Shown here piece by piece: positions 1 to 64,000 of a stretch of DNA of 64,000 bases. Made by a program: the position numbers and the translations under genes. Each line of letters begins with the position of its first letter. Positions within the stretch are counted from its first letter, which is position 1. Source of the stretch: an uncultured Gemmatimonadales bacterium (lineage in GTDB: Bacteria; Gemmatimonadota; Gemmatimonadetes; Gemmatimonadales; Gemmatimonadaceae); assembly GCA_963701965.1 (NCBI GenBank), contig OY969695.1:288001-352000 (forward strand). Reading direction: 5' to 3'. A model generated the notes under the pieces. The model was not told where the DNA came from and searched no databases. It saw only the letters and a program-made list of their open reading frames with translations.

Positions 1-532
1 GTCGAGACCGGCATCGCCCATGGCGGCTCGCTGATCTTCTCGGCATCGATGCTCGAGCTGAACGCGGCCTGCGGCGGCCCGGCCGACGCGCGCGTCGTCG
101 GCATCGACATCGACATCCGCGCTCACAACCGCGCCGCCATCGAGGCGCATCCGATGATGCGGCGGATCACGATGATCGAGGGCTCGAGCATCGCGCCTGA
201 GGTGGTCGCGCGGGTGCGCGCGCTGGCCGCGGGCAAGAAGCGCGTTCTCGTCGCGCTCGACAGCAACCATACGCACGAGCACGTCCTCGCCGAGCTCGAG
301 GCCTACGCGCCGCTGACGACCGTCGGCAGCTATTGCGTCGTCTTCGACACCATCGTCGAGAACCTGCCGAAGGAGCTCAGCTTCGATCGGCCCTGGGGTC
401 CGGGCGACAACCCGATGACCGCGGCGCGGCGCTATCTGCGGGACCACCCCGAGTTCGAGATCGACGAGCGCATCGACCACAAGCTCCTGATCGGGGTCGC
501 GCCGCGAGGGCTATCTGCGGCGCGTGCGCTGA
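1..532 (+). CDS. CmcI/cephalosporin hydroxylase-family (rhamnosyl O-methyltransferase-like) protein, 5'-partial
   Basis: Frame 1 reads VETGIAHGGSLIFSASMLEL...GIDIDIRAHN...LDSNHTHEHVLAELEAYAPL...PWGPGDNPMTA, typical of the CmcI family. One indel near 500 precedes GYLRRVR*. Confidence 0.85.
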
Positions 533-533
533 G

Positions 534-1414
534 ATGGCGGCGCCGGCCGACGCCGGACTTGTCTATGCGTGCCTAACGCACGTCCCGCTGACGCTCGAGC
601 TGCCGCCCTACGTCGTGCCGATCTACCTCGGCGCGGCACAGCACGATCGGCGCGCTCAATCTGCGCGATCTCGCGCCCGAATGGCAGCCGCACCATCCGG
701 TGCTGGGCTCGACCGCGGGCGCGTTCGCGCTCAAGAACCTGGTGCGCGAGCGCTTTCCGCAGGCGACCCGGATCGGCGTCTGCCAGTACCGCAAGTTCGT
801 CTCGCGCGAGCGGATCAGCGGCGTGCGCGATCCGCGCTATCGCGTCATGGACGTGGTGCCGCGAGCGATGCTGGCGGGCGAGCGCTTCGCCGAGCTGCTC
901 TGGCCGGGCGACGCGCAGTTCCTGGTCAGCCGGCCGCGCCGCTTCACGCGCGTGCCGTGGCACCGGCGCGGCTATCTCAAGGAGTACGCGCGCGACCATT
1001 GCGTCGAGGATTTGCTGCGCTTTACCGGCGAGGCGGTCGAGCAGGGCGTGCTGCCGCGCGGCGAGGCAGTGGCGTTCTTCCGCGAGGACGTGATCGTTCC
1101 CGGCGGCGTCGAGCTCGGCGTCTATCCGGCGTCGTTCTGGCTCGCGACCACCGAGAGCATCGAGCGCGTCGTTCGCGCCTGCGTCGACCAAGCATGCGAC
1201 GGTGCGCGATGGCTACCAGGCACGGCTCTGGTCGTTCTGTTCGGAACGCCTCGGCAGCTACCTGCTGCTGAAGCGCTTGCGCGCCGAGGTCGCGGCGAGC
1301 CCGGGCAGCGCCATCGAATGGCTCGGTCGACGGCGCTGGCGCCCGCGCTTCTGCGGCCAGCTCAATCTCGTCACCGAGGGCGACTCGCACGCCGGCTATG
1401 CCGGCGGCATCTGA
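534..1414 (+). CDS. DUF4422-like/glycosyltransferase-associated protein (frameshifted)
   Basis: Joined frames give ACLTH...PIYLG...IGVCQYRKF...GGVELG...YQARLWSFCSERLGSYLL, resembling DUF4422 motifs (IGxxHYRR, ERL). Polysaccharide-cluster context. Confidence 0.5.
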
Positions 1415-1420
1415 CTCGTA

Positions 1421-2240
1421 TCAGAGGTAGAGCGCGTCGCGCCAGGCGCCGCCTTCGCGCAGCATGTGCATCGCGTAGCCGTGCGCGACGTGCTCGGCCC
1501 GCACCCACTCGCGCGCCGAGCGCATGCGCTCGGCCTTGAAGCGCTTGCGCTGCCACCAGCTCATGCCGACCCGGGCATAGAAGTAGTCGCGGTCGCCGAG
1601 GTCCTTCTGGCCGGTCTCGAGCTTGATCGCCTTCTGCGTGATCGAGCCGAAGTGATGCAGCAGCGCGTCGCCGACGGTGCCGACCAGGACGCCGTTGCGC
1701 TGGCAGCGCACCAGGTACTCGACGTCCTCGCGGCCGCCGAGGCGACGATCGGTGTCGGGAAAGCCGATCGCCTCGAACACCTTCCGGCGCACCGCGAAGC
1801 AGACGCCGTGGAACCATCCCGGCCGCAGCGTGCCGGCCATGGCGCGGACGAACGCCGCGGCGTGTGCCTCGAAGTCGTAGTCGAGCGCGCCTTCGGCGAG
1901 CGCCGGGCTGACGACGTCGAGGTGGTGGCGATCGCCGGCGTCGAGCATCGCCGTCATCGCGTCGGCGCTGACGATGACGTCGTTGTTGAGCAGCACGACC
2001 CAGTCGCTTTCGGCGAGCAGCGAGCCCTGGGTCCAGGCGCCGCCGCAGCCGAGGTTGACGGCGTTGCGCACGCGAGCGGATGGCGGTCTGCGCCGCGAGC
2101 CACTCGGGCGTCGCGTCGCGGCTGCCGTTGTCGATCACCAGGATCGCCTCGGCGGGCGTGCCGTGGTCGAGCAGGCTCTGCACGCATTGCTGCGTGTAGT
2201 GGAGCTGATCGAGGACCGGGATGACGACGGTGTAGCGCAT
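1421..2240 (-). CDS. Glycosyltransferase family 2 (one frameshift near 2075)
   Basis: MRYTVVIPVLDQ...VIDNGSRD; NLGCGGAW...LLNNDV; GGREDVEY. Confidence 0.9.
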
Positions 2241-2244
2241 CCGG

Positions 2245-2862
2245 CTAGGTCTTGGCCCGCGGCACCCGCCCCATCAGGTAGAACTCGTCGTTCGGCCGCA
2301 TCGACGTGACGTTGGCCATCCGGTTCGACAGGCCGAAGAGGGCGGTGATGCCGGCGATGTCCCAGACGTCGTCGTCGCTGAAGCCGTGCGCGCGCAAGAC
2401 CTCGAAGTCGGCGTCGCCGACGGCGGCGGAGTCGAGCGCGACCTTCATCGCGAAGTCGAGCATCGCCCGCTGGCGCGGCGTGATGTCGGCCTTCCTGTGA
2501 TTGACCGCGACCTGGTCGGCGACGAGCGGGTTCTTCTCGTAGATGCGCAAGAGCGCGCCGTGGGCGACGACGCAGTAGAGGCAACCGTTGGCGCCGCTGG
2601 TCGCGACGATGATCATCTCCTTCTCGCCCTTGCTGAGCCCCGACTCGCGCAGCAGCAGCGCGTCGTGATAGGCGAAGAAGGCGCGAAACTCGTCGGGCCG
2701 ATGGGCGAAGGCGAGAAAGACGTTGGGGACGAAGCCGGCCTTTTCCTGGACCTCGAGGATCTTCTGGTGCACGTCGTCGGGCAGCCCCTCGAGCGCGGGA
2801 ACCGGAAAGCGACTGATCGGCCGCGCGGGCGTCGCCGATCCGGCGGAGGAGGTCGCGGCCAT
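2245..2862 (-). CDS. Peroxidase-related AhpD/CMD-family enzyme
   Basis: ISRFPVP...EKAGFVPNVF...EMIIVATSGANGCLYCVVAHGA (CxxCxxxH)...PNDEFYLMGR. Confidence 0.9.
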   Translation of the reverse strand: MAATSSAGSATPARPISRFPVPALEGLPDDVHQKILEVQEKAGFVPNVFLAFAHRPDEFRAFFAYHDALLLRESGLSKGEKEMIIVATSGANGCLYCVVAHGALLRIYEKNPLVADQVAVNHRKADITPRQRAMLDFAMKVALDSAAVGDADFEVLRAHGFSDDDVWDIAGITALFGLSNRMANVTSMRPNDEFYLMGRVPRAKT

Positions 2863-2864
2863 GG

Positions 2865-4751
2865 TCAGCTCCTGAATTGCAAGGTGTGCAAGCGCGCGTA
2901 GAGGCCGCCGGCGGCGAGCAGCTCGGCGTGGCTGCCCGATTCGACGACCCGCCCGGCGTCGATGACGACGATCCGGTCGGCACGCTCGATCGTCGACAGG
3001 CGGTGGGCGATGACCAGGCTGGTGCGGCCCTTCATCAGCCGCTCGAGCGCCTGCTGGACGAGGCGCTCGGACTCCGAGTCGAGGGCCGACGTCGCTTCGT
3101 CGAGGATCAGGATCGGCGCGTCCTTGTAGATCGCGCGCGCGATCGCCAGGCGCTGGCGCTGGCCGCCGGAGAACTCGCTCGCGTTGTGGCCGACGACGGT
3201 GTCGAGGCCATTCGGCAGCGACTCGGCGAACTCGAGCAGGTTGGCGCTGGCGAGCGCGGCACGGATCTTCTCGCGGTCGCTTTCGCCGCTGGTGCCGAGC
3301 GAGACGTTGGCGGCGACGGTGTCGTTGAAGAGAACGACGTCCTGGCTGACGAGCGCGAACTGGCGCCTGAGCGCGGCGACGTTCCACTCGGCCAGCGGCT
3401 GGCCGTCGAGCAGCAGCGTTCCCGACGTCGGCGCGATGAAGCGCGGCAGCAGGTTGACGAGCGTCGTCTTGCCCGCGCCCGACGGGCCGACCAGCGCCAC
3501 CGTCTCGCCGGCGCGCAGCTCGAGGTCGATCCGGTCGAGGGCCGGCGCCTGCGACGCGCGATAGCGCAGCGTTACCTGGCGCAGTTCGATGTGGCCGGCG
3601 CTGCGGCCGGGGTCGAAGCTGCCGCCGCGCTCGGGTCGGCTGCCGTCGATCAGGCCGATGCCCTTGTCGAGCGCCGCCAGGCCGCGCGTCACCGGGCCGG
3701 CGAGCTCGGACAGGTGCTTGATCGGTGGCACCAGCTGCAGCATGGCGACGATGAAGGCGACGAAGCTGCCGACCGAGGTGCCGCTGTGGCTGCTCTGCCA
3801 GAGCGCGGCGACGATCACCGCGGCGAGCGCACACGACGCGAGCAGCTGCGTGATCGGCGTCATCGTCGAAGCGGCGACGACCGACTTCATCGACAAGCGC
3901 CTCAGCTGCTGGCTGACACGCTCGAAGCGCGACGCCTGCGACGCTTCGGCGGCATGCAGGCGAACGCTGCGCCAGGCAAGGACGTTTTCCTCGACGACGT
4001 AGGCGAGCTCGTCGATCGAGTGCTGGCCCTGCACGGTCACGCGGTGCAGGCGACGGCTGAACTTGCGCATCACGAAGGCGAGGGCTGGCAGCAGGAGCGC
4101 GACGAACACCGTCAGCTGCCAGTTGAGCCAGACCAGGTAGCCGAGCAGCGCCAGGAAGCGAAGCGAATCGCCGACCAGGCTCTGCAACGAATAGACGAGC
4201 TGGGTCGCGCCGTTCTGGACCTCGAAGGTGAGGGTGTTGACGAGGTTGCTCGCCGTGTTGCGCGTGAAGAGCGCCGGCTCGGCGTCGAGGACGCGCTGGA
4301 ACATCGTCTGGCGCAACGCCATCGTGCCGCGATTGGCGGCCCACGCCAGGCCGTATTGCGACAGGAAACCGGCGAGGCCGCGGATCGCGGTCAGGCCGAC
4401 GACTGCGATCGGCACCGCCCAGAGCGGAAACGCGTTCTGCCGGATGCCGTCGTCGAGCAGCACCTTGAGCAGCGCCGGGATCGCCGGCTCGGTGGCGGCG
4501 GCGACGAGCGCACCGACGATGGCGAGGACGAAGCCGCGCCGGCTGCCGGCGAAAAACGGCGCGATCCGGCGCAGCCGCTCGCCCAGCCGCCGCCCCGAAA
4601 GATCGGGCGCGCCGTCGCCGGTCGCGCCGGTCGCGTCGGTCGCGGTGGCGGCAGGCCCTGTCAACGGCGGCGCGGGCATGGCCGTTGCCGAAGGCATGGA
4701 CGACAAGTCTTTCTCGTCGCGCACCTGCTCGACCGGTGTTTCCACGCTCAC
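2865..4751 (-). CDS. msbA: Lipid A export permease/ATP-binding protein MsbA
   Basis: TM domain plus Walker [39 protein letters not shown] context. Start uncertain. Confidence 0.88.
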   Translation of the reverse strand: MSVETPVEQVRDEKDLSSMPSATAMPAPPLTGPAATATDATGATGDGAPDLSGRRLGERLRRIAPFFAGSRRGFVLAIVGALVAAATEPAIPALLKVLLDDGIRQNAFPLWAVPIAVVGLTAIRGLAGFLSQYGLAWAANRGTMALRQTMFQRVLDAEPALFTRNTASNLVNTLTFEVQNGATQLVYSLQSLVGDSLRFLALLGYLVWLNWQLTVFVALLLPALAFVMRKFSRRLHRVTVQGQHSIDELAYVVEENVLAWRSVRLHAAEASQASRFERVSQQLRRLSMKSVVAASTMTPITQLLASCALAAVIVAALWQSSHSGTSVGSFVAFIVAMLQLVPPIKHLSELAGPVTRGLAALDKGIGLIDGSRPERGGSFDPGRSAGHIELRQVTLRYRASQAPALDRIDLELRAGETVALVGPSGAGKTTLVNLLPRFIAPTSGTLLLDGQPLAEWNVAALRRQFALVSQDVVLFNDTVAANVSLGTSGESDREKIRAALASANLLEFAESLPNGLDTVVGHNASEFSGGQRQRLAIARAIYKDAPILILDEATSALDSESERLVQQALERLMKGRTSLVIAHRLSTIERADRIVVIDAGRVVESGSHAELLAAGGLYARLHTLQFRS

Positions 4752-5524
4752 GCAGGGAACTCCGGTCGCTGCCTTGGACTCTGCATGAACATCAGCTTCA
4801 CGTACTTGTAGTAGGCATACTCCGCGTTGTAGATCGCAAGCATCAATCCGTGCCGACCATCGAGGAACCCGAGCTTCAGCAAGTACGTGCGCACGAAGGC
4901 GAACAGCCCGTGCCCGATCGCCTTGGCCAGGCTCGCGCTCCTTCCCCGCAACTGCATGTCGCGGGCGCTGCCGCTCGAGTAGCGATCGAGCTTTTCGAGC
5001 ACGTCATGAAGATCCGGGTAGCTGTGGTGGATCAGGCTTGCCTGCAGCTCGCCGATCGAGCCGGCGACCGTCATGTGGGCATGGAGGAAATCATCGGTGA
5101 ATCCCGAGACGGCGCGGCGGCCGAGACGAAGCGTTCGATCGGGGCGCCAGCCGCCGTGGTGCATGACGCGGCCGCAGAACTCGGACCAGCGCGGCACGCG
5201 ATAGCCGTCGTGCTTGCCGCTGGTGATCGCGGCCCGGATCTCGGCCTGCAGCGCCGGCGGGATGCGCTCGTCGGCGTCGAGCGAGAACACCCAGTCGCTC
5301 TTGGCGAGCGAGAAGCCACGCGCCACCTGCGGTCCGTAGCCCGGCCAATCGGTCACCAGCACGCGCGCGCCCGCCGCCTCGGCGATCGCCGCCGTTCGGT
5401 CCGAGCTGCCCGAGTCGAGCACCAGCACTTCATCGGCGAACGCGGCGCTGGCGATGCAGTCGGCGATGCGCGCAGCCTCGTTCTTGGCGACCACGACCAC
5501 GGCAAGCGAAACGTTCGGGCGCAT
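4748..5524 (-). CDS. Glycosyltransferase family 2, WaaE/KdtX-like LPS core glucosyltransferase
   Basis: AKNEAARI...LDSGSSDRT...WVFSLDADE...KLGFLDGRHG. Confidence 0.88.
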   Translation of the reverse strand: MRPNVSLAVVVVAKNEAARIADCIASAAFADEVLVLDSGSSDRTAAIAEAAGARVLVTDWPGYGPQVARGFSLAKSDWVFSLDADERIPPALQAEIRAAITSGKHDGYRVPRWSEFCGRVMHHGGWRPDRTLRLGRRAVSGFTDDFLHAHMTVAGSIGELQASLIHHSYPDLHDVLEKLDRYSSGSARDMQLRGRSASLAKAIGHGLFAFVRTYLLKLGFLDGRHGLMLAIYNAEYAYYKYVKLMFMQSPRQRPEFPA

Positions 5525-5597
5525 GGCGGGGACGGTCGTGGGGCGGGGTCTTCTGTCTTTGCGGCGGCGTGACGCTGATGGCGCTGCTCTCTTACCA

Positions 5598-6886
5598 TTG
5601 TCCCAGATTCAATTCGCGCGCCGCCTCGTCCTGGCCGCGTGCCTGGTTGCGGCGGCGCTGCCCGCCGCGGCGCAGTTCCGGGTCGAGATCTCAGGCGTCG
5701 GCGCGACCCAGCTGCCGATCGCGGTGGTGCGCTTTCGCGACGAGGACAAGAGCAACCAGTCGCCCTCGGCGATCATCCGCGCCGATCTCGAGCGCAGCGG
5801 CGCCTTCAAGATCGTCGACGCCGACGCCACGACGCTCGACGAGACCAGCCAGCCGAAGATGCCCGAGTGGCGCCAGCGCGCCGCCGACGCGCTCGTCGCC
5901 GGCTCGGTGACGCGCCTGGCCGACGGCCGCTACGACATCCGTTTCAAGCTCTGGGACGTGGTCAAGGGCAGCGAACTCGGCGGCCAGAGCAACGCCGTCG
6001 ACGCGAGCGAGCTGCGCCTGGCGGCGCACCGCATCGCCGACTTCATCTACGAGAAGCTGACCGGCGAGAAGGGCGTGTTCTCGACCCGCATCGCCTACGT
6101 CACCCGGGCCGGAACGCGCTACACGCTGCGCGTCGCCGATGCCGACGGCGAAAACGGCCAGGTCGCGCTCAACAGCGGCCAGCCGATCATCTCGCCGGCC
6201 TGGTCGCCGAACGGCAAGGAGCTCGCCTACGTCTCATTCGAGCGTCAGAAGGCGGTCGTCTTCGTCCACAACGTCGCCAGCGGCGAGCGCCGCGCGATCG
6301 CCGATTTCCGCGGCTCGAACAGCGCCCCGGCGTGGGCGCCCGACGGCGAGCGGCTGGCGGTGACGCTCTCGCGCGAGGGCGGCTCGCAGCTCTATTCGAT
6401 CGGCAAGAACGGCGGCGATCCGCGCCGGCTCGCCACCGAGCCCGGCGATCGACACCGAGTCCGAGTACAGCCGCCGACGGTCGCTATCTCTACTTCACCA
6501 GCGACCGCGGCGGCGCGCCGCAGATCTACCGCATGGCGGCAGGCGGCGGCAACGCCGAGCGCGTGACCTTCAGCGGCGCGTACAACATCAGCCCGACGGT
6601 CAGCCCCGACGGCCGCACGCTCGCCTACATCACGCGCGCGGGCAATGCCTTTCGCCTCGTCGTCCTCGATCTGGCGACCGCCGGCGCGCAACCGGTCACG
6701 ATTTCCGACACCAACGACGACGAGCATCCGAGCTTCGCGCCCAATGGCAGGCTCATCATCTACGCGACCCGTGTGCAGGGGCGCAGCGTGTTGATGACCA
6801 CCACGCTCGATGGCAAGATCAAGGCTCGCCTGCCGTCGCAGACGGCCGATCTGCGCGAGCCGGTATGGGGCCCGTACGGGCGCTAG
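5598..6886 (+). CDS. tolB: Tol-Pal beta-propeller protein TolB (frameshift near 6450)
   Basis: Signal peptide, LRLAAHRIADFIYEKLTGEKGVFSTRIAYV, PD40 repeats (ISPAWSPNG, SAPAWAPDG), LREPVWGP. Start approximate. Confidence 0.93.
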
Positions 6887-6939
6887 CCGCATGGCAACGC
6901 GGCGTCAGCAGCAAGCAAAGCAAAGCAAAGGAAACAGAC

Positions 6940-7479
6940 ATGAACCAACTCCATCGCCACGTTCTCACGGTGCTCGCAGCGGCCGCGCTGGCCGCGTGCT
7001 CGAGCGTCAAGCTCGACGAGCCGCCGGTCGAATCGCGAACCGGCACACCGGTCGGCGGGGGCACCGGCAGCGGCGCCAATGCCGGCGGCACGGCGCAGAC
7101 GCGGGTCGCGCCGGTCGACGTCACCAGCACCAGCAACGCCGCGTTCTCGAACCTGCCGCGCGTCGTCTACTTCGATTTCGACAGCTACGTCGTCAAGGAC
7201 GACTCCCGCCCGGTGATCGAAGCCAACGGCAAGGCGCTCGCTGCCGACCGCAAGCGCCACATCACGGTCGAAGGCCACACCGACGACCGCGGCAGCAGCG
7301 AGTACAACCTCGCCCTCGGCCAGCGCCGCGCCGAGGCGGTCGTCAAGTCGCTGACGCTCATCGGCGCCGACCCGACCCAGCTCGAGGCGGTGAGCTTCGG
7401 CAAGGAGCGGCCGGCGGTGCAGGGCGAGGACGAGGCAGCGTGGGCGAAGAACCGTCGCGCCGAGCTGGCGAGCCGATGA
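6940..7479 (+). CDS. pal: Peptidoglycan-associated lipoprotein Pal
   Basis: Lipobox LAAC, VYFDFDS, EGHTDDRGSSEYNLALGQRRA, SFGKERP, KNRRAE. Confidence 0.96.
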   Translation: MNQLHRHVLTVLAAAALAACSSVKLDEPPVESRTGTPVGGGTGSGANAGGTAQTRVAPVDVTSTSNAAFSNLPRVVYFDFDSYVVKDDSRPVIEANGKALAADRKRHITVEGHTDDRGSSEYNLALGQRRAEAVVKSLTLIGADPTQLEAVSFGKERPAVQGEDEAAWAKNRRAELASR

Positions 7480-8268
7480 GCATGATCACGCCGCGCGCCA
7501 GGTCGCTGCTGGCCGCAGGCCTGCTCGCGCTCGCTTCCGCCGCACCGGCGCACGCGGGCCTGTTCGACGACGACGAGGCGCGCCGCGCGATCCTCGACCT
7601 GAGAAAGCAGCTCGAGCAGAGCAACGAGCAGGCGCGCGCGCGTCAGAACGAGCAGATGCGCAGATGTCGGCGCAGATCGACCAGCTCAAGCGCAGCCTGC
7701 TCGATCTCAACGGCGCGATCGACGCGCAGCGCGCCGACAACGCCAAGCTGCGCGGCCAGATCGAGGAGCTCGCGCGCGTCGTCGCCGAGGTGCAGACGGA
7801 AGCAAGCCGACTTGGTGCAGGGCGTCGACGAGCGGATCCGCAAGGTCGAGCCGCAGAAGGTCACCGTCGACGACAAGGAATTCAGCGTCGATCCCGAGGA
7901 AAAGCGCAGCTACGACGATGCGCTCGCGGGCTTTCGCAAGGGCGAGTTCGACCGCGCCGCGACTGGCTTCGCGGGCTTGCTGAAGCGCTTTCCGAGCACC
8001 GGCTATCGCGCCTCGGCGCTGTTCTGGCTCGGCAACGCGCAGTACGCCAAGCGCGACTACAAGGAGGCGATCGCGAGCTTTCGCAGCCTCGTCGTCGCCG
8101 CGCCCGAGAGCCCGCGCGCGCCCGAGGCGCTGCTCGCGATCGCCAACTGCCAGGCCGAGCTGAAGGACCCGAAGGCAGCGCGAAAGACGATCGACGAGCT
8201 GGTCAAGACCTATCCGCGTTCGGAGGCCGCGCAGGCCGGGCGCGAGCGGCTGGCCATCGCTCAAGTGA
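7476..8268 (+). CDS. cpoB: Tol-Pal system protein YbgF/CpoB (several indels)
   Basis: AHAGLFDDDEARRAILDLR, coiled coil, TPRs (ALFWLGNAQY, APEALLAIANCQ). ATGA overlap with pal. Confidence 0.88.
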
Positions 8269-9091
8269 CGATGCTGGCGGCCGGCGCCGCGACCCTGCTC
8301 GGTCGCGGCCGACGGCGCCGACCTCGAGCGCCGCTTCGGCGGCCTGCGCCGGCTTGTACGGCGACAGCGCCTATGCCCGCATCCGCGGCCGCGCATGCGC
8401 CGTCGTCGGCGTCGGCGGCGTCGGCTCCTGGGCCGCGGAGGCGCTGGCGCGCAGCGGCGTCGCGGCGCTGACGCTGATCGACCTCGATCAGGTCGTCGGA
8501 GTCGAACGTCAACCGCCAGGTGCAGGCGCTCGGCAGCGACGCTCGGCATGGCCAAGGTCGACGCGCTTCGGGCGCGCATCGCCGACATCCATCCGGGCTG
8601 CTCGGTCGAGGCCGTCGAGGAGTTCGTCGACGAATCGAACTGGCCGGCGCTGCTCGCGCGGCCGGTCGCAGGCGGTGATCGATGCCTGCGACAGCGTGCG
8701 CGCAAAGGCCGTGCTCGCGGGCTGGTCGCGGCAGAGCGGCACGCCGCTGGTGATCGTCGGCGCCGCCGGCGGCAAGCGCGCCGCCGAGCGGGTCGAGGTC
8801 GGCGACCTCGCCGAGGTCACGCACGACCCGATGCTCGCCGCCTTGCGTCAGCGTCTGCGCAAGCTCCACGGGGCGCCGCGCGCGGGCAAGCTCGACCTCT
8901 GCTGCGTCTTCTCGCGCGAGCCTGTCGCGATGCCCGGCGGCGACGGCTGCGAGGTCGACGGCAGCCTCAACTGTCATGGCTACGGCTCGAGCGTCGCCGT
9001 GACCGCGACCTTCGGCATGGTCGCCGCAGCCCGGGCGCTAGAATTCGCGGCGCTGTCCGCATCGCCGGCCCACTCCATCCTCCACCTTATA
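8265..9091 (+). CDS. tcdA: tRNA threonylcarbamoyladenosine dehydratase (ThiF/E1-like), frameshifted
   Basis: VVGVGGVGSWAAEALARSGV, IDLD, SNVNRQ, VIDACD, GAAGGK, HDPMLA, LNCHGYGSSVAVTATFG. Ends approximate. Confidence 0.85.
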
Positions 9092-9105
9092 ATCATAGGC
9101 TCGGA

Positions 9106-9180
9106 GGGTTGTTAGCTCAGTTGGTAGAGCAGCGGACTTTTAATCCGTAGGTCGTGGGTTCGAGCCCCGCACAACCCACA
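9106..9180 (+). tRNA. tRNA-Lys(TTT)
   Basis: GGGTTGT acceptor pairs with ACAACCC; anticodon loop CTTTTAA; GTTCGAG T-loop. TATAAT lies just upstream at 9088-9093. Confidence 0.95.
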
Positions 9181-9211
9181 CGCGGCAACCTTCCGAAGCA
9201 GCACAGTTTTC

Positions 9212-9287
9212 GGGCTCTTAGCTCAGTTGGTAGAGCAGCGGACTCTTAATCCGTAGGTCGAGTGTTCGAGTCACTCAGGGCCCACCA
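9212..9287 (+). tRNA. tRNA-Lys(CTT)
   Basis: GGGCTCT...AGGGCCC-A-CCA; anticodon loop CTCTTAA. Confidence 0.96.
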
Positions 9288-9382
9288 AGTAAATCAAGGG
9301 GTTAGCTTATTCGAGCTAGCCCCTTGGTCGTTCTAGCGTAGCCAAATCTGGCTACGTTGCAGCTACGTTTTGGCTACGTTGC
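9288..9382. mobile_element. Putative att junction of an integrative island: hairpin plus arm-type repeats
   Basis: Inverted repeat AAGGGGTTAGC...GCTAGCCCCTT directly after the tRNA 3' end. Repeats TGGCTACGTTGC (9349, 9371), AGCTACGTTT (9361) and inverted CGTAGCCA (9337). Confidence 0.55.
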
Positions 9383-9481
9383 TGCTTAGCACGCTCCTGT
9401 CCCCCTCTGTCAGACGCTGGCCGACCCACGGATTCTTGGTCCATCTGTCGAGGCGTGGCCCTGGTCGGCGGGGTTTGTCAG

Positions 9482-9760
9482 CTAGTTAGATTGAACGTCC
9501 GTCGTGCGTTGCCCGCCGTAAGAGGTGGAGCACATCCTTCGGCAAGCCGAGCCTGTCGACGCCGGCGAGGCATCCCTGGAGTGAGCATCGGACAGCTGGT
9601 TCCAAACAAGATCTTGTGCTTGCCCGGGCCGTACACGTTCGGGTGCTTCATCATCTGCGAGATCATCTCGGCGACCCAAGGAACCCGATGAGGTCGCCGA
9701 CGATGCGCAGCTCCGGAATCAAGGACGCTGACGCAGCTCGCGCTGGGCAATTCAATGCGA
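9482..9760 (-). pseudogene. Amidohydrolase_2-family C-terminal remnant
   Basis: Fragments PELRIVG..IG/PWVAEMISQMMKHPNVY/HKILFGTSCPM/GNARRTFNL across frames. N-terminus absent, apparent internal deletion. Confidence 0.6.
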
Positions 9761-9856
9761 ACGAGAACCGCGGTGCACCACGCACGATCTGGGACCTGCG
9801 ATGTCCTCCTCCTTCGCTTCGGTGCGATAGCATCCTTTCTGGCAAGGGGAACGCGC

Positions 9857-11308
9857 ATGACCGAATGGGCGTATCAAACCGCGACGTCAATGGCTCGCGC
9901 CATCCGAGAACGGCGTATCGGTTGCGGCGAGCTTCTCGAGCTTCATCTCGAGCGGGTGCGGCGTCATAACAAGACGCTCAACGCAATCATTGCGTTGGAC
10001 GTGGATCGTGCGTTTTCCCGGGCGCGCGCGGCGGACGCAGCGATTGCACGCGGCGAATCCTGGGGTCCGCTGCACGGCGTGCCGATGACCGTGAAAGACT
10101 CTTTCGACGTGGCTGGCCTGCCGACGACCTGGGGGATTCCGGCGCTTCGCGACAACGTCGCCGACATTAACGCGGCGAGCGTCGACTCCCTTCTAAACGC
10201 CGGTGCGATCGTCTTCGGTAAAACGAACGTCCCTCTGCTGCTTGGTGACCGACAGACGTTCAACGCGATACACGGTACGACGAACAATCCGTGGGATCCT
10301 GCGCGCACACCTGGCGGCTCATCGGGAGGCGCAGCTGCGGCGTTGGCAGCGGGCATGAGCGCGCTCGAAATGGGAAGCGACATCGGCTCCTCGATCACCA
10401 ATCCAGCGCATTGCTGCGGTGTCTACGGTCACAAGCCGAGCTTTGGCATCGTGCCTCAGCACGGGCATTGGATTCCGCAGGCGCGTGCGCCGCTTGACAT
10501 GCAGGTGTGCGGTCCGCTCGCGCGCGGCGCCGAGGATCTCGCGCTCGCGCTCGATGTGATCTCCGGCCCGGAACCGCTCGATCGGCCGGCGCGGACGATC
10601 AAGCTGCCCGGGCCACGCAAGACGACCTTGGCCGAGTTTCGTGTGGCCCTGATTCTCGACGACCCGATCTGCGGGGTCGACCGCGAAGTCGTCGACCGCA
10701 TCCAGGCTGTCGCCGATGCCGTGGCCCGGGCCGGCGCGCGTGTTCACGACAAGGCGCGGCCCCGGATCGACCCGCTGCGCGCACACGACCTGTTTGTGCA
10801 ACTGCTGCGCGGTGCGACGGGGGCACTCCTTTCGGATGATGCCTATGCCCAGTCCCGCGCGAAGGCCGACCAGCTTGCGCCCGGCGACCAAAGCCCCGGC
10901 GCACGCGGTTTGCGCGCCCTCGTGCAGGATCATCGCGCCTGGTTTGCGGCCCATGCCGAGCGCGAGGCCGTGCGCCGGGCTTGGGCAGCGTTCTTCGAGG
11001 AATACGACGTGGTGCTTTGCCCTGTCGCCGCCACTGCTGCGTTCCCGCACGATCACCGCGAGCGACTCGATCGCCGGATCGTCGTGAACGGGCGCGAGGA
11101 AGACTACAACGCGCAGCTCTACTGGGCGAGCATGACGAACCTGCCCTACCTGCCCGGAACGGTCGCGCCGGCAGGGCGCACTTCAGGTGGCCTGCCCGTC
11201 GGCGTACAGATCGTGGGTCCATACCTGGAAGACCACACGAGCATCGAGTTCGCGCGGCTGCTCGGGCAGGTCACCGAAGGATTCGTTCCCCCGCCTGGCT
11301 ATGAGTGA
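9857..11308 (+). CDS. Amidase (amidase-signature family)
   Basis: [24 protein letters not shown]...[30 protein letters not shown]. Intact frame. Confidence 0.93.
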
Positions 11309-12906
11309 AGTGCTGCGGCGGAATCCAACTGCGGCCAGGGACCGCGGCAAGGAGTTCGCGCGTGTAGTCATGCTGCGGGTCGGCGAATACGTCGGCAGTT
11401 GCTCCGAATTCGACGATTTCGCCGTGGCGCATCACCGCGATGCGTCGCAGAGCTGTGCAGCGACACGCAGGTCATGAGTGATGAAGAGCATCGTCAGATG
11501 AGGCGATCGCGGATTCGGCGAGGAGCCGAGCACCTGCGCCTGCACTGACACATCGAGCGCCGAGACGGGCTCGTCGGCGACCAGCATTCCGGTCTCAACG
11601 CGAGCGCGCGCGCTATGCCGATGCGCTGGCGCTGGCCACCCGAGAATTCATGGGGAAACGCGATTCGCGCGCGCGGGGTCGAGGCGGACGAGATCGAGCA
11701 GTTCGCGCGCGATCACAGGCCTCGCCGCCGGGACGCCGTGCAGAAGGGGCCCGGGCGATCAGTCCGCACGCGGTCGTCGCGGGTTGAGCGACCCGAAAGG
11801 GTCCTGGAACACCATCTGGAGGTTCGGTAAGGGCGGAGCCGGCGCCGAGATAGAGCGCTAAGGTCGACATGGTCGAGGCGGACCGTGCCTGCTCCGGCTC
11901 GAGCAGCCGGATGATGCAGCGCGCGAGTGTCGATTTGCCCGATCCGGATTCGCCGACCAGACCGAACGTCTCGCCGCGCCTCATCGCCAAATTCGCCTGC
12001 CTTCACCGCGCTGAATCGTCGTCGCGCGCGCGAAACATGCCGGCGCTCGTCCGAAGGATTCATCAGGCCGCTGACCTCGAGCAGCACTGGTGAATCCCCG
12101 AAGGAACGCGGCGGCCGCGGCACGAGGCGGGTACCGCCGCGATGAGCGATTGGGTGTAGGCGTGGTGCGGCGCGTTCAGAACCTGGTTGCGCGGGCCGAC
12201 TCGACGAGAAGGCCGTGCTCCATGACGGCGACGCGGTCGGCGATCTCGGCGACCACGCCGAAATCGTGGGTGATGAAGACGATGCCGGTGTCGTGCTCGC
12301 GGCTGCAGCTCCGTGATCAGCGAAAGGATCTGCGCCTGCGTCGTGACGTCGAGGGCGGTCGTCGGCTCGTCGGCGATGAGGATGCGGGCTCCAGCATCAG
12401 CGCCATGGCGATCATGGCGCGCTGGCGCTCCCCGCCCGAGAGCTCATGCGGGTAGGAGTGGATGATCGCGGCTCGGGGTCGGCGGGCGCACATCCTCGAA
12501 CATCGCGACGATGCGCGTGCGGCGCTCGGCCGCCGAAAGGCGCGCATGGGTCCGGATGACCTCGTCGACCTGGCGGCCGATCGTCATCAGGGGGTTCAGC
12601 GCCGTCATCGGCTCCTGGAAGATCATGGCGATCGCCGAGCCGCGAATCGCACGCATCCGCTCGGGCGCGGCGTGCAGGAGGTCCTCGCCCTCGAGAGGAC
12701 GCGGCCCGCGGTCACCTGCACGTGCGGGCTCGGCAGAGGCCGAGAATGCGCGCGCCAGCACGGATTTGCCGGAGCCCGATTCGCCAACGACGCAGAGGAT
12801 CTCGTTGCGTTCAGCTGAAGGAGACGTCGCTCGAGGCGGAGGCCGATCGCGCCCAGACGGCAGCGCGACGTAAGCCTGCTATGCGAGCATCGCGACGCTC
12901 GCTCAT
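11271..12906 (-). CDS. Peptide/nickel ABC transporter fused ATP-binding protein (system 1), heavily frameshifted
   Basis: Two NBDs in fragments: [60 protein letters not shown]. Confidence 0.75.
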
Positions 12907-13722
12907 ACGGTCCGCAGCCGCGGGTTGACGGCATCGTTGACACCTTCGCCTACGAGGTTGATGTCAGCACGGTGGAAGGATCGCGATTCCGGGATGGCGC
13001 AGAGCCACCAGGCGCCGCGCAGGAAGGTCCGGCCAGAGCCGATCATGAAGCCCCAGCTCATGGCGTTCGGTCGCCAAGGCCGAGGAAGGCGAGCGACGCC
13101 TCAGTCAGGATCGCGGTCGCAACCATAAGGAGCCGGTGACGATGATGGGCGAGACGACAGTTGGGCAGGATCTGGCGGATGATGATTGCGGGTCGCTCAT
13201 GCCCGGGCAGACGCAGCCTGCACGAATTCGCGCTCGCGCATCGCCAGGAATTCGCCGCGTACCAGCCGCGCGATCGGCGGCCAGCTGACGACCGCGATGG
13301 CGATGATGATGCTGCCTTCGACGGCGACATGATCGCCACCAGCACGATCGCGAAGAGAAGCGCGGGGATCGTCTGGAAGAACTCCGTGAAGCGCATCAAC
13401 GCGTCGTCGATCCAGCCTCCATAGAAGCCGGCAAGCGCGCCCGGAGCGTGCCGACGAGGACGCGACATGGTCGCAAGCAGGCCGACCACCAGCGAGGCGC
13501 GCGCCGCCATGCGCGAGCCCGGCTCGCAATGTCGCGACCGAGGGAGTCCGTGCCGAAGAGGTAGCGCCGAACGGCGGCAAGAACGGCTTGGCGACGATGC
13601 GAAAAGGGTTGCCGGGAAGAAGAGCGGTGCGCACGGGCGACCAGCACTACGAAACAGAGGAATGCGAATCCGAGGCGGCTGGCGCGATTGCGGACGAAGC
13701 GGCGCCAGAATGACTGCTGCAT
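12903..13722 (-). CDS. Peptide ABC transporter permease DppC-like (system 1), frameshifted
   Basis: FWRRFVRN, FGTDSLGRD, DDALMRFTEFFQTIP, SWPPIARLVRGEFL, TEASLAFLGLGD. Confidence 0.75.
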
Positions 13723-13726
13723 GCGC

Positions 13727-14686
13727 TCAGCCGTGGTGATGCGCGGGTCTAGGGCCCGATAGATCAGGTCGACGATGAGGTTGACGAGTACCACCAGCAT
13801 GCGGACAGGAAGAAGATTCCAAGCAGCAAGTTGAAGTCGCGGGCAAACAGGCACTGGAGGCGAGCTGGCCAAGGCCCGGCCATGCGAACACCGATTCGAC
13901 AACAACCGATCCCCCGAGAAGGCTGCCGACCTGAACGCCTGCCATGGTGACCACCGGCAGCAAGCGTTGCGAAGTACATGGCGGTAGGTAATAGCCGCTC
14001 CGTCAGACCTTTGGAGCGCGCAGTCACCACGTAGTCCATGCCGCGCTGGTCGAGAATCGCTGCGCGCATCATCCGCGTGTAGAGTGCCATGTAGAAAAGC
14101 GACAGCGTGAGCGTCGGCAGCACGAGATGGCGCGCAATGTCGACGACGCGATCCCATCCTTCATTGAAGGCGATGACATCCTCCATCCCGGTCGTCGGCA
14201 GCCAGTCGAGCTTGATCGAGAACAGCAGGATAAGCATCAGGCCGACCCAGAACAGCGGCGTCGCATAGGCGAGACTGCGAGGACCGAGATAATCGGTCGG
14301 CGAAGTGTTGACGCCGGTCGCCGCCAGGAGCCGAGCAGCACGCCGCTCAGGCGGAGACCAGAAGCGTGGTCCCCATCAGCAGCAGCGTCGGCCAAGGCGC
14401 GCGAAAATCAATTGGGCCACCGGCGTGCCGTGGCGGAAGGAATAGCCGAGATCGAGGTAAGGCACGTTCTTCAAGTAGAGCAGCAGCTGGACGTGGAGCG
14501 GCTGGTCGAGCCCGAAGGTCTCGCGAAGGTGGCGACGTATTCGGGCGGCGCTCCGCCCGGACTTCCCGGCGAGCACATCGCCGCGTCGCCGGGCGCGAGA
14601 TGCAGCATCAGGAAATTGAGCACGACGATGCCGATGAGGATCGGCACCACCTGGGAGTCAGCCGCGCCGCGAAACGCAATGTACAT
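13727..14686 (-). CDS. Peptide ABC transporter permease DppB-like (system 1), frameshifted
   Basis: [65 protein letters not shown]. Confidence 0.75.
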
Positions 14687-14700
14687 CGAGGCGATCCTCG

Positions 14701-14776
14701 TTCCGCTCAGCCCGCGCATGCGGGCATCCAGCAAGGTCAGGCGTTCTGGATCCCCGCTTTCGGGGGATGAGCGGAA
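14701..14776. repeat. REP/RIME-like palindromic doublet
   Basis: TTCCGCTCA-GCCCGC(GCAT)GCGGGC-ATCCAG ... CTGGAT-CCCCGCTTTCGGGGG-ATGAGCGGAA: two inverted hairpin units. Confidence 0.65.
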
Positions 14777-14877
14777 AAGGCCCCTTCCCGCGACTGCGCG
14801 CGCGGACGAGGCGCTCGAATCGGCCCCGCCCAAATGTCAGCGTGATCGAGCCCATCGGCACTCCCCTCAGGCCTCGC

Positions 14878-16481
14878 TCACTTCTCGAGATGCGCATAGG
14901 CGAAGGAGCCGTAGATGCCCAGCGGTGTCACGATCAGGTCCTGATACGCTTGTTGAGGACCGTCGGGAAGTCACCTCGTGCGACCCAGACGATAGGCGCG
15001 GCCTCAACGGTGAGCTTCTGGAATTCGTGTAGTAGTCGATTCGCTTGGCATGGTCCGGCTCGACAGTGGCGCATGTCCATCAGTTCGTCCGTGCGCGGCG
15101 AGGACCAGCCGGCCGTTCACGAACACGGTCCCCTGCTGGATCAGTTGGAATGCTATTAGCGATGCACGCCGATCGCCGGATCGGCGAGGTTGAACAGCTA
15201 ATTTGAGGTGAGCAAGAAATCGTAGTCCGTGTAGATGCGCTTCTGCCACGTCGCCAGATCCTCGAGCGCAAGGTCGCCTTGATGCCGACTTGCCGAGCTG
15301 CTGCTGCACATACTCGCCGAAACGCTGCCATTCCTCCCCGTACGGGGAGGACGTCGTGAACGATCTCGAAGCGGGTGCCGTCCGCCTTGCGCGGAAGGCC
15401 GGCTTCGTCGAGCAATATGTTCGCCATCTCGACGGCGTTGGGCACGTTGTAGTTGCTCACATCGGCGGAATAGAGCCCGGTGACCTCGAAATTGGAACTC
15501 ATCGCGCCGGTCGCCGGCTTGCCGAAGCCGAAGAAGATGTTGTCGATCGCAAATTGCCGATCGACTGCGCACGACAGCGCCTGTCGCACCTTCACATTGT
15601 CGAAGGGCGGACGCTTGCGGTATTGATAATTGAGCTCGATCATCGGCGAGATCATCTCGAGGCCCGTGGTGGTCACCACGATGTTCGGCAATGCCGTGAG
15701 CCTCTTGACATCGCTGTAGGGGACGGCGCCAAAGCCCGAGACATCGGCCTCGCCTTTTTCCAGAGTGACGGTTCGCGTCGCGGAATCGGCGTATGAAACG
15801 AATGACGATGCGGTCGAGATAGGGCTGGCCATTTGCAGTAGTCGGGATTGCGGTCGAGCCGAATGAACTCGCCGCGCCGCCATTCGACGAAATTGAAGGG
15901 TCCCGTGCCGACCGGCTTGTTGGCGTATTCGTGATTGCGGATATCGCCGGTGCCGTAGATGTGCTTCGGGAGCATCGGCGTCTGGCGTCCCGAGAACGAG
16001 GACATCATATAAGGCGCGGGGTGCGCCAACTGAAGATGGCGGTCTCTGCGTCGGGCGTCTCGACCGCGGTCACTTCCTGGAAGCCAGGGATGCCGAGAGG
16101 ATGAATTTTCTCAGCACCTCCATGACGGAGAATTGCACGTCGGCCAGGTGAACGGCATGCCATCATGGAACTTCACGTCGTCGCCGCAGCTTGAAGGTGA
16201 TGGTCTTGCCGTCTGGTGAGACGGTCCAGGAGTTCCGCCAGGCTGGGCTGAGGCTTCTGGTCGAACCCGTATTCGAGCAGGCCGCCGAAGATCTTCCCTG
16301 TCACCTCGCCGATAGGCGTGGACGTGCTGAGGTAGCCGGCGAGCGAGGGTGGTTCCGGATTCGTGATCTGAACCAGAGTGCCGCCGCGCTTTTGTGCGAG
16401 AGCGGGCTCCGGCGCTGCGCACAACGCGATGGCCAGCAACGTGCCTGCAAGCACGCGACTCAAGATCACCAATGCAGACAT
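14878..16481 (-). CDS. Peptide ABC transporter substrate-binding protein (SBP family 5, system 1), frameshifted
   Basis: Signal peptide, KRGGTLV, EPPSL, VKFHDG, PVGTGPFNFVEWRRG, PFDNVKVRQAL. RBS GGAGG. Confidence 0.8.
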
Positions 16482-16540
16482 GAACACCTCCTGAGTTCCT
16501 CCTCGCCCCTGGTTGGCACCCGGCTCGGCGGTCGGTGTGC

Positions 16541-16598
16541 TATCCAGATGATGGAACTGTGTTTCTGAAGTCTGGCACCTGGATTAGGGCCGTGTCAA
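16541..16598 (-). promoter_or_regulatory. Sigma70-like promoter plus tandem IclR-type operators for ABC system 1
   Basis: TTGACA(16598-93)-N18-CAGACT. Boxes TATCCA-GATGA-TGGAAC (16541-57) and TTTCTG-AAGTC-TGGCAC (16562-78). Confidence 0.6.
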
Positions 16599-16701
16599 AG
16601 GGGCGAATACCTAACAGAAGGGGCGCAGCGGGCTCGATTTGTTCGGCGTTCCACCTTTGAGAACGACCAGCTTGTCGTCTCTTTCACTCGAGCGCATTCG
16701 T

Positions 16702-18093
16702 TCAGTGCGCAGCCCGCCCGGGAACGAATTGGCCGCAACCGGGCTGAGCGGCGACGACACCATCTTTCATGATGGTTCGCCCCCGCACGATGGTGCGCAC
16801 CGGCATGCCTCGGGTCCGGATGCCGTCCCAGGACGTGTGGCCGGAGCGGCTCGCCATGTGCTCCTTGCGGAACTCGTTCGGCTGGTTCATGTCCACGATC
16901 GTGAAATCGGCATCCGCGCCAATCTCGATCGCGCCCTTGCGTGGATAGACCCCGAATCGCCTGGCCGGCGCCAGCGCGCAGAGTCGGGCAACGTCCTCGA
17001 GCGAGAGTCTTCCTTCGTTGACCGCGTTGAGGACGAGGGGGATGAACTCCTGTGCGCCGGTGATGCCCAGAGGAACCGAGAAGTTGTCTTGCCAGCCAGG
17101 CTTCGTCTCCTCGAAGGTGTGTGGAGCGTGCTCGCCGACGAGCATGTCCGCCACTCCGTTGCGCACCGCCTGCCAATGAGAATCCGGGTTGTAGGCCCAA
17201 AGATAGGCGTTGGGGCCGACCTTGCCGGCCTGCTCGCGCGTCATGAACAGCGCGGCGGTTTCCATTTCGCCGGTCACATCCTGACCCAGGTCGAACTTTG
17301 CATGGCGGATGAGCTCATTGGTCGCGGCGGGCATCACGCCCATGTGCAGGACGTGCAACGGTGTCTTCGTCAACTGGGCGTAGTAGAGACTCGCTGCAAG
17401 ACCGGCACCCATGCCGTGCCCGTACATGTAGCCTTTGGCATAGCAGTCGAAATAGTCCTCGACCGTGGTCTTGCCCTGGTCGATGTAGTCGCGGAACACG
17501 AGGCGCTTGCACCATTCACTGTCGTCGTGGTGGACCGAACAGACTAGCCCTTGGTCGGAAACAGCCTCGAAGATCTCGTAGAGGATGCCGTGATCGACGA
17601 CGCCCAGCTCGCTGATGTAGGGGTACACCTCGCGCACATGACGCGTATTGAAGACCTTGATGGCGATCGCGCCCTCGCGAGCCAGGTCGGCAATCGTCTT
17701 GGGGTACAGGCCGCCTCCATAGAGCCCGAAATCAATTAACGCCTTGCTTCTGACGAGTTCGCGCTTTCGCACGAAAGTCTCCCGGGTCGTCGGATGCGGG
17801 TCGTTGTTGGTCATGTCCATGCAGAACGTGATGCCGCCCAGCGCGGCCGCCCGGGTGCCGGACTCGAAATCTTCCTTGTAGGTATGCCCCGGCTCGCGAA
17901 AGTGCACATGGACATGCCACAGGCCGGGCATGACGACCAGACCGCTCGCATCGATCACGGAGGCGCCAGCCACTTCCTCGCCCGGATCCATCACCGATAC
18001 GATGCGCTCGCCGTTCACGCACACCGTGGCCGCACGCTTGGCCACGGGCAGCACGACCTCTCCGCCCCGAATCACCAGATCGTAGGTTCTCAT
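16702..18093 (-). CDS. Cyclic amidohydrolase (dihydroorotase/allantoinase/hydantoinase family)
   Basis: YDLVIRGG, PGLWHVHVHFREPG, EDFESGTRAAALGGIT, IKVF, HVLH, GEHAPH, KGAIEIGADAD. Confidence 0.88.
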   Translation of the reverse strand: MRTYDLVIRGGEVVLPVAKRAATVCVNGERIVSVMDPGEEVAGASVIDASGLVVMPGLWHVHVHFREPGHTYKEDFESGTRAAALGGITFCMDMTNNDPHPTTRETFVRKRELVRSKALIDFGLYGGGLYPKTIADLAREGAIAIKVFNTRHVREVYPYISELGVVDHGILYEIFEAVSDQGLVCSVHHDDSEWCKRLVFRDYIDQGKTTVEDYFDCYAKGYMYGHGMGAGLAASLYYAQLTKTPLHVLHMGVMPAATNELIRHAKFDLGQDVTGEMETAALFMTREQAGKVGPNAYLWAYNPDSHWQAVRNGVADMLVGEHAPHTFEETKPGWQDNFSVPLGITGAQEFIPLVLNAVNEGRLSLEDVARLCALAPARRFGVYPRKGAIEIGADADFTIVDMNQPNEFRKEHMASRSGHTSWDGIRTRGMPVRTIVRGRTIMKDGVVAAQPGCGQFVPGRAAH

Positions 18094-18312
18094 AAGGCCC
18101 TCTCTGAGCAGTCGGTCGTCGCTCGCGGCAATGAGCGCGTTTCTCCGAGTGCCATCCACCAAACAGCATAATCGCCGAATGGAGAGTCGCGAAGAGGACG
18201 ACGCCGGGATTTCCAAGCTTGGTGCGAAATGCGGCTGGTTGAAAAGATCTCTCGCATGTAGCCTCGCGCGAGACATTGCCGCCCCTGGTCGACTCCGCTG
18301 CAAGTCCGCTTG

Positions 18313-18630
18313 ATGTGCGAAGTCTGCGCGGCCTTTGGGCGAGGCAACCACTGGACGGCGCGTGCGAGCGGGGTGCCGGATGCCATCGAATCCACCGATC
18401 TTCGCGGCTACCGCGGCGAACGCAGGAATGCGCTGCGGCTGATCAATGCACTACTGGCGCCAAAGGGATTGTGGGCCGATGACTGGGATGGCGATGCATA
18501 TCTGGTGAGCGCGCCGAACGGCGCGGCAGTCAAGGCCGCGCATCTGGCCGAGATCTGGGCCGTCGCCAAGCGCCTGGGAGGTGTCGAGGTCGATCCCCTG
18601 GCCGATGATTTCCTGGATGCCGCGCGATGA
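18313..18630 (+). CDS. Small CxxC-containing hypothetical protein
   Basis: MCEVCAAFGRGNHW...; ATGA overlap with the CobW-family gene. Confidence 0.7.
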   Translation: MCEVCAAFGRGNHWTARASGVPDAIESTDLRGYRGERRNALRLINALLAPKGLWADDWDGDAYLVSAPNGAAVKAAHLAEIWAVAKRLGGVEVDPLADDFLDAAR

Positions 18631-19685
18631 GGCTTCGCTCGCGTGTCCGCCTACACGTACTGACCGGGTTTCTCGGTTCCGGCAAGTCGACGCTGTTGCG
18701 CGCGTACTTGCACGCGAAAGATCACGGTATCCGTACTGCGGTGCTGATCAACGAGTTCGGTGCAGTCGCGATCGACAATGCCTTGGTGAGGTCGGTATCG
18801 CCCTATGCGCAGACGCTGACCGGCGGGTGCGCCTGCTGCACCGTGGATCGGGCGCTGATCGAGGCGCTCATCGCCATCCTCACCCAGATCGAGTCCGGAG
18901 AGACGCCGAAGGTCACCGACATCGTCCTCGAGACCTCGGGCATGGCCGACCCGAGCCGCATCATCGGGACCATCGCCGACGAGATCAATCTCGCCGAATA
19001 TCTGGAAATCGCGAACTGCGTCACGTGTGTCGAGGCCGGTACCGACGCGGCGCAGCCGAAGCGATATCCGGAAATCGGCAACCAGATCGCCTGCGCGAGC
19101 CGCTTGGTTCTCACGAAGACCGACCTGACCACGGCCGCCGCCGCGCTCGCGACTGCCAGACTGCTGAACGAGATGAACCCCTTGGCCGAAATCCGGTACG
19201 CCACCGATTTCAGGGTCGGAAGCGCGGATCTCTTCGCCCCATCGAAGGGGCCGAATCACTCGCCTCCCCTGCCGAGGACTCACGGTTCGCGCCTGAAGGC
19301 CTTCCAGATCGACCTGGACACCCGCATGGGCTGGACGGCCTTCTCGGTCTGGCTGACGGCATTGATGCACCGGCACGGCGACAAGATCCTGCGGTTCAAA
19401 GGAGTGGTGCCTCTGGAGCGCACCGGGCGTGCGCTGGTTCTTCAAAGCGTGCGGCATCGAGTCTCGGAACCCGAGCATCTCGACCTCGCCAGCGCCGACG
19501 ACGGCATCGGTTTTGGCCTCGTGTTCATCTGCGACGGAGACTTCGAAATGCGCGTGCGGCTGTCGATGCAGAAGTTCCAGGATCTGGTCGACCGGATGGC
19601 GCAACCGCTAGTACTACAGCCCGTTCTGCGTAGTCTCGCGCAACGCGCTCACGCTGATTCGCCACGCGGGCATCGAGCCCACTAG
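18627..19685 (+). CDS. COG0523/CobW-family P-loop GTPase metallochaperone
   Basis: LTGFLGSGKSTLL, INEFG, GGCACC (CxCC), ETSGMADP, TKTD, ILRFKG. Confidence 0.92.
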   Translation: MRLRSRVRLHVLTGFLGSGKSTLLRAYLHAKDHGIRTAVLINEFGAVAIDNALVRSVSPYAQTLTGGCACCTVDRALIEALIAILTQIESGETPKVTDIVLETSGMADPSRIIGTIADEINLAEYLEIANCVTCVEAGTDAAQPKRYPEIGNQIACASRLVLTKTDLTTAAAALATARLLNEMNPLAEIRYATDFRVGSADLFAPSKGPNHSPPLPRTHGSRLKAFQIDLDTRMGWTAFSVWLTALMHRHGDKILRFKGVVPLERTGRALVLQSVRHRVSEPEHLDLASADDGIGFGLVFICDGDFEMRVRLSMQKFQDLVDRMAQPLVLQPVLRSLAQRAHADSPRGHRAH

Positions 19686-19709
19686 ATGGCGCTGGTCGGG
19701 TTGCGCCGG

Positions 19710-19749
19710 TAGAATCATTTCGTGGATCTCTCGTTCCATATTTGAGAAC
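19710..19749 (+). promoter_or_regulatory. Tandem IclR-type operators upstream of molybdoenzyme 1
   Basis: GAATCA-TTTCG-TGGATC (19712-28) and GTTCCA-TATTT-GAGAAC (19733-49). TAGAAT -10-like at 19710. Confidence 0.55.
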
Positions 19750-19783
19750 GTTACATGCCTCGCCTCCGCGAAGCCGCCTGGCC

Positions 19784-22104
19784 ATGAGGTCGCCCACCCG
19801 CCATCTCGTGGCGACGCATTGGGGCACCTACCTCGCCTCCGCAGGCACGGCCTTGGGCGAAGCGCTTCGCCCGTTGCCGGAGGACTCCAACCCTTCGTCG
19901 ATCGGGTTCGATCTTCCAGCGTCGCGACTCGCACCTGCACGCGTGCTGCGCCCGGCGGTTCGCGAGTCGTACCTTCGTTCCGGCCCCGATGCTCCTCGCG
20001 ACGGGCGCGGCGGCGAGCCCTTCGTCGAGGTTTCCTGGGACACCGCGCTTGCCATCGTCGCCGCCGAGCTCGAACGCGTGCGGAGCACGGCGGGCAACGG
20101 CGCTATCTTCGGCGGCTCGTGCGGCTGGGCTAGCGCCGGGCGGTTCCATCATGCGCAGAGCCATGTGCACCGTTTCCTGAACTGCATCGGCGGTTATGTC
20201 CGCTCCGTCGGCAACTACAGCTATGGCGCCGCCGACGTGCTGCTGCCACACGTGATCGGCGACACGCGATCGCTCGCGGTCGGCCAGACAAGCTGGGAAT
20301 CGCTCCGCCGGGGCCGTTCGCTGGTGCTGATGTTCGGCGGCATGCCGGCGAAGAACGGACAGGTAGGCTCCGGCGGCATCGTCCACCACCGCTTGCTCGA
20401 GGAGCTCGCCGCGTGCCGAGAGGCGGGCTGCCGGTTCGTCTGCGTGTCGCCGGTGAGAAGCGACGCGCCGGCCGACATCGACGCGCGATGGATATCGCTG
20501 CGCCCGAACACCGACGTCGCCTTGATGCTAGGGCTCGCCCATGTGCTCGTCGCCGAGTCGCTGTGCGACCAGGCGTTCCTCGATCGATGCACCGTCGGCT
20601 TCGACGTCCTGAAGGCCTACCTTCTTGGCGAATCCGATTCGGTGCCGAAGACGCCGGCGTGGGCCGAGGCGATCACGCAGGTGCCCGCCACCGAGATTCG
20701 GCAGCTGGCGCGCGAGCTCGCCGCGAGCAACGCCTTCGTCATGCTCACCTGGTCGCTGCAGCGCGCCCAGCACGGGGAGCAGACGTACTGGATGGCGATC
20801 GCCCTGGCCTCGATGCTCGGAGGCATCGGCCTGCCGGGCCGCGGCGTCGGCTTCGGTTATGGCTCGATGGGCGGGATGGGCTTCGCGCCGCCGAGCGTGC
20901 CGTGGGCGGCCTTGCCACAGGGCGAGAACCGGGTCGCCGCGATGATCCCAGTGGCGCGCATCGCCGACATGCTGCTCAGCCCGGGCATGCCGTTCGACTT
21001 CGACGGCACGACGAATACACGTATCCAGCGATCGACTGGTCTACTGGGCCGGCGGCAATCCGTTCCATCATCACCAAGACCTCAATCGGCTCCTGCAGGC
21101 ATGGCGCGCGCCGTCGACGATCGTCGTCCACGAGGCTGGTGGAACGCGCATTCGCGCCATGCCGACATTGTGTTGCCAGTCACCACGTTCTTCGAGCGCG
21201 ACGATCTCTGCGGCTCGAGTCGGGCGCGCAGCTCGTCGCCTCGCGGCGCGTGAAAGCGAGCCGCCAGGGCCGATTGCCTCGACGACTTCGCGATCTTCTC
21301 GCGGCTCGCCGTGCGGATGGAGTCGAGCTGCGCCTACACCGAAGGGCGCGATGCTGAGGGCTGGGTTCGCCACCTCTACGAGCGCACCGCTGAGGCGGCG
21401 CGCCGGCAGGGCCACGCGCTGCCCGACTTCCCCACCTTCTGGGAAACCGGTCTCGCCGAGGTGCCACCGCAGCCGGGCTACCTGGAGCACATGCAAGCGT
21501 TCCGCCAAGATCCGCTCGGCCATCCACTTGCCACGCCGTCGGGGCGCATCGAGCTGGCCTCATCGACCATCGAGGCTTCGGCTATGCCGACTGCCCCGGG
21601 CACCCAGCCTGGCTCGAGCCTTCGGAATGGCTCGGCTCGCCGCTGGCCGCGAGCTATCCGCTGCACCTGCTCGCCAACCAGCCCGCCGACAAGCTGCACA
21701 GCCAGTGGGACCACGGCAGCCTGTCCCGAGGCAACAAGATCCGGGAGCGTGCTCGGCTCGGCATGAGTCCGCTCGATGCACAGGGCCGCGGCCTCGCCCA
21801 CGGGGACATGGTCCGCGTCTTCAACGCCCGCGGTTCGATCCTTGCAGGCGTGGCCGTCGACGCCGGCGTGCGCCAGGGGGTGGTGCAGATGTCGACGGGC
21901 GCCTGGTTCGACCCGCTCGTGCCGGGCGTGATCGGTAGCCTCGACAAGCACGGCAATCCGAACGTGCTCACGCCCGACATCGGCACCTCGTCGCTCGCCC
22001 AGGGGCCGAGCCCCAACACCTGCCTGGTGCAGGTTGAACGGTTCGACGGCGAGCTGCCGCCGATCACTTGCTTCCATCCCCCGGAGCTGAAGACGCAGTC
22101 CTAA
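19784..22104 (+). CDS. Mo-bisPGD S/N-oxide reductase, BisC/TorZ-like (copy 1), frameshifted after ~21,000
   Basis: ATHWG, RPAVRESYL, FVEVSWD, GGSCGWASAGRFHHAQS, RPNTDVALM, WSLQRAQHGEQ, TPSGRIEL, GNPNVLTPDIGTSSLAQG. No Tat leader. Confidence 0.88.
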
Positions 22105-22138
22105 GGGCGCCGCGCGCCAGCGTGGGGACTGCGCGGTG

Positions 22139-23803
22139 CTAGGACAAGAGCGGCATTTCTTCCGCCGACGGCAGGGCATGGCGGCGCTGTCCCGGGATCG
22201 CCGCGAGCAATTCGCGCGTGTAGGGATGCTGGGGGTTGCCGAAGATCGCCCGCGCCTCGCCCTGCTCGACCACCACGCCGCGCTGCATCACCAGGATGCG
22301 GTGGCAGAGCCGCGCCGCGACGCGCAGATCGTGGGTGATGAAGACGATGCTCAGGTTCAGGCGCTCGCGGATGTCCTCGAGCAGACTCAGGATCTGAGCC
22401 TGCACCGAGACGTCGAGCGCCGACACTGCCTCGTCAGCGATGAGTAGCTCGGGTTCCATCATCAGCGCCCGCGCGATCGACAGGCGCTGGCGCTGTCCGC
22501 CGGAGAACTCATGCGGATAGCGGTCGAGCGCGACTACGTCGATGCGCACGAGCTCGAGCATCTCGCACATGCGTTGAGGACCGCATCGGGCGGCTCGCCG
22601 AAGTTCGCGGGCCCTCGGCCAGTGCGCGGCGTACGGTGAGGCGCGGGTTGAAGGAGCGGAACGGGTCCTGGAAGACCATCTGCACCTTCTTACAGTTGCG
22701 CTGCCATTCGCTCATCGACATTCGCGCCAGGTCCTCGCCGCCGAGCAGGATCCTCCCGGAGGTCGGCGGCGTGAGCCGCGCCAGGCAGCGGCCGAGCGTC
22801 GTCTTGCCTGATCCCGATTCGCCGACCACACCGAGGGTCTCGCCGCGGGCGAGCTCGAGCGACACGCCTGCGACGGCATGCACGACCCGGCGTCGCGACT
22901 TCAGGATCGCGGCCGTCTCGAAGCGCACGTGCAGGTCGTCGACTACGAGCAGCGGCTCGGGCGCGACCTTGGCGGCGTCGGCGCCGAACGATCCGTTCGG
23001 CACCGAGGCGAGCAGCATCTTCGTGTACTCGTGCTTCGGGTTGCGCAGCACCTCGTCGGCGCTGCCGCTCTCAACGATGCGGCCCGACTGCATCACGACC
23101 ACGCGGTCGGCGATCTCGGCGACGACGTCGAAGTCGTGGGTGATGAAGAGGACGCTCGCGTCATGCCGGCCGCGCAGCTCATGGAGCAGGCGCAGAACCT
23201 GCGCCTGCGAGGTGACGTCGAGGGCGGTGGTCGGCTCGTCGGCGATGAGAGGCGCGGCTCCATCGCGAGCGCCATGGCGATCATGACCCGCTGGCGCTGG
23301 CCGCCCGAAAGCTGGTGCGGATACGAGTGCCGCAGCGTTTCGGGGGAGGGAAGATGCACGTCGGCGAGTAGCGCCAGCACCTTGTCGGCGACCTCGCGCC
23401 GGCCCATCTTTGGCGCGTGGAACTCGAACGCCTCGGCGATCTGGTCGCCCACGCGCATAACAGGATTGAGCGCGGTCATCGGCTCCTGGAAGACCATCGC
23501 CATGCGGTTGCCGCGCAGGTCGCGCAGCTCCTGCAGCGGCGCATGCGTGATGTCCCGGCCGGAGAGCAGGATCTGCCCGCGCTCGAGCGTAAGCACGCCG
23601 GGCGGCAAGAGGCCCATCACCGCGCTCGCGGTGACCGACTTTCCCGAGCCCGATTCGCCGACGATGCACACCGTCTCGCGCGCACCGATCGTCAAGTTGA
23701 CCGCTTCGACGGCGTAGGCGCGGTCGCTACCCTTGGGCAGGCGCACGTGCAGGTCGCGGACCTTGAGGACCGGCGCTGCGGCGGGGTCGTCGGCTGCAGA
23801 CAT
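22139..23803 (-). CDS. Peptide ABC transporter fused ATP-binding protein (system 2), frameshifted
   Basis: [20 protein letters not shown], second [36 protein letters not shown]. Confidence 0.85.
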
Positions 23804-23810
23804 CGTCGGT

Positions 23811-24679
23811 TCAGCCCCGAAGCCTGCGCGCCATGCGCGGATCGAGGCGGTCGCGCAGGGCGTCGCCGAACATGTTGAGCGAGAGAATGAGCAGCGCCAG
23901 GAAGATGCCCGGGGTACAGCACGACCCACGGCGCGCGCTGGAAGAAGGGCCGTCCCTCGGCGATGATGCTGCCGAGGCTCGGGATCTCGGGCGGAAAGCC
24001 GAGGCCGAGGAAGCCGAGCGCCGCCTCGGTGAGGATCCCGCCGCGGCGCAGACGAAGGTCGCCTGAACCACGAGCGGGTTGAGCGTGCTCGGCAGGATGT
24101 GCCGGGGATCGATCACTTTCCACGTCGGCGTTCCCATGCCGACCGAGACCTCGACGAAGGGCGCCTCACGCACCGAGAGCACGACGCTGCGCACCAGGCG
24201 CGCGATCCGCGGAATCTCGGGATGGAGATCGCGACGACCATCGAGGCGATGTTCGCCCCCGCGAGCGCCACTAGCGTCACCGCGAGCAGCAGCCCGGGGA
24301 TCGCCATGATGCCGTCCATGATGCGCATCACGCCGCGATAGGGTCGAGGCGGCGGAAGTACCCCGCGACGAGGCCGATGAGAAGGCCGCAGCACACCGCC
24401 ACCATGCTCACCAGCATGGCGAGGGTGACCGAAAGCCGCCCGCCGTAGAGCACGCGGGCGAGCAGGTCGCGGCCGAGCGAATCGGTGACGTCAGTAGTCA
24501 CCGTGCGCTGGGCGAAGGCGCAGGCGCGGCGTGAGGACCGCCGGATCGTGCTGGACTATGAGCGGCGCACCGATCGAGACGAGGATCAGAAGCGCGAGCA
24601 GGCCGAAGGCGAGCAGCATCGTGCGGTCGCGGGCGACGGTGCGGAAGGCGAGGCGCAGCGGGTGAACGATCGCGGACAC
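23811..24679 (-). CDS. Peptide ABC transporter permease DppC-like (system 2), frameshifted
   Basis: TDSLGRDLLARVLYGGR, MRIMDGIMAIP, ILTEAALGFLGLG, GDALRDRLDPR. Confidence 0.8.
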
Positions 24680-24687
24680 TCGTCGCT

Positions 24688-25629
24688 TCAGTAGCGGATC
24701 CGTGGGTCGAGCAGCACGTAGGCGATGTCGACCAGCAGGTTGACGAAGATGTAGGTGAACGAGAAGAAGAGGATCGTTCCCTGCACCACGGGATAGTCGC
24801 GGGCGAGCACCGAGTCGACGATCATCCGGCCGACGCCGGCGATGTTGAACACCGTCTCGGTCACGACCACGCCACTGATGAGCGCGGTGATGCCGACGCC
24901 GACAATGGTGACGATGGGCACCGCCGCGTTGCGCAGCGCATGGCGGAAAAGGACCACGCCCTCGGGCGCGCCCTTCGCGCGCGCGGTGCGCACGAAGTCC
25001 TCGCCGAGGATGTCGAGCATGCTCGCGCGAGTGATGCGCGAGATCAGCGCGATGTACACCGTCGCCAGCGCGAGCGTTGGCAGCACCAGATGGCGCAGGT
25101 ATTCGCCGAGGCCCCGGTCCAGCGATGCGTAGCCCTGCACTGGCAGCCAGTTGAGTTTCACCGCGAAGGCGTAGATGAGGAGGTAGCCGATCACGAAGGA
25201 GGGCACCGAGAAGCCGAGCACCGAGCCCGCGCGGATGCCGCGGTCGATCCAGCCGCCGTGCCGCCACGAGGCGAGCACGCCGAGTGGCACCGCCACGAGG
25301 ATGGTGACGAGGATCGCGGACGCCGCGAGCGAGAGCGTCGGCGGCAGGCGCGCGGCGATGAGCTCAGTGACGGGCTTCTTCGAGATTACCGAGTGGCCGA
25401 GGTCACCGGTGAGGACCGCACTCATCCAGCGCACGTATTGCGTGGTGATCGGCTTGTCGAGGCCCATGTCCTTGCGGATCGCCTCGACCTGCTCCGCGGT
25501 CGCGAGGTCGCCGGCGATCACGTGCGCCGGATCGCCCGGCGCGAAGCGCAGCAGCAGGAACACCACGGTCGCCACCACGACCATGATCGGAACGATCGCA
25601 ACCAGGCGCTGCAGGAGGAGACGGAGCAC
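24688..25629 (-). CDS. Peptide ABC transporter permease DppB-like (system 2)
   Basis: FAPGDPA, GLDKP, GDLGHS, EDFVRTARAKG, RHALRNA, LDPRIRY. Confidence 0.93.
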   Translation of the reverse strand: MLRLLLQRLVAIVPIMVVVATVVFLLLRFAPGDPAHVIAGDLATAEQVEAIRKDMGLDKPITTQYVRWMSAVLTGDLGHSVISKKPVTELIAARLPPTLSLAASAILVTILVAVPLGVLASWRHGGWIDRGIRAGSVLGFSVPSFVIGYLLIYAFAVKLNWLPVQGYASLDRGLGEYLRHLVLPTLALATVYIALISRITRASMLDILGEDFVRTARAKGAPEGVVLFRHALRNAAVPIVTIVGVGITALISGVVVTETVFNIAGVGRMIVDSVLARDYPVVQGTILFFSFTYIFVNLLVDIAYVLLDPRIRY

Positions 25630-25653
25630 GGGCCGGACCGTCCCGCCAGTACG

Positions 25654-27249
25654 TCAGCGCTTCGCCTGCCAGAACAGCGGCAGTGGCGCCTCGACCATGT
25701 TCGCCATCTTGCCGTCGTAGCCCTTGAACTTGGAGAAGCCGCCGAGCGGCACGTAGAAGACCTGATCGTAGTTGAGCTTCTGGATCTCCTTGACGATCGC
25801 CATCTTCTTGGCCCGGTCCGCCTCGACCGCGAACTGATCGCGAAGGCTTTCCATCTGCTCGCTCTTCGACCAGCCGACGTAGCCGATCTCGCCGCGCGCG
25901 TCGAGGTTCGGGTTGATCACCGGGCTCAGCAGGTCGAGCGCGCTCCATTGCGAATGGATCAGGCTCCAGCCGCCCTGCGCGACCGGATCCTTTTTGGTCC
26001 GGCGCGCCTGCATCGTGCTGTAGTCCATCGACTGCACCTCGACGTTCATGCCGATACTGCGCAGCGCCTGGCTCGTGACCGAGGCCATGCTGCCCAGCAC
26101 CTGGATGTCGGTCGGATGCAAGATGACGACCTTCTCGCCCTTGTAGCTGCTCTCCGCGAGCATCGCCTTCGCCTTGGCGAGGTCGGGCGCCTTGAGCTGG
26201 GGCGCGAACTCGTCGGTCGCGTACGGCGAGGCGCACGACAGCACGGCGCCGCACGGCTGATAGACCTTCGGGTCGCCGAACTGCGCCTGCAGGTAGTCGA
26301 CCTGGTTCAGCGCGGCGAGCGCGGCGCGCCGCACCTTGACGTCGTTGAACGGCGGCTGCAGCCAGTTCATCTTGAGCGTGAACATGTCGGTGTGCTTGCC
26401 GAACGACTTCACCGTGATGCCCTTGACGCCCTCGAGCTGCGACATCAAGTCGGGCTGCACGTCCTCGACGAAGTCCACCTCGCCGGCGCGCAGAGCCTGC
26501 ACCGCGGTCTGCACGTCGGGGATCGAGATGACCTCGATGCGGTCGGCCATCGCGATCTTGCCGCCCGCGAAGGCGCTCGCCGGCTCCTTGCGCGGCACGT
26601 AGTCGGTGTTCTTCAGGTAGGTGGCCTTGACGCCGGGCTGGAAGTCGGCGGCGACGAACTTGTACGGACCCGAGCCGACCGCCTCCGTGATCGCCTGCGA
26701 TGCCGGCACCGAAGCGATCCGCTTGGGCATGATGAAGGGCACAGGCGAGCCCTGCTTGGCGAGCGTTTCGATCGTCAGGCCGTAGGGGCGCTTGAGCTTG
26801 AAGATGAAGGTCGAGGGCGCGGGCGAGGTCAGGCTCTCGGTCGACGCCATCAGCCGCGCGCCCATCTGGTCGCGCTCGCTCCAGCGGCGCAGCGATGCGA
26901 TCACGTCCTCGCCGGTAACCGGCGTGCCGTCGTGGAACTTGAGGCCGGGGCGTAGCTGGAAGGTATAGATGAGCTTGTCGGGCGAGACGGTGAAGGTGTC
27001 GACCATCTGCGGCTGCGGGTTGGACTTGTCGTCCATCGCGAACAGCGTGTCGTAGACGAGATAGCCGTGGTTGCGCGTGCTGTACGCGGGCGTCAGCACC
27101 GGGTCGAGGATCTTCAGCTGCGTCTGCAGCACGACCTTGATCGTTCCCGTGCCGCCCTGGGCCGAGGTCGTGGGGGCGAGGGCGACTCCGGCCGCGAGCG
27201 TCGCGGCGGCCACGAGAGCGCGGAGAGGGGGGCGCGGGAAGAGGGTCAT
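25654..27249 (-). CDS. Peptide ABC transporter substrate-binding protein (system 2)
   Basis: Signal peptide, LDPVLTPAYSTRNHGYLVYDTLF, LRPGLKFHDG, GSGPYKF, PPFNDVKVRRA. Confidence 0.93.
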   Translation of the reverse strand: MTLFPRPPLRALVAAATLAAGVALAPTTSAQGGTGTIKVVLQTQLKILDPVLTPAYSTRNHGYLVYDTLFAMDDKSNPQPQMVDTFTVSPDKLIYTFQLRPGLKFHDGTPVTGEDVIASLRRWSERDQMGARLMASTESLTSPAPSTFIFKLKRPYGLTIETLAKQGSPVPFIMPKRIASVPASQAITEAVGSGPYKFVAADFQPGVKATYLKNTDYVPRKEPASAFAGGKIAMADRIEVISIPDVQTAVQALRAGEVDFVEDVQPDLMSQLEGVKGITVKSFGKHTDMFTLKMNWLQPPFNDVKVRRAALAALNQVDYLQAQFGDPKVYQPCGAVLSCASPYATDEFAPQLKAPDLAKAKAMLAESSYKGEKVVILHPTDIQVLGSMASVTSQALRSIGMNVEVQSMDYSTMQARRTKKDPVAQGGWSLIHSQWSALDLLSPVINPNLDARGEIGYVGWSKSEQMESLRDQFAVEADRAKKMAIVKEIQKLNYDQVFYVPLGGFSKFKGYDGKMANMVEAPLPLFWQAKR

Positions 27250-27252
27250 CGT

Positions 27253-27310
27253 GTTCCCTGAAATGGAAAGGTGATTCCGAAGTCTGGCATTCGAATTTGC
27301 GCAATGTCAA
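27253..27310 (-). promoter_or_regulatory. Sigma70-like promoter plus tandem IclR-type operators for ABC system 2
   Basis: TTGACA(27310-05)-N18-CAGACT. Boxes GTTCCC-TGAAA-TGGAAA (27253-69) and ATTCCG-AAGTC-TGGCAT (27274-90). Confidence 0.6.
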
Positions 27311-27377
27311 ACGGGCGAGTACGGATGCGGTCTTCGTCCGGGCCGGGCTGCTGCAAGATCAGGGCCAGCCGGAGGCG

Positions 27378-27441
27378 TTGACAAGGCGGCAGGGTCCTCC
27401 TAGACTTCAAAATATGGACCGCATGTTCCGATTTATGGAAC
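27378..27441 (+). promoter_or_regulatory. Sigma70 promoter plus tandem IclR-type operators for the CoA-transferase operon
   Basis: TTGACA(27378)-N17-TAGACT(27401). Boxes ACTTCA-AAATA-TGGACC (27404-20) and GTTCCG-ATTTA-TGGAAC (27425-41). Confidence 0.7.
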
Positions 27442-27451
27442 AGAAAGAGAC

Positions 27452-28634
27452 ATGAACGACCCCGCGTCGATCGCCCTTCCCCTCGCCGGCGTGCGGGTGA
27501 TCGAGTTCTGCTCGGTCGCCGCGGGACCCTTCTGCGGCATGCTGCTCGCCGACATGGGCGCCGACGTACTGAAGATCGAGCCGCCCTCGGGCGACGCGCT
27601 GCGCACCTGGCCGCCGATCAACGACGGCTTCAGCGAGAACTTCGCGTCGATCAACCGCAACAAGCGCTCGGCGGTCCTCGACCTCAAGCTGCCGGAGCAT
27701 GCCGAGGCGGCGCGCAGGCTCTGCGCAGACGCCGACGTGGTGATCGAGAACAACCGGCCCGGCGTGATGGACCGGCTCGGCCTCGGCTACGAGCGGCTCT
27801 CGGGCGCGAACCCGAAGCTCGTCTACTGCTCGATCTCGGCCTTCGGCCAGAGCGGGCCGCGCGCCGCCGAGGGCGGCTTCGACTTGACGATCCAGGCCGC
27901 CGCGGGCGTGATGAGCGTCACCGGCGAGTCCGACGACGTGCCGGTGAAGTGCGGCGTGCCGTTGTCGGATTTCGCCTCGGGCTTATACGGCGCGTTTTCG
28001 ATCGCGAGCGCGCTCCTCGCGGCGCGCGGCACGGGTGCCGGCGCGTGGCTCGACATCCCGATGTTCGGCTGCACGCTCGCGATCAGCGCGCTGCAGACGA
28101 GCGAGTACTTCGGCACCGGCCAGAGCCCGAAGAAGCTCGGCTCGGCGCATCCGCGAAACGCTCCGTACCAGGCGTTCCGCGCCGCGGACGGCTACTTCGT
28201 CGATCGCCGCGGGCAACGACGGTCTGTGGCGGGCCGTGCTGCGCGCGGTCGACAACGAACTGCTCGCCGACGATCCGCGCTTCCTTACGCCGACGCTGCG
28301 CGCGAAGAACCAGGTCGCGCTTAAGGAGATCCTCGAGCTGCGCTTCGTCGAGCGCGACGTCGCGCACTGGATCGAGACCTTCCGCGCCGCGGGCGTGCCG
28401 CATTCGCGGATCAACACCTACGCCGAGGCGCTCGCCGATCCGCAGGTCGAGGCGATGGGCTGGGTGCAGGAGATCGAGCTGCCGTCGGGCGCTCGCACGC
28501 GCACCTTCGCGTCGCCGATCCGCATCAACGGCAAGAACCTGCCGATCTTGCAGCGCCCGCCGGCGCTCGGCGAGCACTCCGACGACGTGTTGCGGCAGGC
28601 GGTCCGCGAGGCGGATTCGATCCTGCAGCCCTGA
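27452..28634 (+). CDS. CoA-transferase family III (CaiB/BaiF), one frameshift near 28,200
   Basis: PLAGVRVIE, AGPFCGMLLADMGADVLKIEP, NRNKRS, ENNRPG, VPLSDFASG (catalytic Asp), PPALGEHS. Confidence 0.92.
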
Positions 28635-28654
28635 ACTTCCGGAAGGATGGCTCC

Positions 28655-29212
28655 ATGCGCAGCGACCCCTTGGCCGATTTCGTTCAGCGTCTCGAGGGGA
28701 TAGTCTCGCGGGACGCGCGCAGCGAGGACGCCGTCCTCGGCGAGGTGCGCGAGGCGATGCGGGCGCTGGTCGCGATGGACGACTGGCTGCCCGAGCCGTT
28801 CACCCGGCCCGACGCGGAGCGCTACCGGCAGTATCTGCTCCATGCCGACCCGGACGACCGCTTCTGCGTCGTCAGCTTCGTCTGGGGCCCGGGCCAGCAC
28901 ACGCCGATCCACGACCACTGCGCCTGGGGTGTGATCGGCATGCTGCGCGGCGCCGAGGTGACGACGTCGTTCAGCGAGTCGGCGTCGGGGATGCAGCAGG
29001 GCGAGGAGCTGACCCTTCGGCCCGGCGACGTTGCGGTGGTCGGGCCGAGCGTCGGCGACATCCACAAGGTGCGCAACGCCTACGCCGACCGCGTCTCGAT
29101 CAGCATCCACGCCTACGGCACGAACATCGGCAAGCAGGTCCGCCACGTCTTCGACGTGCAGTCGGGCGCACGCAAGGACTTCGTCTCCGGCTACTCGAAC
29201 GCCGCCGCATGA
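28655..29212 (+). CDS. Gln-type thiol dioxygenase (3-mercaptopropionate dioxygenase-like)
   Basis: YRQYLL (Gln-type), FVWGPGQHTPIHDH, GDIH, SIHAY triad, conserved Arg in NIGKQVRHVF. Closely matches the 3-MDO pattern. Confidence 0.88.
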   Translation: MRSDPLADFVQRLEGIVSRDARSEDAVLGEVREAMRALVAMDDWLPEPFTRPDAERYRQYLLHADPDDRFCVVSFVWGPGQHTPIHDHCAWGVIGMLRGAEVTTSFSESASGMQQGEELTLRPGDVAVVGPSVGDIHKVRNAYADRVSISIHAYGTNIGKQVRHVFDVQSGARKDFVSGYSNAAA

Positions 29213-29976
29213 CGACGCCCGAGCTCGCGGTCGGCTGGAGCGACGACGGCGTCTGTACCGCCACGCTCAACCGTCCCGGCGCCGGCAACGCGCTCTCGGC
29301 CGGGCTCGTCGCCGCGCTCGGCTCCGTCGTCGACGCGGCGGCCGGGCGGCAGGCGCGCCTGCTCGTGCTGCGCGGCGAGGGTCGCCACTTCTGCACCGGC
29401 TTCGATCTTTCGCAGGTCGACGACGAGAGCGACGACTCGCTGCTCGCCCGCTTCTGCCGCGTCGAGATGATGCTGCAGAAGGTGCATCGCGCCCCTTTCC
29501 CGACACTCGCGCTCGCGCACGGCCGCACGATTGGCGCGGGCGCCGACCTGTTCGCCGCGTGCACGCACCGCCTCGCCGCCCCGGGGACGCAGTTCGCGTT
29601 TCCCGGCGCGTCGGGCTTCGGCCTCGTCCTCGGCACGCGCCGCCTGGTGCAGCGCGTCGGCGCCGAACGCGCGCGGCGCTGGGTCGAGCCGGGCGCAACG
29701 ATCGGCTTCGACGAGGCGCTCACGGCGGGCCTCGCCACCGGCGCGCTTGCCGACGCGTCGGGCGCCGCAGACATCGTCCGCTGCCTCGGCGCTGACACGT
29801 CGGGCGCCGCCAACCCCTTCCTCGGCTCGGCGCTCGACGCCGCCGATCCGGTTCATGATCACGCCGACCTCGCAGTGCTCGTCCGCTCGGCGGCCGTGCC
29901 CGGGCTGAAGGCGCGGATCGCCGCGTACGTCGAGCGCGGCAGGCAGCAGCGTCATTCCACTTCTTCACCTTCGTAG
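29209..29976 (+). CDS. Crotonase/enoyl-CoA hydratase-superfamily protein, non-canonical active site
   Basis: [43 protein letters not shown] overlap with the dioxygenase. Confidence 0.85.
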
Positions 29977-29984
29977 AGATCGCC

Positions 29985-31531
29985 ATGGCTTCGCAAACTT
30001 CCCTGAAAGACGACACCTTCACCCTGCTCGCGCGCCTCGGCGTGAGCGCGGGTCAACTCGAAGACGGCAGCCTCGCCGCAACGACGCCCATCACCGGCGA
30101 GACGATCGCCCGGCTGCCGGAGATGTCCGCCGCCGACGCGACCGCGCGCGATCGGCGCCGCGCACGCAGGCGTTCCTCGAGCCTGGCGCAAGGTCCCGGC
30201 GCCGCGCCGCGGCGAGCTGGTCCGCCTGCTCGGCGAGGAGCTGCGCGCCGCGAAGGCCGATCTCGGCCGCGCTGGTCACGCTCGAGGCCGGCAAGATCGT
30301 CTCCGAGGGCCTCGGCGAGGTGCAGGAGATGATCGACATCTGCGACTTCGCCGTCGGCCTGTCGCGCCAGCTCTACGGCCTGACGATCGCCACCGAGCGG
30401 CCGGACCACCGCATGATGGAGACCTGGCATCCGCTCGGCGTGGTCGGCGTCATCTCGCGCCTTCAACTTCCCGGTCGCGGTCTGGGCGTGGAACGCGGCG
30501 CTGGCGCTGGTCTGCGGCGACACCGTGGTCTGGAAGCCGTCGGAGAAGACGCCGCTGACCGCGCTCGCCGTGCCAGGCGCTGTTCGAGCGCGCGGCGGCG
30601 CAGCTTCGGCGACGCGCCGACGGGCCTCTCGGCCCTGCTGATCGGCGGCCGCGACGTCGGCGAGGCGCTGGTCGACGCATCCGCGGTCGCCGCTGGTCTC
30701 GGCGACCGGCTCGACCGCGATGGGCCGCGCGGTCGGCGCCGCGCGCTCGCCGCAGCGCTTCGCCCGCTCGCTCCTCGAGCTCGGCGGCAACAACGCCGCG
30801 ATCGTCTGCCCGTCGGCCGACCTCGACCTGGCGCTGCGCGGCGTCGCCTTCGCCGCCATGGGCACCGCCGGCCAGCGCTGCACGACGCTGCGCCGCCTGT
30901 TCGTCCACGAGAGCGTCTACGACGAGCTTCTGCCGCGCGCTGAAGCGACGCCTATCGGCACGTGCAGGTCGGCGATCCGCGCGAGGCCGGCACGCTGGTC
31001 GGCCCGCTGATCGACGAAGGGCGCCTTCGACGCGATGCAGCGCGCGCTGGACGCAGGCGAAGGGCGCCGGCGGCCACGGTCACCGGCGGCGAGCGCGTCG
31101 CCGCCGACGGTGCCGCCGACGCCTTCTACGTCCGCCCGGCGCTGGTCGAGATGCCGGCGCAGGCCGAGGTCGTGCAGCGCGAGACCTTCGCGCCGATCCT
31201 CTACGTCATGCGCTACTCGCGACCTCGACGAGGCGATCGCGCCTGCACAACGACGTGCCGCAGGGCCTGTCGTCGTCGATCTTCACCAACGACCTGCGCG
31301 AGGCCGAGCTCTTCCTCTCGGCGCGCGGCTCCGACTGCGGCATCGCCAACGTCAACATCGGCCCCTCGGGCGCCGAGATCGGCGGCGCGTTCGGCGGCGA
31401 GAAGGAGACCGGCGGCGGCCGCGAGTCGGGCTCCGACAGCTGGAAGGCCTACATGCGCCGCGCCACCAACACGATCAACTACGGCCGCGACGCTGCCGCT
31501 GGCCCAGGGCGTCAAGTTCGACGTCGACTAA
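29985..31531 (+). CDS. Aldehyde dehydrogenase, ALDH7/AmaB (piperideine-6-carboxylate dehydrogenase-like), many 1-nt insertions
   Basis: [93 protein letters not shown]. Confidence 0.9.
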
Positions 31532-31538
31532 GCGGGCG

Positions 31539-32695
31539 ATGAAGCTCGACACGCTGCTCGTCCACGCGGGTCGGGATCCCGATCGCTTCGAAGGATTGGT
31601 GAACGCGCCCGTGACGCGGGCGTCGACAATCCTGCATCCCGACATGGCGTCGTTCAACGCCGCCGCGTCGAACAAGCACGGGGTTCCCTACTACGGCCGA
31701 TACGGCACCTCGATCTCGAAGCTGCTCGCCGAGGCGTGCGCCGAGTTGGACGGCGCCGCGGGCGCTGTGCTCTTCCCTCGGGCTTGGCGGCGATCGCCGG
31801 CACCCTCTCGGCTTTGCTCAAGCCCGGCGGCCACCTGCTGGTGGTCGACTCGGTTTACGCGCCGGTGCGCGACCTGTGCGAAAAGGTCCTGGAGCAGCAG
31901 CGCATCGCGGTCACCTTCTACCCGCCCGACGCCGGCGCCGGCATCGCTGCTCAAATCCGGCCCGAGACACAGGCAATCTATTGCGAAGCGCCCGGCTCGC
32001 ACACCTTCGAGATGCAGGACGTGCCGGCGATTGGCCGGGTCGCCGCGGCGCGGGGCATTCCGGTCATCGTCGACAACACGTGGGCGACGCCCTACTACTT
32101 CAAGCCGCTCCAGCACGGCGCCGACATCGCGATCCAGGCGGGGACGAAGTACCTCGTCGGCCATTCCGACGCGATGCTCGGTGTCGCGACCTGCACAGGG
32201 GCGTGGCTGCCGCTGCTGCAGCGCTCGACCGCGCTCCACGGCAACTCGGTGAGCGCCGACGACTGCTACCTCGCTCTGCGCGGCATGCGCACGCTCGCGG
32301 TGCGGCTGCGTCAGCACTACGAGGGCGCGTTGAAAGTCGCGGGCTGGCTGCAGGGCCGGCCGCAGGTCAGGCGGGTGCTCTATCCGCCGCTTGAGCAGGG
32401 GACCGGCCGGGGGCTGTGGGAGCGCGACTTCACCGGCGCGTCGGGGCTGTTCGGCGTCGAACTCGATCCGGCGTGCGAGGCGCACGTCGATGCCTTCGTC
32501 GATGGGCTGCAGCTCTTCGGCATCGGCGTGAGCTGGGGCGGGTACGAGAGCCTCGTGCTACCCAGCCACGTGCGGCGCAGCCTCCCTTCGACGTCTTCGG
32601 GTCCGTTGGTCCGCTTCCACATCGGCCTCGAGGATCCCGACGACCTGATCGCCGACCTCGCAGCAGGTCTCGAGCGGATGCCAGCAGCACGCTGA
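31539..32695 (+). CDS. metC: Cystathionine beta-lyase/cysteine-S-conjugate C-S lyase (PLP), one frameshift near 31,778
   Basis: [74 protein letters not shown]. Confidence 0.85.
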
Positions 32696-32725
32696 CGCGC
32701 GCTCGGTTGGAAAAGCGCGAGGGCG

Positions 32726-33502
32726 TCAGGCCGCCGCGGCCGCCAGGGCCGCGCGAGGCACCGTGCCTTCGAGCGACCGCTCGACGAGGCGCGCCGCGGC
32801 GATCACCTCGTCGGCGAGGCTCTTGATGTTTCCGGGCTTGATGCGCGCCGAAGGCCCGGAGACCCCGATCGCAGCGAGCACGTTGCCCTTGACGCTGCGG
32901 ATCACAGCCGCGACGCCCCACACCGTCTCGCGCCATTCGCCGCGGTTGACCGCATAGCCGTTGGCGCGGATCCGGCCCATCTCGCGCAGGTACTCCTGCG
33001 GATCGATGATCGTGCGCGGCGTGTGCGCGCGCAGGTGCGAAGCCACCGACGCGAGCACGGGCGGGGGCTGCCACGCGAGCATCGCTTTTCCGGTGGCGAC
33101 GCAGAACGCCGGCGCGCGGCCGCCGATCTCCGAATACGCGCGCACCGGCTCGGGGCTGTCGAGCTTGTGGACGTAGACAACCTCCTCGCCGTCGAGCACG
33201 GAGAGGTGCACCGTCTCGCGGGTGCGCGCGAGGAGGCGTCCCATCGCCTCGCTCGCTGCCGCCTTGATGCGGTAGCCCACCTCGACCGCGGCGCCGAGCT
33301 CCCAGAGACGGAGCGACACTTGGTATTGCGCGGTCGATTCGTCCCTCAGCACGTAGCCGAGCTCGACGAGCGCCTGCAGCAGCCGATGCACGTTGCTCTT
33401 GCCCAGTGAGAGCTGCGCCGCGAGGTCGCTCACCCCTTGCGGCTCGCGGCTTCGCGCCAGCACCTCCAGCAGCTGCAGCCCCTTTACCAGCGTGTTATTC
33501 AT
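32726..33502 (-). CDS. IclR-family transcriptional regulator
   Basis: NTLVKGLQLLEVL, HTH KSNVHRLLQAL, TRETVHL, PAFCVATGKAMLA, GYAVNRGE, AIGVSGP. Confidence 0.93.
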   Translation of the reverse strand: MNNTLVKGLQLLEVLARSREPQGVSDLAAQLSLGKSNVHRLLQALVELGYVLRDESTAQYQVSLRLWELGAAVEVGYRIKAAASEAMGRLLARTRETVHLSVLDGEEVVYVHKLDSPEPVRAYSEIGGRAPAFCVATGKAMLAWQPPPVLASVASHLRAHTPRTIIDPQEYLREMGRIRANGYAVNRGEWRETVWGVAAVIRSVKGNVLAAIGVSGPSARIKPGNIKSLADEVIAAARLVERSLEGTVPRAALAAAAA

Positions 33503-33512
33503 CGGGCGTCGT

Positions 33513-33550
33513 CGAGAAGAAGGTGGATCGACCGTTCCATTGTATGGACC
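33513..33550 (-). promoter_or_regulatory. IclR-type operator upstream of the regulator (autoregulation)
   Basis: GTTCCA-TTGTA-TGGACC (33534-50) plus half-site TGGATC (33524-29) 21 bp away. Confidence 0.6.
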
Positions 33551-33554
33551 GCCC

Positions 33555-34198
33555 TCATGCACCAACAGTCCGTAGGCTGCCGTCGGGCAGGCGGAAGCGG
33601 TAGGCGAGCGACGCGGTCGCGGCGGGCTCGAGCACGGCCACGAGGTCGACCACGCCGAGGCGCCGCAGCACGCCGCGCAGCGCCTCGGCCTCGGGATGGC
33701 GCATTTCGATCCCCTCGAGCTTCGGGCCGAGGAACTGCATTGCCTGCGAGGGATGCGGCCCGGGCGACCATTCGATGAAGCCCGGCACGAGCCCGTCGTA
33801 CGGCATCGCGCCCGCCTCGGGCACGGTGAGCCGCCAGGTGCGCTCGCCGCGCGACATGCGCCGCGCTTCGCCGAGCTCGACCGGGCTCGTCGCGACGACG
33901 CGGTCGAGATCATCCGTGCGCACGACCCAGCCGACGCCGCGCGGCGCCGTCGCGATGCGCGCCTGCACGGCAGGATCGTCGAGCCCGAACCAGCGCTTGC
34001 GCGGCACCGGCGGCGCGTCGGGGTCGACCGCGATCAGCTCGAGGAAGCGCGCGTCGCCGACGTTGACCACGCGGTTGTGCGTGCTCATGTCGGGGTGCTT
34101 CCGCCCGGCGGGATGTCGATGCCGAGGGCATCGCGCAGCGCCGCGGCGCCGTCGGCGAGCGACGCCGTGCCGAGGGTGACGTGGTCGAGGGCGATCAT
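33555..34198 (-). CDS. VOC/Glyoxalase_3-family protein (frameshift near 34,100)
   Basis: ALDHVTLG...LADG, GGKHPDMSTHNR, FLELIAVDP, RWFGLD, PGFIEW, HPS. Confidence 0.85.
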
Positions 34199-36519
34199 CG
34201 TTCTTCTCCTGCGAAGTCGGGGCGCGGCACGAATGGCGGCGGCCGGTGCGCGGTGACCGGCGGCAGTGGCCCGTTCCAGCGCTCCACCTCGACCAGCGTG
34301 CTCTGCGCCGCGCAGCCCTGGCCGAGCCGCGAGCTGCCGCGGTCGGGCGTGAGCACGTTGGGGTTGCCGTGCTTGTCGAGCGTCCCGATCTCGCCCGGCA
34401 CGAGCGGGTCGTACCAGGCGCCCGTGGCCAGTTGCACCACCCCCGGGCGGATCGTGTCGCTGACCTGCACGCCGACGAGGATCGCGCCGCGGTCGTTGAA
34501 GACGCGCGCGACGTCGCCGGCGCGGATGCCGCGCGCCGCGGCGTCCGCGCCACTCATCTTCATCGGCTCGCGGCCCTGGATCTTGTCGGCGAGGCTGACG
34601 CTGCCCTGGTCGTACTGGCTGTGCAGCCGGTTCGCGGGCTGCGGCGAGAGCATGTGTAGCGGGAAGCGCTGCGCGCGCTCGCTGCCGAGGAACTCTTGCG
34701 AAGGCTTCCAGACCGGATGGCCCGGGCACTCCGCATAGCCGAGGCTCGCGAGCTTCTCGGAGAAGAGCTCGATCCGGCCCGACGGCGTGGCGAGCGGATG
34801 CTTCACCGGGTCGTCGCGGAACGCGCGCAGCAGGACATTCGGGCGCTGGGGCAGCGGGTACTCGAGGACGCCGCGGGCCCAGAACTCGTCGAACGACGGA
34901 AGCGTCAGGCCCGACTCGGCGGCGCGCGGCAGCGACTCGAGATAGAGCTGGCGCAGCCACGCCATCACGTCGCGGCCTTCCGTGAACGCCTGCTCGACGC
35001 CGAGCTTCGCGGCGATCGCGGCGAAGATCGCGTAGTCGTCCTTCGCCTCGGCGTGCGGCTCGAGCACCCGCTTCATCGCGGTCATGAAGCCGTCGCCCGA
35101 CGAGCTGCCGATGTCGTCGCGCTCGAGCATCACGGTGGCGGGCAGCACGACGTCGGAGAACTTTGCCTGCGCGGTCCAGTACGCCTCGTGGACGACGATC
35201 GTCTCGGGCCGGCGCCATGCGCCGATCAGCCGGTTGATGTCCTGGTGGTGGTGGAAGGCGTTGCCGCCCGCCCAGTAGACGAGGCGGATGTCGGGATAAG
35301 TGAGCGCCGCACCGTTGTAGTCGTAGGCGGCGCCCGGGTTCAGCAGCATGTCGGAGAGGCGCGCGACCGGGATGTAGGTCTCGATCGCGTTGTGGCCCTG
35401 CGGCAGGCGCGGGCCGGAGAAGCCGTTGCGGCCGGCGCCGATGTCGTTAAAGCAAGCGTAGCCGAGGCCGAGACCACCGCCCTCGGTGCCGATGTGGCCG
35501 AGCAGCGCGGCGAGCACGACGAGGGCGAAGAACGGCTGCTCGCCCTGCAGCGACCGCTGCAGCGACCAGGCCATGTTCACCATCGTGCGCTTGGCCGACA
35601 TGCGTCGCGCCAGGGTCCGGATCCGCTCCGCGTCGCAGCCGACGATCGGCGCCGCCCATTCGCAGCTCTTCGGCTGGCCGTCGCCCGTGCCGCGCACGTA
35701 ATCGGCGAAGCGGTCGAAGCCGCTGGTGTGGCTGGCGACGAAGGCGCGGTCGTACAGGTCCTCCTCGATCAGCACGTGGCAGAGCGCGAGGATGAAAGCG
35801 GTGTCGCTGCCCGGCCGGATCGACAGCCATTCGGCCTCGGGTATCTCGGCGAGGTCGTCCTTCACTGGCGAGACGTTGACGAACTCGACGCCGGCCTCGC
35901 GGAGCTTCCCGAGCCAAAACGGGATCGCGTGGTCGTTGGCGCCACCCGAATTCACCTGGGCATTGCGCGTCGGCAGGCCGCCGAAGGCGACGAACAGCTC
36001 GCAGTGCTCGGCGAGCAGCGACCAGCTCGTCTGCGTCGGCCGGAGCGTGTCGAGCTCGGCGATCACGTATGGCAGGACGCGCCGGCCGGCGGCGTTGCTG
36101 TACGTGTCCTTGAAGTAGACGTAACCGCCCGCGGCGTTGAGGAAACGGTGCACCTGGCTCTGCGCATGGTGGAAGCGCCCCGCGCTCGACCAGCCGTACG
36201 AGCCGCCGAAGATTGCTCCGTTGCCGTGCTCGCCGCGCACCCGCTCGATTTCCTTCGCGACGAGCGTGGTCGCCTCATCCCAGCTCACCTCGACGAAGGG
36301 CTCGCTGCCGCGCCGCTCGCGCGACGCCGCGCCCTTCTCGAGAAAGCCCGCGCGCACCGCGGGCCGGCGAACCCGCGTCGGGCCGTGCACCGTGTCGGGC
36401 AGCGAATGGCCGATCGGCGACGGATGGCGGTCCCACGGGACGGGCTTGACGCCGACGAGGCGGCCCTGATCGACGTCGAGGCGGTAGCTGCCCCAGTGGG
36501 TGGTGGTGAGGGGTTCCAT
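34195..36519 (-). CDS. Mo-bisPGD S/N-oxide reductase, BisC-like (copy 2), intact
   Basis: TTHWG, GGSYGWSSAGRFHHAQSQ, TYSNAA (Ser ligand), YWAGGNAFHHHQD, TPSGRIEL, RLHSQ, GNPNVLT. No Tat leader. Confidence 0.92.
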   Translation of the reverse strand: MEPLTTTHWGSYRLDVDQGRLVGVKPVPWDRHPSPIGHSLPDTVHGPTRVRRPAVRAGFLEKGAASRERRGSEPFVEVSWDEATTLVAKEIERVRGEHGNGAIFGGSYGWSSAGRFHHAQSQVHRFLNAAGGYVYFKDTYSNAAGRRVLPYVIAELDTLRPTQTSWSLLAEHCELFVAFGGLPTRNAQVNSGGANDHAIPFWLGKLREAGVEFVNVSPVKDDLAEIPEAEWLSIRPGSDTAFILALCHVLIEEDLYDRAFVASHTSGFDRFADYVRGTGDGQPKSCEWAAPIVGCDAERIRTLARRMSAKRTMVNMAWSLQRSLQGEQPFFALVVLAALLGHIGTEGGGLGLGYACFNDIGAGRNGFSGPRLPQGHNAIETYIPVARLSDMLLNPGAAYDYNGAALTYPDIRLVYWAGGNAFHHHQDINRLIGAWRRPETIVVHEAYWTAQAKFSDVVLPATVMLERDDIGSSSGDGFMTAMKRVLEPHAEAKDDYAIFAAIAAKLGVEQAFTEGRDVMAWLRQLYLESLPRAAESGLTLPSFDEFWARGVLEYPLPQRPNVLLRAFRDDPVKHPLATPSGRIELFSEKLASLGYAECPGHPVWKPSQEFLGSERAQRFPLHMLSPQPANRLHSQYDQGSVSLADKIQGREPMKMSGADAAARGIRAGDVARVFNDRGAILVGVQVSDTIRPGVVQLATGAWYDPLVPGEIGTLDKHGNPNVLTPDRGSSRLGQGCAAQSTLVEVERWNGPLPPVTAHRPPPFVPRPDFAGEER

Positions 36520-36531
36520 GGTGGGGCTCTT

Positions 36532-37605
36532 TCAGGACGCGGGGGCGGCGGCGACGCGGTTCGGCGCCGGCGAGGACGCGGGCGGTGCGGCGCTCACCGG
36601 CGGTGCCCCGCTGCGTTGGGCGACCGTCGTCTCGACGCCCCATGCGGTGCGGATCCGGCCGTCGCCGGCGATCTCGACCCGGTGGCAGGCGACCGATTCG
36701 ACATCGCTCACCGCGCGCAGCTCGGGATAGACGCTCCGGCAAAGGTCGATCGCGTACGGGCAGCGGGTCGAGAAGCGGCAGCCTGGCGGCGGGTCGAGCG
36801 CGCTCGGCACCTCGCCTTCGAGCAGCGTCGCCGGCTTCGCCTCACCGAGAAGCCCGTCCATCGTTGGCGTCGCGTCGCGCAGCGCGGCCACGTACGGATG
36901 CAGCGGCGCGGTCCAGAAGCTGCGATGGCTCGACTGGGCGACGACGCGGCCGAGGTACATCACGGCGATCCTGTGCGCGAGATGGCGACGACGCAGAGGT
37001 CGTGCGAGATGAAGAGGTAGGTGAGGTCGAGCTCGCGCTGGAGCCGCGCAGCAGGTTGACACCTGCGCCTGCACCGAGACGTCGAGCGCCGAGACCGGCT
37101 CGTCGCAGACGATAGCTTGGGGCCGGCGCGAGGGCGCGGGCGATCCCGATCCGCTGCCGCTGCCCGCCCGAGAACTGGTGCGGAAGCCGCTCGAAGGCGC
37201 GGCCCGAGGCCGACCATGCGTGAGCAGCTCGCGACCCGCGCGCGCCGCTCGGCGCGGCCCGACGCCGTGCACGAGCAGCGGCTCGTCGACGATGGGCGCC
37301 GCCGTGAGGCGCGGGTTGAGCGAGCCGAACGGGTCCTGGAAGACCATCTGCATCCGCGGGGCGCAGCGGCCGCACCCGGCGCGCGTGAGCCCGTGAGCGC
37401 TGCCTCGAGCGTGATCGCGGCCGGCGTGGGCTCCGCCGAGGCCCATGACGCGCGCGCCAGCGTCGACTTGCCGCATCCCGACTCGCCGACCAGGGCGACC
37501 GTCTCGCCGGCTCGATGTCGAGCGTCGACCCCGTCGACCGCGCGCAGCACCTTGCCGGCGACCGGGAATTCGACCGCGACGCCGCGGCAAGAGAGCACGA
37601 GCCCC
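36532..37605 (-). CDS. Peptide ABC transporter ATP-binding protein DppF-like (system 3), frameshifted
   Basis: [64 protein letters not shown]. Confidence 0.78.
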   Translation of the reverse strand, partial: GARALLPRRRGRIPGRRQGAARGRRGRRSTSSRRDGRPGRRVGMRQVDAGARVMGLGGAHAGRDHARGSAHGLTRAGCGRCAPRMQMVFQDPFGSLNPRLTAAPIVDEPLLVHGVGPRRAARAGRELLTHGRPRAAPSSGFRTSSRAGSGSGSGSPAPSRRPQAIVCDEPVSALDVSVQAQVSTCCAAPARARPHLPLHLARPLRRRHLAHRIAVMYLGRVVAQSSHRSFWTAPLHPYVAALRDATPTMDGLLGEAKPATLLEGEVPSALDPPPGCRFSTRCPYAIDLCRSVYPELRAVSDVESVACHRVEIAGDGRIRTAWGVETTVAQRSGAPPVSAAPPASSPAPNRVAAAPAS

Positions 37606-38600
37606 TCGTTGCAGCGCTCGTCGTACGGTAGAAGCACGCCGCGGCGCGGGGATCGCCGTTCGATTCGAGCTCGGGCCGTTCCTCGGCGCAGCGCGCCTGG
37701 CGGCGCGGGCAGCGCGCGGCGAAGGCGCAGCCCTTGCCGAGCGGCCGGGCGCGGAGGTGCCGGAATCTCGACCAGGCGCGGAATCTCGCCGCCTCGCCGT
37801 CCATCGGCCGGTCGGGATCGCGGCGAGGAGGCCGACCGTGTACGGATGGCGCGGCGGCGAACACCGCGCGCACCGGGCCTGATTCGACGATGCGGCCGGC
37901 GTACATCACGGCGACGTCCTGCGCCGCCCGGCGGCACGGCGAGGTTGTGCGTGATCAGCACACCGCGGTGCCGTGTCCTGCTGCGCCTTCTTGAGAGCGC
38001 TGCATCACCTGCGCCTGCACCGTGATGTCGAGCGCGGTCGTCGGCTCGTCGGCGATCAGGATGCGCGGCTTCGACGCGAGCGCCATCGCGATCATCACGC
38101 GCTGGCACATGCCGCCCGAGAAGCGGTGCGGGTAATGGTCGATCCGCGTCTCGGGGTCGGGCAGGTGGACGTCTCAGCAGCTCGATCGCTACCTTGCGTG
38201 CCTCGGCCTTGCGCACGCCGCGGTGCGACGCGGATCGCCTCGACGTCTGCGCGCCGCGGTCTGCACCGGGTTGAGCGAGGCGTCGGGCCCTGGAAGATCA
38301 TCGAGATCGCGCCGTTGCGCACTTGGCACATGCGCGATTCGCTCGCCTTCGCCAGGTCTTCGCCCGCGAGGCGGATGCTGCCGTCGCCGAGGCGCACCCC
38401 GGGCTCGGGCAGGATGCGCAGCGCAGCGAGGAGCGCGGTCAGCGACTTGCCGCGAGCCCGATTCGCCCACGAGTCGCGAGCGTGCCGCCGGCGTCGACCC
38501 TGAAGCTCACGTCGTCGACGGAGGCGCACAGGCGTGGGCGCCGGGCAGACCGACTCGACGGACGAGGTGGTCGACCTCGAGCAAGGGGGGGGCGGCGGGC
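37600..38600 (-). CDS. Peptide ABC transporter ATP-binding protein DppD-like (system 3), heavily frameshifted
   Basis: [36 protein letters not shown]. Limits approximate. Confidence 0.7.
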
Positions 38601-39448
38601 GGCGTCTCGACGAGGCGAGGGTTGAGCGCGTCGTTCAGGCCTTCGCTGACGAGAGCTGATCGGCGAGCACCGTGAGCTGGATGGCGAGGAACCGGGAATC
38701 GCGGCGAGGTACCACGCGGTGCGCAGCGACTGGCGGGGCCGAAGCCGATCATCGCGCCCCAGCTCATCGAGTTCGGATCGCCGAGGCCGAGGAAGGACAG
38801 GCCCCGCCTCGATCAGGATCGCCGAGGCGACCATGATCGAGCCGGTGACGATGATCGGCGCGATGCAGTTCGGCAGGATTTGCGTGAAGATGATGCGCGG
38901 CGTGTCATGCCGATGACGACGCACGATTCGACGAAGGCGCGCTTGCGCAAGGTGAGGAACTGGCCGCGCACGAGTCGCGCCACCGGCGGCCACGAGACGA
39001 CGGCGATCGCGGCGCAGATGATCTTCGTCGAGGGCTGGAGCAGGGCGACGAGCACGATCACGAGCAGGAAGTGCGGGATCGTCTGGAACACCTCGGTGAA
39101 GCGCATCAGCAGGTCGTCGATCATGCCGCGGAAGTAGCCCGCGACCGCGCCGACGACGACGCCGATGAAGACTGCCGCGCTCGCGGCGACGATGCCGATC
39201 GTGAGCGAGACGCGCGCGCCGTGTATCAGCCCGGCGAGCACGTCGCGGCCGGCGTTGTCGGAGCCGAGCGGATGCGTCGGGTCGTCGCCGGGCCACTGGA
39301 ACGGCGTGGTCGCCATGGCGAACGGATCCATCGCATACAGGAACGGACCGACGATCGCCAGGACGACGATCGCCGCCAGGACGACAAGCCCGAACAGCGC
39401 GGTCGGGCTCCTCGCGAAGCGCGGCCAGAAGCCGAGCCGAGCGATCAC
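38570..39448 (-). CDS. Peptide ABC transporter permease DppC-like (system 3), frameshifted
   Basis: HPLGSDNAGRD, DDLLMRFTEVFQTIP, SWPPVARLVRG, QILPNC, EGLNDALNPRL. Confidence 0.8.
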
Positions 39449-40365
39449 TTGCCCACCTCGATGCGCGGGTCGAGCACGCTGTAGAGCAGGTCGACGCCGA
39501 GGTTGACGATGACCACGAGCACCGACGACATGAAGAGGATGCCCATCAGGAGGTTGTAGTCGCGCTGGAACAGGGCGTCGAACGCGAGCGTGCCCAGGCC
39601 GGGCCAGCCGAACACGACCTCGACGACGACCGAGCCGCCGAGCACCGCGCCGAGCTGCACGCCGAACAGGCTGACGAGCGGCAGGATCGCGTTGCGCAGC
39701 ACGTGCCGGTACGCGACCTGGCGCTCGCTGAGGCCCTTAGCCTTGGCGGTACGCGCGAAGTCCATGCCGGCGATCTCGAGCATCGAGGCGCGCATCAGCC
39801 GGGTGTAGGTGGAGATGTAGAAGAGAGCGAGCGTGACGGCGGGCATCAGCAGGTGCTTGCCGACGTCGAAGGCGTTGCCGACCGGCCCGAAGTCCTCGCC
39901 GATCGTGCTCATGCCGCTGCTCGGCAAGAGGCCTAGCTTCACCGACATCAGCACCGTGAGCATGAGGCCGAACCAGAACAGCGGCGTCGAGTAGCCGAGT
40001 AGCGCGACGACCGAGATCACCGAGTCGCGCAGCGACCCGGGCCGGCGCGCCGCGGCGACGCCGAGGACGATGCCGCCGACGAGCGCGATCCCGAGCGCGC
40101 TGAACATCAGCAGCAGCGTTGCTGGAAAGCGCGACAGGATGAGCTTCACGACCGATTCGTTGTGGCGGAACGAATGGCCGAGGTCGAGCGTCGCGAGCGC
40201 GCCGAGGTAGCGGCCGAGGCGCACCGGCAGCGGCTTGTCGAGGCTGTATTTCTCGCGAAGCGCGGCGAGGTAGGCCGCATCGGCCGCGCCGGACTCGCCC
40301 GCCATCACGTCGACCATGTCCCCCGGCGCGGCGTTGACGATCAGGAAGTTGGTGCAGGCGATCAG
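39445..40365 (-). CDS. Peptide ABC transporter permease DppB-like (system 3), 5'-truncated at the junction
   Basis: [48 protein letters not shown]. No start codon of its own. Confidence 0.88.
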
Positions 40366-42638
<2,273 letters not shown>

Positions 42639-42692
42639 GTCGATCTTACCCCCTCAACTGTCGCAACCGCCGCCAGTGGTCGCCGTGTCTCG

Positions 42693-43778
42693 TTATTCCG
42701 GCGACCCGGCTTCGGTGGCGAGTGTCTGCCGCACGTACCGCGCGCGGGCTTGGCTCGCCTCGCTCTCCGTGAGCGCACGACCCTCCATGTGGGCCAGGTG
42801 CGCCAACTGACTGAAAATCAGGAGCTTGTTGAGGGTATATACACTGAGACCCGTGATCAGTTTCAGGCTGACCGCCAGCCTCACCCCACTCAGATAATTC
42901 ATCGCCTCGTCGAACGTGAGGCTTCGGGCATAGCGCAACGTCCCATACGCGCGCCACACCTTGTCTTCAATAATATAACCGGCATCCCGAAGCAAGAGTC
43001 GGCGCGCCTCTTCTTCGCTGGCAATGACTTTCTTCACGACCTCGATGAGCTGCGACAGGAGCTCGTCCTCGGATTTCCCCAACGTCGTCTGGTTCGAGAT
43101 CTGAAAGAAGTTCCCGACGACTTCACTGCCCTCACCGTACAAGCCGCGGTACGTTAGCCCCATCTGCTGGAGGCTGGCGAGGACCTTACTCATCTCTTTG
43201 GTCAGGACCAGACCCGGGAGATGAATCAGGACCGACGCGCGCATCCCGGTGCCGACGTTGGTCGGGCAAGCCGTGAGGAAACCAAACTCCGGATGAAACG
43301 CGAAGGGCACCCGCGACCCGAGCTCCTGATCGAGCTGTTGCACCGCGGCCCATGCCGTCTTGAGCGAAAATCCCGATCGCAGGGACTGCAGGCGCAGATG
43401 ATCCTCTTCATTGATCATGACGCCCACATCGTCGCCGAGATACAGCGCCGCGCCGCTCCGGACCGGGTGCTGCGCGTCGAGGCCCGCCAGCTCTTTGCTG
43501 ACCAAGTGCCGCTCATGGAGCAGCAACCGATCGCTGGACGGCAACTCGTCGACACGGACCAAGACCCCTCCCCGAAGGCTCGGCACCTCGCGCACCGCGT
43601 CCCGAATCTGGGCCAGCACCCGCAGCCGCTCGCCGTCCCGCGCGCGCCCGGTAAACGCGAACCCGTCGACGTTCCGCGCCAAACGAATCCGTGTCGAAAG
43701 CACGACATCCGAGTGCTCGCCGGACGCGTCCAGCCAGCTGACGCCTCCATCGGGCAACAATGACAGGTCCAATGCCAT
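42693..43778 (-). CDS. mcsB: Protein-arginine kinase McsB
   Basis: STRIRLARN, ERHLVS, MINEEDHLR, LTACPTNVGTGMRAS, RGLYGEGSE, QISNQTTLG. Confidence 0.93.
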   Translation of the reverse strand: MALDLSLLPDGGVSWLDASGEHSDVVLSTRIRLARNVDGFAFTGRARDGERLRVLAQIRDAVREVPSLRGGVLVRVDELPSSDRLLLHERHLVSKELAGLDAQHPVRSGAALYLGDDVGVMINEEDHLRLQSLRSGFSLKTAWAAVQQLDQELGSRVPFAFHPEFGFLTACPTNVGTGMRASVLIHLPGLVLTKEMSKVLASLQQMGLTYRGLYGEGSEVVGNFFQISNQTTLGKSEDELLSQLIEVVKKVIASEEEARRLLLRDAGYIIEDKVWRAYGTLRYARSLTFDEAMNYLSGVRLAVSLKLITGLSVYTLNKLLIFSQLAHLAHMEGRALTESEASQARARYVRQTLATEAGSPE

Positions 43779-43780
43779 AA

Positions 43781-44269
43781 CTATTCCAAGACTCGCAGCC
43801 GATCGCGAATATCGGCGGCCAACTCGAACTGCTCGGCTTCGATCGCCCGCTTGAGCTGCGCCCGCAGGTCGCCGACCTGGGTCTGTCGCTCCGACTCATC
43901 GTGGTGCGGCGGCTCGTACTGTCGCCCGGCGTGCCGGGCGCTCCCGTGGACGCGGCGCAGCAGGTCGCGGAGGGCAATCTCGAACGCACCGTAGCATTTG
44001 GGACATCCGAGACGACCCGTCGCCCGGAAGTCCCCCAGGGTCGCCGAGCAAAAGTCGCAGCGCCCTTGATCGCGCGCGCTCATGCCCCCGGTGGCCGGTT
44101 GGTGCAGCTTCTGGAGCAGTTGGCCAATCTGCGGGTGAGGGGTCGGATCAGACTGGACGCCCCGCTCCGCCGCGCATTTCTCGCACAGGCAGATCTCGCG
44201 CTTCTCGCCAGCCGCGACTGACGTCAGCTTGACGACCCCCTCGCGTTCTTTGCAGTTCTCGCAGAGCAC
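43781..44269 (-). CDS. mcsA: McsA (UvrB/UvrC-motif, CxxC) activator
   Basis: CENC, CEKCA, CDFC, GRLGCPKCY, AIEAEQFELAADIRD. Confidence 0.9.
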   Translation of the reverse strand: MLCENCKEREGVVKLTSVAAGEKREICLCEKCAAERGVQSDPTPHPQIGQLLQKLHQPATGGMSARDQGRCDFCSATLGDFRATGRLGCPKCYGAFEIALRDLLRRVHGSARHAGRQYEPPHHDESERQTQVGDLRAQLKRAIEAEQFELAADIRDRLRVLE

Positions 44270-44970
44270 TAGGCCACCCCCTCCCCGACGACCGTCGGCG
44301 CCAACTGGCCGTTCTCTAAGAGTAGGACGCGGTGGGCCCGGGCCGCTAGCGAACGGTTGTGCGTCACCACCACCATGCCGATTTCCATATCCCGCACGAG
44401 CTCGGCGAACAACTCGTGCAGCAGCTCCGCGTTGCCCTGGTCGAGGTTTCCCGACGGTTCATCGGCGAGCACGATCGCCGGATCCGTCGCCAGCGCCCGT
44501 GCCACCGCCGTCCGTTGCTGCTCGCCACCGGACAGTTCCGCCGGTCGATGATGCATCCGCCCACTCAACCCGACGCGCGCCAGGAGTTCCTCGGCCCGGC
44601 TGCGGGCCTGCCGGTTCGGGACGCCGGCGATGCGGAGCGGCATCATGACGTTTTCCAGGGCCGAGAACTCCCGCAACAAATGGTGGAACTGAAACACGAA
44701 GCCCACAGCGCGATTGCGGAGCGTCGCCAACGCCTCGTCATTCCGGCCGTGGATCGGCTCCCCGGCCAATATGACGTACCCCTTGGTCGGCGGGTCGAGC
44801 GCACCCAGGAGATGGAGGAGCGTACTCTTGCCCGCGCCGCTGGAGCCGACGACCGCCACCATCTCCCCGCGTTGCACGACGAGGTCGACCCCGGAGAGGA
44901 TGTGGAGGAGTCCCCCATCCCCACCGCGGTACGTTTTCCACAAATCGCGCGCTTCGAGGACTGCCATCAT
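44269..44970 (-). CDS. lolD: Lipoprotein-releasing ABC ATPase LolD
   Basis: GSSGAGKSTLLH, FVFQFHHLL, LSGGEQQR, ADEPSGNLD. Confidence 0.9.
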   Translation of the reverse strand: MMAVLEARDLWKTYRGGDGGLLHILSGVDLVVQRGEMVAVVGSSGAGKSTLLHLLGALDPPTKGYVILAGEPIHGRNDEALATLRNRAVGFVFQFHHLLREFSALENVMMPLRIAGVPNRQARSRAEELLARVGLSGRMHHRPAELSGGEQQRTAVARALATDPAIVLADEPSGNLDQGNAELLHELFAELVRDMEIGMVVVTHNRSLAARAHRVLLLENGQLAPTVVGEGVA

Positions 44971-46226
44971 TCGTGGTGTATGGCCTCGATCGGGTACAAC
45001 CGGGCCGCTTGAATCGACGGGTACAACGTCGCGACCGCCGCGATCGCCAGACTGGCCAGGACTGTCAGAATGACGTCGAGCGGCTGCGTGTGCACGGGCA
45101 TGTGATCAATGAAATACACCTGCTCATTCAGCTTGATCAATTTGTACTTGTCGAGCAGCACGGAGCCGACGAGGCCCAGCACCAGGCCGCCGGTAGTTCC
45201 GGTGACGCCGATGACGACCCCTTGCGCGAAAAATATGCGCTTGATGGAGCGGGCCGGCATGCCCATCGCCTTGAGAATCCCGATCTCGCGGGTCTTGTCC
45301 GTCACCACCATCGTGAGCGTGCTCACGATGTTGAATGCCGCGACCAGCACGACGAGCAGGAGAATGAAGCTCATCACCAACTTTTCCAGCGTCAGCGCCG
45401 AGAAGAGCGAGTGGTTTTGTTCCTGCCAGTCGACCGCGCGATAGGGGAATCCCAGCGTCGTCTCCAGCTCCTTGGCCAGCGCGTGCGCCTCCCATCGATT
45501 CGTGGAGCGCACTTCGATGCCGGTGACCGCGTCGTCGAGCGCCGCGAACTCCTGGGCGACCGCGATGGGCATGAAGACATAGGAGTTGTCGTACTCGTAC
45601 ATCCCAGTCTCGAACAGGCCGGTGACCTCGAATCGATACAGCTTTGGCACGAACCCGCCCGTGATGGCGTCGAGCTTGTTGCCCGGCGGCGGAGCCACGA
45701 GGCGGATCGTATCCCCGGGGACGACGTTGAGACGATCGGCCAGAAGCTTGCCGACGACGACGCCGCGCACCTTGCCGTCGCTCGACGCGAAGCGGAAATC
45801 CCCCATGCCCTTGATCGCGTGCTCGCGGATCGACGTCGGTTCCGAGACGTGGGGCGCCTGTGGATCGATGCCCTCGATTTGCGCCGCCTCCACGTAGTGG
45901 TGCCCGCTGGAAATGAGCCCCTGGCTCAACACGAACGGGCCGGCGGCGACGACCCCTTCGTGCGCCCGGATCTTGAGCAGGATCGGGTGCCACTTGGGGA
46001 TCGTGAGGTCGTCGCCGTAGGTCAGGATCCGGATATCCGGGCTCCCCACGAGAATCTTTTCCTTGAGGTCGTCCTGGAGCCCGTTCATCACGCCGACCAC
46101 GAGGATGAGCGCGCTCACGCCGACCACGACGCCGCCGATGGCGATCACCGTGATCAGGGACAGCAGGCGCGATCCCTTGCGGCTCCGGAGGTAGCGCCAG
46201 GCGATCGACAATTCGAGGCGGCTCAT
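44967..46226 (-). CDS. lolC: Lipoprotein-releasing ABC permease LolC/E
   Basis: IAWRYLR, GVMNG, GMYEYD, VAAFNIVSTL, REIGILKAMG. Confidence 0.88.
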   Translation of the reverse strand: MSRLELSIAWRYLRSRKGSRLLSLITVIAIGGVVVGVSALILVVGVMNGLQDDLKEKILVGSPDIRILTYGDDLTIPKWHPILLKIRAHEGVVAAGPFVLSQGLISSGHHYVEAAQIEGIDPQAPHVSEPTSIREHAIKGMGDFRFASSDGKVRGVVVGKLLADRLNVVPGDTIRLVAPPPGNKLDAITGGFVPKLYRFEVTGLFETGMYEYDNSYVFMPIAVAQEFAALDDAVTGIEVRSTNRWEAHALAKELETTLGFPYRAVDWQEQNHSLFSALTLEKLVMSFILLLVVLVAAFNIVSTLTMVVTDKTREIGILKAMGMPARSIKRIFFAQGVVIGVTGTTGGLVLGLVGSVLLDKYKLIKLNEQVYFIDHMPVHTQPLDVILTVLASLAIAAVATLYPSIQAARLYPIEAIHHE

Positions 46227-47761
46227 GTCTGGGAACCGCGGAGTGGTCGCATAACCGGAAACAGGATCACGTCGCGAATGTGCACGATGCCGGTGAGATA
46301 CATGAGCAGGCGGTCCATGCCGATGCCGACGCCGCCCGTCGGCGGCATGCCGTACTCCAGCGCGCGCAGATAATCCTCATCCACCTCGACGGCTTCCTCG
46401 TCGCCCGCGGCGCGGAGCGCCGCCTGGGCCTCGAGGCGCCGGCGCTGATCGAGCGGGTCGTTCAGTTCGCTGAACGCGTTCGCCACCTCGCGCCCGCGCG
46501 CGAACAGCTCGAAGCGCTCGGTGAGGAGCGTGCCCTCGACGCCGGCCCCGCGTTTCGGCTTGGCCAACGGGGAGAGCTCGATCGGATAGTCGACGACGAA
46601 CGTCGGCTCATCGATCTGCGATTCCACCAGCGCCTGGAACAACTCATCCATGAGTTTTGGCCGACTGAGCTTGCCTACGTCTGCAACCCCCAAGTTCGCG
46701 GCGCGGTTCCGCAGTTCCTCGACAGATAGGAACGCGGGATTGGCGCCGCCGAGGGCCTGCGTCAGGCTCGGGAGCCACTCGATGCGGCGGAACGGCGGGC
46801 GAAGATGCGGCACGACGGACGCGAAGGCCGGAACGGCGCTCACGGCGCTGGCCGCGGCCACCAGGATTCCCTCGACGCGATCCATCATCGCGTGATAGTC
46901 CGCGTACGCCTCGTAGAACTCGAGCATCGTGAACTCGGGGCTGTGCGTTCGGTCGATGCCCTCATTTCGGAAATCGTGCCCGATCTCGTAGACGCGATCG
47001 AATCCTCCGACGATGAGTCGTTTGAGATAGAGCTCGTCGGCGATGCGGAGGTACAGTTCCGTGTCCAGAGCGTGGTAGTGCGTCGTGAACGGCCGCGCGT
47101 ACGCCCCGCCGTACTGCGGTTGCAGGATCGGCGTCTCGACCTCGATGTAGTCCGCGCCGTCGAGATAGCCGCGAATCGCCGAGATCATCCGGGCGCGGGC
47201 CTTGAACGTCTCGCGGACTTCGGGATGGACGGCCAGATCGGCATAGCGCTGCCGGTATCGCTGTTCCGTATCGGCGAATCCCGAGTGCCGGACCGTCACG
47301 CCATCGACTGTCTCTTCTTTCCCATACGGCAGGGGGCGCATTGACTTGGCCAGCATCGCCACCGACTGGACCCGCACGGTGACTTCGCCCGTCTTCGTCT
47401 TGAACAACGGCCCCGTGACGCCCACGATATCGCTCAGATCGTACAGCCTGAGGCGCTGAAACGCGTCGTCGCCCAGCGTGTCGCGCCGAAAATACAGCTG
47501 GATGCGTCCCGACCCATCGGCGAGGTGCGCGAACGCGGTCTTTCCCTGAGCGCGCCAGGCGACGAGTCGCCCAGCGAGGCGGACCGTCGGCCCCTCGTCA
47601 TCGTGTCCCAGCGTGTCCCCCCGCGCGCGCGCGCCCGCCGCCGTGTCGGTGCGGTCGAACGTGTACGCGTACGGGCCGTCGCCGGCGGCCGCGAGCGCAT
47701 CGAGCTTCTCGCGTCGCGCCCGCCGGATGAAGTCCAGCTCCGTGACGGTCTCGTCGGCCAT
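46223..47761 (-). CDS. lysS: Lysine--tRNA ligase (class II)
   Basis: OB fold, RYRQRY, EVETPIL, YLRIADELYLKRL, FRNEGID, ERFELF, YGMPPTGG. TAATG overlap with prfB. Confidence 0.96.
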   Translation of the reverse strand: MADETVTELDFIRRARREKLDALAAAGDGPYAYTFDRTDTAAGARARGDTLGHDDEGPTVRLAGRLVAWRAQGKTAFAHLADGSGRIQLYFRRDTLGDDAFQRLRLYDLSDIVGVTGPLFKTKTGEVTVRVQSVAMLAKSMRPLPYGKEETVDGVTVRHSGFADTEQRYRQRYADLAVHPEVRETFKARARMISAIRGYLDGADYIEVETPILQPQYGGAYARPFTTHYHALDTELYLRIADELYLKRLIVGGFDRVYEIGHDFRNEGIDRTHSPEFTMLEFYEAYADYHAMMDRVEGILVAAASAVSAVPAFASVVPHLRPPFRRIEWLPSLTQALGGANPAFLSVEELRNRAANLGVADVGKLSRPKLMDELFQALVESQIDEPTFVVDYPIELSPLAKPKRGAGVEGTLLTERFELFARGREVANAFSELNDPLDQRRRLEAQAALRAAGDEEAVEVDEDYLRALEYGMPPTGGVGIGMDRLLMYLTGIVHIRDVILFPVMRPLRGSQT

Positions 47762-48883
47762 TATGCCGCCGCCCGGCCGTCGCCGCTCGCCTGCTTCTTG
47801 AGATACGCCTCGATGAACGGATCGATGTCTCCGTCCATGACGCGCTGCACGTCGGGAATCTTGAGCTCTGTCCGGTGGTCGTTGACCATGGTGTAAGGTT
47901 GAAACACGTAGCTCCGGATCTGGCTGCCGAACGTGACGTCCTGCTTGCTCTCGTCCAGCTTCGCTTTTTGCGCCGCCTGACGCTCGGCTTCCAGTTGGTA
48001 GAGGCGATTCTTGAGCATCTTCATGGCGGTCGCCTTGTTCTTGAACTGCGACCGCTCCTGCTGCGAGGCCACGACGATCCCGCTCGGCTCGTGCGTGATG
48101 CGCACGGCGGAGCTGGTCTTGTTGACGTGCTGTCCACCGGCGCCGGAGGCGCGGTAGACATCGATGCGGAGATCCTCGGGACGAATCTCGATGTTGATCT
48201 CGTCGTCGACGACGGGATACACGAAGACCGACGCGAAGCTGGTGTGCCGGCGCGATTGGGCGTCGAATGGGGAGATGCGCACCAAGCGATGGACACCCGC
48301 CTCCGGCTTGAGAAAGCCGTAGGCGTATTGCCCGTGGATTTCCATGATGGCGCCCTTGATGCCCGCCTCTTCGCCCTCGCTCATGTCGAGGATGTCGACG
48401 GTGTAACCGCGACGCTCCGCCCAACGCGTGTACATCCGCATGAGCATCTGCGCCCAATCCTGGGCTTCCGTGCCGCCGGCGCCGGCGCTGATCTCGACCT
48501 GCGCGTCGCGGTGATCATCGGGGCCGCTCAACAGCGACCGCAACTCGAACGCGGCCACATCCTGGCCCAGCGACGCGACTTCTTGCGCCAACTCGGCGCT
48601 CATCCCCGCATCGGGTTCGGACTCGGCGTCGAGCAACTCCGCGAGCTCGCGCGCGCTCTGCCGGCGTCCATCGAGTCGCTCAAAGGGCTCGACGACGCTC
48701 CTCAGCGTCTTGACCTGCTGCACGACCTCCTGCGCGCGCTCCTGGTTGGACCAGAAACCCGCTTCCGCCATGCGCACATCGCGCTCGTCGAGCGCTTGGC
48801 GCTTGCCATCAATGTCAAAGGTACCTCCGGAGCTCGTCGAGCCGAGCTCCGAGGGTGTCGAGATCTCCGTTGCCGTCCGCCAT
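47761..48883 (-). CDS. prfB: Peptide chain release factor 2 with programmed +1 frameshift
   Basis: 22-codon leader MADGNGDLDTLGARLDELRRYL, then GGAGGTAC-CTT-TGA-C (48828-48814). SPF and GGQ motifs. Confidence 0.95.
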
Positions 48884-48962
48884 GCCTCACCTCGCTACGA
48901 AGCGAGCCGTTGCTTCCGGAGGGGCAGCAACGGCTCGTACTCCAAGCAAGTATAGCGGCTTT

Positions 48963-50201
48963 CTAGAACAATTTCTTGCCGTTGGCGAGAAGCTCGTTGA
49001 GGGCGTCCTGGAAGTGCGCCGTGCTCTCGGCGAATTCTTTGCCGATCTGCTCCACGTACTCCTCGTAGCTCTTCTTGATCTCCTCGCGGAAGATCTGCTT
49101 GAGGGTCCCGTTGGCGAGCCCCTCTTCGCGCTTCCCCGGATGATACGCGAGAATGTCCGAGACCAGCGCGCGGGCCAACCGCTTGGCCTTTTGATTGGGG
49201 TCGTTGGCCAGGAACGGATTGATCGGCCGCCGCTCGCCGGGCGCGGCGCCCGGAACGGCGGGGAGTGCCGGTGACGTCACCGCCATCGACCCGGGGCTGG
49301 GCGGCGTGGGCGGTGCCGGCGGGATGATGCGCGGCTGCGGCGCCGCGGCTGGCCGTTGTCCGGTCACGGCGCCCGCCGCGGGGATCTGACTCGTGGGGCT
49401 TCCGCCCAACTTGGGGCCGGTGCCGGGCTCGCGCGGCGGGACCGGGACGGCGGGACGCGGCGCGGTCCCGGCTATAAGCGCCGGTGGAGCCGCCGGGCGG
49501 GGCGGCATCGGTGCGGCGGGTCGCGGAGCGGTCACGCCGGCGGCGGCCGCACCCGGGATGACTTGCCGCGGCGGCGGTGGCGGAACGACCGGCGCGCCGC
49601 CGGGCGCGGCTGGGCGCGGGGTCGATGTGGGGCGGGATGAGGATCCCGTGGTCGGTTCGCGCGGCGGCATTGGTGCCGCGGGGCGTGCGCCCGATGCCGA
49701 TCCGCCGATGGAAGGCGGGGCACCTGGGGCTGCGGGACGCGTCGGTGGAGCGGGCGGCCGCGCTGGGACCGGTGCCGCCGGGCGCGCCGCCAACGGCGCT
49801 GGCGCGTTGGGCGCGGCCGGACGGATCGACGGCGAGCCGCGCGACGGGGTGAGCGCGGGGCGCGCGGGTGCGGCGGGCGCGGGAATCCCAGGCCCCGGCA
49901 CGGCGGCAGCCGGGCGCGCCGGCGTTCCACCACGAAGCGACGGCGGGGGCGGCGGCGGTACGGCCGGCCGCGGCGCGGAAGGGGCGGACGGCGCTGCGGC
50001 CGCGTGCATCGCCATGGGAGCGGCGGCGACTTTGGGCGCGGAGGCCGCGTGCGCGGTGCCGTTGGCGACTCCATTGGCCGAGTCGGCGGCGATGCTGATC
50101 ACGCCGCCGCAGACCGAGCATCGGGCCCGGACACCGGCGGACGGAATCTTCGCCGGGTCGACGCGGAAGACGGAGCGGCACTCCGGACAGGTGACGTTCA
50201 T
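48963..50201 (-). CDS. Zinc-ribbon (MJ0042-type) protein with Pro/Ala-rich linker and helical C-terminal (RomX-like) domain
   Basis: MNVTCPECRSVFRV...ARCSVC; long P/A linker; KAKRLARALVSDILAYH...EEIKKSYEEY...HFQDALNE. Confidence 0.8.
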   Translation of the reverse strand: MNVTCPECRSVFRVDPAKIPSAGVRARCSVCGGVISIAADSANGVANGTAHAASAPKVAAAPMAMHAAAAPSAPSAPRPAVPPPPPPSLRGGTPARPAAAVPGPGIPAPAAPARPALTPSRGSPSIRPAAPNAPAPLAARPAAPVPARPPAPPTRPAAPGAPPSIGGSASGARPAAPMPPREPTTGSSSRPTSTPRPAAPGGAPVVPPPPPRQVIPGAAAAGVTAPRPAAPMPPRPAAPPALIAGTAPRPAVPVPPREPGTGPKLGGSPTSQIPAAGAVTGQRPAAAPQPRIIPPAPPTPPSPGSMAVTSPALPAVPGAAPGERRPINPFLANDPNQKAKRLARALVSDILAYHPGKREEGLANGTLKQIFREEIKKSYEEYVEQIGKEFAESTAHFQDALNELLANGKKLF

Positions 50202-51202
50202 TCCTTCTCTCCCACCTCGAGCGCGCGGGCGCGCGGGAGGACGATGGGCGCCTCGGCGACTCCATCCTGGCGTCGGTCGACGGTAAAGAGCGAACCGTCG
50301 AGCGTCTTGGCGTAGCTTTTCATCTCGGTCGCGAGCTCGCTCATCTGCGCGGCGTGAGTGAATCGGCGGCGTTCATTGGTGACGACGCCGATCGAGACGG
50401 TCATGAGGGGGACGCGGTGGAGCTGGCCGCGCCGATCCTTCCCAAAAAAGTAGCCGGCCCGGCGGTCCTGCTCCGAATACTGGTACGGCACCAGCGCATC
50501 GAAGACGGCGATGACCTCGGCGCACGCATCGGTGATGGCGGTCGTCGGGATGTTGAAGATGAAGTCATCGCCACCAATGTGTCCAACGAAACCGGCTTCG
50601 CCGCAGATGCCTTTGACGACGTCGTGCAGGATCTTGGCGAGAATGCGAATGACGCGATCGCCGTCGTTGTAGCTGTAGCGATCGTTGAATTCCTTGAAGT
50701 GATCGAGGTCCGCGTAGCAGACGGCGAACGGTTCCTCGAGGACGAGGCGCCGCGAGATGTCGGCTTCGATCTCGTACGTCCCGGGGAGCCGGGTCGACGG
50801 GTGCACGAACGTGTCGCGATCCGACCGGCGCAGCACCACGCCCAGGCGGGCCAGCGCTTCCTGTCGACCGAGACCATCGCGGATGACCTCATCGGCGCCG
50901 GCGTCGAACGCGGCGTGGACGGCTTGTTCGGAGTCGGCGACGACGATGACGGCGGGAATGATTCCGGTGAAGGAGTCCCGCTTCATGCGGGCGCACGCGT
51001 CATACGCCTGTTCCTGGCCGCTCCGGGCATCGAACACGACGGCGCGGGGGCGCCCGCGCAGGCACATGGCCATGAGGTCGTCGGCGGCGGTCAATGTGGT
51101 GCTCGCCAGCTTAGCCCCGTCGAGCCAGTTCTTGACCACGTCCGGCGGCGCGGAGCCGCCGGGCGAGAACAAAATGGCAATCGTCGGGGAGGGATGGGCC
51201 AC
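50198..51202 (-). CDS. Diguanylate cyclase (GGDDF) with atypical receiver-like N-terminus
   Basis: HPSTRLPG, YADLDHFKEFNDRY, GDRVI, GHIGGDDF, TVSIG. Confidence 0.88.
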   Translation of the reverse strand: MAHPSPTIAILFSPGGSAPPDVVKNWLDGAKLASTTLTAADDLMAMCLRGRPRAVVFDARSGQEQAYDACARMKRDSFTGIIPAVIVVADSEQAVHAAFDAGADEVIRDGLGRQEALARLGVVLRRSDRDTFVHPSTRLPGTYEIEADISRRLVLEEPFAVCYADLDHFKEFNDRYSYNDGDRVIRILAKILHDVVKGICGEAGFVGHIGGDDFIFNIPTTAITDACAEVIAVFDALVPYQYSEQDRRAGYFFGKDRRGQLHRVPLMTVSIGVVTNERRRFTHAAQMSELATEMKSYAKTLDGSLFTVDRRQDGVAEAPIVLPRARALEVGEKE

Positions 51203-51341
51203 GGGCTCGAGTGAATGTGGGTGCGTACCAAGGACCGCTCAGCGGCCCATACGCAACTCGGTGCAGCAGAAAGCGCTGCACCCCGAGTTGCCGTCGGTTT
51301 CGCTCCGCTCGGCTGCGCCGAGCGTCAGTTGCAGCAAAAGG

Positions 51342-51509
51342 CTAATACGGCGTCGCCTCGTCAATCAGCATGATCGGGATATCGTCGCGGACCGGGTAGC
51401 GGAGGCGATCGGTGTGGCAGATCAGTACACCGTCGTGCTCCCGGTATTCCAGCTCCCCTTTGCATTTCGGGCAAACCAGGATGGCGAGGAGATTCTGGGG
51501 CAGGCTCAT
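51342..51509 (-). CDS. Trm112-family protein
   Basis: [20 protein letters not shown]...[24 protein letters not shown] (translated by hand; 55 aa). Confidence 0.9.
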
Positions 51510-52396
51510 GGTCGTTCGCGCGGATTGAGTGTCGGGACCGTGAAGCCGAACCGGCGGAGCGATTGGGCATTGCGGCGCCAGTTCGGGAGCACCTTGATGC
51601 GGAGGTCCAGGTACACGGGCGCGCCGACCAGCGGTTCGATCTTCTCCCGCGCCGCCTTGCCGAGTTCGCGGATGCGGGAGCCTTTGTGGCCGATCAGGAT
51701 ACCCTTCTGGCTTTCGCGCTCGACGTACACCGTGGCTTGAATGTAGACCGGGTGGCTGTCTTCGCGGAACTCCTCGACCTCGGCGACAACGCTGTACGGC
51801 ACCTCGTCCTGCAGCTGCTCCAGCGCGGCCTCACGGATGAGCTCACTGACGAAGAACCGCATGGACTGGGTGCTGACCTCGTCACCCGGATAGAGGAACG
51901 GGCTCTCCGGCAAACCAGCCTCGAGCGCGGCGACGAGTCGATCCACGCCACGACCATCCGCGGCCGAGATGAACCATGCCCCAGGATGCCGCGCGCGCAG
52001 GCCTTCGAGCGCCCCAGCCCCCAAGAGATCGATCTTGTTGAATGTGAGGAGTTGTTTCGCCCGCGGCTCGCGTTGCAGACCCGCCGCTGTCTCGAGCAGC
52101 ACCGGCTCCCCAGCACTCGCGTCGACCAGATAAACGATGAGATCCGCGTCATTCAGCGCTTTGAGCGACTCGGCGCGCATGGCGCGCTGCAGCTCGTACG
52201 CCGGCTCGAGGAGCCCAGGCGTATCCACAAACACGATTTGGTTTTCACCTTCGGTATGAATCCCCACCACCGCCGACCGCGTCGATTGCGGTTTCGGACT
52301 AGTGATACTGAGCTTCTGCCCGATGACGCGGTTAAGCAGCGTCGATTTTCCCACGTTCGGCGTGCCGACAACCGCGACGATGCCCGCGCGAGTCAC
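51506..52396 (-). CDS. era: GTPase Era
   Basis: [36 protein letters not shown]. Confidence 0.96.
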
Positions 52397-52465
52397 ACCA
52401 ACATCCTTCAGTTAGGGGGGTGTCGGGGGGAGCTTCATCCCCCCTGACTGCAATGGACGAGGCGG

Positions 52466-52524
52466 TTTTTGACGCAAATGCCCCTGGGCGCATGGCGCCC
52501 AGGGGCAAGGTCTTGCGTCAAAAA
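52466..52524 (-). terminator. Long hairpin downstream of 5S, probable rrn terminator
   Basis: TTTTTGACGCAA...TGCCCCTGGGCGC-ATG-GCGCCCAGGGGCA...TTGCGTCAAAAA inverted repeat. Confidence 0.6.
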
Positions 52525-52525
52525 C

Positions 52526-52643
52526 CGCCGGCGACGGCCTACTCTCCCGCGGTCTCTCGACCGGAGTACCATCGGCGCTGTAGGGCTTAACGATCGTGTT
52601 CGGAATGGGAACGAGTGTGGCCCCTACGCTCTAGTCGCCAGCG
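52526..52643 (-). rRNA. rrf: 5S rRNA
   Basis: Complement of CCCATTCCGAAC...GTTAAGC...GATGGTACT...GGGAGAGTAGG. Confidence 0.95.
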
Positions 52644-52812
52644 AATATGTGGTGACAGCAGTTTGCGGTAGTGATCGTGTGAAGATTTCTGAATAACAAC
52701 GCACATGTAAATCGTGCAGTGCTCTGCGATTTGACTCATGAGATTGGCAAAGCCAATCTCTGTCCAACCGACCAGTCGAGCGCGCAAGCGCATCGACGAT
52801 CGGCGGAGCCGA

Positions 52813-55770
<2,958 letters not shown>

Positions 55771-56087
55771 ACATGTTCTGTCAAGCAGAGCACGCGCGAT
55801 CTACGATGTGTGAAAACGTCATTCTTTCACTCGAGGCAATTGCCGCCTCTCGCGTTGGATTCGTTTCCCACGATCACTACCACTAACTGTTGTCAAACAG
55901 CGTATTTGCGAAACTGATCGGAGCCAACTCTCCTCCCCGCCTTCGGCAGGGGGAGAGATTGGCGACCAAACAGCAACGCTAGTCGCGTTAGAAAATCAAA
56001 ATCGAGATTGGGATGTGCCAGGCGTCGACTTCCGAGGACTTTCCGAGCCACGTCTCTTTCGAAACGGACCCTTACTCGTCGCTCCGG

Positions 56088-57617
<1,530 letters not shown>

Positions 57618-57827
57618 AGAGAATTCAACTAGCTCTCGAAGAACACTGCCACGCTGCCTCGCGTGGCAGCGTTTTCCGAATCACATAGAAAATGTTCGGT
57701 TCAACTCTCCCCAGCACCCCGAATGGCGCTGGATCAAAGAGTCGCCTCGCACATCCCTAATCTCGATTTCGATTGTCAATCAACACGATAATGTTATCAA
57801 CTTGGTGCCGCTCCGCGGCAGCCTCAT

Positions 57828-57857
57828 ATCATAACCGGGGGTCACATATTGCGTCAA
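57828..57857 (-). promoter_or_regulatory. rrn sigma70-type promoter
   Basis: TTGACG-N18-TATGAT with an AT-rich UP-like tract upstream. Confidence 0.6.
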
Positions 57858-57891
57858 CCCCGCTGCATTTAAATCTTTTTCTCTACTCTAC

Positions 57892-57912
57892 GCGCCCGGC
57901 AGGAATCGAACC
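57892..57912 (-). repeat. 21-bp direct repeat of the tRNA-Lys(CTT) 3' end (att-like)
   Basis: GCGCCCGGCAGGAATCGAACC identical to 58015-58035. Confidence 0.8.
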
Positions 57913-57951
57913 GACTTTTGCCGCTGCGCGGGAAAAGTCTCGTCGTTTCCC

Positions 57952-58141
57952 TCCGGGGGGCAAACCACAACCACGCCCCCCGGACCCCCCGGAATTCTCT
58001 CATAACCTACCAATGCGCCCGGCAGGAATCGAACCTGCAACCTGTCGATTAAGAGTCGAATGCTCTGCCAATTGAGCTACGGGCGCTCGCTCGACTCTGC
58101 CCTTCGGGGGGTCCGGGGGGGCCCTTGTAGTTCCCCCCGGA
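57952..58141. repeat. Inverted pair of G/C-rich REP-like hairpins flanking tRNA-Lys
   Basis: GGGGGGTCCGGGGGG-loop-CCCCCCGGA at 58106-58141 and its inverse at 57952-57990. Related unit near 52415-52448. Confidence 0.6.
58014..58086 (-). tRNA. tRNA-Lys(CTT)
   Basis: GCGCCCG...CGGGCGC-A; anticodon loop CTCTTAA; CCA not encoded. Confidence 0.95.
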
Positions 58142-58180
58142 GTCCAACCGATAGCGCATTGGTCCCACGAAGTGGACCCA

Positions 58181-58254
58181 TGCGCCAGGGCGGATTCGAA
58201 CCGCCGACCCACAGCTTAGAAGGCTGTTGCTCTATCCACCTGAGCTACTGGCGC
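58181..58254 (-). tRNA. tRNA-Arg(TCT)
   Basis: GCGCCAG...CTGGCGC-A; anticodon loop CTTCTAA. Confidence 0.95.
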
Positions 58255-58271
58255 GCGTACCTTCCACTGTA

Positions 58272-58345
58272 TCGGGGCGACCGGATTTGAACCGGTGACC
58301 TCCTGCTCCCAAAGCAGGCGCGATACCAGGCTACGCTACGCCCCG
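58272..58345 (-). tRNA. tRNA-Pro(TGG)
   Basis: CGGGGCG...CGCCCCG-A; stem CCTGC, loop TTTGGGA. Confidence 0.95.
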
Positions 58346-58419
58346 TCTCCTCATGCTATGAATCGAGCCGCCTAAAGTAGCCGAGCCGCGGAACGCAGTC
58401 AACTCGCTACCGCAACGCG

Positions 58420-59034
58420 TTATACCTCAGCGCCCTCACGTACCGCCGCCAACAGCGCCGCAAACGCGCGCGCCCGGTGACTCACACGGGCCTTCTCGGC
58501 GTCCGTCGCCTCGCCGAACGTCCGGCCAAGCTCAACCGATTCGAAATAAGAATCGTATCCGAACCCGCCTTTTCCACGCGGTGCATCGACGATCACCCCG
58601 TCGACCGACCCCACGCGCACGAGCTCCGTGCCGAGCCCAATATACGCCGCCGCACACACGAACTGAGCCGCACGATCCGCCACGCCGCCGAGCGACGCCA
58701 CGAGCTTCGCATTGTTCGCCGCATCAGTCCCGGCCTCACTCCACCGACGACTGCGCACGCCAGGCGCCCCACCCAACGCCCGCACCACCAGCCCGGAATC
58801 GTCCGCGACCGTAGCGACCCCACCGCTCACTTCGTAGAAATACCGCGCCTTGGCCAGCGCATTCTCCTCGAACGTCGCAAACTGCTCGACGTCCGCCTCG
58901 CCGTCGTCCGCCTCGAGCTCGAACTCCTCGAGATCAGTCACGGGAATACCCGCCGCGCCGAACAACGCGCGCAACTCGCGCAACTTCCCCGCGCTCCGCG
59001 TCGCCAGCAATATCGGCCGCACCGTGTTCACCAT
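58420..59034 (-). CDS. rdgB: Non-canonical purine NTP pyrophosphatase RdgB/HAM1
   Basis: ATRSAGKLRE, TFEENALAKA, ADDSGL, GFGYD, SHRARA. Confidence 0.93.
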   Translation of the reverse strand: MVNTVRPILLATRSAGKLRELRALFGAAGIPVTDLEEFELEADDGEADVEQFATFEENALAKARYFYEVSGGVATVADDSGLVVRALGGAPGVRSRRWSEAGTDAANNAKLVASLGGVADRAAQFVCAAAYIGLGTELVRVGSVDGVIVDAPRGKGGFGYDSYFESVELGRTFGEATDAEKARVSHRARAFAALLAAVREGAEV

Positions 59035-59036
59035 CG

Positions 59037-59786
59037 CTAGCGCCCGCCCACGCCGAGCACGCGCCGTTGCGCGGTTTCGATCTCGGCGATACCCGCGCTC
59101 GCCAGATCCAACAGCGCCGTCAGCTGCGCCCTTGAAAACGTGCCGTGCTCACCCGTGCCCTGCACCTCGACGTACCCGCCCGTCGACTCCATCACGACGT
59201 TCATGTCCACGGCCGCCCGCACATCCTCGTCGTAGTCGAGATCGAGCCGCGGCTCGCCGTCGATGATGCCGACACTCACCGCCGCCACACCCCGCTTGAC
59301 GGGCGTCTGCGCCACCCGACCGGACTGCGCCATCCACGCGAACGCGTCCATGACCGCCACGCACGCGCCAGTGATCGACGCGGTCCGCGTCCCACCGTCG
59401 GCCTGCACCACGTCGCAATCGATGCGCACGGTGTGCTCCCCAAACGCGTAATCGTCGAGCATGGCGCGCACACTCCGGCCGATGAGCCGCTGAATCTCCT
59501 GCGTCCGCCCACCAAGCTGCCCACGCTCCCGCGCCACGCGGGTCCGGGTCGCACGCGGCAGCATGGCGTACTCTGCCGTCATCCACCCTTGGCCGGTGCC
59601 TTTGCGCCACCCGGGCACACCGTCCTCTACCGTCGCCGCGCACAGTACGCGGGTCTCGCCGAACGCGACGAGACACGACCCTTCGGCATAAGGCACGACG
59701 CCGCGCTCGAGCAGGAGAGGCCGGAGCGCGTTGGCGGCCCGACCCTGTCGCGGGACTGCCGGCTTGACGTCAGGCTTACCGGCCAC
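59037..59786 (-). CDS. rph: Ribonuclease PH
   Basis: AEGSCLV, TAEYAMLPRAT, RTQEIQRLIGRS, QADGGTRTASITG, DMNVVM, EVQGTGE. Confidence 0.96.
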   Translation of the reverse strand: MAGKPDVKPAVPRQGRAANALRPLLLERGVVPYAEGSCLVAFGETRVLCAATVEDGVPGWRKGTGQGWMTAEYAMLPRATRTRVARERGQLGGRTQEIQRLIGRSVRAMLDDYAFGEHTVRIDCDVVQADGGTRTASITGACVAVMDAFAWMAQSGRVAQTPVKRGVAAVSVGIIDGEPRLDLDYDEDVRAAVDMNVVMESTGGYVEVQGTGEHGTFSRAQLTALLDLASAGIAEIETAQRRVLGVGGR

Positions 59787-60258
59787 GAATGGTCTCCACG
59801 ATGTCCGTGGTCGAGTGGCCTTCCACCAACGGCACGATCACCACGCGGCCGCCGCGCGCTTTGACTTCCCGTGCACCCACGATCGTCTCCTCGCGATAGT
59901 CCCCGCCCTTGACCAACACATTGGGCTCGAGCGTATTCACTAACGCGAGTGGCGTGTCCTCATCGAACACAACCACGGCATCCACGGCTTCGAGCGCCGC
60001 CAAAACATACGCCCGGGCAGCCTGGGGCCGCACCGGGCGCCCGGGCCCCTTGGCGAGTCGCCGAACGGACGCATCGCTGTTCACGCCGACAATGAGAGCG
60101 TCGCCCGCGCGACGGGCGGCGATCAGGAGATCGACGTGCCCCGGATGGAGGAGATCGAAGACGCCGTTGGTGAACACGACCGGGCCCGCCCGGCGCCGGC
60201 GCCAGTCACGAGCCTCGGGGAGCAACAACACCTTCGACTGGGGCGACCGAACGGTCAG
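59776..60258 (-). CDS. rfaE2: D-glycero-beta-D-manno-heptose-1-phosphate adenylyltransferase
   Basis: VFTNGVFDLLHPGH, GVNSDASVRRL, FDEDTP, VKGGDY, STT. Start is either GTG 60231 or CTG 60258. Confidence 0.9.
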   Translation of the reverse strand: MTVRSPQSKVLLLPEARDWRRRRAGPVVFTNGVFDLLHPGHVDLLIAARRAGDALIVGVNSDASVRRLAKGPGRPVRPQAARAYVLAALEAVDAVVVFDEDTPLALVNTLEPNVLVKGGDYREETIVGAREVKARGGRVVIVPLVEGHSTTDIVETIRGR

Positions 60259-60686
60259 AAATCCGCCTCGGCGTGCGGATTGAAGAAGAAATCGCGCGAC
60301 ATCGGACCCATGTTCACGTGCGCATAATACTGGTTGTCGATCACGATGTGATGCCGCCCGCGCTCGACGACGATCTCATACGCGTCGTCGGGCAACACCA
60401 GCGAGTCGGCCATCTCCCGCAGATGCTGCTTGATCTGCCGGTCCGTATAGTGCCCGGCGAACTTGGCCTCTTGCTTGAACGCGTCTGTGAACTGGTAATA
60501 CTTCCAGTACGCCTCGCCGATGTAGGCGCCGCAATAGCCGATCACGCCGACGACGAGCATCAGAAACAGGCACCCGAGTTTCACACCGCCGAGTCGGCTT
60601 CGCCGGCTCAGCGGTACGTCGGTTTGAAGGCCCTCGCCGATGGCTCGGGCCCGGCTTCGAGCGGCCACGCCTCGGCGCGCTACCAT
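60255..60686 (-). CDS. Single-TM hypothetical protein (DUF4845/pilin-like N-terminus)
   Basis: Basic RRSRLG followed by hydrophobic GCLFLMLVVGVIGY and a short soluble domain. Confidence 0.6.
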   Translation of the reverse strand: MVARRGVAARSRARAIGEGLQTDVPLSRRSRLGGVKLGCLFLMLVVGVIGYCGAYIGEAYWKYYQFTDAFKQEAKFAGHYTDRQIKQHLREMADSLVLPDDAYEIVVERGRHHIVIDNQYYAHVNMGPMSRDFFFNPHAEADF

Positions 60687-61231
60687 TGCGACTGCGCCCC
60701 GTCGATCACGTCGTTCACGACTTTCTTGACGGCCTGCGCGCGCCCGTCCTTTTCGTTCCCCTCGGGATAGTCGCCGGCCTCCACGAGCCCTTTGCGCTGA
60801 TACAGGACGCGCCCGGACGCCTGCTCGTCGATCTCGATGTCGACCTGGAGCTCCAGCCGCCGCTGGGTCGTCGACGTCGTGACCGACGTGGTCCGCCCGC
60901 CGCTATACCCGATCGGCACGTCGATGTCGTACCGCGTGATCGTGCCTTTGAGCACGGCGTCGGCGCGCTCCTCGCCAATCTCGCGCAGACCCAGCCGCGA
61001 GCCGACGACGGCCCGAAGACCGTCGAGCAGATCCTTCTGGAGCTCGGGGGTCGGCGTGTTGTTGTCGAAGGGGAGCACGGCGATCGTCTTCACGTTGGGG
61101 GGCAACCCGCCGCCGTGGAAGCCGTATTTCCAGAAGCACCCGGTCAGCGCGCCCGCCCAGAGAAGGGCGAGCCCGCACCTAATGCTGCCAGAGCTCAGGG
61201 TCGATCTCGGCCACCGTATCACTGCGCACAT
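60680..61231 (-). CDS. LptE-family lipoprotein
   Basis: Lipobox LTGC, YGFHGG, VKTIAVLPFDNNT, ADAVLKGTI, C-terminal SQW. Start uncertain. Confidence 0.7.
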   Translation of the reverse strand: MCAVIRWPRSTLSSGSIRCGLALLWAGALTGCFWKYGFHGGGLPPNVKTIAVLPFDNNTPTPELQKDLLDGLRAVVGSRLGLREIGEERADAVLKGTITRYDIDVPIGYSGGRTTSVTTSTTQRRLELQVDIEIDEQASGRVLYQRKGLVEAGDYPEGNEKDGRAQAVKKVVNDVIDGAQSQW

Positions 61232-61814
61232 GGGTGAGAGTCAGAGACCGTCCCGCCGCCGGATTTTCGAAGCGAATGTCATCATTGCTCCGCCGCACCA
61301 CAGTCTCTCGCACTCGTCCGTCACTCAATCGTTGGACACCAACCAGCTGCGATCCCGCGAACGCCACGCGCCACACATTGGTTCCACCGCCGCCCAAATC
61401 GGCCCGCAGCGTGTCGCCGTCGATCCGCATGGTCGTGTCCGGCGCCGGCTTGAGCGCGAGCCTGCCCAGCGCCGCCCACAATAATACAGAACTGGGGAGA
61501 TAGCGCTTGATCCTATCTCCCCCGGGGGAGACGATCGTGTCCTCCAAAAGCCACGCCCGCCCCGACCCCATCCCGCCCGACACGGCGAAGTCCATCCGCG
61601 CGCTGTCGGGCGGCGCTACCAGCGCCCGCCCCTCGCCCCGGGCGGCCACGCTCCGATCGCGATACTCCCAGCGAAAGGTCACTTTCCGATGTCCCGCGGG
61701 CAACTCGGCCGACGGGACACGCACCGACACTGGCGCTGGTGCCCCACGCAACTCGCCGGCGCGCGGCGCCACGCACGCGGTGAGGCCGATCGCCATCAGC
61801 ACCCCCCATCTCAC
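61179..61814 (-). CDS. Hypothetical lipoprotein (possible LolB/DUF4292-like beta fold)
   Basis: Lipobox LTAC; GEGRALVAPPDSARMDF; beta-rich. Confidence 0.55.
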   Translation of the reverse strand: MRWGVLMAIGLTACVAPRAGELRGAPAPVSVRVPSAELPAGHRKVTFRWEYRDRSVAARGEGRALVAPPDSARMDFAVSGGMGSGRAWLLEDTIVSPGGDRIKRYLPSSVLLWAALGRLALKPAPDTTMRIDGDTLRADLGGGGTNVWRVAFAGSQLVGVQRLSDGRVRETVVRRSNDDIRFENPAAGRSLTLTHVRSDTVAEIDPELWQH

Positions 61815-63994
61815 GGCGTAACGACGCGCACGAGCGGCACGATGTTGTCGATCCCATCCCACTGCACGATCTGATCGAGCGCCGCGTCACCCGCGATCAC
61901 CCGCCCAAAAGTCGTATAGTGCCCGTCGAGATGCGGCGCCGACGCTAACGCGATGAAATACTGGCTGCCGCCGGTATTGGGACCGTCGAGCGCCATCCCC
62001 ACCGCGCCGCGGACATACCGTCGGCGGTTGAGCTCGTCACGAATATCGTAGCCGGGGCCGCCGAGCCCGTCGCCCCGCGGATCGCCATCCTGCGCGACGA
62101 ATCCCGGGACGACGCGATGAAACGCGGTGTTCTTGTAGAAATCGCGCTTGGTGAGGGTCAGGAAATTGTCGACCGTCACGGGGGCGTCGGCGCCATACAA
62201 CTCGATCGTGATGTTGCCGCGCACGGTCTGAATGTTGACCTGCGGCGCCTGGCCGCGCAGCGTCGGCTCGACGATCTCGTGCACGATGCGCAGGTACCAG
62301 TCGACCGGATGGAGATCCGAACGCCCGTTCTCGGGACGCCAGGTCGCGAACAACGACACGCCGCGCACCGCGTCCAAAATTCCCGCGTCATCGGGGACTG
62401 GCAGCGCCGTAACGGCGGCCTTGGCATCCGGCGCGACCGCGGCGCTGTCCCGCCGCCAGATGGCCACGAGACACCGGGCTGCGGCGAGCCGGACCTTGGG
62501 CGCCGAATCGGCGACGGCCGCCTGATAGGCGGCAGCGACCGCGGGGACATCCGCGGCCGTCGCGATCCCGGTCAGCCCATCGAGACCCACGGCCCGCACC
62601 GCGGCATCGTTGTCGTGCACGGCCGTGAGCATGTACTCCCGCCGCCACGGGTGCGGCGTCCCCCCGACGCTCAAACCGGCGGCGTCGGCGAAGACCTGAT
62701 AGGCGGCGGCGCGGACCCGGGGGTCGGGGTCGCGCGTGAGCGGCAGCGCGAGGTCCACGATGCGCTCCATCGACGTGCCGCTGGCGGCACGCGCCGCGGC
62801 GGCTCGATAGCGCCAATCACCGCTCCGCTGCCAGCGGTCGGGGTTGTCCTTGTCGATGACCGGCAGGATGACGCCGGCCAACGTGGCGGAGGCCACGAGG
62901 GTGCTCCGGAACGCCAGCGACGTGTCGGCCGCGAACGCGTGATCCCAGTCCCCGCGCGGCGCGCCAACCAGCGTGGAGTCGAGCGCCCGCGCGGCCGCGA
63001 TGCGCACGTTGGGATCGAAGTCGCGGAGAGCCACGACGACGGGCGCCCGGGCCGGCGCGCCGTACCCGCGCAGCGAGAGGAGCGCGCTGATGCGCACGGC
63101 CGCGACGCTGTCGTGGGCCATAGTGTCCAGCACGACCAGGGCGTATTTGCCCAGAGAATCGCCGGCGGCCGAGTGGGCCAGACCGCGCGCGACGTAGGCG
63201 CGGGTCTCGGGATCGGGCGAGCGGAACGCCGGGGGATTCATCAGGGACCGCGCGGCGGCCGGCGACCGGCTCCGCGTGAGCGAATACGTGGCCGCCCGCA
63301 ACAGCGCGGCATTGCCCGGCGACACGTAGGTCGTGAGGAGGAACGCGGGCACGGGGTTGAGCTTGGCCGCGGCGTACACGACGATCGACGTCGAGAACCC
63401 GCCGCTCAACGCGCGCTCGATCGGCTTGCGCGCCGCCTCTCCGAGCTCGCTCAATGCCCACGCGGCCTCGCGGGCCACGGGGGACGCGACCACGGCGACC
63501 GTGACGGTGTTGGGGCGGCCGTTGGTCCGACCCGTCTGGTACCCGGGCGCCTGGCCCCTATTCTGGGGAAGTGGGGCGTAGATCGGCGGCGCGGTGATAG
63601 CGGTCGCCAGCAGGTTCACGCTCGGCGTATCGACCATGAGCCCGAGCGCGAACGCGGCACTGGCGGCGACGGCGGTGTCCTTTGCCTGCAGCAAGAGCCG
63701 CAACGTGCTGGCCACCGTCCGCGCCCGCACCTGGCCGGCGGCCCGCGCCGCCTCGGCCCGGAGCGGTGAGGCGAGCCCGGGCTTGAGCGACTCCTTGAGC
63801 AGCACCTCGTCCACGCGGTGGGCGTCGACCATCTGCAGCAACAACGCGTAGCGGCGGGCCTCGGAGTCCGCGAACGCGACGAATCCCGGCGCGGTCGGCG
63901 CCGCCTTGGTCTCGGGCGGCTTGTGGCCGCCGCACGCGGCGGCCGTCACCACGGCGGCCGCGACGATCAGGGCGGCGCGGTTACGCGACACCAT
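61811..63994 (-). CDS. Lipoprotein with HEAT repeats and C-terminal cyclophilin-type PPIase
   Basis: Lipobox AAAC; HEAT repeats (DPETRAYVARGL, DPNVRIAAARAL, DPRVRAAA); APVTVDNF, FHRVVPGFVAQDGDP, GGSQYFI, HLDGHYTTFG. Confidence 0.88.
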   Translation of the reverse strand: MVSRNRAALIVAAAVVTAAACGGHKPPETKAAPTAPGFVAFADSEARRYALLLQMVDAHRVDEVLLKESLKPGLASPLRAEAARAAGQVRARTVASTLRLLLQAKDTAVAASAAFALGLMVDTPSVNLLATAITAPPIYAPLPQNRGQAPGYQTGRTNGRPNTVTVAVVASPVAREAAWALSELGEAARKPIERALSGGFSTSIVVYAAAKLNPVPAFLLTTYVSPGNAALLRAATYSLTRSRSPAAARSLMNPPAFRSPDPETRAYVARGLAHSAAGDSLGKYALVVLDTMAHDSVAAVRISALLSLRGYGAPARAPVVVALRDFDPNVRIAAARALDSTLVGAPRGDWDHAFAADTSLAFRSTLVASATLAGVILPVIDKDNPDRWQRSGDWRYRAAAARAASGTSMERIVDLALPLTRDPDPRVRAAAYQVFADAAGLSVGGTPHPWRREYMLTAVHDNDAAVRAVGLDGLTGIATAADVPAVAAAYQAAVADSAPKVRLAAARCLVAIWRRDSAAVAPDAKAAVTALPVPDDAGILDAVRGVSLFATWRPENGRSDLHPVDWYLRIVHEIVEPTLRGQAPQVNIQTVRGNITIELYGADAPVTVDNFLTLTKRDFYKNTAFHRVVPGFVAQDGDPRGDGLGGPGYDIRDELNRRRYVRGAVGMALDGPNTGGSQYFIALASAPHLDGHYTTFGRVIAGDAALDQIVQWDGIDNIVPLVRVVTP

Positions 63995-64000
63995 TCGCCA

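Follow-up and report, generated by a model that had tools for sequence, protein, structure and literature searches.

The window analysed here, a stretch of 64,000 nucleotides, carries promoters marked by palindromic boxes that we read as operators of IclR1, an IclR-family regulator encoded in the same cluster. The genes under these boxes would release a small mercapto-acid from sulfur-linked compounds, and its sulfur is predicted to be removed by a crotonase in place of the known desulfinase AcdA, all of this on Burkholderiales-like DNA. Taken as a whole, this reading has in our estimate a probability of about 0.45. As operators, the boxes follow a layout well known from IclR proteins and contribute little that is new; the better lead is the core that they regulate, a widespread and unstudied set of CoA-transferase, dioxygenase and crotonase that likely removes sulfur from small thiol acids by means of a predicted new enzyme.

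The core lies on the plus strand and comprises a family III CoA-transferase (CoAT; 27452–28634, one frameshift, intact in the close relative L009), a Gln-type thiol dioxygenase of the 3-mercaptopropionate dioxygenase group (28655–29212) and a crotonase of the uncharacterised 3ISA family, the candidate desulfinase (29209–29976). An ALDH7/piperideine-6-carboxylate dehydrogenase-like gene (29985–31531, several frameshifts; its L009 orthologue passes NF050084) and a MetC-type PLP C–S β-lyase (31539–32695, one frameshift) follow on the same strand. The minus strand then encodes IclR1 (32726–33502), a Glyoxalase_3 protein of VOC fold (33555–34198), a BisC/DMSO-reductase-family molybdoenzyme (Mo2; 34195–36519, intact, with no signal peptide seen) and Opp-type ABC transporter 3 (36532–40372), in which the 5′ end of oppB is cut by a junction. 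On the other side of the core lie Opp-type ABC transporter 2 (22139–27249, minus strand, with SBP2 at 25654–27249), a molybdoenzyme of the same family (Mo1; 19784–22104, plus strand, frameshifted here and intact in the close relative G031), a CobW-family GTPase (18627–19685, plus strand), a dihydroorotase/allantoinase-like cyclic amidohydrolase (16702–18093, minus strand), Opp-type ABC transporter 1 (11330–16481, minus strand, several frameshifts, low end approximate, SBP1 start at 16481) and an amidase (9857–11308, plus strand). A biotin or ergothioneine pathway, which BisC and the amidohydrolase might call to mind, was considered and rejected: the amidohydrolase–CobW pair is boxless, is absent in close relatives and scores far below the ErtD cut-offs.

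All nine boxes of the first-pass annotation are present at the positions it gave, with the pairs 21 bp apart. The CoAT operon promoter (27378–27441, plus strand) reads TTGACA-17-TAGACT and carries a weak box (27404–27420) and a strong box (27425–27441); it alone passes a strict sigma-70 scan. The SBP2 promoter (27253–27310, minus strand) combines a strong box (27253–27269) with a weak one (27274–27290) that lies over its −10 CAGACT, with the −35 TTGACA at 27305–27310. At SBP1 the tandem operator (16541–16557 and 16562–16578) accompanies a minus-strand promoter with −10 CAGACT at 16569–16574 and −35 TTGACA at 16593–16598; the 18-bp spacer at SBP1 and SBP2 and the overlap of the weak box with the −10 at all three promoters agree with the earlier description. 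The full pair claimed for Mo1 holds only for its strong member (19733–19749), the partner within 19712–19728 being a half-site of rank 13,865; the arrangement is better described as a three-box operator (19710–19749), with a TAGAAT −10 at 19710–19715, and is conserved in G031. Upstream of IclR1 (33523–33550), a full box (33534–33550, with TACAAT on the minus strand) and a half-site 4 bp away were correctly recognised, the half-site at 33513 ranking 32,312 in the segment when scored as a full box. No box lies upstream of the amidase or in the divergent promoter of the cyclic amidohydrolase. Beyond the annotated set, there is a strong unpaired box (16648–16664) upstream of the SBP1 −35, and two boxed promoters are found at the contig end. 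One of these, the promoter of the RidA–SBP3–Opp3–Mo2–glyoxalase–IclR unit, is a sixth boxed promoter displaced to that end and conserved in 2/2 relatives.

A motif learned de novo from 48 distant orthologous promoters, with consensus GTTCcataatatgGAAC, recovers the boxes and scores highest at them; recurrence of the motif in orthologous promoters is borne out. Its training set excluded the window and its two closest relatives, and it supersedes a window-trained matrix whose ranks are partly circular. When the 338-kb segment is ranked with the de novo matrix, the first five places include four of the five strong boxes. At SBP1, Mo1 and SBP2/CoAT the highest score of a pair 21 bp apart exceeds that of 2000/2000 dinucleotide shuffles, and at IclR that of 1998/2000, while the same test gives no significant pair score in three unboxed control regions. 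When offsets of 18–25 bp are compared, 21 bp is the best partner distance at 5/5 promoters; in loci other than L009 and L010 it is so for 78/99 sites with the window-derived matrix, both members of a pair being counted where both pass. In close relatives the boxes and the −35/−10 elements are kept while the flanking sequence drifts. The cognate promoters carry the 17-bp palindrome GKTYCRYW3RYGRAMC, with tandem or three-box spacing of 18–22 nt.

Enrichment over background is found in the shuffle tests at four regions but not window-wide, where a loose consensus with two mismatches occurs 23 times against 17.6 ± 4.3 expected, a count reached by 15/100 shuffles. That result, and the background-level scores of two partners when treated as full boxes, are what chance AT-rich promoter sequence would give; de novo recovery in distant loci, the shuffle tests and position-specific conservation contradict such an origin, which we regard as negligible. 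The boxes are conserved, 21-bp-spaced palindromes over −10/+1 regions and are likely operators of the neighbouring IclR repressor. IclR1 contains both HTH_IclR and IclR_C domains, and a predicted tetramer would very probably sit over the strong palindrome together with an adjacent site, complete or half, at a distance of two turns of the helix, and keep the promoter blocked until an effector binds.

How far this regulation extends is a separate matter. Predicted IclR control of the CoAT operon, SBP2 and Mo1 is well supported by conservation. The proposal that one IclR protein and one effector govern a single system is only partly supported, being weakened by a second regulator and by the absence of the SBP1 block from relatives. 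IclR2 (G000 5,113,444) lies in the same tRNA-bounded island, is 42% identical to IclR1 and has the same KSNVHR recognition helix; SBP1, the amidase, the amidohydrolase and CobW are all missing from both close relatives G031 and G032, and their GC3 is 0.68–0.80 as against 0.90–0.95 for the core. Relatives of the SBP1-block genes adjoin GntR or other regulators; the amidohydrolase–CobW pair is accompanied by GntR on 2/2 plasmid matches, and no close amidohydrolase orthologue was found among 401 Pseudomonadota genomes. These observations would fit real boxes serving several systems, with the SBP1 block acquired separately or some promoters under IclR2 or both regulators. We consider such a division unlikely, since the SBP1 pair outscores 2000/2000 shuffles and its weak-box core is common to the SBP2 and RidA promoters. 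The period also differs: it is 20 bp at the promoter of the IclR2-containing operon in 3/3 genomes, whereas sites of the IclR1 clade have 21 bp in 54/96 and 20 bp in 2/96 cases. Loci outside that clade lean to 20 bp (8/14, from only two near-identical sets). As for autoregulation, it would more likely act through the displaced RidA promoter than through the box at 33534, which is kept in L010 but absent from L009 and L075 (2/3 close relatives), where the genes overlap.

The DNA bearing these genes is bounded at 9243–9287 (plus strand) by the 3′ 45 bp of tRNA-Lys(CTT), a direct repeat that recurs exactly at G000 5,116,436–5,116,480, as at the borders of a tRNA-targeted island; no integrase was seen among the window ORFs scanned. 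At 40365–40380 a truncated clpC is fused to the truncated oppB, and the missing halves of both genes are reciprocally joined at G000 ~5,106,720. Burkholderiales-like DNA has likely been misjoined, at ~40372, to a Gemmatimonadota-like chromosome. Genuine integration of the 338-kb block would accord with a genome of one contig and a stated contamination of 4.23%. It is nonetheless highly improbable in view of the reciprocal cuts in clpC and oppB at both junctions, the core genes (tolB, pal, tRNAs and a second prfB-like gene) and foreign tetranucleotide composition of the block, and the occurrence of the IclR in 0/5 same-genus genomes. A single short public record also equals 40266–40372 with 0 differences and continues for 44 letters off the window. 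Sequencing runs contain at most 0.35 of the words across the junction and no record spans it, a lack of cover that we do not count as evidence. We recommend marking the genome record as probably chimeric.

Aligned with 6XB9 and 3USS, the dioxygenase has three His ligands, a Gln where CDO has Arg, a Ser-His-Tyr triad and a distal Arg, residues to which we assign their presumed functional roles. The alignment shows no active-site or pocket residue specific to a group, and crotonase-linked dioxygenases are scattered among AcdA-linked ones. The CoA-transferase is 34–36% identical to the transferases of the act-acd-mdo loci L198, L202 and L219, and 52–76% identical to its orthologues in distant crotonase loci; by comparison with the transferases of those loci, rather than with the named Act, it appears not to be Act-type. 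The crotonase does not look like a canonical enoyl-CoA hydratase: at what we take to be the positions of the two catalytic glutamates, it has Asp at the first and FPG at the second, the latter in 28/28 rows. R80, E85, D112 and R144 are invariant, and matches in the ESM Atlas were confined to generic clusters of crotonases. Its chemistry would, on our assumption, resemble that of malonyl-CoA-type decarboxylases.

The triad of CoA-transferase, dioxygenase and crotonase occurs in 54/70 distinct crotonase loci, and an acyl-CoA dehydrogenase (ACAD) lies within 9 kb in 0/54 of them; IclR is present in 39/54 and a Mo enzyme in 21/54. Metagenome loci of at least 9 kb picked by their crotonase gave a dioxygenase in 35/38, a CoA-transferase in 34/38 and an ACAD in 0/38, and among 126 distinct dioxygenases 82 are near a crotonase, 11 near an ACAD and none near both. 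All such locus counts are non-independent, since the loci share ancestry and most were selected through their IclR or crotonase gene. An AcdA orthologue is absent from 14/16 genomes with linked crotonase and dioxygenase, from 5/5 isolate genomes tested and from G031; since it is also absent from 47/49 other dioxygenase genomes, its absence alone is weak proof. Two genomes hold both crotonase-type and AcdA-type systems, at separate loci. The dioxygenase is missing in 12/70 crotonase loci, four of which have a Rieske oxygenase, and in L129 its slot is occupied by a non-orthologous CDO-family cupin.

Thiol-releasing modules vary among triad loci (MetC in 5/54, acyl-CoA synthetase in 18/54, lyase/PrpD in 5/54, no recognised module in 26/54) while the triad is constant, which places the triad downstream of them. 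L136, dropped as a 90% duplicate, has two such modules. A Bradyrhizobium operon adds sulfopyruvate-decarboxylase-like subunits (both matches below curated cut-offs), an ALDH and an amino-acid dehydrogenase, enzymes that would yield a two-carbon S-acid.

On family grounds, the upstream steps probably run as follows. The Opp transporters would take up S-substituted cysteines or their sulfoxides, cytoplasmic BisC-type enzymes would reduce sulfoxide to thioether, ALDH7 would oxidise a side-chain semialdehyde to the carboxylate, and MetC would cleave the C–S bond to thiol, pyruvate and ammonia, with RidA removing aminoacrylate. Several window genes are frameshifted, a caveat to the pathway. The dioxygenase, whose family is shown and whose substrate is inferred, would oxidize the mercapto-acid to a sulfinate. 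The CoA-transferase may then activate the sulfinate and the crotonase may free SO2/sulfite via an enolate, a prediction to which we assign slightly less than even odds. The simplest crotonase substrate would be an α-sulfino acyl-CoA such as sulfinoacetyl-CoA, reached from thioglycolate and giving acetyl-CoA; a point against a two-carbon substrate is that the solved relatives of the dioxygenase are three-carbon enzymes. More tentative is a fuller proposal in which the 3ISA-family crotonase acts as a desulfinase without any cofactor and, together with its CoA-transferase and the thiol dioxygenase, makes up a widespread route from an α-mercapto acid (thioglycolate, for example) to acyl-CoA and sulfite. 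Swappable C–S cleavage modules would feed this route, and an IclR clade whose operator period of 21 rather than 20 bp distinguishes it from its paralogue would switch it.

Under the same regulation the order of steps could differ: the CoA-transferase would activate a thioether acid and the crotonase would cleave its C–S bond by a retro-Michael reaction upstream of the dioxygenase, which would merely detoxify 3-mercaptopropionate. Variovorax paradoxus TBEA6 indeed needs two crotonases to convert thiodipropionate to 3-mercaptopropionate, and its Ech-20 is stabilised by TDP-CoA (PMC6370202). CoA-transferase and crotonase also persist together where the dioxygenase is missing, the dioxygenase is of the canonical 3-mercaptopropionate type, and most dioxygenase genomes are without AcdA. 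This order is nevertheless rather unlikely: the upstream role is already fitted by the acyl-CoA synthetase of 18/54 triad loci, often with a second crotonase, the window MetC releases a thiol with no CoA ester required, and the TBEA6 cluster has acdA beside its crotonases, which triad loci never do.

Should desulfination by the crotonase be correct, cofactor-less sulfite release would be a new crotonase reaction, and genes for mercapto-acid degradation would be present in soil, lake and sludge Burkholderiales. Sewage inocula degrade thioglycolate and thiolactate, according to a table in PMC6061509. In a literature search conducted outside subscription journals, the FAD-dependent acyl-CoA desulfinase was the sole desulfinase met; here a large crotonase family (2953 proteins at E ≤ 1e-40) occupies its place. 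The cluster is present in cultured strains of Ottowia, Acidovorax, Xenophilus and Polaromonas, and with cultured carriers and a crystal structure at hand the desulfinase idea is cheaply testable.

That crystal structure is PDB 3ISA, a structural-genomics putative enoyl-CoA hydratase from Bordetella parapertussis. It is the best match of the crotonase in both sequence (E 5.7e-39) and fold (TM 0.85, 42–44% identity), with GAGxD and PG motifs common to both, and 0/120 family members listed, of the 2953, bear a specific name. The molybdoenzymes resemble the BisC/DorA/TorA S- and N-oxide reductases, with DMSO reductase 1EU1 as best PDB match (E 2e-208) and the SYGW and YS motifs kept; unlike those enzymes, they fall below the TIGR00509 cut-off (936 and 918 against 1017.55) and show no signal peptide. 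The paired-box layout is a published type of IclR site: in the sections consulted, Suvorova and Gelfand (2021, PMC8222616) give the group-1 motif GKTYCRYW3-4RYGRAMC, tandems at 18–22 nt in 94 groups and three-box sites in 32, and the window boxes conform to it as 17-bp GTT-11-AAC palindromes in tandem or three-box array. The same sections describe a Pden_4604 group with KSNVHR/KSNAHR helices and GTTCC..GGAAC sites, whose regulog lists CaiB, CaiD, BisC and COG5553 and for which they give no pathway. Its listed members belong to other genomes, whereas the window IclR has a 21-bp period and falls in a separate 77-row Burkholderiales subclade of a quick tree. In that tree the regulator of L170, which is 52% identical to IclR1 and has an HTH that reads the same as one Pden_4604-group row, joins IclR1 in a 97-row clade but stays outside the subclade. 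The closest biochemical precedent is the Mdo–Act–AcdA system of V. paradoxus TBEA6 and Advenella DPN7 (PMC6370202), where a Gln-type dioxygenase likewise adjoins a family III CoA-transferase and the proposed logic is likewise activation of a sulfinate followed by release of sulfite. The present cluster differs in that a crotonase replaces the acyl-CoA dehydrogenase-like desulfinase and the regulator nearby is an IclR rather than a LysR protein.

All nine 17-bp palindromic boxes, putative IclR operators, that the first-pass annotation described at the SBP1, Mo1, SBP2, CoAT and IclR promoters are present there, with four pairs at exactly 21 bp. Among offsets 18–25, 21 gave the best pair score at all five promoters, but the partners at 19712 and 33513 are half-sites that retain only the half adjoining the strong box; with this correction the observation is real. 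Tested against 2000 shuffles per promoter, the 21-bp pair score was higher than every one at SBP1, Mo1 and SBP2/CoAT and higher than 1998 at the IclR promoter; three control regions gave background pair scores. Counting against the motif, a loose consensus shows no enrichment across the whole window. A window-trained position weight matrix placed held-out strong boxes at ranks 3 to 34 among 5.1 million positions. As this matrix is partly circular, a palindromic Gibbs search was run on upstream regions of 260 bp from 48 IclR homologues (identity at least 50%), leaving out the window and the related records L009 and L010. Motif discovery in orthologous regions, the check originally proposed, recovered GTTCcataatatgGAAC from these 48 distant upstream regions. 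In the 338-kb segment that includes the window's left part, its top site is 5,110,211 of the source contig G000, followed at ranks 2–6 by 27425, 19733, 27253, 33534 and 16648, with 16562 and 16541 at ranks 10 and 11. The box at 16648–16664, strong and unpaired, could have a role in looping: the SBP1 −35 is ~50 bp downstream of it, and the 16541 box is 107 bp away.

The weaker box overlaps the −10, as originally described, with the strong box at or beyond the likely start site, an arrangement suggestive of repressor geometry. In close relatives, boxes, TTGACA and −10 are retained while spacers drift, in 3/3 cases for SBP2/CoAT and in the one relative having the gene for Mo1; conservation does not extend equally to the 33534 box, present in L010 but missing from L009 and L075. 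Across 58 related loci (L009/L010 sites left out), the best partner lies at 21 bp for 78 of 99 sites. Eight loci (L022, L029, L033, L036–L038, L040 and L044) with regulators of the same IclR clade and 21-bp boxes have as neighbours AraC, an HDAC-like deacetylase, a class III aminotransferase and an Opp transporter; no CoA-transferase–dioxygenase–crotonase triad was found in the stretches examined. At L017:113–2564 and L065:7482, a 21-bp pair precedes a xanthine-dehydrogenase-family molybdenum hydroxylase near ALDH7-MetC-triad operons.

DNA right of ~40372 carries mcsB, clpC, lolDE, lysS, prfB and era, a gene content pointing to a Gemmatimonadota-like chromosome, and the two ends of the contig (328 kb at the left, 10 kb at the right), with tolB, pal and tRNAs, differ from the remainder in tetranucleotide profile. 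The Burkholderiales record L009, whose IclR is 93% identical, aligns over 1–3179 to G000 5,109,912–5,106,723 and from 3186 onward to G000 328,372 downward; clpC is broken at the same two points, and one short public record matches 40266–40372 exactly, then diverges. The simplest reading of the reciprocal clpC/oppB junctions (window 40372 and G000 5,106,723) is a misjoin: an entire Gemmatimonadota-like chromosome seems to have been inserted in a Burkholderiales-like contig of 338 kb, the source record is likely chimeric, and the cluster's apparent host is probably a product of the assembly. A 45-bp tRNA-Lys repeat bounds the cluster at both borders within Burkholderiales DNA, so an island of ~41 kb is real. 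Record L166 (G032:C2), titled Acidobacteriota, switches abruptly at 15843, inside an ABC ATPase gene, from Burkholderiales-like cluster to unrelated sequence, possibly a second chimera. Many apparent single-base frameshifts at 11300–38500, typical of unpolished long reads, affect genes intact in L009. On the Gemmatimonadota-like side, 52400–58000, between era and a tRNA-Lys/Arg/Pro cluster, has low GC (58–60%) and few long ORFs.

In the displaced part of the island, at the contig end, a sixth boxed promoter (G000 5,109,200–5,109,272; TTGACA-18-CAGCAT, 21-bp pair), kept in L009 and L010, precedes RidA-RidA-SBP3-Opp3-Mo2-glyoxalase-IclR, and its pair score was reached by 0 of 2000 shuffles. Its strong box has one base more than in L009 and L010, which is probably a sequencing error. 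The promoter before LVIVD, CobW, IclR2 and TctC (5,110,191–5,114,193) has a 20-bp period instead, seen in 3/3 genomes (also L163 and L165), and this operon is divergent from an N-formylglutamate amidohydrolase-like gene. IclR2, a second regulator, has the same helix (KSNVHR) as IclR1 (32726–33502). Near the 77-row clade holding IclR1, 54/96 sites are at 21 bp and 2/96 at 20; outside it, 8/14 are at 20, those eight from two near-identical sets, and one at 21. Operator spacing may thus distinguish IclR1 from IclR2 sites. The proposal that all boxed genes form a single system is supported in part: CoAT, SBP2, Mo1 and the RidA operon make a credible unit, whereas membership of SBP1 is uncertain, because SBP1, amidase, amidohydrolase and CobW were not found in the close relatives G031 or G032, have lower GC3, and have nearest plasmid relatives adjoining other regulators. 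The SBP1 operator is strong despite the block's absence from these genomes. The amidohydrolase-CobW pair (16702–19685) matches Paraburkholderia plasmid modules L230 and L231 at 67–68%; these have a GntR gene between the two, none being seen at 16702–19685.

Within the regulated core, the dioxygenase is, by sequence comparison, a homologue of Gln-type 3-mercaptopropionate dioxygenase. The crotonase groups with PDB 3ISA by sequence and fold; its second catalytic Glu is missing, and R80, E85, D112 and R144 are invariant. Crotonase loci of at least 9 kb numbered 82 after removal by id of nine redundant G031/G032 loci, and 70 at 90% identity; 63 of these have CoA-transferase, 58 a CDO-family cupin and 54 both, with acyl-CoA dehydrogenase in 0/54. 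The query for AcdA, an acyl-CoA dehydrogenase-like desulfinase, matches PDB 5AF7 (E 8e-212), which we take to be that enzyme. In the family of G031 (401 genomes), the dioxygenase occurs in 65, the crotonase in 26 and an AcdA orthologue in 5; crotonase and dioxygenase are linked, as read from coordinates, in 16, of which 14 lack an AcdA orthologue, as do 47 of 49 other dioxygenase genomes. At L129:6176–6742, a divergent CDO-family cupin, weakly like known 3-mercaptopropionate and mercaptosuccinate dioxygenases, precedes CoA-transferase and crotonase; oxoprolinase-like genes are also there.

The upstream modules that accompany the triad alternate: MetC with RidA, often with ALDH7; a second crotonase together with acyl-CoA synthetase; PrpD and fumarate-lyase-family proteins (best PDB matches fumarate lyase and IDS epimerase), for which the S-(2-succino) lyase of PMC9706529 may be a parallel; and, in Bradyrhizobium, a sulfopyruvate-decarboxylase-like pair. 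None was recognised at 26 of 54 triad loci. Since each module can free a mercapto-acid, the constant triad would most simply act downstream: thiol would be oxidized to sulfinate, sulfinate converted to sulfino acyl-CoA, and the latter cleaved to acyl-CoA and sulfite in the predicted crotonase reaction. The oxyanion hole of a crotonase could release SO2 from an alpha-sulfino acyl-CoA in the way that it releases CO2 from CoA esters of the malonyl type, whereas AcdA requires flavin for the three-carbon sulfinate; by this analogy thioglycolate, for example from S-carboxymethylcysteine, would be favoured as substrate, but the canonical dioxygenase type would favour 3-mercaptopropionate. Alternatively, the crotonase may cleave a C–S bond upstream, as with Ech-20 (PMC6370202), a reading helped by the 12 of 70 crotonase loci that have no dioxygenase. 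Loci L175–L177, L179, L234 and L236 have CoA-transferase and crotonase without dioxygenase, most with a Rieske oxygenase nearby, and may reach the same intermediate by a different route.

In the literature searched, no paper described a crotonase acting as a desulfinase or a gene set of this composition, and the crotonase is the lead worth following. The regulatory layout, in turn, is already known: PMC8222616 describes this palindrome, with 94 groups having tandems at 18–22 nt and 32 having three-box sites. Its group Pden_4604 has helices and sites similar to those of the window's IclR, and a regulog of CaiB, CaiD, BisC and COG5553, the last two assigned by column count.

Follow-up and report, generated by a model that had tools for sequence, protein, structure and literature searches.

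A five-gene operon with a 3ISA-type crotonase as a candidate route for the degradation of a sulfur analogue of lysine or pipecolate

The window analyzed here is a stretch of 64,000 nucleotides from an uncultured Gemmatimonadales contig, and it carries five genes on the + strand encoding a CoA-transferase III (27452..28634; PF02515), a thiol dioxygenase (28655..29212; PF05995), a crotonase (29209..29976; PF00378), an aldehyde dehydrogenase of the ALDH7/AmaB family (29985..31531), and a MetC-family PLP C-S beta-lyase (31539..32695; TIGR01324). The intergenic gaps along the operon are 20, -4, 8, and 7 nt, and a sigma70-like promoter, TTGACA-17-TAGACT (27378..27406, + strand), is the single match in 27150-33700 (shuffled mean, 0.1), in agreement with the first-pass annotation, which had described five co-oriented genes behind one promoter. 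The palindrome GTTCC-N7-GGAAC at 27425..27441, a putative operator and presumed IclR site, has three matches in the window against 0.06 expected, and it precedes the CoA-transferase gene in 38 of 108 loci but occurs in none of the 108 in-gene controls. The dioxygenase and crotonase genes are intact, and frameshifts are found in the genes for the CoA-transferase (one, near 28200), MetC (one, near 31775), and ALDH7 (about six). These frameshifts, on which the first-pass annotation was silent, are most likely long-read errors, because a metagenome copy of the operon (L096) with 85% DNA identity encodes all five genes intact.

On the - strand downstream lie an IclR regulator (32726..33502; homologues in 50 of 85 loci) with its own operator copy (33534-33550), a glyoxalase-like (Glyoxalase_3) protein (33555..34198) retained in loci L009, L096, and L223, the second copy of a BisC-family Mo S/N-oxide reductase (34195..36519; 73% to the copy in genome G385), and an Opp/Dpp-type ABC transporter (36532..40371) interrupted by a chimeric junction at 40371. 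On the other side, a divergent Opp/Dpp-type ABC transporter (22136..27249, - strand; 57-76% to its G385 homologues) has an operator copy at 27253-27269, and the first, frameshifted BisC-family reductase (19784..22104, + strand) has one at 19733-19749; the latter supports the earlier proposal that S-oxide reductases are co-regulated with the operon. A weaker copy with two mismatches (16541..16557) precedes the gene for a third ABC binding protein of the peptide type. At 40371 the ABC permease is fused to a clpC gene, and in tetranucleotide composition the initial ~328 kb are an outlier; the contig therefore looks chimeric, and the operon probably comes from a different organism than the remaining contig. 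Genome-wide searches in G000, which is chimeric, and in G061, which is probably chimeric, accordingly cover part of the true host.

The window CoA-transferase is 63-67% identical to its module homologues and 35-38% to the Acd-linked Act, which was identified by its position adjoining Acd and not from the TBEA6 sequence. Judging from these comparisons, it is a family III enzyme of a module-specific clade and not an Act orthologue. The Acd desulfinase (NF042439) was not found over its family cut-off in G000, G385, or G061, as expected from the first reading, in which no acd was visible. The Act-Acd-Mdo system and the three-gene module of CoA-transferase, dioxygenase, and crotonase are both carried by G163, G425, and G077, with a separate dioxygenase for each system, and in a 351-genome sample the crotonase was present in three of the four Acd genomes vs 25/351 overall. 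Among the full-core genomes checked, G077 alone has Acd, which is rare anyway (4/351); this near-absence fits the replacement of Acd.

The dioxygenase is a Gln-type protein of the 3-MDO family, with the 3-His site, the SHY motif, and an equivalent of Arg168, residue features given for 3-MDO in the accessible part of PMC8050391. Its best PDB matches are 6XB9, 4QMA, and 3USS (E 1e-54 to 1e-58). The Arg168-His motif also occurs in the Acd-linked Mdo proteins (4/4), which fall among the module enzymes in a weakly supported dioxygenase tree where the module enzymes do not form one clade. Neither by sequence nor by tree is the dioxygenase distinguishable from 3-mercaptopropionate dioxygenases. Our literature search found no test of thioglycolate on any 3-MDO, and thioglycolate has 0 occurrences in the accessible part of PMC8050391.

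The crotonase belongs to the subfamily of PDB 3ISA (E 7e-67, 42% identity, TM 0.85), a Bordetella parapertussis protein entitled putative enoyl-CoA hydratase/isomerase in the PDB, with no function given. Its predicted structure (pLDDT 91.7) has Foldseek matches to the crotonase fold, and the oxyanion-hole motifs G64/D66 and G109-A110-G111 are conserved. Asp113 and Gly133 occupy the two catalytic glutamate sites in all 172 homologues, of which 168 have Arg81 and 161 have Arg84. The enzyme thus lacks the two catalytic glutamates of a canonical enoyl-CoA hydratase, having Asp113/Gly133 at the Glu144/Glu164 equivalents, where PaaF has Glu/Glu. An acid at the first site, none at the second, and retained oxyanion-hole motifs are the pattern of E. 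coli methylmalonyl-CoA decarboxylase ScpB, unlike the hydratase PaaF, so that the crotonase first described as non-canonical proved to be decarboxylase-like in its residues. ScpB is only 15-23% identical, and the residue match is therefore a pattern, not kinship; the window enzyme also differs in having Asp rather than Glu, family-specific arginines, and a proposed leaving group of SO2 instead of CO2. In ScpB the gas is lost from an alpha-substituted thioester, and to this we liken the crotonase step: the 3ISA-type crotonase is predicted to be a cofactor-free desulfinase releasing sulfite.

The CoA-transferase, dioxygenase, and crotonase occur together in 65/80 genome loci and in 52/80 metagenome loci, many of these short, with loci counted without dereplication and related loci not independent. 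The whole five-gene set was found in the window, L009, L096, and, reordered, L223, which answers the question of its co-occurrence elsewhere, and it recurs in two lineages, with changed order and 47-74% identity in G385. The claim that the five genes form a unit held in part, in that the set does recur but what is conserved as a unit is the core of three genes together with IclR. Both five-gene lineages share IclR, Glyoxalase_3, BisC, and two Opp transporters, and G061 and G385 have RidA, LVIVD, CobW, and a WD40-like gene as common extra genes. Among 176 loci, ALDH7 is near the module in seven and MetC in four; together they are a rare, swappable feeder of the core. In close-clade loci ALDH7 follows the crotonase in six of nine, the remaining three loci stopping no further than about 200 nt from the crotonase, and L148 has MetC, RidA, and BisC with the core and without ALDH7. 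Besides MetC, the candidate C-S-cleaving feeders in the 176 loci are an ADP-forming acyl-CoA ligase (42 loci, usually with a second crotonase as well) and an adenylosuccinate-lyase-like enzyme (17 loci), for which the C-S enzyme XcbD is the best NCBIfam model with a named function, at a score below cut-off. No locus among the 176 has more than one of the three, and on this ground we place the core downstream of thiol release. Of the 13 loci with an omega-aminotransferase, 12 also have the acyl-CoA ligase, and ComDE-like decarboxylase genes are present in L004 and L057; given the chemistry of ComDE, both would point to a two-carbon carboxymethyl arm.

The window ALDH7, which is in pieces, was scored piecewise: NF050084 was the best model in four of the five pieces scanned, and the fifth had no match. 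Homologues without frameshifts score 804 bits in L096 and 816 bits in L223, over the cut-off of 730. Against the TIGR01324 cut-off of 366, the window MetC piece scored 381 and L096 435, both below the PRK subfamily cut-offs. The window MetC is 56% identical to an Aminobacter MetC adjoining a thiol dioxygenase and a rhodanese gene, close homologues elsewhere adjoin thiol dioxygenases or BisC, and a search of 401 sampled genomes of the order (E<=1e-130) gave no member of this clade. The gene context argues against cystathionine as the probable physiological substrate of MetC in methionine synthesis. G385 has no ALDH7 over cut-off besides that of the cluster, and it has other MetC paralogues.

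The operon ALDH7 thus resembles AmaB of the AmaA/AmaB pipecolate pathway (NF050086, NF050084) in passing its cut-off, but the genes after it are those of sulfur enzymes, not 2-aminoadipate enzymes. An initial oxidase or aminotransferase had been suspected beyond the junction, and the related genome G061 does have a pipecolate-oxidase-like gene some 21 kb downstream, past the point that corresponds to the junction in the window; however, the best AmaA-like scores (268 bits in G061, 179 in G000) are far below the cut-off of 600, and G385 has none at E<=1e-40. As G385 carries the whole set of five yet lacks such an oxidase at this threshold, either the entry reaction there is a different one or a pipecolate oxidase is not the entry enzyme.

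Gene identities, layout, operator motif, core conservation, and five-gene recurrence are observed, and from them we infer every reaction and substrate of a pathway that we propose tentatively, at somewhat less than an even chance: the operon would degrade a sulfur analogue of lysine/pipecolate via S-carboxymethylcysteine, thioglycolate, and sulfinoacetyl-CoA to acetyl-CoA and sulfite. The co-regulated BisC enzymes would first reduce substrate S-oxides. ALDH7 would oxidize S-(2-oxoethyl)cysteine, an exact isostere of its substrate, to S-carboxymethylcysteine, which the MetC-type lyase would cleave to yield thioglycolate; the dioxygenase would then form sulfinoacetate, the CoA-transferase sulfinoacetyl-CoA, and the crotonase acetyl-CoA and SO2/sulfite. 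The last step would resemble a malonyl-type decarboxylation, the oxyanion hole stabilizing the thioester enolate while the alpha carbon loses SO2. Candidate parents are thiomorpholine-3-carboxylate, its S-oxide chondrine, thialysine, or a cysteine/glutathione adduct of a two-carbon aldehyde. Cycloalliin, suggested earlier, would fit poorly, since its 5-methyl group should lead to a ketone, which is not an ALDH substrate. The sulfur-analogue reading as a whole gained from the recurrence, the Acd absence, the operator sharing, the pipecolate-oxidase-like gene of G061, and the crotonase pattern, and lost the five genes as a conserved unit. Alpha-sulfino acids shed sulfite easily, as sulfinosuccinate does to give succinate (PMC5373536 and bioRxiv 10.64898/2026.05.19.726356, both in part). 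This also tells against the thioglycolate route, as sulfinoacetate might likewise desulfinate spontaneously and make two enzymes unnecessary; so does the lack of a conserved entry enzyme, which is AmaA-like in G061 and absent in G385. Our literature search found no mention of sulfinoacetate or sulfinoacetyl. A wider version, in which 3ISA-type crotonases are cofactor-free desulfinases, the core is the widespread bacterial thioglycolate pathway with interchangeable cysteamine/cysteine-thioether feeders, and the operon is a 4-thia copy of lysine/pipecolate catabolism, is possible but still short of probable; if true, these crotonases handle SO2 as malonyl-CoA decarboxylases handle CO2.

Among the closest known systems is the Mdo - Act/SucCD - Acd pathway of Advenella mimigardefordensis DPN7 and Variovorax paradoxus TBEA6 (PMC5373536, PMC6370202, both in part), which shares the Gln-type dioxygenase, the family III CoA-transferase, the order of steps from thiol through sulfinate and CoA ester to sulfite, and, near related loci, AhpD and TctC. 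The window operon differs in having a 3ISA-type crotonase instead of Acd, IclR instead of LysR, a CoA-transferase distant from Act, and ALDH7, MetC, and BisC feeders, and the two systems can coexist in one genome. The main rival to our reading is a three-carbon variant, in which 3-mercaptopropionate arises from S-(2-carboxyethyl)cysteine and the crotonase replaces Acd on 3-sulfinopropionyl-CoA, e.g., by beta-elimination to acryloyl-CoA. The dioxygenase, a typical 3-MDO-family protein, and the absence of Acd from G000, G061, G385, and nearly all full-core genomes checked speak for it, as does a Cupriavidus string of CoA-transferase, dioxygenase, crotonase, TctC, and AhpD that mirrors the Advenella act-acd-mdo-ahpD-tctC cluster (PMC5373536, in part), and bioRxiv 10.64898/2026.05.19.726356 (in part) describes 3-mercaptopropionate as a thiol that is abundant in freshwater. 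We consider it rather unlikely nevertheless: the CoA-transferase is an enzyme other than Act, three genomes carry both systems, the compound offered to ALDH7 would exceed the right length by one atom, and, on chemical grounds, a cofactor-free crotonase should not stabilize a beta-carbanion, with sulfoxylate a poor leaving group. A PrpB homologue was found in 1/176 loci with one query (a second instance was seen separately), while Advenella retains methylcitrate genes beside acd (PMC5373536, in part).

The CoA-transferase and crotonase might also act before the dioxygenase, a thioether dicarboxylate being activated and its thiol eliminated by retro-Michael reaction, with the dioxygenase only detoxifying the thiol and the sulfinate being exported. 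Such a step has been proposed for TDP-CoA in Variovorax TBEA6, YeiH and TauE exporters lie near some loci, and DmdD is among the closer folds to the predicted crotonase structure after 3ISA. Thiol release, however, seems covered by the separate acyl-CoA ligase of 42 loci, mostly with its second crotonase, and by MetC or the XcbD-like lyase in others, MetC would make the step redundant in the window operon, and the crotonase has no acid at the Glu164 site that takes the alpha proton, which makes this order improbable. We give equally little credence to ALDH7 and MetC being unrelated passengers, from pipecolate catabolism and cystathionine/cysteine cleavage, or to another alpha-mercapto acid such as thiolactate being the thiol. 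Both proteins do exceed ordinary family cut-offs, are rare near the module (7/176 and 4/176), and G385 has no other ALDH7 over cut-off; but two lineages of differing gene order keep them with the core and with the same extra genes, G385 has no AmaA-like gene and does have other MetC paralogues, and both the absence of the MetC clade from the 401 genomes and the neighbors of its close homologues speak against passengers.

The mercaptosuccinate dioxygenase cluster (msdo, cystathionine beta-lyase, and rhodanese; PMC5373536, in part) likewise pairs a MetC-type lyase (56% identical) with a thiol dioxygenase, a similar string being found in Aminobacter, and involves an alpha-sulfino acid losing sulfite, although its dioxygenase is distant (PDB 8VNI, E 3e-9) and its desulfination is non-enzymatic, without a CoA step. 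All six loci with a VanA-type Rieske oxygenase retain the CoA-transferase and crotonase without the dioxygenase, as expected if the sulfinate arises another way, which speaks for the proposed pathway; the different Rieske protein that adjoins the dioxygenase in L034 and L128 counts against it.

The organosulfur operon at 27452-32695 on the forward strand is real, regulated and conserved, and apparently undescribed. The five genes in one direction named by the first-pass annotation, encoding a family III CoA-transferase, a Gln-type thiol dioxygenase, a crotonase, an aldehyde dehydrogenase (ALDH7) and a MetC-like lyase, were all recovered with gaps of 20, -4, 8 and 7 nt, and the single promoter claimed for them is one sigma70-like promoter at 27378-27406. 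The palindrome GTTCC-N7-GGAAC lies ahead of the operon (27425), and its copies precede the genes for a peptide ABC binding protein (16541), the first BisC reductase (19733), a divergent Opp transporter (27253) and IclR (33534); a match with two mismatches (50470) falls past the chimeric junction described below. The motif common to the operon and the first BisC gene agrees with the earlier suggestion that the S-oxide reductases are co-regulated with it. The palindrome was found upstream of the CoA-transferase gene at 38 of the 108 loci, against none of the 108 in-gene controls, and IclR is its putative binder.

The copy in the window is frameshifted once in the CoA-transferase gene, once in metC and about six times in the ALDH7 gene. 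Because a metagenome copy (L096), 85% identical to the operon in DNA, holds all five genes intact, followed by an IclR gene and a glyoxalase-like gene, these breaks are most likely read errors. At position 40371 an ABC permease gene is fused to an internal part of clpC. In the single contig of this genome (G000 C1), the first ~328 kb (1-328,371) is an outlier in tetranucleotide composition, and the tRNA types found there are repeated later. The assembly thus probably joins two organisms, with the chimeric junction at 40371. A search of 61 "relatives" of the genome, which matched in three (the genome itself and two weak cases), was set aside as uninformative on the operon and says nothing about its host, since the contig is chimeric and these relatives are kin of the other organism. 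The best 80 homologous genome loci are mostly from Burkholderiales. A near-identical island, also with many frameshifts, lies on a 707-kb contig (G061:C2, L009) of a genome labelled Acidobacteriota, which may also be misbinned. The left boundary of the island in the window is formed by two tRNA-Lys genes (9106-9287), and to their right (9755-19685) lie genes for an amidase, a third peptide ABC transporter, a cyclic amidohydrolase, a 106-aa Cys-rich protein and CobW, through which a precursor with an amide or lactam bond could be opened.

Homologous loci were gathered with a crotonase alignment (the best 80 from genomes, the best 80 from metagenomes, five plasmid regions and 11 wider stretches out of a family sample; 176 in total), and all gathered loci are counted here without dereplication. 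The neighborhood search for the five-gene set found it complete in two lineages, but ALDH7 (7/176) and MetC (4/176) are scarce and the widespread part is a core of CoA-transferase, dioxygenase and crotonase, which is present together in 65 of the 80 best genome loci, 52 of the 80 best metagenome loci, three of five plasmid regions and five of the 11 wider regions. Within the close clade, the ALDH7 gene follows the crotonase gene in six of nine loci, and the remaining three loci stop just past the crotonase gene. Genome G385 has all five genes, reordered and 47-74% identical, within an island of ~35 kb that has IclR, the glyoxalase-like gene, BisC reductases and two Opp transporters in common with the window, and RidA, LVIVD, CobW and WD40-like genes in common with G061. 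Another locus (L148) has the core with MetC, RidA, BisC and MmgE, while ALDH7 is absent from the available stretch. The LVIVD-repeat, CobW and WD40-like proteins form a conserved trio (78, 57 and 38%) in the extended island (L223 9091-12379, in G385, and L090 5666-8763), and the LVIVD protein had no NCBIfam match at 1e-45.

The crotonase belongs to the subfamily of the structure 3ISA. At the two glutamate sites all 172 homologues have Asp113 and Gly133, whereas Escherichia coli has Glu/Glu in PaaF and Glu/Pro in ScpB, the latter a methylmalonyl-CoA decarboxylase and only 15-23% identical overall; Arg81, Arg84, Glu86 and Arg145 are nearly fixed among the homologues, and an ESM Atlas search returned generic crotonase names only. 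The CoA-transferase is 63-67% identical to its homologues beside the core and 35-38% identical to CoA-transferases beside Acd, the desulfinase of 3-mercaptopropionate breakdown; a PDB search gave no close characterized relative. ALDH7, in its intact homologues, scores above the AmaB cut-off and the lyase above that of TIGR01324. The MetC clade was found in none of 401 genomes of the order (E<=1e-130) and in 12 of 251 and two of 81 genomes of two other samples (E<=1e-125). The lyase is 56% identical to a MetC whose gene adjoins thiol dioxygenase and rhodanese genes, a neighborhood matching the mercaptosuccinate dioxygenase arrangement in PMC5373536. A close MetC in another genome (G094) lies near TctC and LeuCD/PrpB-like genes, with no ALDH7 beside it. 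A housekeeping role for the second MetC of G385 was rejected, as it sits in another BisC-linked cluster. This second conserved cluster (L273 = G385:C14, L270 = G1089, L272 = G074), with BisC, an Lrp regulator, MetC, a DapA-like lyase, an SDR, TctC and a DadA-like dehydrogenase, is a candidate for the catabolism of an S-substituted cysteine sulfoxide.

We consider the operon to be a known pathway design in altered form, probably with a new enzyme activity. It works like the Act-Acd-Mdo pathway of Advenella and Variovorax TBEA6, but it has no Act orthologue and, as had been noticed before, no acd. Tentatively, and with some reserve about the route as a whole, we favor a path from S-(2-oxoethyl)cysteine through thioglycolate to acetyl-CoA and sulfite. 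ALDH7 would oxidize S-(2-oxoethyl)cysteine, an isostere of aminoadipate semialdehyde, to S-carboxymethylcysteine, from which the lyase would release thioglycolate, pyruvate and ammonia by beta-elimination; the dioxygenase would convert thioglycolate to sulfinoacetate, the CoA-transferase would move CoA onto it, and loss of SO2 from the CoA ester on the crotonase would give acetyl-CoA and sulfite. The two-carbon sulfinate is favored because a flavin-free crotonase can stabilize an alpha enolate, not a beta carbanion. Thialysine and thiomorpholine-3-carboxylate are natural compounds according to PMC7545470. Against thioglycolate stand the dioxygenase motifs and trees (two trees from quick searches, with sequences thinned at 90 and 72% identity, the second without L072), which are uninformative on the substrate and leave the core enzymes unseparated from Acd-linked Mdo, and a Cupriavidus gene string that mirrors the Advenella cluster. 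In addition, sulfinosuccinate sheds sulfite without an enzyme (PMC5373536; bioRxiv 10.64898/2026.05.19.726356), so that sulfinoacetate might need none either, and conservation does not extend to the entry enzyme: an entry oxidase past the junction, as proposed earlier, has a counterpart in an AmaA-like gene 21 kb off in G061, but G385 has no AmaA-like gene. A CoxSML-type Mo hydroxylase is present in G385.

That the thiol is instead 3-mercaptopropionate, with the crotonase standing in for Acd, seems to us rather unlikely, although the dioxygenase (Gln-type, with Arg168) has the Av, Pa and Ralstonia 3-MDO as its closest structures. Act-Acd-Mdo and the core are both present in G163, G425 and G077, apart and each with its own dioxygenase, which argues for different substrates without proving them. 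The argument that Acd and the crotonase exclude each other, and that one has therefore replaced the other, was dropped; exclusion is not demonstrated because, in a 351-genome family sample, Acd occurs in only four genomes (three over the cut-off), three of which also carry the crotonase. Among the best 80 crotonase genomes (top 5-44 candidates scored per genome), Acd was above the cut-off in 10, with the full core at the locus only in G077 and absent from the other nine. The crotonase occurs in 25 of the 351 genomes, about six times as often as Acd, and its route may thus be the commoner means of sulfinate removal. We regard it as improbable that the CoA-transferase and crotonase release the thiol upstream of the dioxygenase. 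Equally doubtful is that ALDH7 and MetC are passengers or that the thiol is another one. The Act-Acd-Mdo clusters L211-L213 and L218 continue with TctC, GST and a disulfide-reductase-like flavoprotein, likely a disulfide feeder.

If the thioglycolate route is correct, the crotonase superfamily gains flavin-free C-S cleavage of a sulfinate, the solved structure 3ISA gets a function, and genes can be named for bacterial breakdown of thioglycolate, of which thousands of tons are released a year and which was degraded in OECD tests (PMC6061509). With 3-mercaptopropionate as substrate, too, the crotonase would be a desulfinase of a new kind. A literature search, mostly of papers outside subscription, yielded no description of the operon, no gene-level pathway for thioglycolate breakdown and no paper on sulfinoacetate, sulfinoacetyl or a thioglycolate/mercaptoacetate dioxygenase. 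The ALDH7/MetC extension is the clearest clue to the substrate, and carbocysteine, thioglycolate and thialysine are sold commercially, making the idea cheap to test.

Other feeders take the place of ALDH7/MetC elsewhere: an ADP-forming acyl-CoA ligase at 42 loci, most of which also have TctC and another crotonase, and an adenylosuccinate-lyase-like enzyme at 17, with AhpD and often MmgE/PrpD. The best functionally named model of the latter is that of the C-S enzyme XcbD, at 483 bits, below its cut-off of 600. No two of these three feeders (MetC, ligase, adenylosuccinate-lyase-like) share a locus (0/176), and we infer that they release a mercapto-acid or produce a sulfinate, the core working after them. 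The PRK06105 omega-aminotransferase accompanies the ligase in 12 of its 13 loci, an SSADH-like dehydrogenase being a frequent further companion. On Bradyrhizobium plasmids there are in addition an amino-acid dehydrogenase, a ComDE-like decarboxylase and an ALDH, and BisC lies near 22 of the 176 loci. All six loci that have a VanA-type Rieske oxygenase contain the CoA-transferase and crotonase but no dioxygenase; a formaldehyde dehydrogenase is present at one of them and a TauE exporter at one. The dioxygenase does occur at two loci whose Rieske protein is of another kind. At L006, L008 and L227-L230, IclR or LysR, the VanA-type oxygenase, a transporter, the CoA-transferase and the crotonase, with no thiol dioxygenase, form a candidate methylsulfone-acid demethylation route. 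In a third context, a Gln-type thiol dioxygenase gene lies directly 5' of a gene for a ~530-aa rhodanese protein in six of six opened plasmid regions (L237-L242). The core of Caenimonas soli (L059 2823-16169) is within an S-methyl-ergothioneine catabolic cluster with BisC (NF058531, NF058532, ErtD and ErtE all above cut-off), where the thiol freed may not be methanethiol. Genes for M19 dipeptidase, GNAT and S58 peptidase adjoin the core in L016, L024, L027, L030 and L061, suggesting glutathione- or mercapturate-type conjugates upstream of it.
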